NCBI GenBank assembly: GCA_038746285.1
Contig: JBCDKT010000013.1
Span: 13,126-77,125 of the forward strand
Source of the DNA: Bacteroidota bacterium
Lineage (GTDB): Bacteria > Bacteroidota > Rhodothermia > Rhodothermales > JANQRZ01
Reading direction: 5' to 3'
Length of the DNA: 64,000 bases
Position 1 is the stretch's first letter; every line of letters begins with the position of its first letter. The position numbers and the translations under genes are program-made. The notes under the pieces are model-generated. The model was given only the letters and a program-made list of their open reading frames with translations, ran no database searches and was not told the origin of the DNA. This document shows, piece after piece, positions 1 to 64,000 of the stretch.

Positions 1-2766
1 GGACCAGACGACGAACGCACCGGCGGCGAGCTCGGGATGGTCCGCCGTGCTGACACTTGCGGCCGTGCGCATGTCGAGCGCGAAGTCCGGGCTGGACCCG
101 GCGTCACTCGCAAGCGTGAACCGGCCGAGACCGTCGAGCGCCGCCGGGTCCCACGAGAGCACGATGGCGTCGCTGCCGGCGGCCGGCGCGTAGACGAGCG
201 CGAAGACCTTGTCCATGCCTACCTCGAAGCGGCGCACGTCGTCGTAGTAGTCTGTCGGGGTGCCGTCGTCGGTGCCGCGCAGCCGGGCGTCGAAGGCACC
301 GGTCGGGGCGGGCGGCGGGGCGAGGCGGTCGAACTCGACGTCGAAGTCGTCCGTCGCGGCCGGGTCGTGGCCGAGGACGAGAGCGCGGCTGCGGGTGCCG
401 TCGCCGGCGGTGACGGTGAAGGCCGCGGCCGGCTCCGTCGTCCGGGCCGGCGTGCGGGACCCGGTGCCGGCGCAGTCGAGCGTGAGCGCACCCGCATCCT
501 CGACGCGGACCCAGGTGCCCTCGCCCTGCCGCAGCGTGTCGGCCTCGACGTAGACCTCGTCGAACCGGAAGAACGTGCCGGGCAGGATGATGCCGCCGGG
601 GTCCTGGATGGCCGACACCGGGAGGTCGCACGACGGGCCGGCGATGAGCTGCCACCCGGCCGCACCGAAGCTGAGGCCGACCTGCGGCTGCGCGATGCCT
701 GTCACGGTGTAGGTCGCCGCTTGGTCGAAGAAGGCCCAGAAGCCCGCGCCCACGGCGAGCGTGTCCGCGACGGTGTAGCTCGCGCCGTCCCATGCGAACG
801 GCGGCTGCGGGAGCGGCGGCGCACTGAAGACGGCCTGGTAGCTGGCGTCGGACGGCTCGTTCGGCAGTCCGAGTAGCTCCCAACCCGTCCCGACCGCAAG
901 GTCGACGGCCGTCGTCCGGGCGTGGACGATCTGGAAGATGGTGGTGCAGGGGTCCTCGGTGGCGCATCCGGCGGTGAGGTCGTAGGACGAGACGGCGCGG
1001 AAGTCCACGGGACTCGTCGCGCCTGGCGCGAGGAGGAGCAGGCTCCCCTCGGCCGGCAGCGTCGCGCCGGACCAGTCGAGCACGACGGGGTACTCAGCCT
1101 GGAGCGCCCGGACGGTCGCGGTCCATGTGACCGTGTCGTTGTCCTCGGAGAGCGAGAGGCGGAAGTCGTCGAAGAGTTCGGTCCCGAGCACCGGCGGCAG
1201 GAAGCGCGCGTCGAAGGTCGGGTCGGGCGGACGCGGCGGCGCGAAGCGGTCGTAGTCCGCGTCGAAGGCGTCGGTCGCGTCGGGCGCAGTCCCGAACGCG
1301 AGCGCGATCGTCGCCCCACCGGCCGAGGCCGTGAACGGCACGCTGAAGTCCACTCCGCTCGCAACAGGGGTGACCTCCAGGGTCACGGCGAGCGTGGCGT
1401 CGGCGTAGCCCGCCTCGGCGGCGGTGACCGTCGCCGTGTAAGTGCCGGCCGCAAGGCCGTCAGCGCTAGCCGTGAACGAGGCCGGCGTGTCTACGGTCGC
1501 CGCCGCAGGCACAGTGAGCCAGGTCGGGGCGAGGCCGGTGGCGTCGTCCACAGCGGTGAGGGCAACGGGGCCGCTTGGGGCGGGACCGCTCGTGACGCTG
1601 AGCGTGGCGTCGTCCGAGGCGCTGCCGGTGCCTTCGTCGAGACTTAGCGAGAGGCTGGCCGGCGCAAACGCGAGGCCGGCCGCCGGGGTCGTCGCGCAGG
1701 CCACGTTCGAGTAGGCTGACGCGCCCGCCGGGTTCGTCGCCCGGACGCGGTAGCAGGACTCGGTCTCGGGGCTAAGGCCCGTGTCGCCGTAGGTCGTGGC
1801 GTCGGCCGCCTCGGTCGAGAGGAGCAAGAACGGGCCGCCCACGCTCGCGCCGCGCTCGACCTCGTAGGCACTCTCGTCGCTCGCGTTGTCGGTCCAGGCC
1901 AGGTCGATAGCCGTCGGCGAGACGGCCGTCGCGCCGAGACCAGTCGGGGCCACCGGCGGCGTCGCCTCGGCCGGCGTCGTCGCACAGGCAACGTTGGAAT
2001 AGGCCGAGGCTCCGCTGGCGTTTGTGGCCCGGACCCGGTAGCAGTACTCGGTCTCCGCGCTCAGCCCGGTGTCGCCGTAGGCCGTCACGTCCGCTGCCTC
2101 CGTGGAGACGAGCGCGAACGGACCGCCGGCGCTCGCGCCGCGCTCGACCTCGTAGGCACTCTCGTCGCCCGCGTTGTCGGTCCAGGCAATGTCGATAGCC
2201 GTCGGCGAGACGGCCGTCGCGCCGAGGCCCGTCGGCGCGGCCGGCGGCGCAAGGTCGAGGACGAGGACGAGCGTGCGGTAGCCGAAGAAGTCGCGCGGGG
2301 TGTCCGGGGCCGCGCTGCTCCCGGCCCCGTCGAGGTCCACGCCGAACGTCTCGTTCGCGCCCGAGGGGTCGTCGGTGAGGCGAAGCGCGCCGTCGGGCAG
2401 CCCGGCATCGTCCCAGGTGAGGGTCACGCCGGCCTCGGTGCCGCCGGTGACCTTGCCCCGGTAGAAGATCGTGAACTGGAGCTGCGTGTTCGTCGCCCGA
2501 ACGTCCGTCTTCAGCCCGTTGCCGAAGCCGGGGATACGGGCGTCGAAGGCCCCGCCGGGCGGCGGCGGCGGCAGCTCCTCGTCGAAGGCGGCGTCGAAGC
2601 CGTCGGTGGCCGCCGGGTCCATGCCCATCGTAATCGTCTCGTCGTTGCCGTCGGCGTCAGCGATCGTGAGCGCGAGGTCGAACGCATTTAGCTGGGCCTG
2701 GGCCGCGTGCGGCAGCAGGAAGAGCAAGCAAGCAAAAGCAGCGACGTATCGGAAGTAAGGAAGCAT
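1..2766 (-). CDS. Secreted multidomain protein (signal peptide, 2x fibronectin type III, Ig-like, 3x FD..PPxPP..FDAR modules); 3' end runs off the window
   Basis: Not in the ORF track because there is no stop in the window. Hand translation from ATG at 2766: MLPYFRYVAAFACLLFLLPHAAQAQ signal, then two FN3 repeats (PTGLGATAVSPTAIDIAWTDN..YCYRVRATN), open to position 1. Shares the GW.L.GP.SC module with the neighbouring T9SS protein. Confidence 0.85.
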   Translation of the reverse strand, partial: MLPYFRYVAAFACLLFLLPHAAQAQLNAFDLALTIADADGNDETITMGMDPAATDGFDAAFDEELPPPPPGGAFDARIPGFGNGLKTDVRATNTQLQFTIFYRGKVTGGTEAGVTLTWDDAGLPDGALRLTDDPSGANETFGVDLDGAGSSAAPDTPRDFFGYRTLVLVLDLAPPAAPTGLGATAVSPTAIDIAWTDNAGDESAYEVERGASAGGPFALVSTEAADVTAYGDTGLSAETEYCYRVRATNASGASAYSNVACATTPAEATPPVAPTGLGATAVSPTAIDLAWTDNASDESAYEVERGASVGGPFLLLSTEAADATTYGDTGLSPETESCYRVRATNPAGASAYSNVACATTPAAGLAFAPASLSLSLDEGTGSASDDATLSVTSGPAPSGPVALTAVDDATGLAPTWLTVPAAATVDTPASFTASADGLAAGTYTATVTAAEAGYADATLAVTLEVTPVASGVDFSVPFTASAGGATIALAFGTAPDATDAFDADYDRFAPPRPPDPTFDARFLPPVLGTELFDDFRLSLSEDNDTVTWTATVRALQAEYPVVLDWSGATLPAEGSLLLLAPGATSPVDFRAVSSYDLTAGCATEDPCTTIFQIVHARTTAVDLAVGTGWELLGLPNEPSDASYQAVFSAPPLPQPPFAWDGASYTVADTLAVGAGFWAFFDQAATYTVTGIAQPQVGLSFGAAGWQLIAGPSCDLPVSAIQDPGGIILPGTFFRFDEVYVEADTLRQGEGTWVRVEDAGALTLDCAGTGSRTPARTTEPAAAFTVTAGDGTRSRALVLGHDPAATDDFDVEFDRLAPPPAPTGAFDARLRGTDDGTPTDYYDDVRRFEVGMDKVFALVYAPAAGSDAIVLSWDPAALDGLGRFTLASDAGSSPDFALDMRTAASVSTADHPELAAGAFVVWS
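1690..2245 (-). repeat. Tandem ~288-bp duplication encoding two FN3 domains
   Basis: Near-identical blocks, e.g. ctcgcgccgcgctcgacctcgtaggcactctcgtcg occurs twice; gtagcag at 1750 and 2038. Confidence 0.9.
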
Positions 2767-2853
2767 CAGGGTAGTCCGTCTTTAGGTCTGGATTAAGGAG
2801 AGCGCAGCGAGCGTCAGGGCCGGCAGGCAATGCGCCCGCCGACCCTGCGCGTC

Positions 2854-5800
2854 CTACTTCACGAGTGTCAGGCGTCCGGTCTCGACGACCGTTTCGGACG
2901 GCATCGCGGCTTCGAGCTGGAAGACGTAGACGCCCGAGGCGAGGCTGGCTGCCCGGATCTCAAGCTGGTGCGCAGCACCCGCTTCGAGAGTCCCTTCGGT
3001 CTCCATCACCCGGCGGCCGAGCACGTCGTAGAGCGTGAGCCGCACCTCGGCCTGCTCCGGTAGGTCGAACGACACCGTCGCCTGGCGGCGGAACGGGTTC
3101 GGGTAGGCCCCGTTGAGCGCGAACGTCTCGGGCAGGGCCTCCGACTTCGGCCGGACCTGGAGCGTCGTCCCGGCCTCGGCGATCTCGACGGCGGTGCCGG
3201 ACGCGACCGTGTAGGTCGCCGCCACGGTGCCCTCGACGAGCACGTCGAGTTCGTACTCGGCCTCGGCGCCGTCCACCTCGACGGTGAGTGGGTACGCCGC
3301 GGTCTGAACGAGGACGGTGGCTTCCGTCGCCTCGGCGAGGCGGGCGTCGCCTGCGAAGCGGGCGTCGAACGCGCCGGCCGGCGGGAGCGGCGGGAGCGCG
3401 AACTGCGCGGCCTCCGTCTCCTCGTCCAGCGAGCGGCCGAAGTGGAGCGTACGCTCGTACCCGGCAGCGTCGGCGATGCGGAGGGCGGAGAACCCGCTGA
3501 GGGCCTCCTCCGTCCGGCTCGCGGCTGTCGTGCCGGCCGCCTGCGAGGCCGCGCCCTTGCGCTGCGCCGTCTCGCCCTTCAGCGACGCCGTCTGCACCGG
3601 GCGGGCGTTATCCGCCAGCACAGGCTGCGTCGCCGACGGACGGGCCACGGCGCACGAGACCGGGAGGTCGAAGGCGCTCGCGCCGTCGGCCACCTTGACC
3701 CAGTAGCCGTCGCCGGGCGTGAGCGTGGAGGCGACGAAGTACGCGCCGTCGAACCCGTAGACCGTGCCGGAGACAATGCTCGGGTGGTCGTTGAGCGTGC
3801 TCGCAGGCACGGCGCACGACGGCGGGCCGACGAGGGCCCATCCGGCCCCGCCGAAGGCGAGGGTGTCGGACAGCACCGGCGTGCCTTCGAGGTTGAAGCT
3901 AGCGGCCTGCTGGAACTTCAGCCACGCGCCGCGCCCAATCGTCAGCTCTGCCGGGTCCGGCGTCGTGTAGGCCCCGTCGAACTCGAAGAACGTGTTCTCC
4001 ACGACGAAGACCGGGCTCTGCGGATCGCCACCGGCACCGCCTTCGAAGACGGCGAGGTAGCCCGGGTCGGGGACCTCGGCCGGGAGCGAGACGAGGTTCC
4101 AGCCCTCGGCGTACGCCACCGGGAACGCGGCCGTGTCGCCGAGTTCGAGGATGAGCACGTTCGAGGTCTGGCTCGTCTGTTCGCCCTGGCCGTCCACGAC
4201 GGCGATGAAGTGGTTCAGGCCGCCGTCGGGCGCGCTGCCCGAGCCCGGCGTTTCGAGGAGCGTGACGGGCACGCTCGCCGCGCCGGTGCCGTCGAGGGTA
4301 CCGGTGTAGAGCACCTTCGCGACAGCCTCGTTGGCCTCGAACGGGTCCACGTCGTAGCCGACGGTCGGGTTGCCCGGATCGATGTAGAGGCGGGCGTCGA
4401 CCTGGAGCAGCGTGAACGCGGCCCCGGCTTCACCCGCGACGGTGATCGTCTGGGCGGCGTCGGTCACGCTCGCGGCGGCGCGGTCCCCGTCGAGCGGAGT
4501 GAGCGCAGCGGCCGTGCCGAGCACCGGTGCCATCGAGGAGTCGGGTGCGATAACGGCCTGGGCACCGCCGAGACTGCCCTCGTCGAAGAGGCTCGACGCG
4601 AGGACCGACCCGTCGGCGAACGTCACTGTGACCGTCGCTCCGACGTTCTCGAAGCCCGAGATCGAGCCGGCGTCGCCCGTGCTGAGGTCGCCCTTGATCG
4701 AGGTCGGGTCCATGTCGACGCCGAAGGCGAAGACCTCGGCCGGGTTGAAGTCCGTGAAGTCGAGCGTGAGGACGTCGTAGCCCTCCTCGTCGTCCACGCC
4801 GTTGTGCGGCTGCGCGAACACGTCCACGCAGTCGGGGTCGCTCCCCGATCCGCCGTTGGCCGGGACCGTGATGCCGACCTCGGCCGCGGTGTCGCCGGCC
4901 GAGCCTGCGGTGAGGCACTTCGCGCCGTTGTCTCCGGCCTTGCCGACCGGGTCGAAGACCACGTCGGGCATGAACGCCGTGCTCGCGTCCACGGTGACGT
5001 TCGTGATGTCCACGTCGCCCGTGTTGGTGATGAAGAACGAGTTGTTGTTGAACGTGCTCGCCCCGAGACCGGCCCCGGGCGTGACCTCGACGAACGCGCT
5101 CGGGTTGGTCACCGGCACCGGCTCCCCTACGGTCCAGACGAACTCGACCTCGGTCGTGGCGGCCCCGTCAGTGACGGCGACCGTCACGTCGTAGGGACTG
5201 CCTGCCGCGGCCCCGTCGGCCCCGGTCGCGCGCGGCGACTCCGGCAGGCTCGTGTCGGTCGGGTTGCCGCTGTAGCCGGCCTCGGCCATCACCATCCGGT
5301 CGATGACGTGGGACGACGAGCGGGCCGAGACGAGGATGTTGTAGACCCCCGCCGCGTCGAAGCGCGCGTAGATCTGGTGCGCGTCGTTGTCGCTCGTGTT
5401 TGTGCTCCAGCTCCAGTTGTTGGCACCGCTGGAGTAGACCTTGAACCAGCCGCCGGAACCAGACCCTTCGGGAACGCCGCCGGTGCAGTCGTTCTCAGCC
5501 GGGTCGTAGCCCTTCGGGCAGACGATGCTGCCGCTGCCCTTCTCGCCGTAGAAAGCGTCGGCTTCGATCTTCAGCCATGTGTCGTTGTGCTCCGTGGCGT
5601 TGGTGCCGTTGCCGACCTGGTTGCGCCACTGGAACTGGTAGGTCCCAGGCGTCGAGATCTCGACGGGGAACGTCATCAGTCCGTTGCCGGGGCTGCCGAA
5701 GAACTGCGAGCCTTCCCACACGAGGAACTGCCCGCCCGTGGCGTTGCCGGGGTTGTTGATGTTCGGCGAGGTCGGGTTCTCGTCCGGGCCGAGGACCCAG

Positions 5801-8800
5801 TTCGAGGGCCGGTTGTCGGCCGACTCTAGCTCGATCACGACGAGGCCGCCCTGCTCCTGGAACGCGCCGCTGCCCATCGTACCCGAGGCAATCGTGCCGC
5901 TGATGAGGCCGGTCGCCGGGTCGATGGAGAGGCCGAGCGGGAGGTCGGTCGCGCTGTAGGCGAGCGCCTGCGGCCCGTCGTCGTCGCTCGCGTCGATCTG
6001 GAGGCTGACGGTGTCGCCCTCGGCGTTGTTCTGGTCGCCGGGGTTGGTGACGAGCGGGGCGTTGTTCGGCCCCACGTTGACGGCAAGAACCTCGATACCC
6101 TTGAGGGCTGGGTTCTCGACATCGTGGATGAACGTGAGGTCGAGCGTGCCGTCGCTCACGACGAGCGTGTGGGTGCGCATGAACGCGCCCTTCGGCCCGG
6201 CCTCGGCGATGGCGTCGATGCCGTCGAAGGCGGCCGGGACGACGCCCTCGACCTCCACGTCGAAGACGCGCTCACCCGGTGCGTCCACGCCGCTGAACAG
6301 CTCGGCGAAGAAGAGGCGCACCTCAATCGTTGTACCCGGGTCGATGTTCGGGAAGGCCCACTGCATCTCCGGCGCCGAGGCTGCGTCGTAGCGCTCGAAG
6401 TTGAAGAGCGAGGCTGGGACGCCCGCCGGGAGTGACGGGTGCGTCATCACGATCGGGCCGGGGTGGGCGCTGCCCGCGTTCCCGTTGTACGTGCTGCCCC
6501 CGGTGCTCATCGCGACGAGGAAGGGCGAGTTGCCCGCGTTGCCGAAGTTGCCCTGGTCCTTCGTCCAGTCCGGCGAGGACCCGTCGGCCGCGGCCACGAG
6601 CGCGCCACCGACGTTGACCCGGTGGAGCACCACCGCCGGTGCCGGCTCGGCGACGGTGACGGTGATCGTCTGGATCGCCTCGGGGTTCTGGTACTCGCCG
6701 TGGTTGACCTCGGCCACGCGCACGGTGATCGTGTGCTGGCCGGGCGCGACGCCGGTGAACGTGTAGGACCCGTTCTGCGGGAGGCTCCCGATGTGCGGCT
6801 CGGTGTCGAGCTGCGCGTGGACGTGGTCACTTTCGAGGAGCTGCGTCGTCGTCCACGTCACCGTGATCGAGTCCGCCGTGATCGTCGCGCCGTCGGCGGG
6901 CGAGACGAGCGTGATCGTCGGGATGTGCGGGACGACGGTGATGGCGAACGACTCGGTCGCCGGGTCGATTCCGTCGGTCGCGGTGACAGTGGCGGTGTAG
7001 CTGCCCGCGTCGCCCGACTGCGTGGGCCACGTGAAGAAGCCCGTGCCGTCGCCGTTGTCGGTGAACGTGTAGTCGGTGTCCGGGACGACCGAGCTGTCGC
7101 CGTCGTCCACGACCTCGACCGAGAGCGCGATCGTGTCGCCCGCATCGGCGTCGGTCGCTGAGACGGCGATGTTCGTGACCTCGTCACCGGCCGTCAGCGA
7201 CACGTCGTCGATCGGGTCGAGCACCGGCGCGTTGTTGGCCGTGCCGGTAATCGAGACGATCTCGATGCCCTTGAGGGCCGGGTTCTGCGCGCCCTTGACG
7301 AAGTCGATGTCGAGGGTACCGTCGGAGACGGCCACGACGAAGGTCTCCTTCGTCGCCACGTTGATCTGGTTGCCGGCGGCGACGTAGGGGTCGTAGTCGT
7401 CGAGCTCGGTGACACCCTCGATCTGCACGTCGAAGACGCGCACGCCGGGGTTGGATGCCCCACTCCAGTTCTCGGCGAAGTAGAGGTTGACCTCGTAGCT
7501 GCCGTCGGCGACGGGGAAGTCCCAACCCATGTTGTCGGGGTTCGCGGCGTCGCTGAAGCGTTCGTGCGCGAATAGGTCGTCGGGGGCCCCGGTGCTGTTG
7601 GTGATCGAGAAGCCGGTCGGGCCGAAGGTTTTGTCCACGGCCGGCGGCGTCAGGTCGAGGTAGGGCGAGGGCGTGCCCACCGAAGCGGACCCGTTCGCAC
7701 CGCTACCCGTCGCAGCCTGGTCTTCGCCCCACGCAGGACCGCCGTCGGTCGCGGCGAGCTGCGGCCCACCGTTGTTGACGCGGTAGAGCACGGTGCTCGT
7801 GCCAGCGGCCGTGACGGTCCACATGAACGTCTCGCTGTCGCTGAGCGCGGGGCTGCCGTCATCGGTCACGGTGACGGTGACGGTGTAGGGGCTGCCCGCC
7901 GCTGCACCGACCGCAATCGTGCCGAAGACCTGGCCGTTGGTCGGCTCGATGTCGAGGCCGGCCGGGAGACCCGCAGCGGCGTAGGTCAGGTTCTGCCCCG
8001 CGTCGGGGTCCGTCGCCGTGACGGTGAGGGCCGACACGTCGCCCTCCTGGCTGGCCTGGTCGCCGATGGGATCGAGCACAGGCGCGTTGTTCGCCACCGG
8101 GCTGCCCCCACCGAGAATCTCAATGGCGTTGATGAGCGTGTTCTCCACGTCGTGGATGAACTCGATGTCGAGCGTGCCGTCGGCGACGGTGATCGGCACC
8201 TCGATCATCGCGCCGACCTGGTGGCCGTAGGTGGCCGAGAGGTCGAGGCCGGCGATCTCAGGCGGACTGCCTCCTTCGAGGTTGATGTCGAAGACGCGGT
8301 CGCCCGGACCACTCGTCCCGCCAAAGCCGTTCTTGAGGTAGAGGCGGACGGCGAAGTCTCCGTTGCCAGTCGGGAAGCTGTAGAGCATCTCCGGCGCGCC
8401 CGACGGGTCCCACCGCTCGGTGGCGTAGAGGGCCGACGGCGTACCGGCCGGCACCGAGGCATCAAGGCTCGCCGTGGGGAAGCCGTTCGTCATGCCTCCG
8501 CCCTGCACGAGGTACTCGGAGCCGCCTGATCCCTGGTCGGCAATCCAGTCGATCTCGCCGTCCGTCGCGGCGACGAGTGCACCACCCGCGTTGACGCGGA
8601 AGAGGACGGCCGGCTGGATCGTCGGGTCGTAGGCGAGCACGACCACGTCGGAGACCGGCCCGGTCATCCCGTCGGCCGGGTCCTCGACGGCGGCGACGAA
8701 GATGTTGTGCGTCGTCGTGGCGCTCGCGTTCTCGTCGACGGGCGCGAGGGTGACGGTGAAGTCCACGCCGCCGGGGCTGGTCACCGTCGCCGTCTGCTCG

Positions 8801-11800
8801 TCCACGGCCGTGAAGGAGTTCGTCTCGAACGGGTCCACGTCGTTGCCGCCGCCGGCCTGCTCGAAGAGCGCCGACTCGAAGGCGAGGAGGCGAACGGTGG
8901 AGCCGACGGGCGCGTCGACGCGGATCGTCTGCTGCGCCTGGCCGACGGTCGCTGTCTTGAAGTGGCTCGGCACGCCGCCCGGCGTCGAGAGCGCGACGCC
9001 GTCCACGTCGACCGTGGCACCGGCAGGCTCGGGCGTGCGGACGAGGTTCTCGGCACCGCTGACAGTCGTACTGGCCCCGGTGCCGTCGCCCTCGGCCCCG
9101 CGGAAGAGCGTCGCCGTCTGCGTGGAGCCGTCGGAGAAGGCAACCGTCACCGTCGAGCCGGTGAGCTCGAGGCCGGAGACGCTGCCGGACTCACCCGGCC
9201 CAGGGGCCGAGGTCCCGTTGATCGTCGTCGGGTCCATGTCGATCGAGAACCCGACCGTCTCGCCCGGCTCGAAGTCGGTGAAGGTGATCGTGAGGCCAGC
9301 GAAGCCGCCGTCGTTGGGACTGCTGAAGGTGTGGTTGTCGAAGCCGACGCTGCTGTCGCCGCCGGTCTGCGAGTCAATCGAGAGGTCCTTCGAGGTCGCG
9401 TCGCCGGCCGTCCCGTTCGGGTCGAAGACGACGTCCTGGAGCGCCGCCGTGCTCACGTCGAACGTGACGCTCGTGATGTTCGCGGCGGCCGAGAGGTTCT
9501 CGACGAAGAGGGAGTTCGAGCTGAAGGTGCTCTTGTTGATGGTGCCGGTCGGGGTGACCTGCACGAGGGCGGCCGTCTCGGACGGGGCCTCGTAGACCTC
9601 GAAGAGGTCCCAGGTCGCGCCGAACTCGGGCGCGTTGTCGCCGGGGCTGTTGGCCGTGGCAATCGTGCCGACGGCGAGGCCCTGGCCGTCGTTCGGGTCG
9701 AGCCACGCGGCGGGAATGGAGACGGGGCTGCCGAGGTCGTAGACCGTCGCGCCGCCATCGACCGAGGCCTGCGGCTGCGCCGTCAGCGCCTGCGGGTCGA
9801 TGAGGAGGTAGAGGTCGACCTCGCTGGAGGCGAGAATGTCGGCCCCGCCCCAGTCGCCGTTGTCGTACTGGCTCCCACTGGCCGAGCCACCGACCTCTTT
9901 CGCGACTTCCACGCCGCCGTTCCCGCCGTTGGCGTTGAAGACGACCTTGACGAAGTTGTCCTGGTCGCCGGTCCCGACGAACATGCCGAACGACTGCCAG
10001 TCCGTGGGCGTCGAGGGCGAGCCGTTGACGGCGAAGAAGGGCGGTTCGAGCTGGGTCCGGACGACGAACGCAGGCGAGGTCGTGTCGAGGTCGACGCCGA
10101 AGAGGAAGCCGTACTCGCCGGCGTTCTCGTTCTGGTACGTGTCGCCGTGCGGGACGGCCTCGACGGTCAGCTTGCCGGTGGCACCGCCCGCGGCGAGGTT
10201 GTTCTCGTCGAAGAGGTCGAGCCACGTCGTCGTCCCGTCCTCGGGCAGCATAAGCCCGGTGAAGCCGAGGCCGAAGAGGCCGGTGCCGGGGTCGTTGTTC
10301 CAGAGCGGGAAGTTGGCCGGGAGGCCGGTCGCCGTGCCGTTGTCCGCGTCGAGGGCGAAGACGTCGACCACGTCGAGGATACCGTCGCCGTCGTCGTCGT
10401 CGTCGTTGAGGTCGGAGACCAGGTCGCCGTCGAAGTCGTTGGGCTTGCTGCCGCCGCTGCACGCGTTGGTGCCGTTGTCGGCTTCGTCGCCGTTGGTATA
10501 GCCGTCGGCGTCGGCGTCGGCGCTCGGGTCGCTCGTGTCGCAGGCACCGAAGTCCTGCGGCTCGAAGACCGTGATGTTGTTGGCCCCGTAGGTGACGGCC
10601 CAGACGGTACCGGCGAAGATGTCGCCGTCGCCCTGCGCGATCACGTCGAGCGGCTGCGAGCCGAAGCCGGAGAAGAGCGACTCCTCGGTGACGACGTCGT
10701 CGCCGGCCGCGTTGAGTTCGTAGCGGTAGATGTTGCCGTTGAAGGAGGCCGTGAGGAGGTTACCCTCGAGTGCCCCGTTGAAGTTCGAGGCGGTGTACTC
10801 CGTGATCCCGTTCGTCGAGGCGTTGACGATGTCGAGGTACTTGTTGGGATCGTTGGCGCTGTACTCGCACTCGATGGGGTTGCCGGGGAAGTCGCTGATC
10901 GAGAGGTCCGCCGGGAGGAGGTCGGCGAAGTTGTAGGAGGCCGTCTCGACCCAGCTCCCGCTGATCTCTTCGTAGAGAATCACGCCCGCCTTGTCGGGGA
11001 AGGCGCGGATGGGGGCCTGGTGCCCGCCGTAGAAGCCGGGGCCGCTGATGTGGAAGAGTGGGTCGCCGTGGGTGTTGCTGTTGGCCTCGTTGAACTCGTT
11101 GGTGCAGTAGTCGCCGGCGGCCTGGTTGAAGATGCCCGGTGCGGAGCCTTTGAGGGTGCCGCCGTTGTCGTAGACGAGCGCCGTGCCGCCCCAGCCTCCG
11201 TTCGGACCGTTGTCCGAGGTGTAGAGCTCGCCGGCCTGGGTGAACACCACGTCGTAGGCGTTGCGGAAGCCGGGGGCATAGATCTGGACCGGGCCGCCCG
11301 GCTCAGGAATAGCCTGGTTCAGCCCGTTGTTGCCGCCGAAGGGGTCGCCCGGGTCGACCTCGCTGGCGTAGAGCGGGTGGCCGACCGGGTACGGGAAGTC
11401 CGGCGAGGTGTTGTCGATGTTCGCCCGCTGCGGGTCGTCGAGCGTGCGGAGGTCGTAGACGAAGGAGCGGCCGCTGCGCGGGTCCGTGTAGACCGGCATC
11501 GCGTCGAGGGCGTCGAGGTCGACGCTGAGGAGGGCGGCGGAGAGGTAGTATTCCGGGGTGCCGGAGAAGTTGTTGCTCGGTGCTCCCTTGTTGGCGTGGC
11601 CGCCGGACATGACGTAGAGCGTGTTCGTGCTCTCGTCGAGGTCGAGGCCGTTGGTGGAGTGGTTCTCCTCGGAGCGCGGGAGGCCGCGGACGAGGTCCAC
11701 CTCGTCCCACCCCTGGCACGCGCCGCCGCTCATCCCGCCGGAGCAGGTGAGGCGGGTCAGGACGCCCGAGTTGGTGTCGAGCCCGCTGTCGTTGCCGACG

Positions 11801-12261
11801 GCGATCCGCCAGTCGGACGAGGTGACATACAACACAGGGTTAGACGCTGTCCCGGCCACGAGGATGCCCGTGACCTGCCGCTTGTTCGTCGCGTTGGCCG
11901 CGCCGTCGTCGTTGTGGTTGGGGACGTTGTTCTTGATCAGGTTGATCGTCTCCGTCGCCGTGACGTCGTAGTCGTTGGTGCTGTTGCGCGCGATGGTGTA
12001 GGCGTAGATCGTCGCGTCCTGCTGCGAGACGTAGAGCCGCTCGTCCGGCCCGAACTGCAGCGAGGTCGGATTGTTGGAACTCTCCCCGCTGAGGCCGCTT
12101 GACCCGAAGTTGACCGTCTGCGCCTGCACAGCAGGGAAGAGTGCTAGGAGCATGCACACGGTGCGGATCAGCCTCGCGGAGCCGCAACACCGAGCGCCGA
12201 AGGGGTTAGCGTGAGGCTGATGGGTTTCCGGCGCGAACCGGAGCAAGGAGGCAGAAAGCAT
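2854..12261 (-). CDS. Giant T9SS-secreted protein: PQQ-dependent sugar dehydrogenase-like propeller, Ca-binding Asp-rich repeats, 3 malectin domains, putative Ig/cadherin-like domains, CBM-like domain, T9SS CTD
   Basis: ORF of 3188 aa at maximum (to 12420); start more likely ATG 12261 or 12153 (MLLALFPAVQAQ). Motifs GFRNAYDV (GSDH-like GxRNP), DADADGY/DDDDGDGILD, three (LF/LY/LH)RVN(A/N/V)GG malectin starts, C-terminal YPNPFRRQATVSFDLP..LYDVLGRRV. Confidence 0.85.
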   Translation of the reverse strand: MLSASLLRFAPETHQPHANPFGARCCGSARLIRTVCMLLALFPAVQAQTVNFGSSGLSGESSNNPTSLQFGPDERLYVSQQDATIYAYTIARNSTNDYDVTATETINLIKNNVPNHNDDGAANATNKRQVTGILVAGTASNPVLYVTSSDWRIAVGNDSGLDTNSGVLTRLTCSGGMSGGACQGWDEVDLVRGLPRSEENHSTNGLDLDESTNTLYVMSGGHANKGAPSNNFSGTPEYYLSAALLSVDLDALDAMPVYTDPRSGRSFVYDLRTLDDPQRANIDNTSPDFPYPVGHPLYASEVDPGDPFGGNNGLNQAIPEPGGPVQIYAPGFRNAYDVVFTQAGELYTSDNGPNGGWGGTALVYDNGGTLKGSAPGIFNQAAGDYCTNEFNEANSNTHGDPLFHISGPGFYGGHQAPIRAFPDKAGVILYEEISGSWVETASYNFADLLPADLSISDFPGNPIECEYSANDPNKYLDIVNASTNGITEYTASNFNGALEGNLLTASFNGNIYRYELNAAGDDVVTEESLFSGFGSQPLDVIAQGDGDIFAGTVWAVTYGANNITVFEPQDFGACDTSDPSADADADGYTNGDEADNGTNACSGGSKPNDFDGDLVSDLNDDDDDGDGILDVVDVFALDADNGTATGLPANFPLWNNDPGTGLFGLGFTGLMLPEDGTTTWLDLFDENNLAAGGATGKLTVEAVPHGDTYQNENAGEYGFLFGVDLDTTSPAFVVRTQLEPPFFAVNGSPSTPTDWQSFGMFVGTGDQDNFVKVVFNANGGNGGVEVAKEVGGSASGSQYDNGDWGGADILASSEVDLYLLIDPQALTAQPQASVDGGATVYDLGSPVSIPAAWLDPNDGQGLAVGTIATANSPGDNAPEFGATWDLFEVYEAPSETAALVQVTPTGTINKSTFSSNSLFVENLSAAANITSVTFDVSTAALQDVVFDPNGTAGDATSKDLSIDSQTGGDSSVGFDNHTFSSPNDGGFAGLTITFTDFEPGETVGFSIDMDPTTINGTSAPGPGESGSVSGLELTGSTVTVAFSDGSTQTATLFRGAEGDGTGASTTVSGAENLVRTPEPAGATVDVDGVALSTPGGVPSHFKTATVGQAQQTIRVDAPVGSTVRLLAFESALFEQAGGGNDVDPFETNSFTAVDEQTATVTSPGGVDFTVTLAPVDENASATTTHNIFVAAVEDPADGMTGPVSDVVVLAYDPTIQPAVLFRVNAGGALVAATDGEIDWIADQGSGGSEYLVQGGGMTNGFPTASLDASVPAGTPSALYATERWDPSGAPEMLYSFPTGNGDFAVRLYLKNGFGGTSGPGDRVFDINLEGGSPPEIAGLDLSATYGHQVGAMIEVPITVADGTLDIEFIHDVENTLINAIEILGGGSPVANNAPVLDPIGDQASQEGDVSALTVTATDPDAGQNLTYAAAGLPAGLDIEPTNGQVFGTIAVGAAAGSPYTVTVTVTDDGSPALSDSETFMWTVTAAGTSTVLYRVNNGGPQLAATDGGPAWGEDQAATGSGANGSASVGTPSPYLDLTPPAVDKTFGPTGFSITNSTGAPDDLFAHERFSDAANPDNMGWDFPVADGSYEVNLYFAENWSGASNPGVRVFDVQIEGVTELDDYDPYVAAGNQINVATKETFVVAVSDGTLDIDFVKGAQNPALKGIEIVSITGTANNAPVLDPIDDVSLTAGDEVTNIAVSATDADAGDTIALSVEVVDDGDSSVVPDTDYTFTDNGDGTGFFTWPTQSGDAGSYTATVTATDGIDPATESFAITVVPHIPTITLVSPADGATITADSITVTWTTTQLLESDHVHAQLDTEPHIGSLPQNGSYTFTGVAPGQHTITVRVAEVNHGEYQNPEAIQTITVTVAEPAPAVVLHRVNVGGALVAAADGSSPDWTKDQGNFGNAGNSPFLVAMSTGGSTYNGNAGSAHPGPIVMTHPSLPAGVPASLFNFERYDAASAPEMQWAFPNIDPGTTIEVRLFFAELFSGVDAPGERVFDVEVEGVVPAAFDGIDAIAEAGPKGAFMRTHTLVVSDGTLDLTFIHDVENPALKGIEVLAVNVGPNNAPLVTNPGDQNNAEGDTVSLQIDASDDDGPQALAYSATDLPLGLSIDPATGLISGTIASGTMGSGAFQEQGGLVVIELESADNRPSNWVLGPDENPTSPNINNPGNATGGQFLVWEGSQFFGSPGNGLMTFPVEISTPGTYQFQWRNQVGNGTNATEHNDTWLKIEADAFYGEKGSGSIVCPKGYDPAENDCTGGVPEGSGSGGWFKVYSSGANNWSWSTNTSDNDAHQIYARFDAAGVYNILVSARSSSHVIDRMVMAEAGYSGNPTDTSLPESPRATGADGAAAGSPYDVTVAVTDGAATTEVEFVWTVGEPVPVTNPSAFVEVTPGAGLGASTFNNNSFFITNTGDVDITNVTVDASTAFMPDVVFDPVGKAGDNGAKCLTAGSAGDTAAEVGITVPANGGSGSDPDCVDVFAQPHNGVDDEEGYDVLTLDFTDFNPAEVFAFGVDMDPTSIKGDLSTGDAGSISGFENVGATVTVTFADGSVLASSLFDEGSLGGAQAVIAPDSSMAPVLGTAAALTPLDGDRAAASVTDAAQTITVAGEAGAAFTLLQVDARLYIDPGNPTVGYDVDPFEANEAVAKVLYTGTLDGTGAASVPVTLLETPGSGSAPDGGLNHFIAVVDGQGEQTSQTSNVLILELGDTAAFPVAYAEGWNLVSLPAEVPDPGYLAVFEGGAGGDPQSPVFVVENTFFEFDGAYTTPDPAELTIGRGAWLKFQQAASFNLEGTPVLSDTLAFGGAGWALVGPPSCAVPASTLNDHPSIVSGTVYGFDGAYFVASTLTPGDGYWVKVADGASAFDLPVSCAVARPSATQPVLADNARPVQTASLKGETAQRKGAASQAAGTTAASRTEEALSGFSALRIADAAGYERTLHFGRSLDEETEAAQFALPPLPPAGAFDARFAGDARLAEATEATVLVQTAAYPLTVEVDGAEAEYELDVLVEGTVAATYTVASGTAVEIAEAGTTLQVRPKSEALPETFALNGAYPNPFRRQATVSFDLPEQAEVRLTLYDVLGRRVMETEGTLEAGAAHQLEIRAASLASGVYVFQLEAAMPSETVVETGRLTLVK

Positions 12262-12479
12262 GAGATTGATGGCCTTGGCCGCAGTGCCACGCCGACTGTG
12301 CGAACACGGCGTAGCGGTGACTGTGGCGTGATCTTTTGTCACGCGCAAATGTTGGACTTTTCGCTGGCTTTCAAGGAGCGGTGAGCCTGCAGAGTCAGCG
12401 ACAGTTGCCGCCGCGGACAATGCTGTTCCTACGCCAGGGAATGCTCCATAGGAGGATGCAAGTTGTAGAGTCCCCGTTA

Positions 12480-12740
12480 CATCCTTCCCCTGTGAACACT
12501 GTCATGGTATGCCCCTATTCACTCTGAGTCAACTCCTTAGACACCGTAGCACTGACTAATTTTTCTGATACCCTTGCTAGGCTTAGCTCTTGAATCCATG
12601 CACCTCAAGTTTTGCTTTAACCTTATTAACACTATAATCGATGTAGAGTAATCTTTTGGATTATTTAGTTTACCTGGATGAATCTTCTTTTGGTTTGTTT
12701 ATCTGTAGCATTAGGCTCTGGACCACTGCGCTTCTGGATG
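12480..12740. other. AT-rich intergenic segment (probable promoter region between divergent blocks)
   Basis: Visibly much lower GC than the flanks; contains TATAAT at 12633-12638 but no well-spaced -35. Confidence 0.5.
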
Positions 12741-13230
12741 ATGTCCGTGTAACCGAAAGCGCACTCGCCTCGGGTCAGGATACTCTCCTGGGGGGAAACA
12801 CCTTCGAACGTCGCCCGGCACGCTCGGCAGCAAGCAACCGGGAAAGACCAGTACCTTTCACTGCTGGGACCGCAGCCGGTGCTGAGTTTCAAAGCGGGAC
12901 AGACGAGTTAGGCGAGCGTCTCTCTGCGCGCGGGTCCTGTCGAGAACTGGTTCTGGGAACGTGCTGCGCCGCCTGTGCGGGCGGGCTAAGCAGTCAAGGA
13001 TACCGGCCGCCCTCCACGGTGTGGTTCGTCGTGCCGGGCGCGGCTTTGGTGCCGGTGAAGCCCCTTGCCCCGGCGACGTGCGGAGCTGCGTCGAGGATCG
13101 CGAGTTGATTGCGAGCGAGACCGTGCCTGCGCAGGGCACGAGTAGGTCGGTCGCGCCGGATTGTCGTTGCTCTCCTCCCCGGTAGCTTGCCGTCACGTTC
13201 CTGTCTCGTCGCGTCACGCGCAGACGGCAG

Positions 13231-13275
13231 GAGCAGCCATACTAGACAGGCTGCTCGTATCGTATACTGACTACC
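13231..13275 (+). promoter_or_regulatory. Putative promoter/operator of the metal operon: 8-10-8 inverted repeat plus TATACT -10
   Basis: gagcagcc (13231-38) N10 ggctgctc (13249-56); TATACT at 13263-68, 7 nt before ATG 13276. Confidence 0.4.
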
Positions 13276-13623
13276 ATGGGTGCACGTCGTCCTTTCTTTG
13301 CGTCGGTCCTCCTGGCGATCACCCTCGTGGGTGGTACGCTCGGCCCTGCTGCGCACTGGGCGAGCCACGGGCTGGAAGAGCACGAGGCTCCGGCTGCGGT
13401 CCCCGGCGACGTCGGCAGCGCAGCCTCCGGCGGCGAGGACGACCACGCCGGCACCTGCCTCGGCTGTGCGCATCTCCAGCGGGTGCTCGGTGCCGAGCCG
13501 GCCGCGCTTCCGTCTTTCACGGGGGCCGCCTGGTTCGAGCAGGCGGTCCCGGCGCAGGAAGCACCGGCATTCCAGCACAACGTCGCCACGCCGAAGGAAC
13601 GTGGCCCCCCGGCTGGGGCGTAA
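13276..13623 (+). CDS. DUF2946-like leader peptide (N-terminal TM/signal, His-rich, CxxC, C-terminal RGPP)
   Basis: 115 aa: hydrophobic N-terminus, HWASHGLEEH, HAGTCLGCAH, ends KERGPPAGA; first gene of a metal-uptake operon. Confidence 0.75.
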   Translation: MGARRPFFASVLLAITLVGGTLGPAAHWASHGLEEHEAPAAVPGDVGSAASGGEDDHAGTCLGCAHLQRVLGAEPAALPSFTGAAWFEQAVPAQEAPAFQHNVATPKERGPPAGA

Positions 13624-13891
13624 CCCTCGGCGAGCCTCCAGCGTCAGCGCGCCGCGCGTGACCACCGAGCCGGGCTCCGTCCGGCTCCAGGCAGAGGCAG
13701 CAGTGAAGCGCACCGTCGGGCCCTGTTGCTCCCCGTGCGCGCCGCTCGCCATCCGGCGAGCCTCCCTCACTTCTGCCTAACCTCCTCCCGCGTCCGCGCT
13801 CTGGCCGAGGCCGGTTGCCCCGGCCGCCCCTCGCTCGCTTCACTGACCTTCCACCGGCCGCGCTCGCGCGCGGCGACGGCGTGCAGGCGTC

Positions 13892-14599
13892 ATGGTCCTT
13901 CTCGAACGCGTACGGCACCGGTACGGCCGGACCGCCGTCCTCGACCTTCCTCATCTCAGCATTGCCCAGGGCGAGTACCACCTCGTGCTCGGCCGCTCGG
14001 GCAGCGGCAAGACGACGCTGCTCCACGTCCTGGCCGGCCTGCTCCGTCCGAGCGAGGGCCGCGCCGTGGTGGCGGGCGAGGATCTCGGCGCGCTCGGCAG
14101 CGACGCGCTCGACCGCTTCCGGGGCCGGCACATCGGAATCATCTTTCAGCAGATGCACCTTCTGCCGACACTGACGGTGGAGCAGAACCTGCTGCTTGCG
14201 CCCTACCTGGCCGGGCTACCGCAGGACGAGGGCCGCGCGCGCGCCGTGCTCGGCAGCCTCGACGTGGGCGAGAAGGCGGGGGCCTACCCGCACGAACTCT
14301 CGCTCGGGCAGCGGCAGCGCGTCGCGATTGCGCGGGCGGTGATGAACCGGCCCCGCCTCCTCCTGGCCGACGAGCCGACCTCCAGCCTCGACGACCGACG
14401 GGCCGAGCAGGTGCTCGGGCTGCTGCGCGAGCAGGCCGCGGAGCACGAGGCCACGCTCGTCGTCGCCACGCACGACGCGCGCATCGTGGGGGCCTTCGAG
14501 CACCGGCTCGACCTCGACGCCGCGCCAGCGGCCCCGAACGGCACGACCGAAGCCGAGGACGCGCTCGGCCCCTCTGCAGACCAGCGGCAGCGACCATGA
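13892..14599 (+). CDS. ABC transporter ATP-binding protein (LolD/MacB-like)
   Basis: Walker A GRSGSGKT, LSLGQRQR signature, LLLADEPT Walker B; ATGA overlap with the next gene. Confidence 0.95.
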   Translation: MVLLERVRHRYGRTAVLDLPHLSIAQGEYHLVLGRSGSGKTTLLHVLAGLLRPSEGRAVVAGEDLGALGSDALDRFRGRHIGIIFQQMHLLPTLTVEQNLLLAPYLAGLPQDEGRARAVLGSLDVGEKAGAYPHELSLGQRQRVAIARAVMNRPRLLLADEPTSSLDDRRAEQVLGLLREQAAEHEATLVVATHDARIVGAFEHRLDLDAAPAAPNGTTEAEDALGPSADQRQRP

Positions 14600-16029
14600 A
14601 CCTCGTCAAGCTCAGCGCCTCCTACCTCCGCCAGCGCCCGCTCAGCAGCGTGCTGAACGTGCTCATCCTCGCGCTCGGCATCGCGACCATCATCGTGCTC
14701 CTGATCGTGAGCGACCGCGTCGAGCAAAACCTGGTGCGCAACGCCCAGGGGATCGACCTCGTGGTCGGTGCGAAGGGAAGCCCGCTCCAGCTCATCCTCT
14801 CGTCGGTCTACCACATCGACGCCCCGACGGGCAACATCCCGCTCGCCGAAGCCGAAGCCATCATGGCGGACCGGGCCGTCGCCGAGGCGATGCCGCTCGC
14901 CCTCGGCGACTCCTACCGGGGGTTCCGCGTCGTCGGCGCGACGCCGGCCTACGCCGATCACTACGGGGGCGAGGTCGAGCGCGGGGCGCTGTGGTCGGGC
15001 ACGATGGGCGCTACGCTCGGCGCGGCCGTGGCGGGCGAGACCGGGCTCGACGTGGGCGACACGTTCCAGAGCGCCCACGGCCTCGGGGCCGGCGGCGAGA
15101 CGCACGACGAGCACCCCATCGAGGTCGTCGGCGTGTTCGCCGAGACCGGCACCATCCTGGACCGGCTCATCCTGACGAGCATCGAGACGGTGTGGGACGT
15201 GCACGGTGCCCACGGTCACGACCACGACGGGGAGCACGCTCACGACGAAGGTCACGACGAAGGTCACGACGGCGAACACGCCCATGACGACGAGGCGGAG
15301 CACGCCCACGACGAGGAGCATGGGCACGACGAGGAGCACGCCCACGACGAGGATCATGCGCACGATGATGAACATGCGCACGAAGACGAACCCGCCGAAG
15401 TCCGGGCCGCCTCACCTCCGGCCGGCACCGTGCCCGGACCGCCGGGCCCGACCGGCTTCGCTGGGCAGACCCCGGAGGCCCCGGCCCAGGAGTACACCGC
15501 CGTCCTGATCCGCTACGCCTCGCCGCTGGCGGCCCTCTCGTTCCCGCGCTACGTCAACACGCAGACCGACCTCCAGGCCGCCGCCCCGGCGTTCGAGACC
15601 GCGCGCCTGTTCGACCTCCTCGGCGTCGGCTTCGGCGCGGTCCGGGCCTTCGGGCTCGTACTCATCTTCGTGGCCGTGCTGAGCGTCTTCGTGGCGCTCC
15701 TGAACGCGCTCAAAGACCGGCGCTACGACCTGGCGATGATGCGAACGCTGGGGGCGTCGCGGCGTAAGCTGATGGCGCACGTCCTGCTCGAAGGCCTACT
15801 GCTGGCCGGCCTCGGGACGCTGCTGGGCCTCGTGCTCGGCCACCTCGCGGCGGCGGGCCTGGGCGGAGCCGTCGAGCGCGCGCAGGGCCTCGACCTGGGC
15901 GGCTTCGCCTTCGTTCCCGGCGAGTTCCTCGTCGTCGCGCTCGCGCTCGCGGCCGGCGTCGTGGCGGCGCTCGTGCCGGCCTACCAGGCCTACCGCACCG
16001 ACATCGCCCGCACCCTGGCGCGGGGCTGA
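14596..16029 (+). CDS. FtsX/MacB-type ABC permease (PA4065/Zrg-like) with His/Asp/Glu-rich insert
   Basis: MNLVKLSASYLRQRP start at 14596 inside the track ORF 13726..16029; DLVVGAKGSPLQLILSSVYH motif, 4-TM layout, RRYDLAMMRTLGA. Confidence 0.9.
   Translation: MNLVKLSASYLRQRPLSSVLNVLILALGIATIIVLLIVSDRVEQNLVRNAQGIDLVVGAKGSPLQLILSSVYHIDAPTGNIPLAEAEAIMADRAVAEAMPLALGDSYRGFRVVGATPAYADHYGGEVERGALWSGTMGATLGAAVAGETGLDVGDTFQSAHGLGAGGETHDEHPIEVVGVFAETGTILDRLILTSIETVWDVHGAHGHDHDGEHAHDEGHDEGHDGEHAHDDEAEHAHDEEHGHDEEHAHDEDHAHDDEHAHEDEPAEVRAASPPAGTVPGPPGPTGFAGQTPEAPAQEYTAVLIRYASPLAALSFPRYVNTQTDLQAAAPAFETARLFDLLGVGFGAVRAFGLVLIFVAVLSVFVALLNALKDRRYDLAMMRTLGASRRKLMAHVLLEGLLLAGLGTLLGLVLGHLAAAGLGGAVERAQGLDLGGFAFVPGEFLVVALALAAGVVAALVPAYQAYRTDIARTLARG
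15202..15390 (+). repeat. Degenerate ~18-bp repeats encoding a (HAHDEE)n tract, 20 His in 63 aa
   Basis: HGAHGHDHDGEHAHDEGHDEGHDGEHAHDDEAEHAHDEEHGHDEEHAHDEDHAHDDEHAHEDE. Confidence 0.95.
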
Positions 16030-16057
16030 CTCTCTCCTCAACCACTGGAGCTTCCGT

Positions 16058-16606
16058 ATGCCTCTCTTCTCCTCGATCCTACAGCCGGTCGGCTACGCGC
16101 TGGCGCTGGCCGCTCTCTTCTTTGCCGCGTGGTTCACCGGCGTCGGGCCGGGCTGGGCCAGCGAAACCGCACAGGGGTCCGCGACGGCGACGGGCCGCGT
16201 CGTCAACGGGGGATGGGACGCCCCGCTTCTCCAGCCGGACGACCCGACCTGGCAACTGCTGATGCAGGCGGACTTCCAGCAGACCGAGACGCCCGAGGGG
16301 GTGCGTTGGCTGCCGACGTTTCCCCCGGAGGTCGAGGAACTCGACGGGACCGTCGTCCGCCTCAGCGGCTACATGATCCCGCTTGGGCTGGAGGAGGAGC
16401 AGACCGACTTCCTCATCAGCGCCTTCCCCGGCGACGGGTGCTTCTTCCACCTCCCCGGCGGGCCGAACTCGGTCATCGAGGTCAAGGCCGAGCGCGGGGT
16501 GGGGTTCACCTACGACACGATCCCCGTCGAGGGCCGCCTGGAGCTGCTCCGCGATGACCCCTACGGCCTGTTCTACCGCATGACCGAGGCGAGGCAGGTG
16601 AAGTGA
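16058..16606 (+). CDS. DUF3299 family protein (PA4066-like)
   Basis: LDGTVVRLSGYMIPL, FPGDGCFFH, VEGRLEL; follows the ATPase and permease as in Zrg/PA4063-66 loci. Confidence 0.8.
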   Translation: MPLFSSILQPVGYALALAALFFAAWFTGVGPGWASETAQGSATATGRVVNGGWDAPLLQPDDPTWQLLMQADFQQTETPEGVRWLPTFPPEVEELDGTVVRLSGYMIPLGLEEEQTDFLISAFPGDGCFFHLPGGPNSVIEVKAERGVGFTYDTIPVEGRLELLRDDPYGLFYRMTEARQVK

Positions 16607-16627
16607 CGCCTTTCACCCAAACGACCT

Positions 16628-17803
16628 ATGCTTGACTGGCTCATCGTCGGCGGGGGCGTCCACGGCACGCACCTCTCGCACGTACTCACCGGCCGCCTCG
16701 GCTGGCCGCGCGACCGGGTGCGCGTGCTCGACCCCCACGCCACGCCCCTGGCGCGGTGGAACGGGATGACGGCGAACGTGGGCATGGACTTCATGCGGTC
16801 GTCGCTCGTCCACCACCTCGACCTCGACCCGTACGCGCTCAAGCGGTTCGCGAAGACGCCGGACGGACAGCCGGCGGCCCGGTTCGCCCGGCCCTACAAC
16901 CGTCCGGCGTACGCGCTCTTCCAGCACCACGCGCGGTGCGTGGTCCGGCAGCACAGGCTCGGCGGGCTCCGCGTGCGGGGGCGCGCACGCGGGCTCCAGC
17001 GTGCGGGGGGCGGCTGGCTGGTGGAGACGAAGGCCGGCACGCTGGAGGCGCGGCGGGTGCTGCTCGCGCTCGGGCTGAGCGAGCAGCCGTGCTGGCCGGA
17101 CTGGGCGCGGGCGCTGCGCGCCGCGGGCGGCCCCGTGCATCACCTTTTCGATGAGACCTTCCAGCGCGAGGCGCTGCCTGGATGGCGACATGCCGTTGTA
17201 GTGGGAGGCGGCATTTCGGCCGTTCAGGTGGCTCTCGCGTTGGCAGATCGGCAGCCCGGCTCGGTCACGCTCCTGGCCCGGCACGAGGCCCGCGTCCACC
17301 ACCTCGACAGCGACCCAGGGTGGATGGGGCCGAAGCGCCTCGCGACCTTTTCTCGGCAGCCGTGCTCGGTGCAGCGCCGCTCCACCATCGACCGCGCCCG
17401 GCACCGCGGCTCGGTGCCGCCGGCTGTGCAGCGCCGCCTCGGCTACGCCGTCGCCGAGGGTCGGCTGGCGCACCGCATCGCCGAGGTGGCCGACGCCGAG
17501 ACCGGGCCGGCGGGCCTCGTGCGGCTCCGCCTCGGTGCGCCGCCGGGTGCGCTCGCCGCCGATCTCGTTGTGCTCGCGACGGGCTTCGAGGCGCAGCGTC
17601 CGGGCGGGCCGTGGCTGGACGCCGCTGTGGAAGCGCTCGGGCTTCGGTGCAGCGTCTGCGGCTACCCCGTCACCGACGCCGCACTCCGCTGGGCCGACGG
17701 CCTCTACGTCACCGGCCCGCTCGCCGAACTCGCGCTCGGCCCCGTCGCCCGCAACATCGTCGGCGCGCGCCTCGCCGCCGAACGCCTCGCCCACGCCGCC
17801 TGA
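16628..17803 (+). CDS. FAD/NAD(P)-binding oxidoreductase (N-hydroxylase-like fold)
   Basis: IVGGGVHG and VVGGGISA dinucleotide motifs, LVVLATG, LYVTG. Confidence 0.8.
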   Translation: MLDWLIVGGGVHGTHLSHVLTGRLGWPRDRVRVLDPHATPLARWNGMTANVGMDFMRSSLVHHLDLDPYALKRFAKTPDGQPAARFARPYNRPAYALFQHHARCVVRQHRLGGLRVRGRARGLQRAGGGWLVETKAGTLEARRVLLALGLSEQPCWPDWARALRAAGGPVHHLFDETFQREALPGWRHAVVVGGGISAVQVALALADRQPGSVTLLARHEARVHHLDSDPGWMGPKRLATFSRQPCSVQRRSTIDRARHRGSVPPAVQRRLGYAVAEGRLAHRIAEVADAETGPAGLVRLRLGAPPGALAADLVVLATGFEAQRPGGPWLDAAVEALGLRCSVCGYPVTDAALRWADGLYVTGPLAELALGPVARNIVGARLAAERLAHAA

Positions 17804-17817
17804 CTCCGACCTGCGAC

Positions 17818-18759
17818 ATGCATTCAACCCCAGACGTTCTCATCGCTGGCGCGGGTCCGGCTGGACTCGAAGCTGCCCTCGTCCTGGCCCGCGCCGGGCG
17901 CTCGGTCGTCGTCCTGGACGGCGGGCCGGGCCGGAATGCGCCCGCCGCGCACAGCTACAACGTGTTCACCCGCGACAGTGCCCCACCCGACACGCTGCGT
18001 CGGATCGGGCGGGAGCAGGCCGAAGGCTACGGCGCTCGGTTCGTCCAGGCTGAGGCTGTGCATGCCGAAGCCGGCGAAGAAAGCGTTCGCGTCCGGCTGG
18101 CGGACGGGGCCGAGCTCGAGGCCCGGCGTCTCCTCCTCGCGACGGGCGTCGAGGATCTCCTGCCCGAGATCCCCGGCGTGGCCGAGGCGTGGGGCGAGAC
18201 CGTCGCCCACTGCCCGTACTGCCACGGCTACGAGTTGCGCGGGCGGCTGACGGCCGTGCTCGGCTCCGGCGAAAAGGGTGCCCACCTCGCAGGCCTCCTC
18301 CTCGGCTGGACCGACCGCGTGACGCTCTGCTGCGGACCCGGCGGCGTATCTGACGACGAGCGCCAACACCTCGCCGAGATCGGCATCCGCGTGGACGAGC
18401 GGCCCGTCGCCGCGCTCGGTGTGGAAGGACGGAGCGTGCAGGCAGTTGTGTTCGAAGACGGCGGCCGGCTGGAGGCCACCGCCGTCTACGTCCAGCCGGA
18501 CCAGCGCCCGCGCGGTCCGCTCCCCGACGCGCTCGGACTGGAGCGTACCGAGCTAGGCCACGTCCAGGTCGACGAATTCATGCGCACGAGCGCGACCGGC
18601 GTGTGGGCCTGCGGCGACATGACGACCCCGATGCAAGCGGTCCAGATGGCCGCCTCGGCAGGGTTCGGGGCGGCAGCCTTCCTCAACCAGAACCTCATAG
18701 CGGACGGTGCCCGCCACGCCGAGCACGCCACGTTTCCTCCGCCCGCCTCCCTTCCCTGA
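17818..18759 (+). CDS. Thioredoxin-reductase-like NAD(P)/FAD oxidoreductase
   Basis: Start ATG 17818 (MHSTPDVLIAGAGPAG), LLLATG, HCPYCHGYE redox motif, TSATGVWACGD. Confidence 0.9.
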   Translation: MHSTPDVLIAGAGPAGLEAALVLARAGRSVVVLDGGPGRNAPAAHSYNVFTRDSAPPDTLRRIGREQAEGYGARFVQAEAVHAEAGEESVRVRLADGAELEARRLLLATGVEDLLPEIPGVAEAWGETVAHCPYCHGYELRGRLTAVLGSGEKGAHLAGLLLGWTDRVTLCCGPGGVSDDERQHLAEIGIRVDERPVAALGVEGRSVQAVVFEDGGRLEATAVYVQPDQRPRGPLPDALGLERTELGHVQVDEFMRTSATGVWACGDMTTPMQAVQMAASAGFGAAAFLNQNLIADGARHAEHATFPPPASLP

Positions 18760-18770
18760 CCCTCTAGCCC

Positions 18771-19145
18771 ATGCTCTCGACCTCCGTGCGCCCTCGTCTC
18801 GATCTGGCTGGCATTGTGCTCTCGGTGCTGTGCCTCATCCACTGCCTCCTCCTCCCCCTCGTTGCCACGGGCGCGCTCGCGTGGGCGGCCTCCGAGCGCG
18901 TCCACGTCGGACTGACCGTCGTGCTGGCGGTCGTCGTGCTGGCGGTTGCGCTGCCGGGCTACCGGCGGCACCGCCAGCCCATCGTACTGCTGCTGCTCGC
19001 CGGCGGTCTCGCGCTGCTCGTCGGGGCTGTCACATTGGGGGAGGGGCTCGGCGAAGCGGGCGAGACCGCGCTCACCGTACTCGGCTCGGTCGCCCTCGTG
19101 GCCGGACACGTCCTCAACCTCCGCCTCCCTCACGCCCATGCCTGA
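18771..19145 (+). CDS. MerC-domain membrane protein
   Basis: LDLAGIVLSVLCLIHCLLLP, H..H motifs, 4 TM segments. Confidence 0.85.
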   Translation: MLSTSVRPRLDLAGIVLSVLCLIHCLLLPLVATGALAWAASERVHVGLTVVLAVVVLAVALPGYRRHRQPIVLLLLAGGLALLVGAVTLGEGLGEAGETALTVLGSVALVAGHVLNLRLPHAHA

Positions 19146-20118
19146 TCTCGCCACGCATCCCGTGCCCGTCACCGTCGTGACCGGCTTCCTCGGGGCCGGC
19201 AAGACGACGCTCGTCAACGCGGTCACGGCGAGCGCCGCCGCGCGCGGCCGCCGCCTCGGCCTGATCGTCAACGACTTCGGGCAGGTCAACCTCGACGCCT
19301 CGGAGCTCGACACAGACGGTTCGACGGTCCTCGCGCTCGAAGGCGGGTGCGTGTGCTGCTCGCTCTCGGCGGGCCTGGTGAGCGCGGTCGTGGCGCTGAC
19401 CGCGCGCGAGGTGCGCCCCGAGCACATCCTCGTCGAGGCCTCGGGCGTCTCCGACCCACTCGGGATCGTCCTCCCCCTCGTAGCGGGCGGGATGCAGCCG
19501 CTCGTCCGGCTCGCGGCCGTCGTGGTCGTGGTCGACGTCGGGCAGGTCGGCGCGTGGCCGTCGCCCGAGGCCGAAGCGCTCGCCGAGGCGCAGGTCGGCG
19601 GTGCCAGCGTGGTCGTGCTGAGCAAGGTCGGCACCCACGGACAGCCGGCCCGCTGGGCGGCCGAGGACTGGATCCGGGGACTCGCCCCGAAGGCCCGGCT
19701 CCTCGACGCCGACGACCTGGACCCGTCGCTGCTCCTCGACCTGGACGACGACATTCTCGCGGGCCTCCTCGACCCCGCGGCCCGCGACCGTCCCGAGGCC
19801 CGGCATCTCGACGCCTTCGACACCTGGACGTTCGAGGCCGACACGCCTTTCGCGTCGCTCGCCTCGCTCCGGCGCACGCTGGCCGACCTGCCCGCGGAGG
19901 TCGTCCGCGCCAAAGGCCTCGTGGCCGTCGCCGACAGTGCCCGCCCCCTCCGGGTCCACCTCGTCGGGCGGATGCTTGCCAACCGCTTCGCCGACGCCTG
20001 GCCCGACGGCTGGACGCCCGGTACGGGCCGGATCGCTGTCCTCGGTGCCGCCGGCACGCTCGATCCCGACGCTCTCCACGATGCCTTCCATGCCCTCCTC
20101 CCCAACGCTCATGTCTGA
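19138..20118 (+). CDS. COG0523/CobW family metallochaperone GTPase
   Basis: Start ATG 19138 (MPDLATHPVPVTVVTGFLGAGKTT), VNDFG, GCVCC, VEASG, LSKV, VRAKG. Confidence 0.93.
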   Translation: MPDLATHPVPVTVVTGFLGAGKTTLVNAVTASAAARGRRLGLIVNDFGQVNLDASELDTDGSTVLALEGGCVCCSLSAGLVSAVVALTAREVRPEHILVEASGVSDPLGIVLPLVAGGMQPLVRLAAVVVVVDVGQVGAWPSPEAEALAEAQVGGASVVVLSKVGTHGQPARWAAEDWIRGLAPKARLLDADDLDPSLLLDLDDDILAGLLDPAARDRPEARHLDAFDTWTFEADTPFASLASLRRTLADLPAEVVRAKGLVAVADSARPLRVHLVGRMLANRFADAWPDGWTPGTGRIAVLGAAGTLDPDALHDAFHALLPNAHV

Positions 20119-20926
20119 CGTTTTCCCCTCGGCGGACCGCCCCCGGCTTCCTCGGCGCGGCGCGCTCCGGCTCATGCTCGGCGGCGCGGTCGGGGCCGCG
20201 GCGGCGTTGGTCGCGGGCTGCACCGGCGCGCGCTCCGTCGCCGGGGGCGGCCGGCGCTCGGCCCCCGGCGGCCCCGGCACGACGTTCGACCTGGCGACGG
20301 CTGCGCCGCAGGCCTCGGCTGTCTACCCGTACGCGCTCCCACCCCTGCCCTACGCCGCCGACGCCCTCGACGCGGCCATCGACCCAGAGACGATGCGGGT
20401 GCACCACGGCCGTCACCACCAGGGCTACACCAACAACCTGAACGCTGCGCTGGAGCCCTACCCCGCGCTCCGGCGGCGGCCGCTCGTGGACCTGCTCCGC
20501 GACGTGAGCGCGCTGCCCGAGGCGGTGCAGGCTCCGGTCTTGAACAACGGCGGCGGCTACCTCAACCACGCCCTCTTCTGGCCGATGATGCGGCCCGGCG
20601 GCGGCATGCCGACAGGTCCCCTGCGCGACGCCATCGGCCGGGAGTTCGGGTCGCTCCAGGCCTTCAAGGCCCAGTTCACCGAGGCCGCGCTCGGCGTGTT
20701 CGGAAGCGGGTGGGCCTGGCTCGTGCGCGACGGCGCGGGGCGGCTGCGCGTGCTCCAGACGACCGAGCAGGTCCCGCCGCACGCCCTCGGCTTCGTGCCC
20801 GTGCTGGGCGTCGACGTGTGGGAGCACGCCTACTACCTGCGCTACCAGAACCGCCGCGCCGACTACGTGGAGCGTTGGTGGTCCGTCGTCGACTGGGAGC
20901 AGGCGGCCCGCAACTTCTCCGCATGA
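20111..20926 (+). CDS. sodA: Mn/Fe superoxide dismutase with Tat signal and lipobox
   Basis: Start ATG 20111; PRRGAL..LVAGC; HHGRHHQGY, NNGGGYLNHALFW, FGSGWAWL, DVWEHAYY. Confidence 0.9.
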   Translation: MSDVFPSADRPRLPRRGALRLMLGGAVGAAAALVAGCTGARSVAGGGRRSAPGGPGTTFDLATAAPQASAVYPYALPPLPYAADALDAAIDPETMRVHHGRHHQGYTNNLNAALEPYPALRRRPLVDLLRDVSALPEAVQAPVLNNGGGYLNHALFWPMMRPGGGMPTGPLRDAIGREFGSLQAFKAQFTEAALGVFGSGWAWLVRDGAGRLRVLQTTEQVPPHALGFVPVLGVDVWEHAYYLRYQNRRADYVERWWSVVDWEQAARNFSA

Positions 20927-20969
20927 GCCAGCGGCCTGCGCCCGACCTCACCCTTGCCTGATTACGCCC

Positions 20970-21698
20970 ATGTCCGATCCCATCCTCGAAGCCCGCGGCC
21001 TGACCAAGCGCTTCGGCGCGGCGACGGCGGTCGCCGCGCTCGACCTCGCGGTAAACGCAGGAGAGGTCTACGCCCTCCTCGGCCCGAACGGGGCCGGGAA
21101 GACGACGACGATCAACCTGTTCCTCGGTTTCCTCGCCCCCGACGCCGGGGCCGCGCTCGTGGACGGCCTCGACGTGCAAGCCGAGCCGCTGGAGACGAAG
21201 CGGCGGCTGGCCTACCTCCCCGAGCAGGTCGCGCTCTATCCCTCGCTCTCGGGGGCCGAGAACCTCGGCTACTTCGCCGCGCTCGCTGGGCATGAACTGA
21301 GCGACGCCCAACGGGCGGGCTTCCTCGACCAGGCGGGCTTGCAGCGCGAGGCGCACGCCCGCCGCGCTGGGACCTACTCGAAGGGAATGCGCCAGAAAGT
21401 CGGCGTCGCGCTCGCGCTGGCGAAGGGCGCGAAGGCGCTCCTGCTCGACGAGCCGACGAGCGGGCTCGACCCCTCGGCCTCGGCCGAGTTCTCGGGCCTC
21501 GTCCGGCGGCTGGCCGAGGACGGAGCCGCCGTGCTGATGGCGACGCACGACCTCTTCCGCGTGAAGGACACCGCGCGCCGCGTCGGGGTGCTCGTCGACG
21601 GTCGGCTCCGCGAGGAGGTTGCGGGCGAAGCCCTACGAACGGCCGACCTCGAAGCGCTTTACCTCGGACACGTCCGCGAGGCCCTGGCCCCCGCCTGA
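20970..21698 (+). CDS. ABC-2 type ATP-binding protein
   Basis: GPNGAGKTT, YSKGMRQK, LLLDEPTSGLD. Confidence 0.95.
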   Translation: MSDPILEARGLTKRFGAATAVAALDLAVNAGEVYALLGPNGAGKTTTINLFLGFLAPDAGAALVDGLDVQAEPLETKRRLAYLPEQVALYPSLSGAENLGYFAALAGHELSDAQRAGFLDQAGLQREAHARRAGTYSKGMRQKVGVALALAKGAKALLLDEPTSGLDPSASAEFSGLVRRLAEDGAAVLMATHDLFRVKDTARRVGVLVDGRLREEVAGEALRTADLEALYLGHVREALAPA

Positions 21699-21709
21699 GC
21701 TCCGATCCC

Positions 21710-23113
21710 ATGACGCTCCCGATTGCACGCAAAGAGGCCACCGAGATGCTCCGCGACGGCCGGTTCCGCTGGGCCGTCGGCATTGTCCTGGCTCTCCTCG
21801 TGGGCGCGCTCGTCGCCGGGTGGACGCACTACGCCGCGGCCGAGGCCGAGCGCGCGGCGGCGCAGGCAGCCGACCGCGAGGTGTGGCTCGGGCAGGGCGA
21901 GAAGAACCAGCACTCGGCGGCTCACTTCGGTGCCTACGCCTTCAAGCCGACGACCCCGCTCACGGCCGCCGACCCCGGCGTGCTGCCGTACACGGGCACG
22001 TCGGTGTTCATGGAGGGGCACCGCGTGGCCGACGCCGACTTCCGCCCGGCCGAGGACGCGACGACCGTCCAGCGGCTCGGGAGCCTGACCGCCGCCTCGA
22101 CGCTCCAACTCCTCGTCCCGCTCCTCATCATACTGCTCGCCTTCTCCGCGTTCGCGGGCGAGCGTGACGCCGGGACGCTCCGCCAGCTTCTCAGCCTCGG
22201 CGTCCCGCGGCGGACGCTCGCGCTCGGCAAGGCGCTCGGCGTGGCGTCGCCGCTGCTCTTGCTGGTCGTGCCCGCGGCCGTCGCCGGCGTCGCGGCGCTG
22301 GCGCTCCTGGAGGGGCCGGGCGCGCCGCTCTCGAACCTGGGCCGCGCGGCCATGCTCGTGGGGGTCTACGTCGCCTACTTCGTGCTCGTCCTGGCGCTGG
22401 CGCTGCTCGTGAGCGCGCGGGCATCCTCGTCGCGGACGGCGCTCGTGGCGCTGCTCGGGTTCTGGCTCGTGACGAGCTTCATCGTCCCGCGCGTAGCCGT
22501 GAGCGCCGCCGACGGCCTCTACCCGACGCCGACGCTCACGGCGTTCCAGGACTCGGCGCGCGTCGACCGCGCGACGCTCCCCTCGTGGCCCGACCGCGTC
22601 GCGGCCATCGAGGCGCGGCTGATGGAGCGGCACGGCGTCGATACGCCGGACGCGATCCCCGCGAGCGTCTCGGGAACGGCGCTCTTCGAGGCTGAGCGCG
22701 ACGAGACCGACCTCCTCCGCGCCCGGCTGGCGGCGCTCGGCGAGCGCTACGAGACGCAGACACGGACCGCGCAGGCCGCCTCGGTCTTCGCGCCGCTCCT
22801 CGCGGTCCAGCTCGTCTCGATGGGGCTGGCCGGGAGCGACCACGCCCACCACCGCCACTTCGCCGACGCCGCCGAGGCCTACCGCTACGACTACGTCCAG
22901 GCCTTGAACCAAGACATGATCGACGAGGACGCCGGCTGGAGCTTCACGGTCGGGCGCGAGATGTGGGAGGAAATCCCGCCCTTCGAGTACGCGACGCCCT
23001 CCGCACGCTGGGCGGTTGGGCGGTACGGCCTGAGCCTGGGCGTGCTTGGCGTCTGGACACTCGCGCTGCTCGTCGCTCTTCCCATCGCGGCCGGTCGGCT
23101 GCGCGCCACCTGA
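21710..23113 (+). CDS. DUF3526-type ABC permease, subtype A (copy 1)
   Basis: GEKNQHSAAHFGAYAFKP, GERDAGTLRQLLS, C-terminal periplasmic DUF3526-like region. Confidence 0.85.
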   Translation: MTLPIARKEATEMLRDGRFRWAVGIVLALLVGALVAGWTHYAAAEAERAAAQAADREVWLGQGEKNQHSAAHFGAYAFKPTTPLTAADPGVLPYTGTSVFMEGHRVADADFRPAEDATTVQRLGSLTAASTLQLLVPLLIILLAFSAFAGERDAGTLRQLLSLGVPRRTLALGKALGVASPLLLLVVPAAVAGVAALALLEGPGAPLSNLGRAAMLVGVYVAYFVLVLALALLVSARASSSRTALVALLGFWLVTSFIVPRVAVSAADGLYPTPTLTAFQDSARVDRATLPSWPDRVAAIEARLMERHGVDTPDAIPASVSGTALFEAERDETDLLRARLAALGERYETQTRTAQAASVFAPLLAVQLVSMGLAGSDHAHHRHFADAAEAYRYDYVQALNQDMIDEDAGWSFTVGREMWEEIPPFEYATPSARWAVGRYGLSLGVLGVWTLALLVALPIAAGRLRAT

Positions 23114-23116
23114 GCC

Positions 23117-24553
23117 ATGCTGCCCACCGTTCTCCGTTTCGAGACCCAACGCCTCCTCGCGGGAGGCGCGGCGGGCCTTACGGCGCTGCTACTGCTCGGG
23201 CTCATCGCGTACGCCGGATACGTCGGCATCCAGCACACGTCGGAGCAGCGCGACCTGGTCGGGGCGTACGCCACCGACCACGCCGAGAGCCTGGAGCGCG
23301 TGCGTGCGCGGCTCGTCGCGGCCGAGTCCACGGCGGTCGCCAACGGAGAATCGCTCGGCGGGCCGGTCGCCTTCGGGATGCGGCACCCGTACGTGATCGG
23401 CTCGGCGCAGGGCCGCGTGCTGACGTTGGAGCCGGGGCCGCTGGCGGCGTTCGCCGTCGGGCAGAGCGACCTCCAGCCCGCCGCCCTCCGCGTAACGATC
23501 GGCGGGCGCGAGGCGATGGGCGGCGCGGCGGCCCTCGACCACCCGCTGAAACTGCTCGCCGGGCACCTGGACCTCGCGTTCGTGTTTGTGTTTTTCTTCC
23601 CGCTCCTCGTCCTCGCGCTCGCGTTCGGGCTGACCTCGACCGAGCGAGAGTCGGGCCTCTTGCGGATGGTGCTCTCGCACCCGGTCCGCCTGACGACGCT
23701 GGCGGCGGGGAAGCTCACCGTCCGCGCGGCGCTGCTGTTCGGGTGCGCTGCCCTCGGGACCGGGGCCGTCTGGCTTGCGAGCGGGACCGAGGGCGGGGCC
23801 GGGCGCTGGGCGCTCTGGCTCCTCGTGGTCGTGCTCTACGGCGGGTTCTGGCTAGCGCTCGCCGCGTTCGTCGACAGCCGGGTTCGCCGGCCCGTCACCG
23901 GCGGCCTCGCCCTCGCGGCGTGCTGGCTCGCGCTCGTTGTCGTCGTCCCGGCCGTCCTCAATGTCGTCGCAACCACGCTCTACCCGGTTCCGTCGCGGAT
24001 GGACTACGTGGCGGCGCGGCGGACGGCGGCGGGCCTGGCCGAGCGCGAGGGGGCGGCCTCGCTCGCGCGCTACTTCAACGACCACCCGGAGCTGGCGGCG
24101 GTCGAGGAGGACGAGGCCGACTACGCTATGCTCCGCGTCGCGCAGGACGAGCGGATCGTCGAAGCGCTGGCTCCGGTCGAGGCGCGGTTCGCCGAGCAGA
24201 AGGCCGGGCAGCAGCGGTTCGTCCGGGCGCTCGGCACCCTCTCGCCGGCCGTCCTCGCGCAGCAGGCCTTCCTCGACGTCGCCGGGACCGGGCACGCCCG
24301 CTACGCCGCCTTCGAGGCCCAGACGGAGGCGTTCCACAGGGCGTGGGCGGACCGCTTCGCACCTCAGTACTTTGAGCGCCGCCCGCTACGCCCGGCCGAC
24401 CTTGACGCGCTCCCGACGCTCGACGCGCCCGAGGAATCGACCGCCGACCTCCTTGGCCGCCTCGCAGGTCCGCTGGCTGTGCTGGCCCTCGCGAGCCTTC
24501 TACTCGCCTTCGCCGCCGGACGGAGCTACGCCCACCCTGACTCCGCGCTCTGA
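23117..24553 (+). CDS. DUF3526-type ABC permease, subtype B (copy 1)
   Basis: PGPLAAFAVGQSDL, ERESGLLRMVLS, LSPAVLAQ..AGTGHARY. Confidence 0.85.
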   Translation: MLPTVLRFETQRLLAGGAAGLTALLLLGLIAYAGYVGIQHTSEQRDLVGAYATDHAESLERVRARLVAAESTAVANGESLGGPVAFGMRHPYVIGSAQGRVLTLEPGPLAAFAVGQSDLQPAALRVTIGGREAMGGAAALDHPLKLLAGHLDLAFVFVFFFPLLVLALAFGLTSTERESGLLRMVLSHPVRLTTLAAGKLTVRAALLFGCAALGTGAVWLASGTEGGAGRWALWLLVVVLYGGFWLALAAFVDSRVRRPVTGGLALAACWLALVVVVPAVLNVVATTLYPVPSRMDYVAARRTAAGLAEREGAASLARYFNDHPELAAVEEDEADYAMLRVAQDERIVEALAPVEARFAEQKAGQQRFVRALGTLSPAVLAQQAFLDVAGTGHARYAAFEAQTEAFHRAWADRFAPQYFERRPLRPADLDALPTLDAPEESTADLLGRLAGPLAVLALASLLLAFAAGRSYAHPDSAL

Positions 24554-24577
24554 CTTCACCCCAACCCTCAGGCCGCC

Positions 24578-24772
24578 ATGCGCTTGCTTCTCCTCGCCAC
24601 GCTCGTTGCGACCGCGACCGCTCTCGCCCAGACGGGCACGCCCGAAGGCACCGTCCGCGCCCCACTCAGCGCGACCAACCTCACCGGCGAGTTCTTCTAC
24701 GAGTCGGGCGGGAGCAGCTTCCTGGCGCTCCACCCGCCGCCGTGCGCCTTCCGTTGCGGCGTGACGCTCTGA
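24578..24772 (+). pseudogene. Internally deleted TonB-dependent receptor remnant (signal + first beta strand fused to last beta strands)
   Basis: 64 aa: MRLLLLATLVATATALA-QTGTPEGTVR (compare ALAQSGAVTGSVT of the intact TBDR at 60927) joined to LSATNLTGEFFYES..PPPCAFRCGVTL (TBDR C-terminal NL....Y...PR.F..G pattern). Confidence 0.6.
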
Positions 24773-24792
24773 CGTCTCAACCTTCTGGACCC

Positions 24793-26214
24793 ATGATTCG
24801 ACGCATCGCTGGCAAAGAGCGCACCGAGATGACCCGCGACGGCCGGTACCGGCTGGCCGCGGGCCTGGTCGGGGGCCTGCTCCTCGTTGCCCTCGCGCTC
24901 GGCGTGCTGGAGTCCCGTAGCGTCCGCGCCGAGGCGGAGCGAGCCGAAGAAGCCTCGTGGACGCAGTGGGTCGAGCAGGGAAGCAAGAACCCGCACTCGG
25001 CCGCGCACTTCGCGCTCTACACCTACCGGCCAGCCTCGGCGCTCGCCTTCGCCGAGCCGGGCGTGACGCCCTACACCGGGCTGGCTGTCTGGCTGGAGGC
25101 CCACTACCAGAACGAGTTCGCCTTCCGCCCGGCCCGCGACGCGGCGGGCGTGGGCCGGCTCGGGCAGGTGACGGCGGCGACGGTACTCCAGGTGCTTCTC
25201 CCGCTCGTGATCGTGCTGCTGGCCTTCGGCGCGTTTGCGTCGGAGCGCGAGCGGGGGACGCTCCGGCAGGCGCTCGCCCAGGGCGTCCGCCCCCGCGACC
25301 TCGCGCTCGGCAAGGCGCTCGGCGTGGCGCAGGCGCTGGCCGTCGTGCTCGTCCCTGCCGTCGTAGTCGGCGCAGGGGCGCTCCTGCTCGCCTCGGGGAG
25401 CGCGGCACTCGGCGACGGGCTGGCGCGGTTTGCGCTCCTCGCGCTCGCCTACGGCCTCTACCTCGCCGCGTTCGTCGGCGTCGCCCTGGCCGCGAGTGCT
25501 CGGTCGCGGACGGGGCGCGGGGCGCTCGTCGGGCTGCTCGCTTTCTGGGCGCTCGCCGTCCTCGTCCTCCCCCGCGTAGCGACCGACGCCGCCCGGACCG
25601 CCTATCCGACGCCGTCCACGACCGCCTTTTGGACGGCCGTGGGTGACGATCTCGCCGACGGCATCGACGGGCACGATCCGTCCGACGAGCGCGCCGAGCG
25701 GCTGCTCCAGGAGACGATGGAAGACTACGGCGTCTCGGCTATCGAAGACCTGCCGGTCAACTTCTCCGGCATCGCGCTCCAGGCGAGCGAGGCATACGGC
25801 AACCAGGTCTACGAAAAGCACTACGGCGCGCTCTGGGCGCAGGTCGAGCGCCAGAACCGGGTGCAGGCCCTCGCCGGCCTCGTCACGCCGCTGATGGCGG
25901 TCCGCGCCACCTCGATGGGGCTGGCCGGGACCGATTTCGCTGCGCACCGCCACTTCGCCGAGGCCGCCGAGACCTACCGCCGGGACTTCGTCGAGGTGCT
26001 CAACGCCGACCTGGCGACGCTGACCGACCCGGTGTTCAACCGCAACACGCGCGGGCGCGACTTCTGGGCCTCGCTGGACCGGTTCGCCTATGTCCCGCCC
26101 TCAGCAGGCTGGGCTGCTCAGCGGCAGGCACTCCCGCTCGGCCTCCTCGCGCTGTGGGCGCTCGGCGGCCTAGTCGCGGCCGTCGCCGCAGCCCGTCGCC
26201 CTCGCTTCCTGTAG
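24793..26214 (+). CDS. DUF3526-type ABC permease, subtype A (copy 2)
   Basis: Start ATG 24793 (MIRRIAGKE); GSKNPHSAAHFALYTYRP, SERERGTLRQALA. Confidence 0.85.
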   Translation: MIRRIAGKERTEMTRDGRYRLAAGLVGGLLLVALALGVLESRSVRAEAERAEEASWTQWVEQGSKNPHSAAHFALYTYRPASALAFAEPGVTPYTGLAVWLEAHYQNEFAFRPARDAAGVGRLGQVTAATVLQVLLPLVIVLLAFGAFASERERGTLRQALAQGVRPRDLALGKALGVAQALAVVLVPAVVVGAGALLLASGSAALGDGLARFALLALAYGLYLAAFVGVALAASARSRTGRGALVGLLAFWALAVLVLPRVATDAARTAYPTPSTTAFWTAVGDDLADGIDGHDPSDERAERLLQETMEDYGVSAIEDLPVNFSGIALQASEAYGNQVYEKHYGALWAQVERQNRVQALAGLVTPLMAVRATSMGLAGTDFAAHRHFAEAAETYRRDFVEVLNADLATLTDPVFNRNTRGRDFWASLDRFAYVPPSAGWAAQRQALPLGLLALWALGGLVAAVAAARRPRFL

Positions 26215-26227
26215 ACCTCACTCCGCC

Positions 26228-27637
26228 ATGATCCGGACCGTTCTCGCTCACGAGTGGCGGCTCCTGCGCCGTGCTCCTGCGACGTGGATCGCCCTCGCGC
26301 TCCTCGCCGTCTCCATCGTCTTCGGTGCATCCAACGGCGGCCGGTGGGCCGACTTCCAGCACCAGACGCTAGCTGAGGCCGAGGCGTACGAAGCCGAGAC
26401 CTACGGCGACCTGGCCCGCCGCGCCGCTGCGCCGGACGGCGAGTGGCCGGACCCGTCGAGCGCGGCCAACATCGGGATGTTCTACGGCCGGTACGCGACG
26501 CTCCCGCCCGGCCCGCTGGCCCCGCTCGCCGTCGGGCAGAGCGACGTGGCCCCGTATGCGCTCTACGTCTCCGGCAAGACCCTCGCCTCGACACACACGA
26601 AATCGGCGGAGGAGCTAGGCAACCCGCAGGCGTACGTCACCGGCCGGTTCGACACGGCCTTCGCGCTCGTGGTCGTGCTCCCGCTCGTGCTCCTGGTGCT
26701 GCTGTTCGACATTGCCTCGGGCGAGCGCGAGCGGGAGACGCTCGGGTTGGTGCTGTCGCAGCCGGTCCGTCCGGGCACGCTCGTCTGGGCGAAAGCGGGG
26801 CTGCGGTGGGCCCTCGTCGCCGGCGTGGCGTGGGCGGCGTCGGCGCTCGGGCTGGCACTCTTCGGCGCTGACCTCGGAGCCGCGCCGGGCGGACTTGCCC
26901 TGGCCCTGCTCGCTGTCGCGGCCTACGCGGCGGTCTGGACGGCGCTCGCGGTGTGGGTAGCTACGCGGGGATGGCCTTCGGCGACGAACGCGCTCGTGCT
27001 CGCAGCGGTCTGGGTCGCGGTGGTCGTCGTGGTTCCCGGCCTGATCGGGGCGGCCTCGGGCGCGCTGGAGCCGGTGCCCTCGCGGACCCATCTCATCGAG
27101 GCGCACCGGGAGGCTGACACGCGGTTCGCCGCGCGCGGGGGCGAGCTGCTGACGGCCTACTACGACGCCAACCCCGGCGCGCAGCCCGCCGACCTCGATC
27201 CGATGCAGTACGACTTCCCGCTGTACTACACCGCCCGCCAGGGAGCCATGCAAGACACCCTCGCCCCACTCCTCCGCCGGTACGACGACGCGCTCGCCGC
27301 GCAGGAGCGGCTGGCGAACGGCCTCGCTCTTCTCTCCCCGGCCGCGCTCTTGCAGAACACCCTCGCTGCGGTCGCCGGAACCGACCACGCCCGTCACGCC
27401 GCCTACCTCCGGCAGGTCGAGGACTTCCACGCCGCCCACCGCGACTTCTTCGCACCCCGGGCCTACCAGCGCGTCGCGCTTACGGCCTCCGACTACGAGG
27501 CCATGCCCCGCTTCGCCTTTGTCGAACCGGGCGCGGTTGCCACACGCGCGCTCTGGCCGCTGGGTGGCATCGCAGTACTGGCACTGACTCTCGCTGCCTG
27601 TGCAGCCCCCGGCCTTCGCCGCATCACCACTCACTAA
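26228..27637 (+). CDS. DUF3526-type ABC permease, subtype B (copy 2)
   Basis: PGPLAPLAVGQSDV, GERERETLGLVLSQP, LSPAALLQ..AGTDHARH. Confidence 0.85.
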   Translation: MIRTVLAHEWRLLRRAPATWIALALLAVSIVFGASNGGRWADFQHQTLAEAEAYEAETYGDLARRAAAPDGEWPDPSSAANIGMFYGRYATLPPGPLAPLAVGQSDVAPYALYVSGKTLASTHTKSAEELGNPQAYVTGRFDTAFALVVVLPLVLLVLLFDIASGERERETLGLVLSQPVRPGTLVWAKAGLRWALVAGVAWAASALGLALFGADLGAAPGGLALALLAVAAYAAVWTALAVWVATRGWPSATNALVLAAVWVAVVVVVPGLIGAASGALEPVPSRTHLIEAHREADTRFAARGGELLTAYYDANPGAQPADLDPMQYDFPLYYTARQGAMQDTLAPLLRRYDDALAAQERLANGLALLSPAALLQNTLAAVAGTDHARHAAYLRQVEDFHAAHRDFFAPRAYQRVALTASDYEAMPRFAFVEPGAVATRALWPLGGIAVLALTLAACAAPGLRRITTH

Positions 27638-27650
27638 CCTCGCAACACCC

Positions 27651-28370
27651 ATGCGCTACGCCCCCCTTCTCTCGCTCGCCCTCTTCATCGGCTGCGCGGA
27701 CGCGCCGGACACGCCCGCGCCCGACTCTGGAACTGACATAGCGGCCACTGTGCCGGACGATCTCTCCGCCCTCGGCAGCGCGTCGGTCGAGAGCCTGCTC
27801 GCCGACGACCCGATCCACGTTCACCGCGTGACCCTCGCCCCGGGCGATTCGCTCCCGCCGCACGAGGGCGGCGAGCGCGTGGTCTACGCCCTCGGCGACC
27901 TCCCGGCTCTCGTCTTCGCCACCGGCGGCGAGCGCGAGGCCCGGTCGTTCACCGCCGGCGAGGTCCACCGCCACGACGCGGGCGTTCACTCGGTCGCGAA
28001 CGAGAGCGAGGCCCCGGGCGCGTTCGTCGTCTTCGAGCGGCGCGGCGCACTTCCCGAAGCCGAGGCTGAGGGCGACACCGAGCTACCCGACGTGGGCGAG
28101 GGCGTCACGGACGAAATCCTCTTCGACGACGACTTCGCCGAAGTCCACCGCGTCACCCTCCAGCCGGGGGCCTCGCTCCCGCCGCACCAGGGCTTCGCCC
28201 GCGCCGTCTACGCGCTCAGCGGCTACACCGTCGAGTTCACGGGCCCGGACGGGACGCGCGAGCAGCGGTTCGAGGCTGGCGAGGCCCACACCCACGGTCC
28301 CGGCGACCACACCGTCGAGAACGCAGGGGACACGGTCGCCGAGTTTCTCGTGGTCGAGTTCAAGCGGTGA
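27651..28370 (+). CDS. Lipoprotein with two cupin-like domains
   Basis: Start ATG 27651; LFIGC lipobox; repeated HRVTL.PG.SLPPH.G..R.VYAL and H.H..G.H.V.N halves. Confidence 0.7.
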   Translation: MRYAPLLSLALFIGCADAPDTPAPDSGTDIAATVPDDLSALGSASVESLLADDPIHVHRVTLAPGDSLPPHEGGERVVYALGDLPALVFATGGEREARSFTAGEVHRHDAGVHSVANESEAPGAFVVFERRGALPEAEAEGDTELPDVGEGVTDEILFDDDFAEVHRVTLQPGASLPPHQGFARAVYALSGYTVEFTGPDGTREQRFEAGEAHTHGPGDHTVENAGDTVAEFLVVEFKR

Positions 28371-28374
28371 GCCC

Positions 28375-28839
28375 ATGAGCCTCCGCCCGGACCAGATCCC
28401 CTGGCGCTGGCTCCTCGCCGCCGGCGCGGCGCTCGCGCTGCTGACGTGGAGCCCTGTGCGCGAGCACGCGCTGCCGCCGGACACGCCGTGGCACCTGCTG
28501 ATGCAGGCTGAGGGCCTGGACGGCCCGTCGCCGGTACTGCCTGACACGCTGCGCCGGCTCGACGCTCAGCCGATCCGGCTCACGGGATTCATGTACCCGC
28601 TGGAGCAGCGCCGGGACCACCGCCGGTTCCTGCTCTCCCCCCACCCCGCCGGCTGCGCCTTTCACGTCCCGAGCGGCGCGCCGGGCAGCCCGGCCTCGAC
28701 GGTCGAGGTGTTCGCCGATGAGCCCGTCCGGTTCACGTACGACCCCGTCGCCGTCCGGGGCACCTTCGCGCTGGCTGCCGGGGCCTCGGGCGGCGTGCGC
28801 TACCAGCTCCTCGGTGCCCGCCTGGAGGACCCGCCATGA
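28375..28839 (+). CDS. Second DUF3299-like protein
   Basis: LDAQPIRLTGFMYPL, GCAFH, FTYDPVAVRGTF parallel the 16058 protein. Confidence 0.7.
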   Translation: MSLRPDQIPWRWLLAAGAALALLTWSPVREHALPPDTPWHLLMQAEGLDGPSPVLPDTLRRLDAQPIRLTGFMYPLEQRRDHRRFLLSPHPAGCAFHVPSGAPGSPASTVEVFADEPVRFTYDPVAVRGTFALAAGASGGVRYQLLGARLEDPP

Positions 28840-31067
28840 CCCGGCTCGGCCCCGCGGCGCTGCTCGCGCTCGCGCTCTCCATTCCGGGCGCTGCGCAGAC
28901 CGCGCGCCCCGCTGAGGACGAGCGCCCTACCGCCCGTGCGGTTCGGGTGGCCGACGGGTCCATCCGTCTCGACGGCCGGCTCGACGAGCCGGCCTGGGCG
29001 AGCGTTCCGGTCGCAGGCCGGTTCCGCCAGGTGGAACCCGACGCCGGCGCGGCGGCCGGCCTCGCCACCGAGGTCCGCGTTGCCTTCGACGGCCGAGCGC
29101 TCTACCTCGGAGCCGTCCTGCGCGACACGGTGGGCACGCGAGACCTCCGCGTCCGCGACCTCCGCCGCGACTTCGACTACTTCGACAACGACCACTTCTC
29201 GGTCGTGCTCGACCCGTTCGGCGACCGCCGCAACGCGGTCGTCTTTGAGGTCTCCCCCTACGGCGCGCTCCGCGACCTCCAGGCCCGTGACGGCGTGGAC
29301 CAGAACCTCGACTGGGACGGCGTCTGGAATGCCCGCACCACCCGCACCGGCGCGGGCTGGGTGGCGGAGATCGAGATTCCGTGGGCGACCCTGCGCTACC
29401 CCGGCGCGGCCGGCGCGCAGGCGTGGGGGCTTCAGCTCTCGCGCAACCTCCGCCGGAGCCGCGAACTCCACGCGTGGAGCCCGTGGCCCCGCCAGTTCAC
29501 CCCGTACCACCTCGCCTACGCGGGGACCCTCACCGGCGTCGAGCCGCCGCCGCCCGGCCGCAACCTCCGCGTCCAGCCCTACGTGCTCGGCGAGACGGAC
29601 CGAGCCGGCGACGACCCGCTCTTGGACGACGCGGGCGCACAGCTCGGCGGCGACCTCAAGTGGGCCGTGACGCCGCAGACCGTCCTCGACCTCACCGTCA
29701 ACACCGACTTCGCCCAGGCCGACGCCGACCAGCAGGTCGTGAACCTCTCGCGGTTCTCCGTCTTCTTTCCCGAGCGCCGGGCGTTCTTTCTCGAAAGCGC
29801 GGACGTGTTCGACGTCGGGTACAGCCTCTTCACCCCGTTCTACTCCCGCCGGATCGGGCTCGACGCCGGGCGTCCGGTCGGGATTGACGGCGGCGCGCGG
29901 CTCGTGTCGAGCGGGTCGTGGGGGCAGGCCGGCGCGCTCGGGGTCCGCCAGCGCTCCGCCGAAGGGATTCCGGCGGCGTGGTTCGGCGTCGGGCGCGCGA
30001 GCCTGAACGTCGGGGCCGAGAACCGGGTCGGCGGGATGCTCGTGACGCGGCATGACGAGGCGCTCGGCGAGGGGCCGGCGTTCTAGGGCGTGCCGGGCCG
30101 GACCAACACCGTCGCCGCGCTCGACGGCTACGCCCGGATCGGCCGGACGGCCGCGGTGACCGGGTTTGTCTCGGCCTCGGCGACGAGCGGGGACGGGGGC
30201 GAAGGGTTTGCCCACTACCTCTGGGCGCGCAACGAGGCGAGCTGGGGCTACGTCGGGTTCATCCAGGACCTCGCAACGGCCGACTACGAGGCGGCGACGG
30301 GGTTCATCTTCCGCCGCGACATCCTGCTCAACAGCCCCGCCGTCACGCTCGACCTCAGGCCCGGCTGGCTCCCGGCCTCGGTCCGCGCGCTCGCCCCGTC
30401 GGTCTCTTCGTTCGTCTACCACCGTCCGAGCGACGGTGCCTTCCTCCAGGCCGACCTCCGCGTGACGCCGATCTCCGTCGCCTTCCAGAGCGGGGCACGG
30501 GCGACCGCTTCGGTGCGCCCCTCCTGGCAGGAGCTCGACGCCGGGGAGGCCGCTTTCTTCCGACCCCTCGGGGCCGAACTGGCAGCCGGGTCCTACCGGT
30601 ACGTCCAGTTCAGCGGGGCCCTCTCGTCGGACCCTTCGCGCCGCCTCACCGGGTCGGTTTCGGCCTCGACCGGCGGCTACTTCGACGGCCGCCTCACGAC
30701 CGTGGAGGCTGCGGCGAGCGCGGCTCCGTCGCCGCGCCTCACCCTCGCCCTGCGCTACGAACTCAACGACGGGCGCGGCTTGGGCGTGGACGGCCTCGAC
30801 GTCCAGAGCCACCTCGTCGGGGCCGACGTTCGCGTGGCGCTCTCGCCGCGGCTTCAGGCGACGGCGTTCTGGCAGTACAACTCGCTCGCGGACCTCGCCT
30901 CGCTCAACGCGAGGGTGTCGTGGGAGTTCGCCCCACTGTCGTTCGTCTACCTCGTCGTGAACGACGCGCGGTTCTACGTCCCGACGGCCGAGCGCATGGC
31001 GCAGCCGGACGCGTACCGGTCGGAGCAGCAGGGCGTGTTCAAGGTGAGCTACCTCCGCCAGCTATAG
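28836..31067 (+). pseudogene. CBM9-like/DUF5916 outer-membrane protein interrupted by an in-frame TAG at 30084-30086
   Basis: Track ORFs 28836..30086 and 30090..31067 are in the same frame, separated only by TAG GGC; LDGRLDEPAW, NTDFAQADAD, FFPERRAFFLE, FYSRRIG motifs; C-terminal KVSYL. Confidence 0.75.
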
Positions 31068-31201
31068 CGGCAACCCGACGCGAGCCTGGGACGGCGAGCC
31101 TGGGGGTGGCCTGGCGGCGCTGTGCGCGCCGCGTAGGTGCCGCCGCGGGCTGTTCGTCTACGCAGTTATACCACCTCTGAGGATTGTTGCCTCACTCTCA
31201 T

Positions 31202-31285
31202 GTCATGCCCGCGCAGGCGGGCATCCATCAGGCGGCGGCGCTTCACGTAGGGGGGTGCATGGGTCCCCGCCTGCGCGGGGACGAC
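31202..31285. repeat. REP doublet (REPIN-like inverted pair)
   Basis: gtcatgcccgcgcaggcgggcatcca (31202-27) and tgggtccccgcctgcgcggggacgac (31260-85); each is internally palindromic and the two are inverted. Confidence 0.85.
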
Positions 31286-31401
31286 CTCGTGTAGGTGAGA
31301 CACTATCCTGAAGAACTGGTATTAGTCACTGCATGGTAGAAGCGTGTATCCGGTCTGGACGCAGCGCTTACCGCTCTCTTCTCACCTGTTCCCATCCTGT
31401 C

Positions 31402-34400
31402 ATGAGTCCACGTCTACGCACTTCCTTCGTGCACCTCTGTGCGCTTTTCTCCTTCCTGGCCCTTCTCCCCAGCGCTGCGGCCCAGCTTGTCGCCAGTCCC
31501 GCCTCGGTCGAACGCACCGTCGAGGCGGGCGAGACGGCGACCGCCTCGCTCACGCTAACCAACACCGGCTCCGACGAGGCCAGCTTCTTCGTCCGCATCA
31601 CCGAGCCACCGCCGCCGAGGCCTGCGGGTTTCGTCCAGCCCCGAACGGGGACGGCCCTGCGCCTCGCCCCACCCGCGACGCGTGAGGCCGTCCGTTCGCC
31701 GATCCGCCTGGGCGCGGCTCGTGGGGCGCTCCCGGGCGGCACCGCGCCGGACGCCCTCCGTGGGGTCGCGACGGACTCGATCTTCTACGACAACGGCGAC
31801 AGCGTTCCCGACAACTTTCTCGGCACCGGCGAGCAGAATACGGTTCTCTTCGTCGCTCAGCGCTTCAGCCCGACGGGCGCGTTCACCCTCGACGGCCTCC
31901 GCGCGTACCTCACCACCAGCACGTTCGACTACGTCGATTCGGGCGCGACGGACCTCTCGGTGTCGGTCGAGATCTACGACGCGCCCGACCCGGACGAGCC
32001 GCGCGCGGGCATGCTGCTTGGGTCTACGGAGACCGGCTTCCAGGCCGGCTTCGAAGGGTTCGCTGAGATCCCGCTCGACGGCAGCCTGACCTTCGGCGCA
32101 GGCGAGGACTTCTTCGTCGTTCTCGAAGTCGTCGGACCGCCCTTTCCCGCCGGCTTCGACGCGGAGGGCAGCGACGACGCTGCGGGACGCGCCTTCGCCA
32201 GCGTCACCGGCGACCCCGACTCTTGGGTCGGTATCGGCGACCTCACGGGCCACGGAGCCGCTCCGTTCCTGATCCGCGCGCTCAGCGGCACGGGCACGAG
32301 CGGCGGCTTCCTGACAGTGACCCCCGCCTCGGGCACGCTCGCCCCGGCTGCCGACACCGCCCTCGCGCTCGACCTCGACGCCGCGCGGCTCTTCGCCGGC
32401 ACGTACCAGCGCAACGTCGAGATCGTGGACGTCGCCACGGGCACGTTCTTCACCGTGCCGGTCACCCTCACGGTCACCGGTGAGGGCATCGTCGCCCTGA
32501 GCCAGGAGACCGTGGACATCGGCGAGGTATTCGTGGGCAGCGCGGGCGGCGTGACGATCACGGTCATCAACGGGGGAACGGCCCCGCTCACCATCACCGG
32601 CTCGCGCAGCACCGACCCGGAGCTTGAAGCGTTTGGGCTGCCGGTGGGCACGGTCCTCACGCCCGGCTCGGAAGTCCCGTTCGCCGTCCGCTTCGCTCCG
32701 AGCGCGCCCGGCCCGTTCACGGGCACGCTGACGGTCCTCGCCGATGTCGGTGAGGCCAGCGTGGCCGTGACGGCTACGGCCGTGGCCGCGCCCGTGGCCA
32801 GTGTGCGGCCGGACTCGCTCGCGGCGACGCTGCTGCCGGGGGACGCTGCATCGCTCCCGGTCACGATTGCCAACGCGGGCGACGGCGTGCTGTCGTACGG
32901 CGTCCTCATAGAGAACAGCGACGGGTTCCCGGGAGGGGACGACAGCGTGCTGGACTCCCTTTTCTACGACGACGGCAGCGCGCTCCCGGACAACCTCTTG
33001 GGCACGGGCGAGGTCGGCGCACCCTTCTTTCTCGCGCAGCGCTTCTCCACCGACCGCGCGTTCGCGCTCAACGCCGTCCGCGTCTTCGCCTCGACGATCC
33101 CGTTCGACCATCACGGAGAAGATCCCCCGCCGGACTCGACCTTCGACCCGCTCACGCTCTCGGTCGACATCTACGAAGTCGCAGACCCGAACGAGCCCAC
33201 AGCGGGCGTACGGCTCGCTACCGCCACCACGGTCATCGACGAGATCTCGGACGACTTTGTCGCCGTGCCGCTCGGAGCTGCCGTCGAACTCGCAGCGGGG
33301 TCCGATGTCTTCATCGTCGTGGGCTACGCGGGCGTCAGCTTCCCGGCGGGCATCGACTCCTTCGGGACCGGCGATTTCGAAGGGCGTGCGTTCTTGAGCA
33401 TCACCGGCGAGACGGGTGACTGGGGTCCGTTCCCCGACTACACCGGCGTGGGCACCCCCTCCGTACCCCTGATCCGCGCCCTCAGCCTGGACACCTCCGG
33501 GATCGTCGTCAGCGTGGACGCGCCCAACGGTCAGGTCGAGCCCGGCACCGAGACCGAGATTGCCGTCACGGTAGACGCGAGCACCGCCGAACCGGGCCTC
33601 TTCACGCGCACGCTCGTGGTCGTCACGAACGACCAGCAGCGGCCGCGCTTCGAGGTCCCCCTCGCGATCGTGGTCGAAGGCTCGGGCATGATGGCGCTTG
33701 CCGAAGGGTGGAACCTCGTCTCGTGGAACGTCGACCTGCCGGACCCCGCGCTCGAAGCCGTGTTGGCTGCGGTCTGGGAAGACGTAGAGGCCGTGCGCAT
33801 GCTCGGGAGCGAGGGCTGGACGAGCTACGACGCGGCGGACCTCTCGGGGGCGGGCCTCAGCCTCCGGCCCGGCGAGGCGATCTGGGTGAAGATGCGCACC
33901 GGCCACCTGCTTCCGATGGAGGGCGAGCCGGTGCCAGTGAACGGGCTCGACCTCGACGCCGGTCTGAGCGCGGTCGCCTACCTCCCCGGCTTCGTCGACC
34001 TCGCCGACCACGCGTTTTCGAGCATCGCAGGCGCATCGGAGAGCGTCCAGAGCTTCCACAGCACCGGCGTGGCCTACGCCCCCGGCGTGCCCGCTGCGTT
34101 CCAGACGCTCGGCACCGTGCGGCCCGGCATGGGCTATCTCGCCCACACCTCCGCCCCCGTCCGGCTCGACTACCCGCTGGTGGCAGCCACGCACCCCTTC
34201 GAGGGCGTTCCGATGGGTGCCCTCGTGGCGGCTGAGCGCGAGGCGGGCGTGACGCCGTCGCCCGCGTGGATGAGCGTCTGGGGACAGGGCCTCGCCGGGC
34301 TCGCCGCCGGCACCCTCGTCACCGCCGTCGACCCCGACGGCGTCGTCAGCGGGGCGTTCACGGTCCAGACCGACGGCGCGATCGGGCTCATGGCGCTCTA

Positions 34401-34830
34401 CGGCGACGACCCGGCGACCGAAGCCGACGAAGGGGCGCGCCCCGGCGACACGGTCGCGCTGCGCACCGAGGCGGGCGAGTTGGCCCGCGTCGTGTGGACC
34501 GAAGCGGGTGCCGTCCTCGACGTGTCGGGCCAGGCCGTGTCGAACGAGTCGGAGGCGGGCCTGCCCGCCACGTTCGCGCTGCGGAGCACCTACCCCAACC
34601 CCTTCGCCGGGCGGACCTCCGTGGCGTTCGACCTCGCCGCCGCTGCCGATGTCTCCCTGGACGTCTACGACGCCACCGGCCGGCGCGTCGCCACGCTCGT
34701 GCGCGGCCCGATGCCTGCCGGTGCCCACGAGGCGACGTGGGAGGCGCGCGGTGCGGCCAGCGGCCTCTACGTGGTCACGCTGCGCGCGGGCGACTTTCTC
34801 GCCACGCGCACGATGGTACTGGTGCGGTAG
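31402..34830 (+). CDS. T9SS-secreted protein with duplicated uncharacterised module, BACON/choice-of-anchor-D Ig domains and CTD
   Basis: Start ATG 31402 (MSPRLRT..LLPSAAAQ); two FYD.G...PDN.LGTGE....F.AQRFS modules; YPNPFAGRTSVAFDL..VYDATGRRVATL tail. Confidence 0.85.
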   Translation: MSPRLRTSFVHLCALFSFLALLPSAAAQLVASPASVERTVEAGETATASLTLTNTGSDEASFFVRITEPPPPRPAGFVQPRTGTALRLAPPATREAVRSPIRLGAARGALPGGTAPDALRGVATDSIFYDNGDSVPDNFLGTGEQNTVLFVAQRFSPTGAFTLDGLRAYLTTSTFDYVDSGATDLSVSVEIYDAPDPDEPRAGMLLGSTETGFQAGFEGFAEIPLDGSLTFGAGEDFFVVLEVVGPPFPAGFDAEGSDDAAGRAFASVTGDPDSWVGIGDLTGHGAAPFLIRALSGTGTSGGFLTVTPASGTLAPAADTALALDLDAARLFAGTYQRNVEIVDVATGTFFTVPVTLTVTGEGIVALSQETVDIGEVFVGSAGGVTITVINGGTAPLTITGSRSTDPELEAFGLPVGTVLTPGSEVPFAVRFAPSAPGPFTGTLTVLADVGEASVAVTATAVAAPVASVRPDSLAATLLPGDAASLPVTIANAGDGVLSYGVLIENSDGFPGGDDSVLDSLFYDDGSALPDNLLGTGEVGAPFFLAQRFSTDRAFALNAVRVFASTIPFDHHGEDPPPDSTFDPLTLSVDIYEVADPNEPTAGVRLATATTVIDEISDDFVAVPLGAAVELAAGSDVFIVVGYAGVSFPAGIDSFGTGDFEGRAFLSITGETGDWGPFPDYTGVGTPSVPLIRALSLDTSGIVVSVDAPNGQVEPGTETEIAVTVDASTAEPGLFTRTLVVVTNDQQRPRFEVPLAIVVEGSGMMALAEGWNLVSWNVDLPDPALEAVLAAVWEDVEAVRMLGSEGWTSYDAADLSGAGLSLRPGEAIWVKMRTGHLLPMEGEPVPVNGLDLDAGLSAVAYLPGFVDLADHAFSSIAGASESVQSFHSTGVAYAPGVPAAFQTLGTVRPGMGYLAHTSAPVRLDYPLVAATHPFEGVPMGALVAAEREAGVTPSPAWMSVWGQGLAGLAAGTLVTAVDPDGVVSGAFTVQTDGAIGLMALYGDDPATEADEGARPGDTVALRTEAGELARVVWTEAGAVLDVSGQAVSNESEAGLPATFALRSTYPNPFAGRTSVAFDLAAAADVSLDVYDATGRRVATLVRGPMPAGAHEATWEARGAASGLYVVTLRAGDFLATRTMVLVR

Positions 34831-34844
34831 CAAGAGGACGTACG

Positions 34845-34889
34845 AAAAAACGACGCCCCGGACGCTTCGATCTGCGTCCGGGGCGTCGT
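34845..34889 (-). terminator. Rho-independent terminator between convergent genes
   Basis: 16-bp perfect stem acgacgccccggacgc / gcgtccggggcgtcgt with an A6 tract on the left (U tract on minus). Confidence 0.85.
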
Positions 34890-35024
34890 GCCGAGAGGCC
34901 GCCGTCGAGGCCTGTGACCGGCTCTGGCCAAGCGCTGCGGCGGTCGGCCTCGCTCGGCCTCGGCTTCGCGCTCCTTCCCCAAGCAGTTTCTCAGCCTCTG
35001 CACCTCGCCACGATGCGGTGCGCG

Positions 35025-37370
35025 TCAGTCGGCGCGGCTGCCAGGGTACAGCCCTCGGTAGACCGCGCGGTTGCGCGTCAGCTTTTTCACGTAGTCGCGC
35101 GTCTCGGAAAATGGAATGCGCTCGGTGAACAGTTCGGCGTCGGCCTCGAACTCGGGGAACGTCTTCCACTGATCGACCTGGTGCGGCCCGGCGTTGTAGG
35201 CGGCAAAGACGGCGGGGAGCGACCCGTCGTAGTCGCGCAGCCCTTCGGCGAGGTAGTCCGTGCCGAGGAAGGCGGCGACTTCGGGCTGGTAGAGGTCGTC
35301 GGCGTTCCAGTCCTCGATGCCTGCGGACCGGGCGAGGGCGGCCCCGGTGGCGGGCATGATCTGCATCAGCCCGCGCGCGCCGACGTGCGAGGTGATGCGT
35401 GCCTCGAACATGCTCTCCTGCCGCACGAGCGCGGCAGCGATGTCGCTCTCGAACCCGCGAGCGGCGGCCTCGGCGCGGAGGATGTCGCGGTAGGGGTAGG
35501 GATAGAGGATGCGGAGGCGGCGCTCGTTCGTCCCGCCGCCCAGCCCGAGCCCGATGCGGATCGCGCGCTGCGCATAGCCGCGCTCAATGAGTGCCTCGGC
35601 GAGGGCGTAGCGGACGGCGCGGCGGCCTCCGCGCTCCGCGAGGCGGTCGGCTTCGGCGGAGGCCGCGTCGTAGAAGCCAGCCTCCCGGAGGCGGTCGACG
35701 GGAGCCATCCAGCCGGCGACGGTGCGCCCGGCGGCTTCGTCGCGCGGGGGCGCGGCGGACATCGGGAGCGGCCAGAACGGTTCGCCGAGGCGCTCGCTCG
35801 CAAGGAGCGCGTAGTACGAGTCGCGGGCGCGGCGGCGGACCTCGCGGAAGAGGCGGTCGGCGGCGGCCTCGTCGCCCCTCTCAGCCCGCGCGCGGCCCGC
35901 CCAGTAGACCGATTGCAGCGCGAACTCGCCCGTCGGCGACTGCGCGCGGTAGCGGTCCCAGAGCGCGCCGGCCTCGTCGTAATCGCCGTCGAGAAAGGCC
36001 ACGCCCGCGAGCCGCATCGTCGCCAGTCCAGCCCAGCGGGTGCCGGGGTAGTCGGCGACGACCTCGCGGTAAAGCGGGCGCGCGGCGTCGGCATCGCCCC
36101 CCTGCTGATGGGCGTCGGCGGCAAAATAGAGTGCGGCGGCCCCGTCGTCCGTCCCGCGCTGCTCACCGGCGAGGCGGCGGTAGACCGCGGCGGCCTCCTC
36201 CGTGTTTCCCGCGCGGCTGAGTGCGCTCGCGCGGAGGTCGCGCGCGGCCCGGAGGTCGCCGAGCGGTTCGAGCACGGTGAGCGCCTCCTCGTACTGCTGC
36301 CCCTTCACGAGCACGTCGGCAAGCTCGAGGCGCACGTCCCGGCGCTGCGCCTCCGGTCCGGTGCCGCTGCTGAGCCACGCGCGAAAGTCAGCGGCGGCTT
36401 CTGCGTGGAGGCCGAGCCCGGCATAGACGCGTGCCGAGGCCAAGCGGTCGGCAGGCGTCATCGCCCCTTCGCGGAGCAGCGCGGCAGCGGCCTGTCCGTG
36501 CTCGCCCGCCGCGTCGAGCGCAACCGCTCGGCGGAGCGCAGACCGTCCGGCGGCGGCGTCTCCAGCCTCAAGCGCGAGCCGGCCGTCCAGCACCTCGAAC
36601 TCGGCGCGCGTACCGTTTGACTGCGCCCCGGCACGGCCCGACCGGGCGAGCGACCGCGCCCGGCCGAGGTCTCCGGCGGCTCGGGCAGCCTCGACGTGGG
36701 CTCGCCGCGCACGGAGACCGAGTAGCCCGCTCGCGTACTGACGCGCGAGCGCGTCGGCAGCGGCACCCTGTCCGGCGGCGGCGAGCGCTTCGGCCGCCAG
36801 CACGTCCACCCACCTCCCTGCCGGTCCCATGGCCGCCTCCACCTCGCTCAGCACGGCCCGCCCCTGTGCCTCTTGGCCCGCGCGCAAGAGGACAAGACCG
36901 AGCCGGAGCGCAGCCGCCGCGCGCTCGTTGGCGAAGCGAGCCGTGGAATCGGCTGTGAGAAATCGCTCGTACAGATCGGCGGCCTCGGCGGCCTGTTCCT
37001 CCGCGTCGCGGGCGCGTGCGAGCAGGTATAGCCCCAGGCCACCGTCCAGCGAACCGAGCCCTGCAGCGTCGCTGAGCACGTCGCTCACCGCGCCCCAGCG
37101 CCCCCGTCCGCCCTCGGCACGCGCGACGATGAGCCGCTGCGACGGCGTGAGGGCGTCGGCGGTGACCGGTTCGAGCAGCCGCGCGGCACGCCACGGACGC
37201 CCCTCGTCCAGCAGTGCTTCGGCCTGCGCAAACGTGGCTGAGTCGGCCGGAGCCGACGCGGGTATCGGGGCGAGGCGCGGTTCAGCACCCGGCTCGCTGC
37301 TGCACCCGAGCGCGGCGAGAGCAGCGACGAAGAGGAACGAGCAGGCGAGGCCGGGCAGGGCGTAGGGCAC
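35025..37370 (-). CDS. slt: Soluble lytic transglycosylase with TPR repeats (Slt70-like lipoprotein)
   Basis: LAALGC lipobox; VRQES.F, GARGLMQIMPAT, AAYNAGP, ETRDYVK. Confidence 0.92.
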   Translation of the reverse strand: MPYALPGLACSFLFVAALAALGCSSEPGAEPRLAPIPASAPADSATFAQAEALLDEGRPWRAARLLEPVTADALTPSQRLIVARAEGGRGRWGAVSDVLSDAAGLGSLDGGLGLYLLARARDAEEQAAEAADLYERFLTADSTARFANERAAAALRLGLVLLRAGQEAQGRAVLSEVEAAMGPAGRWVDVLAAEALAAAGQGAAADALARQYASGLLGLRARRAHVEAARAAGDLGRARSLARSGRAGAQSNGTRAEFEVLDGRLALEAGDAAAGRSALRRAVALDAAGEHGQAAAALLREGAMTPADRLASARVYAGLGLHAEAAADFRAWLSSGTGPEAQRRDVRLELADVLVKGQQYEEALTVLEPLGDLRAARDLRASALSRAGNTEEAAAVYRRLAGEQRGTDDGAAALYFAADAHQQGGDADAARPLYREVVADYPGTRWAGLATMRLAGVAFLDGDYDEAGALWDRYRAQSPTGEFALQSVYWAGRARAERGDEAAADRLFREVRRRARDSYYALLASERLGEPFWPLPMSAAPPRDEAAGRTVAGWMAPVDRLREAGFYDAASAEADRLAERGGRRAVRYALAEALIERGYAQRAIRIGLGLGGGTNERRLRILYPYPYRDILRAEAAARGFESDIAAALVRQESMFEARITSHVGARGLMQIMPATGAALARSAGIEDWNADDLYQPEVAAFLGTDYLAEGLRDYDGSLPAVFAAYNAGPHQVDQWKTFPEFEADAELFTERIPFSETRDYVKKLTRNRAVYRGLYPGSRAD

Positions 37371-37554
37371 AGGCGGCGTGGCAGGATAGGCAAAGCAGAG
37401 CGGTTCTACGCCGCCCCCCTGCCTGAGTCTCCGAAGGACTCGCGCGGGCCGGCGACTTAGAAATCGCCCGCTAGCCCAGCGATGGCGAGGCTGCGGCAGG
37501 GACGCCGCTCCGCGAGTCCAAGTCGGCCTTCAAGAAGTGGACTGGCCGAGGCGG

Positions 37555-38085
37555 CTACCTCGCGCGGAGGTCGCGGGACAGCAGGCGGCCCCACACGGCA
37601 TCGTAGGGATGCACCTCGCGCACCGATTCTCCGTCGCGGACGACCGGTCGGCCTTCGTTGGCCCACCGGAAGATGGAGCCGTCGAGGTTCTGTACCGGCC
37701 GGTCCGCCGTGCCGAAGCGCGCGGCGAGGCGCGCCGACCGGTAGCCGACCGAGCAGTACAGCACCACAGCCCGGCCGGGGCCGAAGCGCCCGAGCGTGTC
37801 GCGCAGCGCGCTGGCGGGAGCGTCAGGGTCGATGCGGACGGCACCGGGGAGGTGGCTCACGGCGTATTCCTCCGCCTCGCGCACGTCCACGAGCACCGGC
37901 GGGACGCGCCCCGCGTCGCCGAGCCACGCCGCGAGGCTGTCGGCTGAGATGGACTCGACGTCGGGGAAGTCCCGCTCGATGAGGCGGTCCACGCCGCGCC
38001 ACGAGAGCGAACCCTCCTCGGACGGCGCGCAGCCCGCCGCACCGCCGAGCGCGGCGAGGAGCAAGGCGAACGCGCATCGGTTCAT
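37555..38085 (-). CDS. Rhodanese-like domain lipoprotein
   Basis: LVDVRE..EYAVSHLPGA, YCSVGYRS, NLDGSIFRWANEGRP. Confidence 0.88.
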   Translation of the reverse strand: MNRCAFALLLAALGGAAGCAPSEEGSLSWRGVDRLIERDFPDVESISADSLAAWLGDAGRVPPVLVDVREAEEYAVSHLPGAVRIDPDAPASALRDTLGRFGPGRAVVLYCSVGYRSARLAARFGTADRPVQNLDGSIFRWANEGRPVVRDGESVREVHPYDAVWGRLLSRDLRAR

Positions 38086-38210
38086 CAGCTCAGGAGGTCG
38101 GCGTTTGCGTCGGAGCGTCGTGGCACTTCAAGGTACGCGAGAGCGACAACAGCATCTTGCTGCTGCGCGGGGCTGAAGCGCGGGAAACTGAGTGCAGCTG
38201 GTCTGATCGA

Positions 38211-39677
38211 TCACGACCGATGCACCGCGACGCCCTCCTGCTCCATCGTACCGAGCCGGTACGCCCGCCGGGGCAGCTCGACGGTAAGCGCGGTGGCGAT
38301 GTCGCGCGCCTCAGCAGCGGAGAGTTGGTGCCGGGCGACGAGGCCGCCGAGGTAGTTGGCGTCTACGCGCCGGGCGAGGTCGTGGCGGGCCGGAATCGAG
38401 CAGAAGGCGCGGGTGTCATCGTTGAACCCGGCGGTGTTGAAGAACCCGGCGGTCTCGGTGGTCCGCTCGCGGAAGCGGCGCATGCCCTCGACCGAGTCGT
38501 GGAACCACCACGGCGGACCGAGGAGCAGCGCGGGGTAGTGCCCGGCGAGCGGGGCGAGTTCGCGGGCGTAGGTGCTCTCGTCGAGCGTGAAGACGATGAG
38601 CCGGAACCGCTCGCTGTTGCCGTAGGCGGCGAGGAGCGGCCGGAGGTTGCGGGTCCACTCGGTGCGGAGCGGGATGTCCGCGCCCATGTCGGGGCCGTAC
38701 CTGTCGGCGAGGGCGTCGTTGTGGTCGCGGAGCGAGCCGGCGTGGAGCTGCATCACGAGGCCGTCGGCAGCGCTCATCCGGGCTAGCTCCATCAGGAGGT
38801 GCGCCGCGAAGTCGGCCTCGTCGGCGGGTGTCGCCTCGCCCCGCAGCGCTCGGTCGAACAGCCGCTCGGCTTCGGCCTCGGGCAGCCGCTCGGTGCGCGG
38901 CGTCTCGGCGGCGTGGTCCGTCGCGGTTGCCCCCATCTCGCGGAAAAACGCCCGCCGGTCTTCAAGCGCCCGCACGAACGCAGCGTAGTCCCCGACTTCG
39001 AACCCGACGGCTCGTTCGAGCGCACCGATCTCGTCGCGCCATCCGGCTCGGGCGATGCGCATCACGGCGTCGGGCCGGAACGTCGGGATCACGCGGCCGG
39101 ACCACGCGCCGGTGGCGTTGGCTTCGCGGATTGCAGCGTGGTGCCGAAGGTCGTCGGACGCAGCATCGGTCGTGGCGAGGACCTCGATCCCGAACCGGTC
39201 GAAGAGTGCGCGCGGGCGGTACTCGGGCGAGGCGAGACGCTCGGTTATCTGGCCGTAGACGCGGTCGGCGGTCTCAGGGCTCGGGACCACCTCGACGCCG
39301 AAGACCTCGTGCAACTCGTAGTCCAGCCACGCCCGCGTCGGCGTTCCGGCGAAGAGGTAGTAGTGCGAGCAAAAGAGCCGCCACACGGCTCGAGGGTCCA
39401 CGTCGGCCCGCGTCCCGTCGGCTCGCGGGATGCCGAGGTCGTCGAGGCCAATGCCCTGGCTGTAGAGCATCCGAAAGACGTAGTGGTCTGGCGCGACGAG
39501 AAGCTCGGTCGGCTCGGGGAACGGCCGGTCCTCGGCGAGGAGCGCCGGGTCGACGTGCCCGTGCGGGCTGACGATCGGAAGGTCCCGCGTGGCCTCGTAA
39601 ATCTGGCGCGCCGCCGCCCGGACGGTCGGGTCCGGGTCGAAGTGGCGGTCGGGGTGGAGCGTGAGCGGCTCGGGCAT
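38211..39677 (-). CDS. uxaC: Glucuronate isomerase
   Basis: Start ATG 39677 (MPEPLTLHPDRHF); PIVSPHGH, PDHYVFRM, WWFHD, GFNDDTRAFCSIPARHD. Confidence 0.95.
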   Translation of the reverse strand: MPEPLTLHPDRHFDPDPTVRAAARQIYEATRDLPIVSPHGHVDPALLAEDRPFPEPTELLVAPDHYVFRMLYSQGIGLDDLGIPRADGTRADVDPRAVWRLFCSHYYLFAGTPTRAWLDYELHEVFGVEVVPSPETADRVYGQITERLASPEYRPRALFDRFGIEVLATTDAASDDLRHHAAIREANATGAWSGRVIPTFRPDAVMRIARAGWRDEIGALERAVGFEVGDYAAFVRALEDRRAFFREMGATATDHAAETPRTERLPEAEAERLFDRALRGEATPADEADFAAHLLMELARMSAADGLVMQLHAGSLRDHNDALADRYGPDMGADIPLRTEWTRNLRPLLAAYGNSERFRLIVFTLDESTYARELAPLAGHYPALLLGPPWWFHDSVEGMRRFRERTTETAGFFNTAGFNDDTRAFCSIPARHDLARRVDANYLGGLVARHQLSAAEARDIATALTVELPRRAYRLGTMEQEGVAVHRS

Positions 39678-39729
39678 GGGTCGGGAGATGGAAAGGCGTG
39701 GAGGGTCGGGAGGGAATGGAGAGATGCGG
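39678..39729 (+). repeat. 9-bp periodic G-rich array (9-mer family, arm N1)
   Basis: gggtcggga gatggaaa ggcgtgga gggtcggga gggaatgga gagatgcgg. Confidence 0.8.
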
Positions 39730-39748
39730 CTGCCCTCTCGCGCGGAAG

Positions 39749-42373
39749 TCAGTTGTCGCCGTCGAGTTGAACGGGCGCGGCGGTGTCGGCATCGAGCGTA
39801 CCGGGTGGAACGACGAACACCGCAGCCTCGTCGGTCGCGGTCCGGCCGTCGGGCCACGCGGCGACGAGGCGGAGGTGCCGCATACCCTCAGCAAGGGGGA
39901 GGTCCCAGCCGACGCGCGTCGAGCGCCCGTCGCGGACGGCCTCACCCTGCGCGACGCCGTCCACGAAGAGCGTCGCCCGCGGCGCGTTCGTGAAGGCCTC
40001 GATGCGCTGCGCTCCGGCCTCGCGGTGGGTGCGGGTGTGGGCGAAGAGCCAGGCCATCGGCGCGTCGGTCCAGCGGCTCTGGTAGAGGTAGTAGGCGGCC
40101 TTCGGCCGGCGGTCGCGCGTCAGCAGGCCCTTCTGGTTGACGTGCGGGAGCGTGCCCGTCTTGACGTGGCTGGCGAAGTCGAACAGGTGCCACACCGCGC
40201 CCCCGGCGACGAACGGGCGCTCGTCGAGCGCGTCGAGGTAGGCCTCGTGGAACCGGAGGGCCCAGGTCTCGGAGAAGTCGAAGGGCTGGGCGGCAGCCTC
40301 GTCCACCCACAGCCCGCGCTGCGCCCCCGCGCCGTACTCAGAGAGGAAGAGCCGGTCCCCTGGGCGCTCGGCGTGGTAGGCATCCAGCCTCGGGCCGATG
40401 TCCTCCGGCATATCCTCGTACCACCCGGCGTACTGGTTCCGGGCCTGGATGTTGGCGGTCGCCATGATCGCGGGATCCACGACGTGGTTCTGCGCCTGCA
40501 CGCTCAGCCGCGACGGGTCGAGCCGAACGGCTTCGTCGCCGAGCCGCTTGGCGAGGGCGAGCGCGGCGGCCTGCACCTCGAGCGTCTGCCACGAGATGAG
40601 CGACTCGTTGCCGGTCCCCCACAGCACGACGCTCGGGTGGTTGTAGTCGCGCTCGACCATCTGCCGGAACATGGCGCTCGCGGCGTCGGCAAAGCCGGGT
40701 GCCGTGGGGTCGGAGGTGATGAACGGGACCTCGGCCCAGACGAGCAGCCCGAGGCTGTCAGCGTGGGCGAGCGTCGCCGGGTGGTGCGGGTAGTGAGCGA
40801 TCCGGACGAAATTGGCTCCCATCGCCTTGGCGAGTTCGAGGTCGCGCCGGGCCTGGTCCGGGCCGGCAGCCCACGCGTCGTCCGGTCCGCCGTCCTGGTG
40901 GGCGTTGACGCCCCGGAGTTGGAGGCGCTGCCCGTTGAGCGCGAACCCGGCCTCCGGTGTCCACTCGAAGAAGCGCACGCCGAGCGGCTCGGTGACGTGG
41001 TCGAGCGCGGCGTAGCCCTCGCCCTCGGCGGGCAGCCGCTCGACAGTCCCGCCGGGCGCGGCGTCGGCCGCGTAGAGTGTGGCGTGGACGGCGTAGAGGT
41101 GCGGGTGCGCCGGTCCCCACAGGAGGGGTAGCCGGAGCGGAAGCGTCTGCTCGACCTCGGTCGCCGCGCCGGGTTCGGGCGCGAGGTCGCGCACGGCGCT
41201 CGCCACGACGCCACCCTCGGGGTGCTCGACGCGGACCACGAGCCGGACTGGCCCGCCCTCACCCCGAACGCGCGTGCGAACCCGAACCACTGCCGCCGAC
41301 GGCGACACCTGAGGTGTATCCACCTGCACGCGCTCGGCGAACGTCGGGCCGGTTGTCACGACCTCGGCCCCGCGGTACAGCCCGCCGAAGAAGGTGTAGT
41401 CCGCCGCGTGCGGGACGACGTCCGCGCGGAACCGGTTGTCGGCGCGTACGGCGACGACGTTGCGGCTCGGCCGGAGCCGACCGGTCAGGTCGAACTCGGT
41501 CCGGGTGTAGGTCCGCGTGGTGGTGCCGAGCGACTCGCCGTTGAGGAATACTTCGCCGCGCAGCCCGATGCCTTCGAGCCGGAGCACGGCCCGCTGCCCA
41601 GCGGGCGGCGCGTCGATCACGGCCCGGTACCACCCGACCCCGCGCCGGTACTGCGGGCCAACATCGAGGCCGTCGGCGAGACCGCGCTGGTCGAGCGCGT
41701 CGGCGGCGTTCCAGGTATGGCGCGGCCCGACAGTCTGCCAGCCGCTGTCGTCGAAGTCGGCGGCTTCGGCACCCGGCGCGTCACCCGCATGGAAGCGCCA
41801 CGCCGGAATGAGCCTGGAGGCCCGGACCGTCTCGGGCAGTGTGAACGGCGCGCGCGTCGTGGGGCCGGTAGCGTTGAGGAGGAGGAAGCGTCCCTCGCGC
41901 GGGGCGAGGTCGAACTCCAGCACCCGGTCGATCCCGAGTACGGACGGCGGGACCTCGATGCGGACCGTGCCGCCCTCCAGGCTCGTCACGAAAAGGGCGA
42001 TCTCGCGCTCGACGTTTTTCTCGCGGGCGAAGGCGAGGTGGTGGGCGTTCGAGCGAACCTCGGCGGTCACGTCGTCCCCGAACCGGCGGCGACGGCGGTC
42101 GGAGTCGGCGCGGGCGGGCGTGTAGAGGTAGCCATCAAAGACGAACCCGCTGACGGTTTCATCGCCGACTGGCACGTCGCGGAACGCGGCCCACCGGTCC
42201 TCGGCCGTCGGGTCGAACGAGACGGCAACGCCGCCGTTTGCCCCGACCGCAACGCCGTCGTCCGAGCCGTCGGCGGTGCGCACCTCGCCGGGTGTGAAGA
42301 GGCCGCCGGGACGGACAGCCTGCGCCTGCGCCGTCGCAGCGGTGAGCACGAGGAGGAAGAGGGCACGGAGCAT
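39749..42373 (-). CDS. Secreted GH2 glycoside hydrolase (beta-glucuronidase/galacturonidase-like) with an extra N-terminal region
   Basis: Start ATG 42373 (MLRALFLLVLTAATAQAQ); GANFVRIAHYPH, WGTGNE, SEYGAG, NQKG. Confidence 0.88.
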   Translation of the reverse strand: MLRALFLLVLTAATAQAQAVRPGGLFTPGEVRTADGSDDGVAVGANGGVAVSFDPTAEDRWAAFRDVPVGDETVSGFVFDGYLYTPARADSDRRRRRFGDDVTAEVRSNAHHLAFAREKNVEREIALFVTSLEGGTVRIEVPPSVLGIDRVLEFDLAPREGRFLLLNATGPTTRAPFTLPETVRASRLIPAWRFHAGDAPGAEAADFDDSGWQTVGPRHTWNAADALDQRGLADGLDVGPQYRRGVGWYRAVIDAPPAGQRAVLRLEGIGLRGEVFLNGESLGTTTRTYTRTEFDLTGRLRPSRNVVAVRADNRFRADVVPHAADYTFFGGLYRGAEVVTTGPTFAERVQVDTPQVSPSAAVVRVRTRVRGEGGPVRLVVRVEHPEGGVVASAVRDLAPEPGAATEVEQTLPLRLPLLWGPAHPHLYAVHATLYAADAAPGGTVERLPAEGEGYAALDHVTEPLGVRFFEWTPEAGFALNGQRLQLRGVNAHQDGGPDDAWAAGPDQARRDLELAKAMGANFVRIAHYPHHPATLAHADSLGLLVWAEVPFITSDPTAPGFADAASAMFRQMVERDYNHPSVVLWGTGNESLISWQTLEVQAAALALAKRLGDEAVRLDPSRLSVQAQNHVVDPAIMATANIQARNQYAGWYEDMPEDIGPRLDAYHAERPGDRLFLSEYGAGAQRGLWVDEAAAQPFDFSETWALRFHEAYLDALDERPFVAGGAVWHLFDFASHVKTGTLPHVNQKGLLTRDRRPKAAYYLYQSRWTDAPMAWLFAHTRTHREAGAQRIEAFTNAPRATLFVDGVAQGEAVRDGRSTRVGWDLPLAEGMRHLRLVAAWPDGRTATDEAAVFVVPPGTLDADTAAPVQLDGDN

Positions 42374-42468
42374 GGGGGTGCGCCTGCGGCGCGGAATGGG
42401 ATGGCACCTTCGGTGCGGAATGAGAAGAACGGGGGGAATGAACATGGGCGCGAAGCGCGACGGCAGGG

Positions 42469-44307
42469 CTAACTTTGATGGTTTTTCTTGACTCCTCCCA
42501 CTCCTCCCACTCCTCCCACTCCTCCCACTCCGCTCATCCCCGGTCCGCGCTGTCCAGTCCACCGGGCGCGGAGGGCGAAGGCGGCGCGCTTCGGGTCGCG
42601 GGTGCGGGTGAAGACGCCCTTGAGGTTGTCGACCACGCGGCGGACGTTCTGCGGCGTGCGGAAATCAGCGAAGTTCCAGACGTGGGCACCGCAGCACGCC
42701 GGGTGGTTCTCGATCACGTCGAGGTACGCCTCGATGAACGCGGCCTGGTACTCCTCGGTAAACTGGCGCGGGACCGTCGCGTGCGCCCCGGCGAGCGTGT
42801 CGGCCCCGAACTCGCTCACTAGGATCGGCTTGCCGTGGGCGTCCGCGATCTCGTCCAGCTCCTCCTTCAGCAGCCGGGCGGCTTCGCCCAGTTGTCCCGG
42901 CTGCGTGTACCAGCCGTAGTAGCGGTTGACCGAGACGATGTCGCAGAGTGGGTAGAGCGGAACGCCGGGGCCGCGTGCGTGCACCGGGACCGTCACAGGC
43001 CGCGACGGGTCGAGGTCGTGCGTGAGGTCGAAGAGCGGACGCCAGTAGTCAGCGGCAACTTCGTTCGTGGCTTCCTCTTCCCCACTCAGCCCCGGCTCGT
43101 TGCCGATCACCCAGCCGACGACCGACGGGTGGTTGCGGTCGCGGCGGACGAGCTGGCGGATGGCCTCGGCGTGGGCCGCTTGCGTGGCGTCCGTCGTCTT
43201 GCTGTGGTTGAGGCTGACGGCGGGGACCTCGGAGAGGACGAGCACGCCGCGGCGGTCGGCCTCGTCGAGCCAGTCCTCGGCGTAGGGGTAGTGGCTCGTG
43301 CGGAACGAGTTGGCCCCGACCCACCGCAGCAGCCCGAAGTCTTTGACGACGAGCGCCGGGTGGTGCGCCTTGCCGAGGACGGGAAAGTCCTCGTGCTTGC
43401 CGAAGCCGCGCAGAAAGACCGGCTCGCCGTTGAGGAGCAGGCTCGTCCCCTCGACCCGCACCTCGCGGATGCCGGCAGGCACCTCGACGCGGTCCACGGT
43501 CTCGTCTCCCGTGCCGAGGTCGAGCCGGAGGGTGTAGAGAAACGGATCGTCCCGCGACCACAGGCGTGGGGCGGGCACCCGGAGCGTGAGCGTGACGCTG
43601 CCGTCGGCCACGTCCTCGACCGCGTCGGCGACTTCTTCTTCGCCATCGTCGAGCCACGCCGCGACGTACTCCCCATCGCCGTCTATGTCCACCTCGACGC
43701 GGACCGTGCCGCCGAGCGAGGTCTTGACGCGCACGTCCTCGATGAAGGTCTTCGGCAAACCGTAGAGCGTGACCGGGCGGTGGACGCCGCCGTAGGGGAA
43801 GAAGTCGTAGCGGGCGGGCGGGAAGTGCTCGGCCCCGGCCCCGCGCTCCTTCGGCTCGGCGAACTCGTGCGAGGCGATGCCCTGCGGGATGGTCTCGGCG
43901 TCGGCGCGGTTGTCCACGCGGAGTGCAACGGGGACGCTTCGCCCCGGCGTCACGCGGCCCGTGATCTCGACGTCGAACGGCAGAAATGCCGCCGTGCTCT
44001 CACCCACGGGTGTGCCATCGACGAACACCTCGCAGTGGTAGTCCGCCGAGCCGACACGGAGGAAGACGCGCTGCCCAGCCATCGCGCTAGGCACGAATAC
44101 GTCGCGCCCAATCCAGCACGCCCCGACGTAGTCCGCCAGCCCCGCCTCGGCGAGCTGCTCGTTCCAGCTTCCCGGCACGGCGAAGGCGAGCGCCCCATCC
44201 CCGAACGGAGCCTCGGCACCGAGCGCGTCGTCGAGGTCAGGCACGAGGTGCCAGAAGCCGCCTAGGTCGAGCGTGAGGCGGTGGGCGTTGGTGGCCGGTC
44301 GGAGCAT
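42469..44307 (-). CDS. uidA: Beta-glucuronidase (GH2)
   Basis: DFFPYGGVHRPV, GFGKHED, GANSFRTSHYPY, WVIGNE, SEFGAD, NLKGVFTR. Confidence 0.92.
   Translation of the reverse strand: MLRPATNAHRLTLDLGGFWHLVPDLDDALGAEAPFGDGALAFAVPGSWNEQLAEAGLADYVGACWIGRDVFVPSAMAGQRVFLRVGSADYHCEVFVDGTPVGESTAAFLPFDVEITGRVTPGRSVPVALRVDNRADAETIPQGIASHEFAEPKERGAGAEHFPPARYDFFPYGGVHRPVTLYGLPKTFIEDVRVKTSLGGTVRVEVDIDGDGEYVAAWLDDGEEEVADAVEDVADGSVTLTLRVPAPRLWSRDDPFLYTLRLDLGTGDETVDRVEVPAGIREVRVEGTSLLLNGEPVFLRGFGKHEDFPVLGKAHHPALVVKDFGLLRWVGANSFRTSHYPYAEDWLDEADRRGVLVLSEVPAVSLNHSKTTDATQAAHAEAIRQLVRRDRNHPSVVGWVIGNEPGLSGEEEATNEVAADYWRPLFDLTHDLDPSRPVTVPVHARGPGVPLYPLCDIVSVNRYYGWYTQPGQLGEAARLLKEELDEIADAHGKPILVSEFGADTLAGAHATVPRQFTEEYQAAFIEAYLDVIENHPACCGAHVWNFADFRTPQNVRRVVDNLKGVFTRTRDPKRAAFALRARWTGQRGPGMSGVGGVGGVGGVGGVKKNHQS
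42491..42531 (+). repeat. 9-bp tandem repeat (actcctccc)x4, 9-mer family arm N2, inside the uidA C-terminus
   Basis: Perfect 9-bp tandem; encodes GVGGVGGVGGV in uidA. Confidence 0.9.
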
Positions 44308-44322
44308 AGGGGTTGATGGAAT

Positions 44323-44415
44323 GGGCGAGTGGGCGGGGTGGAGAGTGGGCGGAGACGAGTGAAGGCGGTCAGGTCGGGTTCTCCCTCGCCCTTTCTCCCA
44401 TTCGCCCTTTCCGCC
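44323..44415. repeat. 8-mer inverted-array element A ('empty', conserved core)
   Basis: gggcgagt gggcgggg tggagagt gggcggag - core gcggtcaggtcgg - tcgccc tttctccc attcgccc tttccgcc. Confidence 0.9.
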
Positions 44416-45468
44416 TCACCGTTCGACGCGGCCGGAGCCGGAGCCGGTGGCCAGCTTATCGACCTCGGCGGCCGAGGTGAGGTTGGCGTCGCCGGGGATG
44501 GTTTGCTTGAGCGCACTCGCGGCGACGGCGAAGTTCAGCGCATCCTCGGCGTCGTCTTTCGTGAGCAGACCATGGATGAGGCCGGCGGCGAAGCTGTCGC
44601 CCCCGCCGACGCGGTCGACGAGGCGTACGTCGTAGCGGCGACTCCGGGTCGGCGCGGCGAGCGGCGCGGCCGTCCCGGCCCCGCCGAGGAGGAGGGCGCT
44701 CCAGCCGTTGTCGCTCGCCGAGTGAGACTCGCGGAGCGTGATCGCGACGGCGTCGAAGCCGTACTCGGCCTTCAGCTTCTCGGCGAGGCGGGCGTACCCG
44801 GCCGCGTCGAGCTCGGCCTCTTCGGCGGCGGCGGCGCCCGAGCCTTCGGTCGTCACGCCGAGCGAGCGGTCGGCGTCCTCCTCGTTGGCGATGCACACGT
44901 CGACGTACGCCATGAGGGATCGCATCGCGGCGCGGGCCTCGTCGACGGTCCACAGCTTCGCCCGGTAGTTGAGGTCGCACGAGACGGTCACGCCCGCCGT
45001 CTTCGCCGCGCGGCACGCCGCCTCCACCGCCCGGTGCGCCGACGGGCCGAGCGCGGGCGTGATGCCCGTCCAGTGGAACCAATCGGCCCCGTCGAAGACT
45101 CGGGCCCAATCGACTTCATCGGGCTGCATCTCGCTCACGGCCGAGTGCGCCCGGTCGTAGATCACCTTCGAGGGCCGCTGGCTCGCGCCGGTTTCGAGGA
45201 AGTAGATCCCGACCCGCTCGCCGCCGCGCACGACGAAGCGGGTGTCGACGCCGTAGCGCCGGAGGTGGCCCACGGCCGCCTGCCCGACCTCGTGCGCGGG
45301 CAGCTTCGAGACGAACCGGGCGTCGTGCCCGAAGTGGGCGAGCGAGATGGCGACGTTGGCCTCGCCGCCCCCGTAGGTCACGTCGAAGCGGTCGGTCTGC
45401 GTGAAGCGGGAGAAGCCCGGCGCCGAGAGCCGGAGCATGATCTCGCCGAAGGTGACGACGGTGGACAT
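44416..45468 (-). CDS. kdgK: 2-keto-3-deoxygluconate kinase
   Basis: TFGEIMLRL, GGGEANVA, DLNYR.KLW, DRVGGGDSF. Confidence 0.95.
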   Translation of the reverse strand: MSTVVTFGEIMLRLSAPGFSRFTQTDRFDVTYGGGEANVAISLAHFGHDARFVSKLPAHEVGQAAVGHLRRYGVDTRFVVRGGERVGIYFLETGASQRPSKVIYDRAHSAVSEMQPDEVDWARVFDGADWFHWTGITPALGPSAHRAVEAACRAAKTAGVTVSCDLNYRAKLWTVDEARAAMRSLMAYVDVCIANEEDADRSLGVTTEGSGAAAAEEAELDAAGYARLAEKLKAEYGFDAVAITLRESHSASDNGWSALLLGGAGTAAPLAAPTRSRRYDVRLVDRVGGGDSFAAGLIHGLLTKDDAEDALNFAVAASALKQTIPGDANLTSAAEVDKLATGSGSGRVER

Positions 45469-45483
45469 GGGTCAGTTGGAATA

Positions 45484-45513
45484 GGGCGTGGAGGGAATGG
45501 AAGGAAAAGAGGG
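45484..45513 (+). repeat. 9-mer family arm N3
   Basis: gggcgtgga gggaatgga aggaaaaga ggg, abutting the GH28 stop. Confidence 0.8.
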
Positions 45514-46845
45514 TTATCCGTCGCTGAGCGTGATGCCTTCGAATCGGACGTTCGTGACGGCTTCGAGGTGGAGCGGGCGGCGACCGGGGCCGGTGATGGT
45601 CACGTCGCGGAGCGTCAACCCGTCAATGTGCCCGAGCGTGAGGTGCGCCTCAACCGGTGCGAGGTCTACCGAGCCGGGCGTCGGGTCGAGGCCTCGCTTG
45701 CCGCCGGGCTTGCGGAGGCCGCCGAGCGGGACCGGATCGGCAATGCGGAGCGTGACGCCGTCGAGCGTGAGGTCCTCAATCGGCGCGTCGGCGCGGCCGG
45801 CGATGAGGACGTTGCCGCGCGTCGCCGCGTCGAGGCCGCGCACGGTGAAACGGCGAACGACCCCGAGTGGGCTGGCCTCGTCGCGCCGGTCGAGGTCGAG
45901 GTAGAGCGGGTACTCGGTGCGGTGGCGCGTCGCCTCGCCGGAGAAGCTGACGTTCTCGACGCGGACATCTTCCACCGTCCCGCCGTCCTTCATGAAGACG
46001 GCCACGCCGTAGCGCGAGTCGCGGATGGCGACGTTCTGGATGAGGACGTGCCGCATCGCCTCCTCGGTCCGCGTCCCGAACTTGATCGCCGCGTCGTCGG
46101 ACGAGAGCACCGAGTTTGTGACGGTGACGTGCTCGACCGGGCGCCCGCTGCCCGCCTTGAAGACGATGGCGTCGTCGCCAGTGTCGATGTGGACGTTTGC
46201 GATGCGGACGTTGCGCGCCCCGCGCAGCCCGATGCCGTCCGTGTTGCGGCTTCGCGGGTCGTTGAGGATGCGGACGCCGTCGATGGTCGCGTCCTCGACG
46301 CGCTGGAGGTTGAGCGTCCAACCCGTGGCGTCGCGGAGGGTCACGTCGCGGACCGTGAGGCGCTCGACATCCTGGAAGAGGGTCCAGAACATCGGCCGGC
46401 CCTCGGTCTCCTCGCCGGTCTCGAGGTCGTAGGCGAAGTCCGGCCCACGCCCGTCGAGCATGCCGGTCCCGATGAGGGCCACGTCCTCGGCGTCGCAGGC
46501 GGCGAGGAGTGCCCGACGGCGTCCGGGGTTGTCGCCCGCGAGTTCGGGCAGGAGCGGATAGTCGGCGAGGTTCGTCGAGCCGCGGAGGACGGCCCCGGCG
46601 TCGAGGTGGAGCCGGACGCGGCTGCGGAGGCGGAGCGTGCCCGTGTCGAAGGTCCCCGCCGGAACCCAGACCGTCCCGCCCCCGCGCCCGGCGCAGGCGT
46701 CGATGGCGGCCTGCACGGCTCCGGTGTCGAGCCGCTCGTCGCCCGCCACCGCGCCGTGGTCGGTCACGAGGCACATCGGCTGGCCCACCGCCGGCACCGC
46801 CCACACCACCAGCATACCGAACAGGCAGAGCAGCACTCTCCCCAT
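45514..46845 (-). CDS. Secreted GH28 (polygalacturonase-family) glycoside hydrolase
   Basis: Likely start ATG 46845 (MGRVLLCLFGMLVVWAVPAVG); AVQAAIDAC..GGGTVWVPAG, NTDGI, TGDDAI; canonical HG and RIK motifs are not evident. Confidence 0.8.
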   Translation of the reverse strand: MGRVLLCLFGMLVVWAVPAVGQPMCLVTDHGAVAGDERLDTGAVQAAIDACAGRGGGTVWVPAGTFDTGTLRLRSRVRLHLDAGAVLRGSTNLADYPLLPELAGDNPGRRRALLAACDAEDVALIGTGMLDGRGPDFAYDLETGEETEGRPMFWTLFQDVERLTVRDVTLRDATGWTLNLQRVEDATIDGVRILNDPRSRNTDGIGLRGARNVRIANVHIDTGDDAIVFKAGSGRPVEHVTVTNSVLSSDDAAIKFGTRTEEAMRHVLIQNVAIRDSRYGVAVFMKDGGTVEDVRVENVSFSGEATRHRTEYPLYLDLDRRDEASPLGVVRRFTVRGLDAATRGNVLIAGRADAPIEDLTLDGVTLRIADPVPLGGLRKPGGKRGLDPTPGSVDLAPVEAHLTLGHIDGLTLRDVTITGPGRRPLHLEAVTNVRFEGITLSDG

Positions 46846-46875
46846 TCCCTCCCCACCCTCCTTTCCCTCCACGCC
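46836..46875 (-). repeat. 9-mer family arm N4 (inverted relative to N3)
   Basis: ctctccccattccctccccaccctcctttccctccacgcc; reverse complement ggcgtgga gggaaagga gggtgggga gggaatggg gagag. Confidence 0.85.
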
Positions 46876-46877
46876 TG

Positions 46878-47564
46878 TCATTGCTCGCCCCCGCGCACGG
46901 CGTCGATGGAGGCGCGGAGCCGGGCGGCGTTGCGCGTCAGCGCGCGCCAGTCCTCGTTGGCCACGGCGTGCGCGTCCACGAGCGCGCTGCCGACCCCGAC
47001 GGCGACGGCCCCGGCGCGGAGCCAGTCGCCCGCATTATCGAGCGAGACGCCGCCGGTGGGCATCAGGCGGAGGTGCGGCATCGGGGCGAGGACGCCCTTG
47101 AAGAACGGGATGCCGAGGACGCCCGCCGGGAAGACCTTCACCACGTCGGCCCCGGCGTCGGTGGCGGCGAGGATCTCGGTCGGGGTGAAGCAGCCGGGCA
47201 TGGCAGCGGCCCCGGCGGCGTGCGCGGCCTCGATGACGGCAGGCCGGAAGACGGGGCTGACGACGTAGCGCGCCCCGGCCTCGACGGCGGCCTCGGCCGT
47301 CGCGGCGTCGAGCACGCTCCCGGCCCCGACGAGGACCGAGCCGCGCATCTCGCGGCACACGGCGCGGATGGCGTCGAGCGCGTTCGGCACGGTCATCGTC
47401 ACCTCGAAGGTGACCACGCCGCCCACCGCGAGGGCCTTCGCGGTCTCGACGAGCCGGTCGGGCCGGTCGGTGCGGACGACGGCCACGGCCCCGTCGCGCG
47501 CGATCCAGTCGACGACGCCCTCGCGGGTGTCGGTGGCGGGTCGGTCGATCAGCAGCGGATTCAT
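46878..47564 (-). CDS. eda: KDPG/KHG aldolase
   Basis: FEVTMTVP, GAGSVLD, VSP, PGCFTPTE, KVFP, PTGGV. Confidence 0.95.
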   Translation of the reverse strand: MNPLLIDRPATDTREGVVDWIARDGAVAVVRTDRPDRLVETAKALAVGGVVTFEVTMTVPNALDAIRAVCREMRGSVLVGAGSVLDAATAEAAVEAGARYVVSPVFRPAVIEAAHAAGAAAMPGCFTPTEILAATDAGADVVKVFPAGVLGIPFFKGVLAPMPHLRLMPTGGVSLDNAGDWLRAGAVAVGVGSALVDAHAVANEDWRALTRNAARLRASIDAVRGGEQ

Positions 47565-48688
47565 CGATTTTCAGGTGAAGTGATAGACACTAGATGGTTG
47601 TTTTCTGCTCGCTGCCCGCTGCCTTCTGCTCGCTGACTCACGGCGGTCCAGAGGCCGAGGAGGTAGGCCGCGCCGAGCGCCCGGTCGTACAGCCCGTAGC
47701 CGGGGCGCACGCCCTCCTGCCCGACTTCGGACCAGACCATCCGCCCGTGGTCGGGGCGGGCGGGGCCGCGGAAGCCAGTCTCGGCGAGGGCGCGGAGGAC
47801 GGCGGCGAAGTCCACGGCTCCGTCGGGGTGCGCGGTCTCGGCGAAGTCGTGCGCGCCGTCCGCGTGGGCCGCGCTGTGGCGGACGTTGCGGAGATGCACG
47901 AAGTGGGTGCGCCCGGCGAGCGAGTGAACCGTCGCAGGCAGCAGCGTGGCCTCGGAGGGATCGGCCCCGAGCGAGCCGGTGCAGAGGCAGACGCCGTTGG
48001 CGGGACTGTCCACGAGGCCGCAGACGCGCCGCAGTGCCGCCCCGCTCGTCACGATGCGCGGCAGCCCGAAGACCGGCCACGGCGGGTCGTCCGGGTGGAT
48101 CGCAAGACGGACACCCGCAGCTTCAGCGACGGGCACGACGGCGTCGAGAAAGTAGGCGAGGTGGTCCCACAGCCGCTCGGCGTCGATCTCGGCGTAGGCC
48201 GCCCGCAGCGCCGCGAGGTCGTCCGGGTCGAACGCCGTCATCCACCCCGGCAGCCCGCCCGACGCGAGCTTGGCCTCGATCTCGGGCAGGTCGGCGTGGC
48301 GGTACGCGAGCGTCGTCGAGCCGTCGGGGAGGCGGAGCGCGAGGTCGGTCCGCGTCCAGTCGAAGACGGGCATGAAGTTGTAGCACACCGTCCCGATACC
48401 CTCCGCGCCGACCGCGTCGAGGCTACGGCAGAAGGCGTCGATAGCGGTGTCGCGGCCGTCCGCCCCGAGCTTGACCGACTCGGCGACGGGGATGCTCTCG
48501 ACCACGCTCCAGCGCAGCCCCGCCACCTCGATCTGCTCGCGGTGCGCAGCCACGGCGTCGCGCGGCCACGCCTCGCCCGGCGGCACGGCGTGCAGCGCGC
48601 TTACGATCCCCTCGACGCCCGGAATCTGCCGGACGTGGTCGAGGCGGACGGGGTCGTCCGGTCCGTACCAGCGGAAGGTGAGAGTCAT
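47561..48688 (-). CDS. uxuA: Mannonate dehydratase
   Basis: TFRWYGPDDPV, WSVVES, CYNFMPVFDWTRT, HPDDPP, RPDHG, PGYGLYDRALG. Confidence 0.95.
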   Translation of the reverse strand: MTLTFRWYGPDDPVRLDHVRQIPGVEGIVSALHAVPPGEAWPRDAVAAHREQIEVAGLRWSVVESIPVAESVKLGADGRDTAIDAFCRSLDAVGAEGIGTVCYNFMPVFDWTRTDLALRLPDGSTTLAYRHADLPEIEAKLASGGLPGWMTAFDPDDLAALRAAYAEIDAERLWDHLAYFLDAVVPVAEAAGVRLAIHPDDPPWPVFGLPRIVTSGAALRRVCGLVDSPANGVCLCTGSLGADPSEATLLPATVHSLAGRTHFVHLRNVRHSAAHADGAHDFAETAHPDGAVDFAAVLRALAETGFRGPARPDHGRMVWSEVGQEGVRPGYGLYDRALGAAYLLGLWTAVSQRAEGSGQRAENNHLVSITSPENR

Positions 48689-48694
48689 AGGGTT

Positions 48695-48801
48695 GGGAAT
48701 GGGAGAGCGGGCGAGTGGGAGAATGGGCGGGGTGGCGAATGGGTGATGGGAGAACGGCTACTCCTCTTCGCCCTCTCGCCCTCTCGCCCTCTCGCCCTTC
48801 C
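48695..48801. repeat. 8-mer inverted-array element B (C-rich arm lies in the uxaB 3' end)
   Basis: gggagagc gggcgagt gggagaat gggcgggg tggcgaat ... cta ... ttcgccc (tctcgccc)x3. Confidence 0.9.
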
Positions 48802-50302
48802 GTCTGTTCGGCAGAGCATCGAGGAGCATCGGAACGCCTCGGTCGAGGCCCTGCTCGGTGAAGCGGGCGACGGTGTCGGCGAAGGCGGAGCCGACGCCGG
48901 GGAGGTCGGTCAGGTTGTCGCTCCAGAGCGTGCGGTCGGCGAGGACCGAGTGGGCGACGACGGCAGCGGCATCGGGGCGGCGGCGCCACGACTCGCGGAC
49001 GGCATCGGCGCGGTCGTCGGTGAGGAGGTCGGTCGCGGCGAAGACGAGGGGCGAGTCGGACTCCATGCCCGTCGCGGCGCGGTGCAGGAGCAGGAACGCG
49101 GCGAAGCCGAGTGCAACGGCCTCGGGCACGGTACCGGTCTCGGCAAGGGCGCGGACGGCAGGCACGGCGCGGACGTCGAGCTTCATCGTCTGCTGGAGCG
49201 TGATCGAGACGAGGTCGTGCCGGATGAACGGGTTGGCGAAGCGCTCGAGCACGGCGCGGGCGAACGGCGCGGCGATCAACGGGTCGTGCCCCGCCGCTTC
49301 CAGCTCGCGCTCGGTCGCGGGGACGAGCTCGCCGAAGAGCAGGCGGCGGACGAAGGCACCGACGCGCTCGCCTTCGACGGCCTCGCGGACGGTCGCGCAC
49401 CCGCAGCCGAGGGCGACCGGGACGAGGAGCGTGTGGGCCGCGTTGAGCAGCCGCACTTTGCGCAGCCGGTACGGCTCGACGCTCGGCACGACGATCACGC
49501 CTGGCTCGGCTCCATCCGCGAACGGCAGGCGCTCGGCGAGGTCGTCGTTCCCTTCGATGGCCCACAGCCGGTAGACCTCGGCGGCGGTGAGCAGGTCGTC
49601 GCGGTACCCGAGGCTTTCTTGCAACGCCTCGGCGTCCTCCGGCTCGCCGGGGACGATCCGGTCGACGAGGGTGTTGGTGAACGTGCAGTCGTTGCGGACG
49701 AAGGCGGCGAAAGTCTCGCCCCACCCGGCACGCTCACCCCAGCGGAGGACGAGGCTGCAAAGCCGCTCGCCGTTGCCCTCGACGAGCTCCGTCGGGAGCA
49801 CGACGACGCCCGCACCGTCGCCGAGTGCCTCCTGCCGCGCCCGCAGCCACGCCGCGAGCTTGGCCGGGAACGAGCGCGGCGGGGCCGCCTCGGGGTCGTC
49901 CTCTTCGTCCCACGTCAGCCCCACCTCGGTCGTGTTCGAGACGACGAGGCCCACGTTTTCGTCGCGGGCGAGCGCGAGCACGTCGTCCCAGTCGTCCTGC
50001 GCTGAGAGTGCCCGCGCCACCGCGCCGACGACGCGGGTTCGCTCGACCGCCTCGCCGTCTTCGATGCCTCGCACGACGAGCGTGTACAGCCCGTCCTGCT
50101 CGTTGAACGCGACCCCACGCCCGCTCCCGGTCTGGCTCACGACAACGGCGCGGCCGTCCCACGACCCGGCACGATTGGCGAGGTCGAAGGCGTCGTCCAC
50201 CAAGCCGCGGAGCAGCGCGCCCGTGCCGAACTGCACCACGCGGACGGGATGCTCGGGCGGTGCGTCAGGCGCGTGGTGGCGGTCGAGTCGAGGAAGGGGC
50301 AT
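48758..50302 (-). CDS. uxaB: Tagaturonate reductase (altronate oxidoreductase)
   Basis: VVQFGTGALLRG, SNTTE.G, SFPAKL, PTEL..NG, NTLVDRIVPG, KVRLLNAAH; next to uxaA. Confidence 0.88.
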   Translation of the reverse strand: MPLPRLDRHHAPDAPPEHPVRVVQFGTGALLRGLVDDAFDLANRAGSWDGRAVVVSQTGSGRGVAFNEQDGLYTLVVRGIEDGEAVERTRVVGAVARALSAQDDWDDVLALARDENVGLVVSNTTEVGLTWDEEDDPEAAPPRSFPAKLAAWLRARQEALGDGAGVVVLPTELVEGNGERLCSLVLRWGERAGWGETFAAFVRNDCTFTNTLVDRIVPGEPEDAEALQESLGYRDDLLTAAEVYRLWAIEGNDDLAERLPFADGAEPGVIVVPSVEPYRLRKVRLLNAAHTLLVPVALGCGCATVREAVEGERVGAFVRRLLFGELVPATERELEAAGHDPLIAAPFARAVLERFANPFIRHDLVSITLQQTMKLDVRAVPAVRALAETGTVPEAVALGFAAFLLLHRAATGMESDSPLVFAATDLLTDDRADAVRESWRRRPDAAAVVAHSVLADRTLWSDNLTDLPGVGSAFADTVARFTEQGLDRGVPMLLDALPNRRKGERARGREGEEE

Positions 50303-50315
50303 GGAGTGGTCGGTT

Positions 50316-50425
50316 GGGAATGGGAAAAGTGGGCGGGGTGGCGAGTGGGCGGGGTGGCGAACGAAAGCGGTCAGGTCAAATTCGCCCTTTCGCCCTCTCC
50401 CCCATTCGCCCTTTCTCTCGCCCCC
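50316..50425. repeat. 8-mer inverted-array element C ('empty', conserved core)
   Basis: gggcgggg tggcgagt gggcgggg tggcg - aacgaaagcggtcaggtcaa - attcgccc tttcgccc tctcccc attcgccc. Confidence 0.9.
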
Positions 50426-51952
50426 TCACAACGTCACCCCCGCTTTCCAGATCGCGATCTCGCGGTAGTCGTTGGTCTCGTTGCGCGTCCGGCGGCGGCC
50501 CGAGGCAATGGCGAGGAGGTCGGCCACGAAGCGGTCGGCGAGCCCGTCGAGGTCGGCCTCGCCGGTGAGGAGGGGGCCGGCGCTGAAGTCGATCCAGTGC
50601 GGCTTACGCGCGGCGACGGCGTCGTTGGTGGCGATCTTGACGGTCGGGGCAGGGAAGCCGAGGGGCGTACCGCGGCCCGTCGTGAAGAGGACGAGCGCCG
50701 CGCCCGCCGCGGTCAGCGCGGTCGAGGAGACGCCGTCGTTGCCGGGGCTTTCGAGGAGGGCGAGGCCGGGCCGGAAGCCGTCGTGCCCCGGCACACTCGC
50801 GCGCCCGGTGTAGCGGACGACCTCGGCCACGGGGGCCCGCCCGCCCTTCTGGATCGCGCCGAGCGACTTCTCCTCCAGCGTCGTCAGCCCGCCGTCTTTG
50901 TTGCCGGGCGAGGGGTTCTCGTAGACCGGCTGGTTGTGGTCGAGGAAGTAGCGCTTGAAGTCGTTCACGAGGTCGACCGTCCGCTCGAACACGCCCCGGT
51001 CAGTGGCGCGTTGCATCAGCACGCGCTCGGCCCCGAACATCTCGGGGACCTCGGTGAGAATCCCGCGCCCGCCCCACGCCGCGACGCGGTCGGCGACGCG
51101 CCCGACGAGCGGGTTGGCCGTCACGCCCGAGAATCCGTCCGAGCCGCCGCACTTGAACCCGAGCACGAGGTCCGCCGCCGAGACCGTCTCCCGTTGGTCC
51201 GACCGCATGAGGCCCACGATCTCCTCGGCGAGCGTCGTCCCCTCCTCCACCTCGTCGAGGACGTGCTGCGCGGCGAAGCCCCGGACGCGTCCGTCGGTCC
51301 GGTCGGCCTCCTGGAGGAAGGCGTCGAGCTGGTTGTTCTCGCAGCCGAGGCCGAGCACGAGGACGCCACCCGCGTTCGGGTGCGCCGCGAGGCGGGCGAG
51401 GAGCTGGCGCGTGTGCCCGAGGTCGTCGCCGAGTTGGGAGCAGCCGTAAGGGTGGGCGAAGGCGTGGGCGCCGTCGATCACGCCCTCGCCTTCGGGACCG
51501 AACCGGGCGTCGACGGCGCGGGCGATCCGCTCGGCGGCGCGGTTGACGCAGCCGACGGTGTTGAGCACCCACAGCTCGTTGCGCGTCCCGACGCGCCCGT
51601 CCGGGCGGCGGTAGCCCGCCCACGTCGGCACGTCGCGCGCGGCGGGCCGGTCGGTGTCGACAGGATCGTAGCTGTATTCGTCCTCGCCGCTCAGCCTGGT
51701 GGCGAGGTTATGGCTGTGAACCCACTCGCCCGGCGCGATGGCCTCAGTCGCGCGGCCAATCGGGAAGCCGTATTTGACCACGGCGTCGCCCTCGGCGTGT
51801 GGGACGAGCGCGATTTTGTGCCCGGCCGGCACGTCCGCGCGCAGCGTCACGCCAAGCACCTCGGCTCCTGCTTCCAGCGCCTCGACGGCGACGGCGACGG
51901 TGTCGGTCTCGTGGATACGGAGCGCGCGCGGCGCGGTGAGCACGTCCGGCAT
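50426..51952 (-). CDS. uxaA: Altronate dehydratase
   Basis: SAF domain (GHKIAL..VKYG.PIG), GTRNE, HPYGCSQLGDD, KCGGSDGFSG.TANP, NPSPGNK.GGLTTLEEKSLG. Confidence 0.95.
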   Translation of the reverse strand: MPDVLTAPRALRIHETDTVAVAVEALEAGAEVLGVTLRADVPAGHKIALVPHAEGDAVVKYGFPIGRATEAIAPGEWVHSHNLATRLSGEDEYSYDPVDTDRPAARDVPTWAGYRRPDGRVGTRNELWVLNTVGCVNRAAERIARAVDARFGPEGEGVIDGAHAFAHPYGCSQLGDDLGHTRQLLARLAAHPNAGGVLVLGLGCENNQLDAFLQEADRTDGRVRGFAAQHVLDEVEEGTTLAEEIVGLMRSDQRETVSAADLVLGFKCGGSDGFSGVTANPLVGRVADRVAAWGGRGILTEVPEMFGAERVLMQRATDRGVFERTVDLVNDFKRYFLDHNQPVYENPSPGNKDGGLTTLEEKSLGAIQKGGRAPVAEVVRYTGRASVPGHDGFRPGLALLESPGNDGVSSTALTAAGAALVLFTTGRGTPLGFPAPTVKIATNDAVAARKPHWIDFSAGPLLTGEADLDGLADRFVADLLAIASGRRRTRNETNDYREIAIWKAGVTL

Positions 51953-51965
51953 GGCTATGGGGTGA

Positions 51966-52479
51966 GGGCGAGTGGGCGAAAGGGCGAGTGGGCGTTAGAG
52001 GTTGGATTCTCCGTTTGCGTTGTATGGTGTGGGGTCTTCGCGGACGAGAGACGAGGGGCCGCACCACTGTTCCGGGTAGCGCATCATCTTGACGAGACCG
52101 GCGGCGAGGTGGTCGCACAAATCGACGAGCACATCGTGCCTCGCAGCGTTGAGGTAGCCACACTCGAGAGCTACATCGAGCCATACGCTCGTCTCTTCCG
52201 CTTCGCCGAGGGCGTCGGTGAGCTTGCTGACGAAATGTTTGGGGTAGCGACGTTTCGCCCATGCCTCGGCTAGGTTCGCCGAGACGCTGCGTGACGAGCG
52301 CCGCGCTTGATCGGTGAGGGCATATTGCTCCTCCTTCGGCCACGCCTTCGACGCGGCGAAGACCGCCTTCCGAAGCTCAACGGATCGTTCGTAAACGCGC
52401 AGTTCTTTGACTCGCATGGTCTGTCTCATCAGGTTGTCAGGTTCTCTTTCCGCCCCTCCGCCCATTCGCCCTCTCGCCC
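51966..52479 (-). mobile_element. Putative four-helix-bundle cassette bounded by inverted 8-bp arrays (element D, 'filled')
   Basis: Left arm gggcgagt gggcgaaa gggcgagt gggcg (51966-94) abuts the stop; right arm tttccgccc ctccgccc attcgccc tctcgccc (52447-79); enclosed gene is visibly lower in GC. Confidence 0.6.
51995..52429 (-). CDS. Four helix bundle protein (23S rRNA-IVP / Avd-like family)
   Basis: Start ATG 52429 or 52417; L.VY..S...., P.EEQYALTDQ.RRSSRSV.AN.AEAW.KRRY..HFVSKLTDA.GEA.ET.VWL..A.ECGY. Confidence 0.92.
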   Translation of the reverse strand: MRQTMRVKELRVYERSVELRKAVFAASKAWPKEEQYALTDQARRSSRSVSANLAEAWAKRRYPKHFVSKLTDALGEAEETSVWLDVALECGYLNAARHDVLVDLCDHLAAGLVKMMRYPEQWCGPSSLVREDPTPYNANGESNL

Positions 52480-52481
52480 GT

Positions 52482-53987
52482 TCATCCTCCCAGCCTCGGT
52501 AGCGTCGTGCCCGCGAGGAGCGGGACGAACACGACGGCGAGGAGCGTGACGAGAAGCGCGAAGGCGAGGTTCAGCCAGACACCGGCGCGGGCCATCTGCC
52601 CGACGGTCAGGTAGCCGCTCCCGTAGACGATCGCGTTGGGCGGCGTGGCGACGGGGAGCATGAACGCGCAGCTTGCGGCGACGGTCGCCGGGACGAGGAG
52701 GAGGAGCGGCGCGGTGCCGGTCGAGACGGCGAGGGCTGCGAGAACCGGGAGGAAAGCGGCAGCGGTCGCCGTGTTGCTCGTCAGTTCGGTCAGGAAGACG
52801 ATCACCACGACGACGATCCCGACGAGGACAAACGTCGGGAGCGCGCCGAAGGCGGCGAGGGCTTCGCCGATCCACGAGGCGAGGCCGGTACTGGAAATAG
52901 CCGAAGCGAGCGAGAGGCCGCCGCCGAAGAGGAGCAGGATGCCCCACGGGAGCGTCTTCGCCGTCGCCCAGTCGAGCGCCCGCACCGCGTGCCCGCCAGC
53001 GGTCCGCACCGGGAGCGCGAAGAGCGCGAGCGCGCCGAGCATCGCCAGGCCGGGATCGGAGAGGCCAGGCACGACGGCTTCGAGGAGGGGACGCGTGATC
53101 CACAGCAGCGCCACAATCCCGAAGACGGCCCCGACCGTCCACTCGCCCCGGCTGACGGGTCCGAGCGCCGCCAGCCGCTCGCGGATAAACGCCTGCCCGC
53201 CCGGAATCTCCGGCAGCCGCACCGGGAAGACGACACGCACGAGGAGCGTGTACGCGAGCGCGATTCCAATCACCACCAGCGGCAGCCCGACCACGAGCCA
53301 CCCCGCGAACGACACCTCGACGCCGTAGGTCTCCTCGACGAAGCCTGCGAAGAACGCGTTCGTCGGCGTCCCGATGAGCGTCCCGAGGCCGCCGACCGAG
53401 CAGGCGTAGGCGACCCCGAGCATCAGCACGAGCGCGAACCGTCGGTCCTCGGCCTCGGTCCCGACCTCGTCGCGGTGGGCGAGTTCAGCCACCGAGAGCG
53501 CAATCGGGAGCATCATCACAGCCGTCGCGGTGTTCGAGATGCCCATCGAGAGCGCGGCGGCGGCGAGCATCAACCCGAGCACGATCCGCCGCGGCCGCGT
53601 CCCGACGCGCGCCACGACCGAGAGCGCGAGCCGCCGGTGGAGGTCCCACCGCTCCATCCCCTTCGCCAGGAGGAACCCGCCGAGGAAGAGGAAGATGATC
53701 GGGCTCGCGTAGGGGGCCGCCGCGTCCCGGATGCCGGCCACGCCCAGGAGCGGGAACGCCGCGAGCGGGACGAGCGAGGTCGCCGCAATCGGCAGGGCCT
53801 CGGTCATCCACCACACCGCCATCAGCACGGCGACCGCCGCCGCGCCCCATCCGGCCTCGCCCAATCCCTCCGGCGCGGGCAGCGCGAGCAGCACGCCGAA
53901 CGCCGCCAGCCCCGCGACGAGGCCGACGCGCTGCGCCGCCGTCGTCCCGGTCTCGGGCGGAGGGGAAACGGTGGGGGTCGGGGTCAT
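52482..53987 (-). CDS. DASS/SLC13 sodium-coupled di-/tricarboxylate symporter
   Basis: Start ATG 53987; WWMTEALP, SMGISNTAT..MMLP, GTLIGTP, ELTSNTA, AFMLPVATPPNA. Confidence 0.92.
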   Translation of the reverse strand: MTPTPTVSPPPETGTTAAQRVGLVAGLAAFGVLLALPAPEGLGEAGWGAAAVAVLMAVWWMTEALPIAATSLVPLAAFPLLGVAGIRDAAAPYASPIIFLFLGGFLLAKGMERWDLHRRLALSVVARVGTRPRRIVLGLMLAAAALSMGISNTATAVMMLPIALSVAELAHRDEVGTEAEDRRFALVLMLGVAYACSVGGLGTLIGTPTNAFFAGFVEETYGVEVSFAGWLVVGLPLVVIGIALAYTLLVRVVFPVRLPEIPGGQAFIRERLAALGPVSRGEWTVGAVFGIVALLWITRPLLEAVVPGLSDPGLAMLGALALFALPVRTAGGHAVRALDWATAKTLPWGILLLFGGGLSLASAISSTGLASWIGEALAAFGALPTFVLVGIVVVVIVFLTELTSNTATAAAFLPVLAALAVSTGTAPLLLLVPATVAASCAFMLPVATPPNAIVYGSGYLTVGQMARAGVWLNLAFALLVTLLAVVFVPLLAGTTLPRLGG

Positions 53988-54003
53988 GGGTTTGGTTTTG
54001 CGT

Positions 54004-54090
54004 GGGTGAGGGGGCGAGAGGGCGGGGTGGCGAGCGAAAGTGGTCAGGTCAGATTCGCCCTTTCGCCCTTTCTCCCATTCGCCCTCTCTC
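54004..54090. repeat. 8-mer inverted-array element E ('empty', conserved core)
   Basis: gggcgaga gggcgggg tggcg - agcgaaagtggtcaggtcag - attcgccc tttcgccc tttctccc attcgccc tctctc. Confidence 0.9.
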
Positions 54091-54091
54091 A

Positions 54092-55336
54092 TCACTGTCG
54101 GTCGGCGTAGGCTTTGGCGGCGGCTTCGATCGCGCCCTCCTTCGGGACGAGGCCGAGGCCGGGCGCTTCGGGCACGGCGATCATCCCGTTCTCGGGCAGC
54201 ACCTGGGTCTCGAAGAGGTCCCACAGTTCGGGAGCCTTGTCCGGGCCGGGGTGCTCCTGCGGGCGGTCGGCGCGGAGGACCGAGGCGACGTAGTGGAGGT
54301 GCGCCGCCGTGCCGAGCGTCGGGCGCGTCGAGTGGACCGCGATCGGGAGGTCGAAGGCGGAGCAGAGCGCGGCGATGTGGCGGCCCTCGGTCAGCCCGCC
54401 CGCCCGGATCAGGTCGGGGTTGACGACGTCGGGGCGGCCCTGCACGATGAGGTCGCGGAACTGCCAGCGCGTGTACTCGTGCTCGCCGGCGGCGACCTGG
54501 ATGCCGTCGAGCGCGTCCGAGACCTCGGCGTGGTCGGCGTAGTTGGTGTAGCCGACCGGCTCCTCGAAGACCGAGACGTTGTACTCCTCGTAGAGCCGCC
54601 GCCCGACCTCAATCGCGCGCGCGGCCGAGTACCCGTTGTTGGCGTCGACGTAGAGCGGAAACTCGTCGCCGATCTCGGAGCGGATCGCGGCGACGACCTC
54701 GAACGTCGGGTCGTCCACGGGGTCGACGTTGGTCTGCCGGATGTCCATCCGCGCCTTGACAGCCTTGAACCCGATCTCCACGAACCCGGCGGCGATGCGG
54801 GCCATGTCGGCGGGCGTCCGGTCGCCGCCGTCGCGGGAGAACGAGCCGTAGACGGGGATCTCTTTGCGGTACGCCCCGCCGATGAGCTGGTAGCAGGGCC
54901 GCCCGAGCACCTTGCCGCGCGCGTCCCACAGCGCGAGGTCGATGCCGGAGATCGCGCTCGTGATGAGGCCGCCGCGGCCCATGTCGTCCGAGCGGAAGTA
55001 GAGGTCGGTGAAGAGGGGGTCGGCGTCGAAGAGGTCACGGCCCTCGACCTGCCGGTCGATGCGGTCGATGAGGGCGTCGACGATGCCCGGCCCGGCGCCG
55101 GCGCGGTCGGCTTCACCCCAACCTGTGACGCCCGCGCTCGTGCGGACGCGCGTGAAGAGCGCCGCCCCGACGTAGAAGGCGTCCACCTCGGTGACGGTGA
55201 CCGGCGCGACGCCCCGCAGCGGCCCGTCGTAGACCGTCGGGCCCGCCGAAGGCTCGGCGGCGAAGGCGGCACTCGGCGCGGCGGCCGCGAGCGGCAGCGC
55301 GGCGGAGGACCGGAGGAAGTGGCGGCGCGAAGGCAT
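54092..55336 (-). CDS. Mandelate racemase/muconate lactonizing enzyme family dehydratase with Tat signal
   Basis: Start ATG 55336 (MPSRRHFLRSSAALPLAAAA); SGIDLALWD..GK.LG.P.YQL.GG, KARMD, VDAN, FEEP, GEHE, NPD, H. Confidence 0.88.
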   Translation of the reverse strand: MPSRRHFLRSSAALPLAAAAPSAAFAAEPSAGPTVYDGPLRGVAPVTVTEVDAFYVGAALFTRVRTSAGVTGWGEADRAGAGPGIVDALIDRIDRQVEGRDLFDADPLFTDLYFRSDDMGRGGLITSAISGIDLALWDARGKVLGRPCYQLIGGAYRKEIPVYGSFSRDGGDRTPADMARIAAGFVEIGFKAVKARMDIRQTNVDPVDDPTFEVVAAIRSEIGDEFPLYVDANNGYSAARAIEVGRRLYEEYNVSVFEEPVGYTNYADHAEVSDALDGIQVAAGEHEYTRWQFRDLIVQGRPDVVNPDLIRAGGLTEGRHIAALCSAFDLPIAVHSTRPTLGTAAHLHYVASVLRADRPQEHPGPDKAPELWDLFETQVLPENGMIAVPEAPGLGLVPKEGAIEAAAKAYADRQ

Positions 55337-55351
55337 GGCGTCGGGTTTGTC

Positions 55352-55460
55352 GGCGAGTGGGCGGGGTGGCGAAAGGGCGGAGGGGCGAGTGGGCGGGGGG
55401 CAAACGAAAGCGGTCAGGTCGGATTCTCCCATTCGCCCTCTCCCCCATTCGCCCATTCTC
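55352..55460. repeat. 8-mer inverted-array element F ('empty', conserved core)
   Basis: gggcgggg tggcgaaa gggcggag gggcgagt gggcgggg - aacgaaagcggtcaggtcgg - attctccc attcgccc tctccccc attcgccc attctc. Confidence 0.9.
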
Positions 55461-56583
55461 ATCGTCGGCGGGCGCGGTCGGCGGCGTCCTGCTCGGCGCG
55501 GACCGCGCGGTGGCGGCGCTCGTTGAGGCCGGGGTCCTCGCCCATCAGGACGAACAGGCGGATCGCGCCGTCCTGGTTCGCCGTCGCCACAAGCGCCCCG
55601 TTGCGGGAGACGTCCACGTACTCGGCCTGGTCGCCGATGTGGACCTGGAGCGCGGTGTAGACGCGGTCCGGCCCGAGGATGTCGTCGAGCCTGAACATCC
55701 GGAGGTACGGGTCGTTGCCGACGGTCACGAGGTACTGTCCGTCGGGCGTCCACTGGACCGACTCGATCTTGTGCCCGCTCCGGTCGAAGCGTCGGACGAG
55801 CTCGCCGGAGGGAAACGCGTAGAGGTGCAGCAGCCCCTCGGTGTCGCCGGTGGCGAGGTACTGCCCGTCAGGCGAGAACTGGACGGTGATCGAGTGGTGG
55901 TACGGGTTGTCGTCTGAGAGCGAGATGTCCTCGTCGATGTCGAGCACGAGTTGCTCGGTCTCGACCTCCCAGACTTTGAGAAGGCCGTCGTTGCCGGTCG
56001 CGGCGAGGTAGCGGTCGTCCTCCGAGAAGTCCACCTCGTTGGCGGTGTGGCCGAGGTCGAAGAGCTTGACCTGCTCCAGCGCGGGCATGGCGTAGACGCG
56101 GACGAGGCCCTGGCGCTCGCCGTCGGCGGTCCGGCTGTACTCTTCGCCCGCGGCGAGAAAGCGCCCGTCGTGGCTCCACGCGAGGCCGTCGATGCCGGCC
56201 GTCAGCGTCGCCTCCCTCATGGTCTCGCCGGTCTCGGCGTCGAAGACGCGGAGCACGCGGTCCTCGCTCACAGACGCGACGGTGCTCCCGTCGGGGTTCC
56301 ACGCGACCCGCTCGATCTCGGCCGGCAGCGTGCGCCGCCACAGCTCCGCGCCGTCGGAGGTCCGCCACACGATCACGGTGTAGTCGAACTTCGTCCCCGA
56401 GACGAGTCGCGTCCCGTCGTACGAGAACTCGACCGACTCGACCGACCCGGCCTCGCCGTGGACGTCGGCGAGGCGCGTCCAGACGGGGTTGAGCGCGAGC
56501 CGCTTGTCGTCGTACCGAGCGACAGCCTGGGGCTGGGCGAGCACCGGCGCAGCGGTGAGCAAGGCGAGGGCGAGTATGCGCAT
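55459..56583 (-). CDS. Secreted WD40 beta-propeller protein
   Basis: Signal MRILALALLTAAPVLAQ; repeated VxFS.DG..L.SG/T motifs. Confidence 0.85.
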   Translation of the reverse strand: MRILALALLTAAPVLAQPQAVARYDDKRLALNPVWTRLADVHGEAGSVESVEFSYDGTRLVSGTKFDYTVIVWRTSDGAELWRRTLPAEIERVAWNPDGSTVASVSEDRVLRVFDAETGETMREATLTAGIDGLAWSHDGRFLAAGEEYSRTADGERQGLVRVYAMPALEQVKLFDLGHTANEVDFSEDDRYLAATGNDGLLKVWEVETEQLVLDIDEDISLSDDNPYHHSITVQFSPDGQYLATGDTEGLLHLYAFPSGELVRRFDRSGHKIESVQWTPDGQYLVTVGNDPYLRMFRLDDILGPDRVYTALQVHIGDQAEYVDVSRNGALVATANQDGAIRLFVLMGEDPGLNERRHRAVRAEQDAADRARRR

Positions 56584-56586
56584 GGA

Positions 56587-57879
56587 TCAGTACCCGAAGA
56601 GCGACGGGAGCCAGAGCGAGAGCGCCGGCAGGAGCGTCGTGAGGGCGAGGCCGACGAGCATCGCGAGGAAGAGCGGGAGGAGGGGGCGGACCACTTTGGC
56701 GATCGTCGTCTCGGCCACGCCGACGCCGACGAAGAGCACGCTCCCCACCGGCGGCGTGCACAGCCCGATGCAGAGGTTCAGCACCATCACGATCCCGAAG
56801 TGCACCGGGTCCATCCCGAGCTCGACCGCGACGGGCAGGAAGATGGGCGTGAAGATGAGGATCGCCGGCGTCATGTCCATGAACGTCCCGACGGCCAGGA
56901 GCACAAGGTTGATGAGGAGGAACACGACGAGCGGGTTGTCAACCGCCGCGACGGCCGCCGCCACGCTCTGCGGTAGGTTGACGTAGGCCATGATCCAACT
57001 GAGCGCAATCGAGACCGCGATCAGGAGCATCACAATCGCTGTCGTCGCGGCGCTGTCGAGCAGGATCTGCGGGAGGTCGCGCACGCCGATGCCGCGGTAG
57101 ACGAAGGCCAGCACCCCGGCGTAGAGCACGGCGACGGCCGCCGCCTCGGTCGCCGTGAAGAGGCCCGCCACGATCCCGCCAATCACGACGACGAGCAGGA
57201 ACAGGCTCGGGAGCGCTTCCACGAACCGGCGGGCGGCGACGGCGACCGGCAGGCGCTCGTCGGTCGGGTAGCCGCGCCGCCACGCGATCACGCCCGCGAC
57301 CGCCATGAGCAGGAAGCCGACCAAGATGCCCGGCCCGTAGCCCGCGAGGAAGAGGGCCGCAATCGAGACGCCGCCCGAGGCGAGCGAGTAGACGATGAGC
57401 ACGTTCGAGGGCGGGATGACGAGGCCGACCGTCGCGCTCGTGATGTTGACCGCCGCCGCGTAGTCGCGGTCGTAGCCCTCGTCGACCATCCGCGGGCCGA
57501 CCGTACTCCCAATCGCACTCGCGGCGGCGACCGCGCTCCCGGAGATCGCGCCGAAGAGCATCGAGGCGAGGACGTTGACAAACGCGAGGCCGCCGGGGAG
57601 CGTCCCGAGGAGCGCCTTCGCGAAGTCGATCAGGCGCCGGGCGATCCCGCCCCGGTTCATGAGCTGCCCGGCGAGGATGAAGAACGGAATCGCGAGGAGC
57701 GTGAACGAGTCGAGGCCCGTCGCCATGCGCTGCGCGACCGTCGTGAGCGCTGCCACCGGCTCGACCGTCAGCAGGATCGTCGCGACCGTCGAAAGACCGA
57801 TGGCAAACGCGACCGGCACGCCGAGCCCGAGGAGCGCGACGAAGGTGACGACGAGGACGACGACAGCGAGCGCTTCCAC
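56587..57879 (-). CDS. dctM: TRAP transporter large permease
   Basis: GTG start 57879; LLAIPFFILAG.LM, FGAISGS, VIPPS, LCIGLCTPPVG. Confidence 0.93.
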   Translation of the reverse strand: MEALAVVVLVVTFVALLGLGVPVAFAIGLSTVATILLTVEPVAALTTVAQRMATGLDSFTLLAIPFFILAGQLMNRGGIARRLIDFAKALLGTLPGGLAFVNVLASMLFGAISGSAVAAASAIGSTVGPRMVDEGYDRDYAAAVNITSATVGLVIPPSNVLIVYSLASGGVSIAALFLAGYGPGILVGFLLMAVAGVIAWRRGYPTDERLPVAVAARRFVEALPSLFLLVVVIGGIVAGLFTATEAAAVAVLYAGVLAFVYRGIGVRDLPQILLDSAATTAIVMLLIAVSIALSWIMAYVNLPQSVAAAVAAVDNPLVVFLLINLVLLAVGTFMDMTPAILIFTPIFLPVAVELGMDPVHFGIVMVLNLCIGLCTPPVGSVLFVGVGVAETTIAKVVRPLLPLFLAMLVGLALTTLLPALSLWLPSLFGY

Positions 57880-58523
57880 TAGGGCACCTCCGTCTGTCTG
57901 TCGCCGGCCGAGACGCCCGCGCGGGCTACGTCGCGCTCGTGCTCTCCGAACGCCTCGGCCGAGGGCCGGTCGGGGGCGGTCAGGTGGGTGGGCTGCCCGC
58001 GCAGCGTGCGCAGGTGGTCCGCCCATGCGAGGGCGGCGTAGTAGGCGATCAGCAGCCCGCTCAGCGGGAGCACGCTGTAGACGACTCCGAGCGGCAGCCC
58101 GAGCGCCGCCGAGGTCTGCTCTAGGACGAACGTCAGCCACACGAGGTAGCCCCCGCCGAACGCCATCGCCCCAAGCGCGAACGCCACGACCGCCCCCTGG
58201 ATCACGAGGCCGAGTGCCGCGCGCGCCTTGCCGCTGAGCGCCCGCGGCAGCAGGTCGATGGCGAGGTGCAGCCCCTGCCCGCTCGCGTACGCCGCGCCGA
58301 GGAGGCCGACCCAGATCAGCAGGAAGCGCGCGAGCTCGTCGGTGAACCCGCTCGGCTGCGGGAGCGCGAACCGGGTGAAGACCTGCCAGAGGACGTTGAG
58401 CACGCTCAGCCCCATCAGCACCGCTACCGCCCACCCGAGTGCCGTGTCGACGCGCCCCTTCGTCCCCCCGTCGCGCGTGGCGACGAGCAGCGGGCGGGAC
58501 GGGGTAGGATCGGAAGGGGTCAT
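57879..58523 (-). CDS. dctQ: TRAP transporter small permease
   Basis: Start ATG 58523; QVFTRF, DELARFLLIW..LLGAAY, HLAID. Confidence 0.9.
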   Translation of the reverse strand: MTPSDPTPSRPLLVATRDGGTKGRVDTALGWAVAVLMGLSVLNVLWQVFTRFALPQPSGFTDELARFLLIWVGLLGAAYASGQGLHLAIDLLPRALSGKARAALGLVIQGAVVAFALGAMAFGGGYLVWLTFVLEQTSAALGLPLGVVYSVLPLSGLLIAYYAALAWADHLRTLRGQPTHLTAPDRPSAEAFGEHERDVARAGVSAGDRQTEVP

Positions 58524-58527
58524 GTTT

Positions 58528-58641
58528 GGCGTGGAGGGAGTGGAGGGTCGGGAGGGAGTGGGCGAGTGGGCGGAGGGGCGAGTGGGCGGAGGGGCGCTGT
58601 GCTCATCTCCCACTCGCCCTCTCTCCCATTCGCCCATTCTC
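58528..58641. repeat. Hybrid element G: 9-mer array joined to an 8-mer inverted-array element
   Basis: ggcgtgga gggagtgga gggtcggga gggagt | gggcgagt gggcggag gggcgagt gggcggag ggg ... ctccc actcgccc tctctccc attcgccc attctc. Confidence 0.88.
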
Positions 58642-59662
58642 AAGGCTCGGAGGTTAATCGGGATGCTTCGGTCGGCACATCGGACTCGACCGCGCGAATG
58701 GAGGCGATCAACCCGCCGAGCGCCGGGTCGGCGTCGTAGGCGGCGAGGAGGTCGCGGACCTCGCCGGCGAAGGGGGCGCGCTCGTCCGTCCCGAGGCGGA
58801 TCACCTCGACGCCGGCGGCCTGCACGGCGCGGAGGGCTTCTTCGGTCGATTCGCGCCACAGGTCCTTCTGCACCTCGGCGCTCTCGGCGGCGGCCTCGGC
58901 GAGCCACGCCCGCTCCTGCTCGGAGAGGCCGTCCCACACCGGCGTCCCGATGATGAGCACGTCCGGCACGGCGGTGTGCTCGTTGAGCACGTAGTACGGC
59001 GCGACCTCGTAGTGCCGCGACAGGTGGAAGCTCGGCGGGTTGTTCTCGGCTCCGTCGACCACGCCCTGCTGGAGCGCGGTGTAGAGTTCGCCCCACGAGA
59101 TCGGAGTCGGGCTGCCGCCGAGGGCGCGGACCATCCGCATCGCCGTCTGGCTCTCCTGCACGCGGATCTTGAGGCCCGCGAGGTCGGCGGGGCGGCGGAC
59201 CGGGCGCTCGACGGTGTAGAACGAGCGCGCCCCGGCGTCGTAGTAGGCGAGGCCGCGCAGGCGGAAGTCGGCCGCGTCGTCGAGCAGCCCCTGCCCTACG
59301 GGCCCGTCGAGCACGGCGAAGCGGTGGGCCTCGGAGCGGAAGAGGTAGGGCAGCGAGAAGACCTGGAAGGCCGGAGCGAAGTTCTCGAGCACGCTCGCCG
59401 AGACCTTCGTCATGGCGAGGCTCCCGATCTGGAGGAGTTCGAGGCACTCGCGCTCGGAGCCGAGCTGGCCCGAGGGGTAGACCTCGACGCGGAGCGCCCC
59501 GTCCGAGCGCTCGGCGACGCGCTCGGCCATGACGAGCATGGCTTCGTGGACGGGGTGGTCGGTGCTCAGGCCGTGGCCGAGGCGGAGCACACGCCCGTCC
59601 TCAGCGCTGGAAGCGCATCCGGAGAGCAGCAGCGCGAGAAAGACGAGAGGACGGGGAGTCAT
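58640..59662 (-). CDS. dctP: TRAP substrate-binding lipoprotein (DctP family, uronate-type)
   Basis: Start ATG 59662; LLSGC lipobox; YPSGQLG.E, GARSFY, GLKIRV, ELYTALQQGVVDGAENN. Confidence 0.93.
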   Translation of the reverse strand: MTPRPLVFLALLLSGCASSAEDGRVLRLGHGLSTDHPVHEAMLVMAERVAERSDGALRVEVYPSGQLGSERECLELLQIGSLAMTKVSASVLENFAPAFQVFSLPYLFRSEAHRFAVLDGPVGQGLLDDAADFRLRGLAYYDAGARSFYTVERPVRRPADLAGLKIRVQESQTAMRMVRALGGSPTPISWGELYTALQQGVVDGAENNPPSFHLSRHYEVAPYYVLNEHTAVPDVLIIGTPVWDGLSEQERAWLAEAAAESAEVQKDLWRESTEEALRAVQAAGVEVIRLGTDERAPFAGEVRDLLAAYDADPALGGLIASIRAVESDVPTEASRLTSEP

Positions 59663-59673
59663 GACACCTTCGC

Positions 59674-59712
59674 TTAATCGTTTAAGTACGCACTTTTTTC
59701 TCTTATTGTCAA
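59674..59712 (-). promoter_or_regulatory. dctP-operon promoter region: TTGACA (59712-59707, minus) and LacI-type operator ttaatcgtttaa (59674-85)
   Basis: Near-palindrome matching the operator at 59774; no clean -10 found. Confidence 0.65.
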
Positions 59713-59764
59713 GTGTCGGGCGCATATTTGCTTTAGGCGCACATCGAATCTGTCTTTTACCCTC

Positions 59765-59793
59765 TTGACAAACTTAAACGTTTAACCTATTCT
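59765..59793 (+). promoter_or_regulatory. sigma70 promoter of the lacI-family gene with an operator in the spacer
   Basis: TTGACA (59765-70) N17 TATTCT (59788-93); perfect palindrome ttaaacgtttaa at 59774-85. Confidence 0.85.
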
Positions 59794-59832
59794 GTTACTG
59801 GAAGCCCTTCCACGCCGTTCGTTCTCAACGCG

Positions 59833-60864
59833 ATGCCGCGCCACACCATTAAAGACGTTGCCCGCGACGCCGACGTGTCGGTCGCCACGGTCTCGGCTGT
59901 GGTCAACGGCGCGGCCTGGGTCTCGGCCCCGACGCGCTCGCGCGTGCAGGACACGATCGACCGGCTCGGCTACCGGCCCAACCGGGTCGCGCAAAGCCTC
60001 AAGACGCGCGAGAGCCGCGCCGTCGGCGTGATCGTGAGCGACCTCACGAACCCGTTTTTCACCGAGGCCGTGCGCGGCCTCCAGCACCGCCTCCGCGACC
60101 AGGGCCGCTCCCTCCTCCTCGCCGACGCCGACCAACGTACCGAACTCGGCGGCCACCAGCTCGCCCTCCTGATCGACAAGCAGGTGGACGGCCTCATCCT
60201 GATGGGCGACTCCGTCCCCGAGGCGGCGCTCCGCGCGCTCAGCCAGCGCCGCGGGCGCGTCCCCGTCGTCACCGTTGGGCGGGACTACCGCCTGGGCGGT
60301 GTGAGCACGATCCTCGTCGAGTCCGAGGAGGCGAGCTACGAGGCTACGCGCCACCTCATCGACCGGGGCTACGCCCGCGTCGCGCACGTCACCGGGCCGG
60401 ACACCGAGGAGGGCGGCCTGACGCACGGGCGCACGCCGCGCATCAACGGCTACACGCGGGCGCTCACCGACGCCGGCCTCCCCGTGCGCGACGAGTGGGT
60501 CGTCGCGGGCGACTGGCGGGCCGGCGGCGGCGCAGCGGCGATGAACCGCCTCCTCACGCTCGGCGAGCGGCCTGACGCCGTGTTCTTCGCCAACGACATG
60601 ATGGCGCTCGGCGCGATGGGCGTCGCCCGCGAGGCCGGCCTCGCGCAGCCCGACGCCCTCGCCGTGGTCGGGTTCGACGACGTGCCTGCCGCACGGCTCG
60701 TCGCCCCGGCGCTGACGACGATGCGGATGCCGAAGGCCGACCTCGGGCGCGCCGCCGGCGACCTCCTCGACGGCCTCCTCGCCCAGCCCGGCCAGCCCGA
60801 CGCCGTCCACCGCCGGTTCGCCGCCGAACTCGTCGTCCGCGCCTCCTCGCCGCCCAAGCAGTAG
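59833..60864 (+). CDS. LacI family transcriptional regulator
   Basis: TIKDVARDADVSVATVSAV.N, LGYRPN..A..L, VDGLI, VVGFDD, LTT. Confidence 0.95.
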   Translation: MPRHTIKDVARDADVSVATVSAVVNGAAWVSAPTRSRVQDTIDRLGYRPNRVAQSLKTRESRAVGVIVSDLTNPFFTEAVRGLQHRLRDQGRSLLLADADQRTELGGHQLALLIDKQVDGLILMGDSVPEAALRALSQRRGRVPVVTVGRDYRLGGVSTILVESEEASYEATRHLIDRGYARVAHVTGPDTEEGGLTHGRTPRINGYTRALTDAGLPVRDEWVVAGDWRAGGGAAAMNRLLTLGERPDAVFFANDMMALGAMGVAREAGLAQPDALAVVGFDDVPAARLVAPALTTMRMPKADLGRAAGDLLDGLLAQPGQPDAVHRRFAAELVVRASSPPKQ

Positions 60865-60906
60865 TCCACGTCGGCGCACTGCGGCTCCATCGCCTGCGCG
60901 TTTTAC

Positions 60907-60918
60907 TAAAACGATTAA
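60907..60918 (+). promoter_or_regulatory. Third LacI-type operator upstream of the TonB-dependent receptor
   Basis: taaaacgattaa, 9 nt before the GTG start; its reverse complement is 11/12 identical to the 59674 site. Confidence 0.7.
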
Positions 60919-60926
60919 CCTGAGTC

Positions 60927-63900
60927 GTGATCTCTCGCCCCCGCTTTCGTCTCGCATCCACGCTCGGGCTGCTCCTGCTCGGCGCAGCCCCGGCGCTCGC
61001 GCAGTCCGGGGCCGTCACTGGGAGCGTCACCGACGCCGAGACCGGCAACGCGCTGCCGGGAGCCAACGTGGTCGTCGCCGGGACGAGCATGGGGGCCGCG
61101 ACGGACTTCGAGGGGCGCTACCAGATCTCGGGCGTGCCCGCCGGCGAGCAGCGGCTCGTGGCGACCTACCTCGGCTACGAGGCTGACACGCTCGCCGTGA
61201 CCATCCCCGCCGGGGGCCGCGCGGGGCTCGACATCGCCCTCCGCCCGGCCGTCGTGCGCGGCGAGACGGTCGAGGTGACGGCCCAGCTCGAAGGGCAGCT
61301 CGCGGCGATCAACGAGCAGCGCTCCTCGAACACGATCGTCAACGTGGTCTCCAGCGACCGCATCCGCGAGTACCCCGACGCGAACGCCGCCGAGAGCGTC
61401 GGGCGGTTGCCGGGCGTCTCGCTCCAGCGCGACGGCGGCGAGGGCACGAAGGTCCAGGTGCGCGGCCTCGACCCGAGCTTCACGTCGGTCACCATCAACG
61501 GCGAGCGCATCCCCGGCTCCGGCGAGGGCGGCTTCGACGACGCCGGCAGCCGCGGCGGTGGGCGATCGGTCGACCTCAGCCTGATCTCGTCCGACCTCCT
61601 CGCGGGCGTCGAACTCTTCAAGGCGCTCACGCCGGACAAGGACGCCGACGCGATTGGCGGGACGGTCAACCTCGTCGTGCGCGAGGCCCCGACGGGACTG
61701 CGCGGCCGGGTCCGCGCCCTCGGCGGCTACAGCGACCTCGAAGGCTCGGTCGAAAACCTCCGGCTCGACGGCAACGTCTCGAACCGCTTCCTCGGCGACC
61801 GGCTCGGGGTCGTCGCCACGGCCAACTTCCAGCAGACCCCGCGCGGCTACGAGGGCTTCCAAGCAGACTTCAACCCGAGGACGCTCGTGGAGATTGAGAC
61901 GCGCAGCCTGGAGGTGGACCGCCGCGAGGAGGTCCGCACCCGCTACGGGGCAAGCCTCACGACGGACTACCGGCTCCCCGGCGGCGGCGTCCAGCTGCGC
62001 GGCCTCTACAGCCGCTCCGAGCGCGACCAGGACCGCCTCCGCATCCGCTACCGCATCGAAGAGACCGACGCCGAGCGCGCCGTCCGCACTCAGCTCCGCA
62101 CCGACGACCTCGTCTCCGGCGGCCTCTCCGGCGAGCACGCCTTCCCCCGCCTCCGGGTCGACTACAGCCTCTCGGCCTCGCAGAGCCTCGGCCGGACGCC
62201 CGAGGGGTGGGACGCCCGGTTCCGCCAGACCACCGCCTTCGAGGGCCTCGCCTCGACCGACTTCGCCGACGCCTCGCGCGAGCAGATCGCCGACAGCGCT
62301 GGGGCCGCGCTCGACGAGACGTTCTTCCGCTCGATCCGCCGCGTCCGCGAGCGCACCCGCGACCGCGACCTCACCGCCGCGCTCAACCTCGCCGCCCCCT
62401 TCCGTCTCGCCGACGCCCTCGCGGTCGAACTCCGCGCCGGGGGCAAGTTCCGCGGCAAGCGCCGCACCCAGGACTACAGCCGCGACGAGGTCATCTCGAG
62501 CGACATCGAACGCTACGCCGAGGAGAACGACCTCCCGCTCCTCGACGGCACGACCGACCCGGCGGCGTTCCCATACTTCCTCGACGACGAGGGCGACGCC
62601 GCCGACGGGCTCAGCCTGCTCGAGACGCCCGACCGCGACGCGATTGCCACGCTCGACGCCGACCTCGACCCGTTCTACGAGAGCCACCCGTTCTTCGACC
62701 AGCGCGACTACGAGGCCGACGAGGACATCGCCGCCGGGTACGCCCTCGCCGAGGTCAACGCCGGACCGCTCCTCGTCGTCGGCGGCGTCCGCTACGAGCG
62801 CACCTCGACGGGCTTCTCGGGCACGACCGGCACCTACACCTCCGACCTCCAGCGTCTCCTCAACAGCTTCGAGGACGCTCAGATGGCAAACCCTGACACC
62901 ACGTTCGCCGAGTTCTTCTCCGTCCGCGACACGACCGGCGCGCAGGACTACGGCGCGTGGTTTCCCCAGGTCACCGCCCGCTACCGCGTCACCGACTTCC
63001 TCGACGTTCGCGCCGCCGTCACCCGCACGCTCGCCCGCCCCGACTACGTCGACCTCGTGGCCTACGAGAACGTGGACGAGATCAACAACGAGATCGAGCG
63101 CGGCAACACGGACCTCCAGCCGACCTTTGCGTGGAACTACGACGCGGGCGTCTCGGCCTACACGCGCTACGGCCTCTTCGCCGTCGGCGGCTTCTACAAG
63201 CGGCTCGCGGGCTTCCAGTACGACCAGTTTTTCGACGAGTTCATCGAGGACGAGGGCCGCACCTTCCGCATCTTCCAGACCGTCAACGGCGAGGCGGCGA
63301 CGGTGTGGGGCGTCGAACTAGAGGCCCAGGCCAACTTCCTGTTCCTGCCCGGCGTGCTGAGCGGGTTCCTGCTCAACGCCAACTACGCCTGGACCCAGAG
63401 CGAGGCTGAGTTCCCGATCCAGTATGGCATCGGCTTCGACGCCGAGACCTTCCGGACGGTCTTCGCGAGCGAGACCCGGACCGACGCCCTCCCGGGGCAG
63501 GCCGAGCACGTCGCCAACCTCACGCTCGGCTACGAGCGCGGCGGCTTCTCCGGGCGGCTCTCGCTGAGCTACCAGGGGGCCTTCCTCGTCAGCGTCACCG
63601 AGAGCGTCTTCGACGGCGCCTTCGTCAACTTCGGGGCCGACGACCCCGAGACGCCGGACCTCCTCGAGTGGGCCTTCGACGACCCCGAGACCGAGGAGAT
63701 CGAGGGCGGCCCGATCACGCAGGCCGAGGTCCGCACGGGGCTTCGCACGCGGCCCTACACCTTCATCGACCTCCAGCTCAGCCAAGACATTCCTGGCGTG
63801 AAAGGCCTCCGCGTGATCGCCAACGCCTCCAACCTCACCGACCAGTTCGAGCGCCAGCGGCTCGGTGCCCGCAATTCGTTCGGGCGCGGCTACGGCTGGT

Positions 63901-63932
63901 CCGGCGAGTTCGGCGTCCAGTACAAGTTCTGA
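60927..63932 (+). CDS. TonB-dependent receptor with N-terminal carboxypeptidase-regulatory-like domain
   Basis: Signal, VTGSVTDAETG..LPGANV, plug NAAESVGRLPGVS..RDGGEG, VELFKALTPD..ADAIGG.VNL, C-terminal QYKF. Confidence 0.93.
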   Translation: MISRPRFRLASTLGLLLLGAAPALAQSGAVTGSVTDAETGNALPGANVVVAGTSMGAATDFEGRYQISGVPAGEQRLVATYLGYEADTLAVTIPAGGRAGLDIALRPAVVRGETVEVTAQLEGQLAAINEQRSSNTIVNVVSSDRIREYPDANAAESVGRLPGVSLQRDGGEGTKVQVRGLDPSFTSVTINGERIPGSGEGGFDDAGSRGGGRSVDLSLISSDLLAGVELFKALTPDKDADAIGGTVNLVVREAPTGLRGRVRALGGYSDLEGSVENLRLDGNVSNRFLGDRLGVVATANFQQTPRGYEGFQADFNPRTLVEIETRSLEVDRREEVRTRYGASLTTDYRLPGGGVQLRGLYSRSERDQDRLRIRYRIEETDAERAVRTQLRTDDLVSGGLSGEHAFPRLRVDYSLSASQSLGRTPEGWDARFRQTTAFEGLASTDFADASREQIADSAGAALDETFFRSIRRVRERTRDRDLTAALNLAAPFRLADALAVELRAGGKFRGKRRTQDYSRDEVISSDIERYAEENDLPLLDGTTDPAAFPYFLDDEGDAADGLSLLETPDRDAIATLDADLDPFYESHPFFDQRDYEADEDIAAGYALAEVNAGPLLVVGGVRYERTSTGFSGTTGTYTSDLQRLLNSFEDAQMANPDTTFAEFFSVRDTTGAQDYGAWFPQVTARYRVTDFLDVRAAVTRTLARPDYVDLVAYENVDEINNEIERGNTDLQPTFAWNYDAGVSAYTRYGLFAVGGFYKRLAGFQYDQFFDEFIEDEGRTFRIFQTVNGEAATVWGVELEAQANFLFLPGVLSGFLLNANYAWTQSEAEFPIQYGIGFDAETFRTVFASETRTDALPGQAEHVANLTLGYERGGFSGRLSLSYQGAFLVSVTESVFDGAFVNFGADDPETPDLLEWAFDDPETEEIEGGPITQAEVRTGLRTRPYTFIDLQLSQDIPGVKGLRVIANASNLTDQFERQRLGARNSFGRGYGWSGEFGVQYKF

Positions 63933-63962
63933 CCTCCCCACCCGCCACTCCGCCCATCGCCC
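63933..63962 (+). repeat. Single C-rich 8-mer-family arm after the TBDR stop
   Basis: cctccccacccgccactccgcccatcgccc begins immediately after TGA. Confidence 0.5.
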
Positions 63963-64000
63963 TGGCGGACTTCCCGAGAGGGCGCCCTCCTTCCCTTCAC

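Follow-up and report, generated by a model that had tools for sequence, protein, structure and literature searches.

The locus examined here raises the question of how a small gene for a four-helix-bundle (4HB) protein came to stand inside a hexuronate operon, enclosed by inverted arrays of octamers, and of what relates the gene to its arrays. It lies in the window, a stretch of 64,000 nucleotides from the genome of an uncultured Rhodothermales MAG, and all the features located below are on the minus strand. The gene had been described as wedged between uxaA and a DASS gene, and the Pfam identities of both neighbours agree. Upstream, a DASS (Na+/sulfate-type) symporter gene occupies 52482..53987 (PF00939, Na_sulph_symp, E=2e-78), and downstream of the cassette lies uxaA, of the altronate dehydratase family (50426..51952; PF20629, E=2e-91, and PF04295). 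G009 is the sole relative with this operon, with a uxaA orthologue of 86% amino acid identity and a divergence from the window of dS ~0.45, and there DASS and uxaA abut. In the BLAST synteny, positions 51970/52501 of the window correspond to 23092/23079 of G009, leaving a 12-nt gap in G009, and base-level alignment against this empty junction delimits a cassette of ~519 nt (51973..52491). The empty junction of G009 thus identifies the cassette as a block inserted into the last DASS codons of the operon, and the insertion postdates the split from this nearest operon-bearing relative. The junction is not filled identically in all relatives, and G009 supplies the empty site that the preliminary description had proposed to look for.

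The current DASS stop codon, TGA (52484..52482), and the last three codons of the gene fall within inserted DNA. The original 3' end persists on the other side of the cassette as a relic, CTCGCCCTCACCCCATAGCC (51953..51972), homologous to the DASS tail of G009 (..SALTP*); joined to DASS without the insert, it continues the reading frame as LALTP up to the stop codon TAG (51957..51955), which the uxaA ATG follows after 2 nt. The locus offers a comparison of filled and empty site resolved to single bases, plus the relic of the interrupted host gene. No target-site duplication beyond 2 nt was detected at this site or at nine other filled/empty sites, and the single ORF of the cassette leaves no recombinase or transposase encoded in it. 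A near-identical cassette at a second site was not found, and metagenome pattern scans for the junction returned nothing. The earlier suggestion of a discrete unit without its own transposase is borne out by the empty site in G009 and by other cassettes gained or lost whole among the congeners. The DASS relic adds one unit-like repeat to the C-arm. Templating of the arms from the target was also considered and rejected: at this site the native sequence is similar to one arm unit, and no such likeness was seen in the remaining filled/empty pairs.

Read in the mRNA sense, the G-rich arm begins 2 nt past the DASS stop. This 5' arm is a purine-rich octamer array, (GGGCGANN)x4, at 52450..52479, which runs from 52479 to 52450 as GGGCGAGA GGGCGAAT GGGCGGAG GGGCGG, and its four G3+ tracts fit the G-quadruplex motif. 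The 3' arm is a pyrimidine-rich octamer array, CGCCCACT CGCCCTTT CGCCCA (51973..51994); the C-rich run CGCCCACT CGCCCTTT CGCCCACT CGCCC follows the 4HB stop codon TAA (51997..51995) without a gap. The two arms pair in the predicted minimum-free-energy fold of the RNA (z=-3.9), forming a stem of ~28 bp, with interruptions, at the base of the insert, which it seals, and their complementarity score is 36, against a median of 17 and a 95th percentile of 23 for the flanks of 377 random host genes, only one of which (1/377) reached 30 or more. The inverted 8-bp arrays first noticed by inspection are therefore real and enclose the gene. Between the 5' arm and the gene lies an A-rich leader without a Shine-Dalgarno sequence, AAAGAGAACCTGACAACCTGATGAGACAGACC (52418..52449); the start codon is ATG, with a second in-frame ATG upstream at 52465, within the array. 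Neither a sigma-70 promoter nor an intrinsic terminator was found within the cassette.

The gene itself (51995..52417) encodes 140 amino acids and matches PF05635 (E=7e-28, 97.3 bits against a cut-off of 33.8) and TIGR02436 (E=2e-26, 92.1 bits against a cut-off of 24), as the preliminary assignment to the 23S-IVP/four-helix-bundle proteins had anticipated. Its lower GC content, also remarked upon at that stage, amounts to 61.3%, with a GC3 of 0.73, compared with host means of 69.7% and 0.91. The translation contains the motif R-x3-S-x3-N-x2-E (RSSRSVSANLAE; context DQARRSSRSVSANLAEA), and the family motif has been given as GxxRxxxSxxxNxxE (Zhang et al. 2014 and Lin et al. on Xcc0516, quoted in PMC3936711). 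With a dN/dS of 0.11-0.16 relative to its nearest homologues, the protein appears to be maintained by purifying selection. The homologues of known structure, 2GSC and 2RLD, have five chains each, and by analogy the 4HB protein is probably a pentameric nucleic-acid binder. It has a fold related to that of bAvd of diversity-generating retroelements (DGRs), with distant sequence similarity, and the two would have in common a pentameric, nucleic-acid- or RT-binding four-helix bundle. Structures have been solved for the PF05635/TIGR02436 family, and to our knowledge its function outside DGRs is not known. Among 5.8 billion proteins, 4,515 match the query at E<=1e-20 and the closest shows 75% identity, on contigs where the arms differ from those of the window cassette. 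The genome contains 11 PF05635 genes including this one, of which the nearest paralogue stands at a dS of 1.6. A PADLOC search gave no defence-system match for the cassette and a phage search gave zero matches to the protein; among the matches listed (12 of 20), the relatives on mobile replicons were all on cyanobacterial plasmids, at 42-47% identity.

The cassette is surrounded by hairpins of similar construction that carry no gene. Hairpin A (44308..44418) consists of a G-arm, the core GACCTGACC and a C-arm, and fills a stop-to-start junction; hairpin C (50303..50428) has the core GACCTGACCGCTTTCG, and hairpins E (53990..54094) and F (55340..55462) bear the core as well, F resembling the 3' end of the cassette interior most closely. 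Two further octamer hairpins, one of GGGCGAGA/GGGAGAAT units (48689..48835) and one of GGGCGAGT units (58531..58641), have no core. All six are absent in G009, as are all the junction hairpins of the operon (9/9). The preliminary description had counted six related gene-less elements within 12 kb; six are present, but they span ~14 kb. Hairpins A, C, E and F are 79-92% alike and share a core of non-repetitive sequence, which is found again at each end of the cassette interior. The leader includes GAGAACCTGAC, which resembles this core (shuffle tests, p 0.003-0.1 depending on the element), and the last 14 nt before the region of the 4HB stop codon, GGAGAATCCAACCT, match the core of F at 13/14 positions. 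A simple equation of core and leader was rejected, the leader match being weak and the 3' end of the ORF matching better.

Throughout the genome, 336 periodic arrays were counted, with a period of 7-9 nt (8 at the cassette) and more than 20 unit types. Array pairs are purine-first in 91 cases and pyrimidine-first in 12, and roughly 100-170 periodic hairpins occupy operon junctions; of 46 hairpins, 39 separate genes that run in the same direction, with only a few nt to the stop and start codons. Their loops are varied: a 60-nt module, which contains TTG-N22-TAnnTTTC, a sequence resembling a Bacteroidota promoter, is present in 119 copies spread over at least 12 arm types; other loops hold small cores or, in the C20 cassette, an extra CdiI_3 gene. 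No Rfam family, rRNA included, was detected in the window, and none for the hairpins or the 60-nt loop. A single genome thus combines 11 cassettes with over 300 arrays and a loop module in 119 copies, and its congeners differ cassette by cassette. Selection on the stems as RNA was tried as an explanation and rejected, since G-U-compatible mismatches numbered 52 in the sense and 38 in the antisense direction, with 61 others of transversion type, and the mean folding energy of the hairpins was equal on both strands; in the four core-bearing local hairpins the antisense strand folds better.

Taken together, the PF05635 gene and its short leader occupy the apex of a purine-first hairpin of inverted 8-nt arrays, and the cassette is one of several alternative loop contents of periodic hairpins at operon junctions. 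Comparison of loops and arms indicates that these hairpins act as a general scaffold in which conserved loops are joined to varied arms. The reading that we favour, and consider probable with appreciable room for doubt, is that of a cassette akin to the intervening sequences (IVS) of 23S rRNA, housed at the apex of purine-first periodic hairpins, which form a general class. Placement would be a DNA-level event in which the repair, recombination or replication machinery of the host acts at the tip of the hairpin or where arrays are homologous, and would be independent of any element-encoded enzyme. In Coxiella burnetii, the ORF of the 23S rRNA IVS (S23p) belongs to PF05635, its complementary flanks form a long stem and excision of the IVS by RNase III has been shown (Warrier et al. 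2016, PMC4990558); ORF-bearing IVS have been proposed to be acquired selfish elements without a mobility enzyme (PMC4990558). The window cassette likewise has a PF05635 ORF, stem-forming flanks, a site in a transcribed unit and no mobility enzyme. By analogy with the excised IVS, its RNA stem might make the insert largely harmless to the operon that holds it, and RNase III, whose action is established for the Coxiella IVS, may process the cassette transcript. Unlike the rRNA IVS, however, the window cassette lies where a transporter gene ends, within an operon of protein-coding genes, rather than in an rRNA helix, and its arms are periodic 8-nt arrays which also occur as the ~100-170 gene-less hairpins. 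Ralph and McClelland are said to have reported ORF-bearing 23S rRNA IVS in Leptospira in 1993. No description of the armed PF05635 layout outside rRNA was found in the searchable literature, and this type of insert, a gene within a hairpin, is widespread yet has hardly been described, and is related to the rRNA intervening sequences.

The preliminary description had interpreted the locus along the lines of RAYT and REP, as an autonomous element with MITE-like derivatives whose protein binds the arrays. In such a partnership a pentamer would bind its own arrays and, with a trans-acting host enzyme, spread both the cassette and the gene-less hairpins. Several observations suit such a partnership. 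In a comparison with its 9 nearest relatives, arrays of the GGGCG type are expanded only in the genome with a GGGCG-armed gene (183 matches versus 0-9 in eight genus and family relatives); by eye, which is an impression and not the outcome of unit clustering, each of the 11 paralogues has its own arm type, and most types recur as gene-less hairpins. Single-linkage clustering of array units chained everything, and canonical-unit counts were used instead. The core of the four neighbouring hairpins at both ends of the cassette interior also favours a link between gene and arrays, as do syntenic sites across genera, where arms are conserved together with the gene, and some non-syntenic homologues that retain the same arms (L046/L061). 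Against it, the arms of other non-syntenic homologues, 74-80% identical, are unrelated, and G023 has 83 GGGCG-array matches and no PF05635 gene (the genome is 93% complete and the arrays lie at contig ends). Abundant types such as GGTGAGAC (13) and GGGAGTGT (7) have no partner 4HB gene here, the 60-nt loop module stands between arms of at least 12 types, with no 4HB gene closer than 1.5 kb to any of its 119 copies, the 4HB protein has no catalytic domain, and cassette-derived sequence was found in four gene-less copies only, all in the window operon. Of the original reading, then, the discrete unit, the same-arm gene-less hairpins and the GGGCG expansion stand, and G023, the partnerless arrays and the reassortment of arms and loops speak against the rest; we regard the partnership as possible but rather unlikely. 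Arms of this kind accompany most relatives of the protein in other phyla: of 66 relatives, about 40 reach an arm score of at least 30, and these come from at least five phyla. Within this genome only 3/11 paralogues pass the strict threshold, and 5/11 exceed the control 95th percentile.

The same comparison can be extended to the known systems. Like REP/BIME sequences and their RAYT genes (REPINs), the elements described here comprise imperfect intergenic hairpins found genome-wide and a single-copy gene flanked by inverted repeat copies. BIMEs combine inverted repeats with conserved central motifs. RAYT is a Y1 HUH transposase, in contrast to the non-catalytic four-helix bundle encoded by the flanked gene here; the arms of the latter are tandem arrays, and the link between gene and repeat family appears to fail in at least one genome, G023. 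With MITEs the hairpins have in common their shortness, a non-autonomous appearance, inverted termini and presence/absence between close relatives; in contrast to MITEs, the cassette has no target-site duplication and the loop is conserved while the termini vary, and we know of no parent transposon with a transposase for hairpins of the window type. A broader proposal, to which we give only a small share of our confidence, is that purine-first periodic-array hairpins constitute a self-propagating class of bacterial repeat which settles in operon junctions and has exchangeable loop cargo, and in which PF05635 pentamers would be the candidate array-binding factor and the rRNA IVS a special case. 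If true, the array-binding reading would give a function to PF05635, a very large orphan family.

Coincidence between arrays and gene would require that slippage generated intercistronic arrays, serving as REP-like stabilizers of mRNA or as G-quadruplex repeats, next to an unrelated, horizontally acquired gene. The 336 arrays in the intergenic DNA of this genome, the arrays without a gene in G023, the similar G-rich arrays of Xanthomonas and Nostoc (Rehm 2015, PMC4692102) and the extension of arrays from stop to start codons, as selective trimming predicts, would all fit. Nevertheless, the order purine arm, gene, pyrimidine arm occurs at 1/377 host genes and at most PF05635 relatives in five phyla. 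Arm and gene are moreover gained or lost as units: four congeners differ at the nine other sites in whether they carry the complete cassette, and where it is missing there are no arrays either. The unique non-repetitive core common to the four local hairpins implies that these were copied, not grown in place. We consider coincidence improbable on these grounds.

A further possibility is that the lineage of G009 inherited the cassette and all the junction hairpins from a common ancestor and lost them by clean deletion. No outgroup was found for the DASS-uxaA junction: in the four loci where uxaA is 60-65% identical, it has no adjoining DASS. The polarity of the insertion rests on the relic DASS tail and on the lineage-specific expansion of the arrays. 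Hairpins and palindromes are prone to deletion, and the cassette at the C33 site is common to this genome and G009 and absent in four congeners, which means that losses or parallel gains do occur. Deletion in G009 would, however, demand nine or more independent exact losses in one operon, and each of the eight relatives at genus and family level has next to none of this array type, a distribution that polarizes the differences between the window and G009 as gains. The local hairpins, 79-92% alike, stand against the neutral divergence of dS ~0.45, and the old DASS tail and stop persist downstream of the cassette. A loss in G009 is thus a slim prospect. Finally, that the gene is the Avd accessory gene of a DGR remnant is barely credible and effectively refuted for the window locus, as the Avd profile NF033474 matches weakly (18.7 bits, far under its equivalog cut-off of 80), phrog_3206 ('Avd protein of DGR') also weakly (E=4.5e-6), and the locus, unlike bAvd loci of DGRs, has neither reverse transcriptase nor a template/variable repeat (TR/VR) pair, is flanked by uxaA and DASS and gave zero phage matches.

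The favoured reading, an IVS-like cassette in a periodic hairpin, also bears on repeats already published from other bacteria. The G-quadruplex-forming, G-rich heptamer repeats of Xanthomonas and Nostoc often form convergent inverted pairs, with 70-75 per Xanthomonas genome (Rehm et al. 2015, PMC4692102). The window arrays resemble them in their short period, their G3 tracts (at least four, with loops of 1-7 nt), their non-coding nature and their position between co-directional genes, and both are found near stop codons in the sense orientation and before start codons in the antisense one, often as convergent pairs; they differ in their period of 8 (7-9 genome-wide) and in their more than 20 unit types. 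That study links the repeats neither to PF05635 nor to loop contents or insertion polymorphism (Rehm 2015, PMC4692102). Its supplement places a GGGAATC array beside XCC0516 (2GSC), between bccP and its neighbour (Rehm 2015, PMC4692102). XCC0516 is itself a PF05635 gene, and it connects the published "quadruplex" repeats of Xanthomonas to this family.

The 4HB gene belongs to a genuine IVS-like four-helix-bundle cassette that was inserted recently. PF05635 (23S_rRNA_IVP) recognises its ORF (52417..51995, minus strand; 423 nt, 140 aa) at E=7e-28, and TIGR02436 (four helix bundle protein) does so at E=2e-26. The ORF lies in a long minus-strand hexuronate operon, with the gene of a DASS-type symporter on one side and uxaA, of the altronate dehydratase family, on the other. 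Read in mRNA sense along the minus strand, the DASS stop codon TGA (52484..52482) stands 2 nt before the G-rich 5' arm, GGGCGAGA GGGCGAAT GGGCGGAG GGGCGG (52479..52450), followed by an A-rich leader of 32 nt without Shine-Dalgarno sequence, the ORF, the 3' arm CGCCCACT CGCCCTTT CGCCCACT CGCCC..., which begins immediately 3' of the ORF's TAA, and the uxaA ATG (51952). One octamer underlies both arrays, as inverted copies, and the arm complementarity score is 36; among 377 random host genes scored on their flanks, the median was 17 and the 95th percentile 23, and a single gene reached 30. Folding of the complete cassette RNA is predicted to pair the arms with one another, enclosing a domain of ~430 nt (MFE -227.9 kcal/mol, z=-3.9). 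The gene has a GC content of 61.3%, below the 69.7% of its host (GC3 0.73 vs 0.91), and dN/dS values of 0.11-0.16 indicate that its protein is under purifying selection. The preliminary description of a low-GC gene wedged between uxaA and DASS and enclosed by inverted octamer arrays was thus borne out, as were the six related gene-less elements nearby, which occupy other operon junctions and likewise have G- and C-arms built on this octamer type.

Among 40 relatives, a close uxaA (86% amino acid identity) occurs only in G009, a member of the same family but another genus, on a contig whose synteny covers window 38.3-63.6 kb (nucleotide identity 72-89%). The DASS|uxaA site spans 530 nt in the window vs 12 nt in G009, where the symporter ends as ...LPDLSALTP with a TAA stop 2 nt ahead of the uxaA ATG; the junction looked for in the preliminary description is therefore empty in this relative. 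The stretch homologous to that end, CTCGCCCTCACCCCATAGCC, persists downstream of the cassette in the window, and removing the insert in silico restores an in-frame DASS tail, ..LPRLALTP, followed by TAG 2 nt before the ATG. Comparison of both junctions thus indicates that ~519 nt (51973-52491) were inserted as a unit within the last DASS codons, present termination being at a TGA within the inserted DNA. No target-site duplication was visible beyond 2 nt between filled and empty sites. No outgroup was found for this junction, and the difference is read as a gain on three grounds. All nine junction hairpins of the window operon are missing in G009, their places being taken by short C-rich spacers; counts of the pattern GGGCGNNNGGGCGNNNGGGCG are 183 in the source genome (reversed-pattern control, 2) vs 0-9 in each of eight genus or family relatives; and four local hairpins sharing a core are mutually 79-92% identical, while window-G009 synonymous divergence is ~0.45. 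The hexuronate operon is common only to these two genomes and, since uxaA is missing from all four congeners, is itself accessory within the genus. Two genes adjacent in the window (56520-56587) are separated by an extra 2.7 kb in G009 (C4, 16482-19188), which also has the array downstream of the GH28 gene and a shortened upstream one (window 45485-45496, 46864-46875).

The nearest in-genome paralogue of the gene, on contig C55, is 74% identical with a dS of 1.6, a divergence far older than the split from G009, and a search of 5.8 billion protein clusters gave 75% identity for the nearest protein. The closest loci belong to Rhodothermales and Rubricoccaceae MAGs, and these nearest relatives are armed too, with GGAGGG-type rather than GGGCG arms. 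Most database relatives lie on 1-2 kb contigs, probably also because arrays break assembly.

The cassette belongs to a widespread architecture that, as far as could be found, is unpublished. By eye, 9 or 10 of the 11 PF05635 genes in the source genome (69% GC, 4.08 Mb, 134 contigs) have a purine-rich array upstream and an inverted partner downstream, the unit being different in each. Arms on other family members had been anticipated, and this held for about 40 of 66 relatives (Rhodothermales, Anaerolineae, Verrucomicrobiota, Bacteroidales, Planctomycetota and others) with arm scores of at least 30, far above shuffles, but less well within the genome, where three of 11 paralogues reached that score and five exceeded the control 95th percentile, the remaining arms comprising only about two units. 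Arm units are lineage-dependent, for instance CAGTGAT in Anaerolineae and GGACGGTG in Verrucomicrobiota. GC3 of the 11 genes ranges from 0.56 to 0.83, at or below the host 5th percentile except for one copy (0.83), and is low even in copies syntenic across genera.

The source genome has 11 PF05635 copies, its four congeners have 7, 2, 4 and 7, and five further members of the family have 0-7. Orthologous sites were located with concatenated flank-protein queries and their junction sequences compared. At nine sites the genomes differ: some hold the complete arm-plus-gene unit, and the rest show either a short native spacer or a stop codon overlapping the next start codon, with zero arrays. The C34 site is filled in G000 (the source genome) and G003 and empty in G001 and G002; the C33 site is filled in G000 and G009 and empty in G002-G004, whose flanking genes overlap as TGATG. 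The C81 site is filled in G000, G001, G007 and G008, whereas in G002 and G003 the flanking genes enclose no PF05635 gene, their flank matches being separated by 20 and 8 nt. Gaps of intermediate length hold unrelated sequence rather than same-arm solo hairpins. Filled sites that are syntenic keep their arm unit across genera, as with GGAAGAGC at the C20 site. At the C81 site (L001 vs L120 of G001, L103 of G008 and L110 of G007) PF05635 genes occupy the same intergenic position in four genomes with flanks of 78-88% nucleotide identity, the cassettes being largely or wholly unalignable and their arm units different. In G027, from another family, the arms have the very unit of the source genome's (GGCTGTTGGCT). 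The pattern suggests that cassettes have been replaced at a fixed site. The C20 cassette (L005 1869-2381; C20 ~33701-34213, minus strand) carries in its loop, after the 4HB stop codon and before the 3' arm, an orphan CdiI_3 immunity gene (PF18616, E=6e-27); its orthologue in congener G002 lacks that gene (~500 nt missing).

The hairpins extend well beyond this gene family. Intergenic DNA of the source genome holds 336 non-redundant arrays with periods of 7-10 and over 20 unit types, counts that, like those of cassettes, are lower bounds since contigs ending inside octamer arrays indicate that arrays break assembly; the underlying gene map came from a purpose-made codon-usage caller with approximate start codons. 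Arrays stand at many contig ends (e.g. C13:84042-84130, C37:22-118, C40:8-80, C84:6-78, C97:64-168). Neighbouring arrays at most 150 nt apart are purine-first in 91 cases vs 12 pyrimidine-first, and a stricter census gave 33 G-first hairpins and no C-first ones. Hairpins lie between co-directional genes in 39 of 46 cases, typically a few nucleotides from stop and start codons, a placement precisely between cistrons. Irrespective of arm unit, most carry one conserved loop module of ~60 nt (consensus GTtGGCGCggAGCGCGacGGnCTCGgTAacTTTctcGGcTTTtCTTncCaCtCc), which as GTTGGCGCGGAGCGCGACGGTCTCGGTAACTTTCTCGGCTTTTCTTTCCAC occurs in purine-first hairpins with at least 12 different arm units. Searches with nhmmer found 119 copies in the genome, 118 of them intergenic and none within 1.5 kb of any 4HB gene; its orientation relative to flanking genes is mixed (42 vs 34). 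In 76 copies the left flank is rich in purines and the right one in pyrimidines. The single window copy is at 42439-42495. The module matches no Rfam family, is essentially absent across 640 kb of relatives' loci, and contains TTG-N22-TAnnTTTC, similar to a Bacteroidota-type promoter. GGGCG-armed hairpins, in turn, have at least four different loops. A loop shared across arm types, varied loops within one type and the CdiI_3 gene in the C20 cassette show that loops, the 4HB gene included, behave as alternative cargo of a single hairpin system.

The preliminary description had instead proposed a RAYT/REP-like partnership, an autonomous 4HB element with MITE-like gene-less derivatives, which is only partly supported. 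The lineage-specific GGGCG-array expansion does co-occur with a GGGCG-armed gene, and the four neighbouring hairpins have a common non-repetitive core, GACCTGACCGCTTTCG, found nowhere else in the genome, to which both ends of the cassette interior are related: GAGAACCTGAC, directly after the 5' arm, resembles it (p of 0.003-0.1), and GGAGAATCCAACCT, the last ORF codons, matches element F (a gene-less hairpin, 55340-55462) at 13 of 14 positions, a score reached by 0 of 300 shuffles. These core-like sequences look like a direct repeat around the ORF module. Against the partnership, arms and loops reassort across hairpins, abundant array types such as GGTGAGAC (13) and GGGAGTGT (7) lack a partner gene, and G023, which belongs to the order but to a different family, combines 83 hits to GGGCG arrays with zero PF05635 genes at E<=0.001, although a genome 93% complete with many arrays at contig ends limits that absence; it is either a natural counter-example to a strict partnership or an assembly blind spot. 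Its GGGCG(T/A)NT octamer arrays are very long (e.g. C50:21296-21601, C14:26639-26731). The expected co-variation of arrays with protein phylogeny was also mixed. Arm sharing climbs from ~1% of pairs below 60% protein identity to 94% at 80% or above, but the sharing pairs are mostly syntenic orthologues; the non-syntenic pair L046/L061 shares arms, L046/L060 (80% identity) does not, and neither do the window gene and its 74% relatives. As to diversity-generating retroelements, the protein is no Avd equivalog, at 18.7 bits vs a cut-off of 80, and no RT is present.

The cassette carries no enzyme. Host repair, recombination or replication may have put it in place, using hairpin apices or array homology, which would explain the missing target-site duplication and recombinase. 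By analogy with the Coxiella IVS, excised by RNase III (PMC4990558), an RNA stem might insulate the insert. The purine-first rule may merely keep the pyrimidine-rich leaders native to the clade's junctions, as at those of G009. No RNA-strand-specific signature was found in the hairpins and the local ones fold better on the antisense strand, so that a DNA-level structure is at least as likely the relevant form.

Full-text literature searches by family names turned up nothing describing such armed cassettes outside rRNA. Its nearest counterparts among described systems are the 23S rRNA IVSs that bear an ORF, together with G-rich heptamer repeats known from Xanthomonas and Nostoc; convergent inverted pairs of the latter number 70-75 per Xanthomonas genome (PMC4692102). 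The PDB relatives of the protein within PF05635 are 2GSC (Xcc0516) and 2RLD, five chains each. Repeat 15 in supplementary file 2 of Rehm et al. 2015, a GGGAATC array (Xcc 622956-622983), lies 6 nt from bccP (XCC0517) and overlaps the start of XCC0516, the PF05635 protein of structure 2GSC, a link left undiscussed there (PMC4692102); the cassette design thus appears to exist in a bacterium that is cultured and amenable to genetics. Members of PF05635 have been recorded in cas loci as well (PMC3936711).
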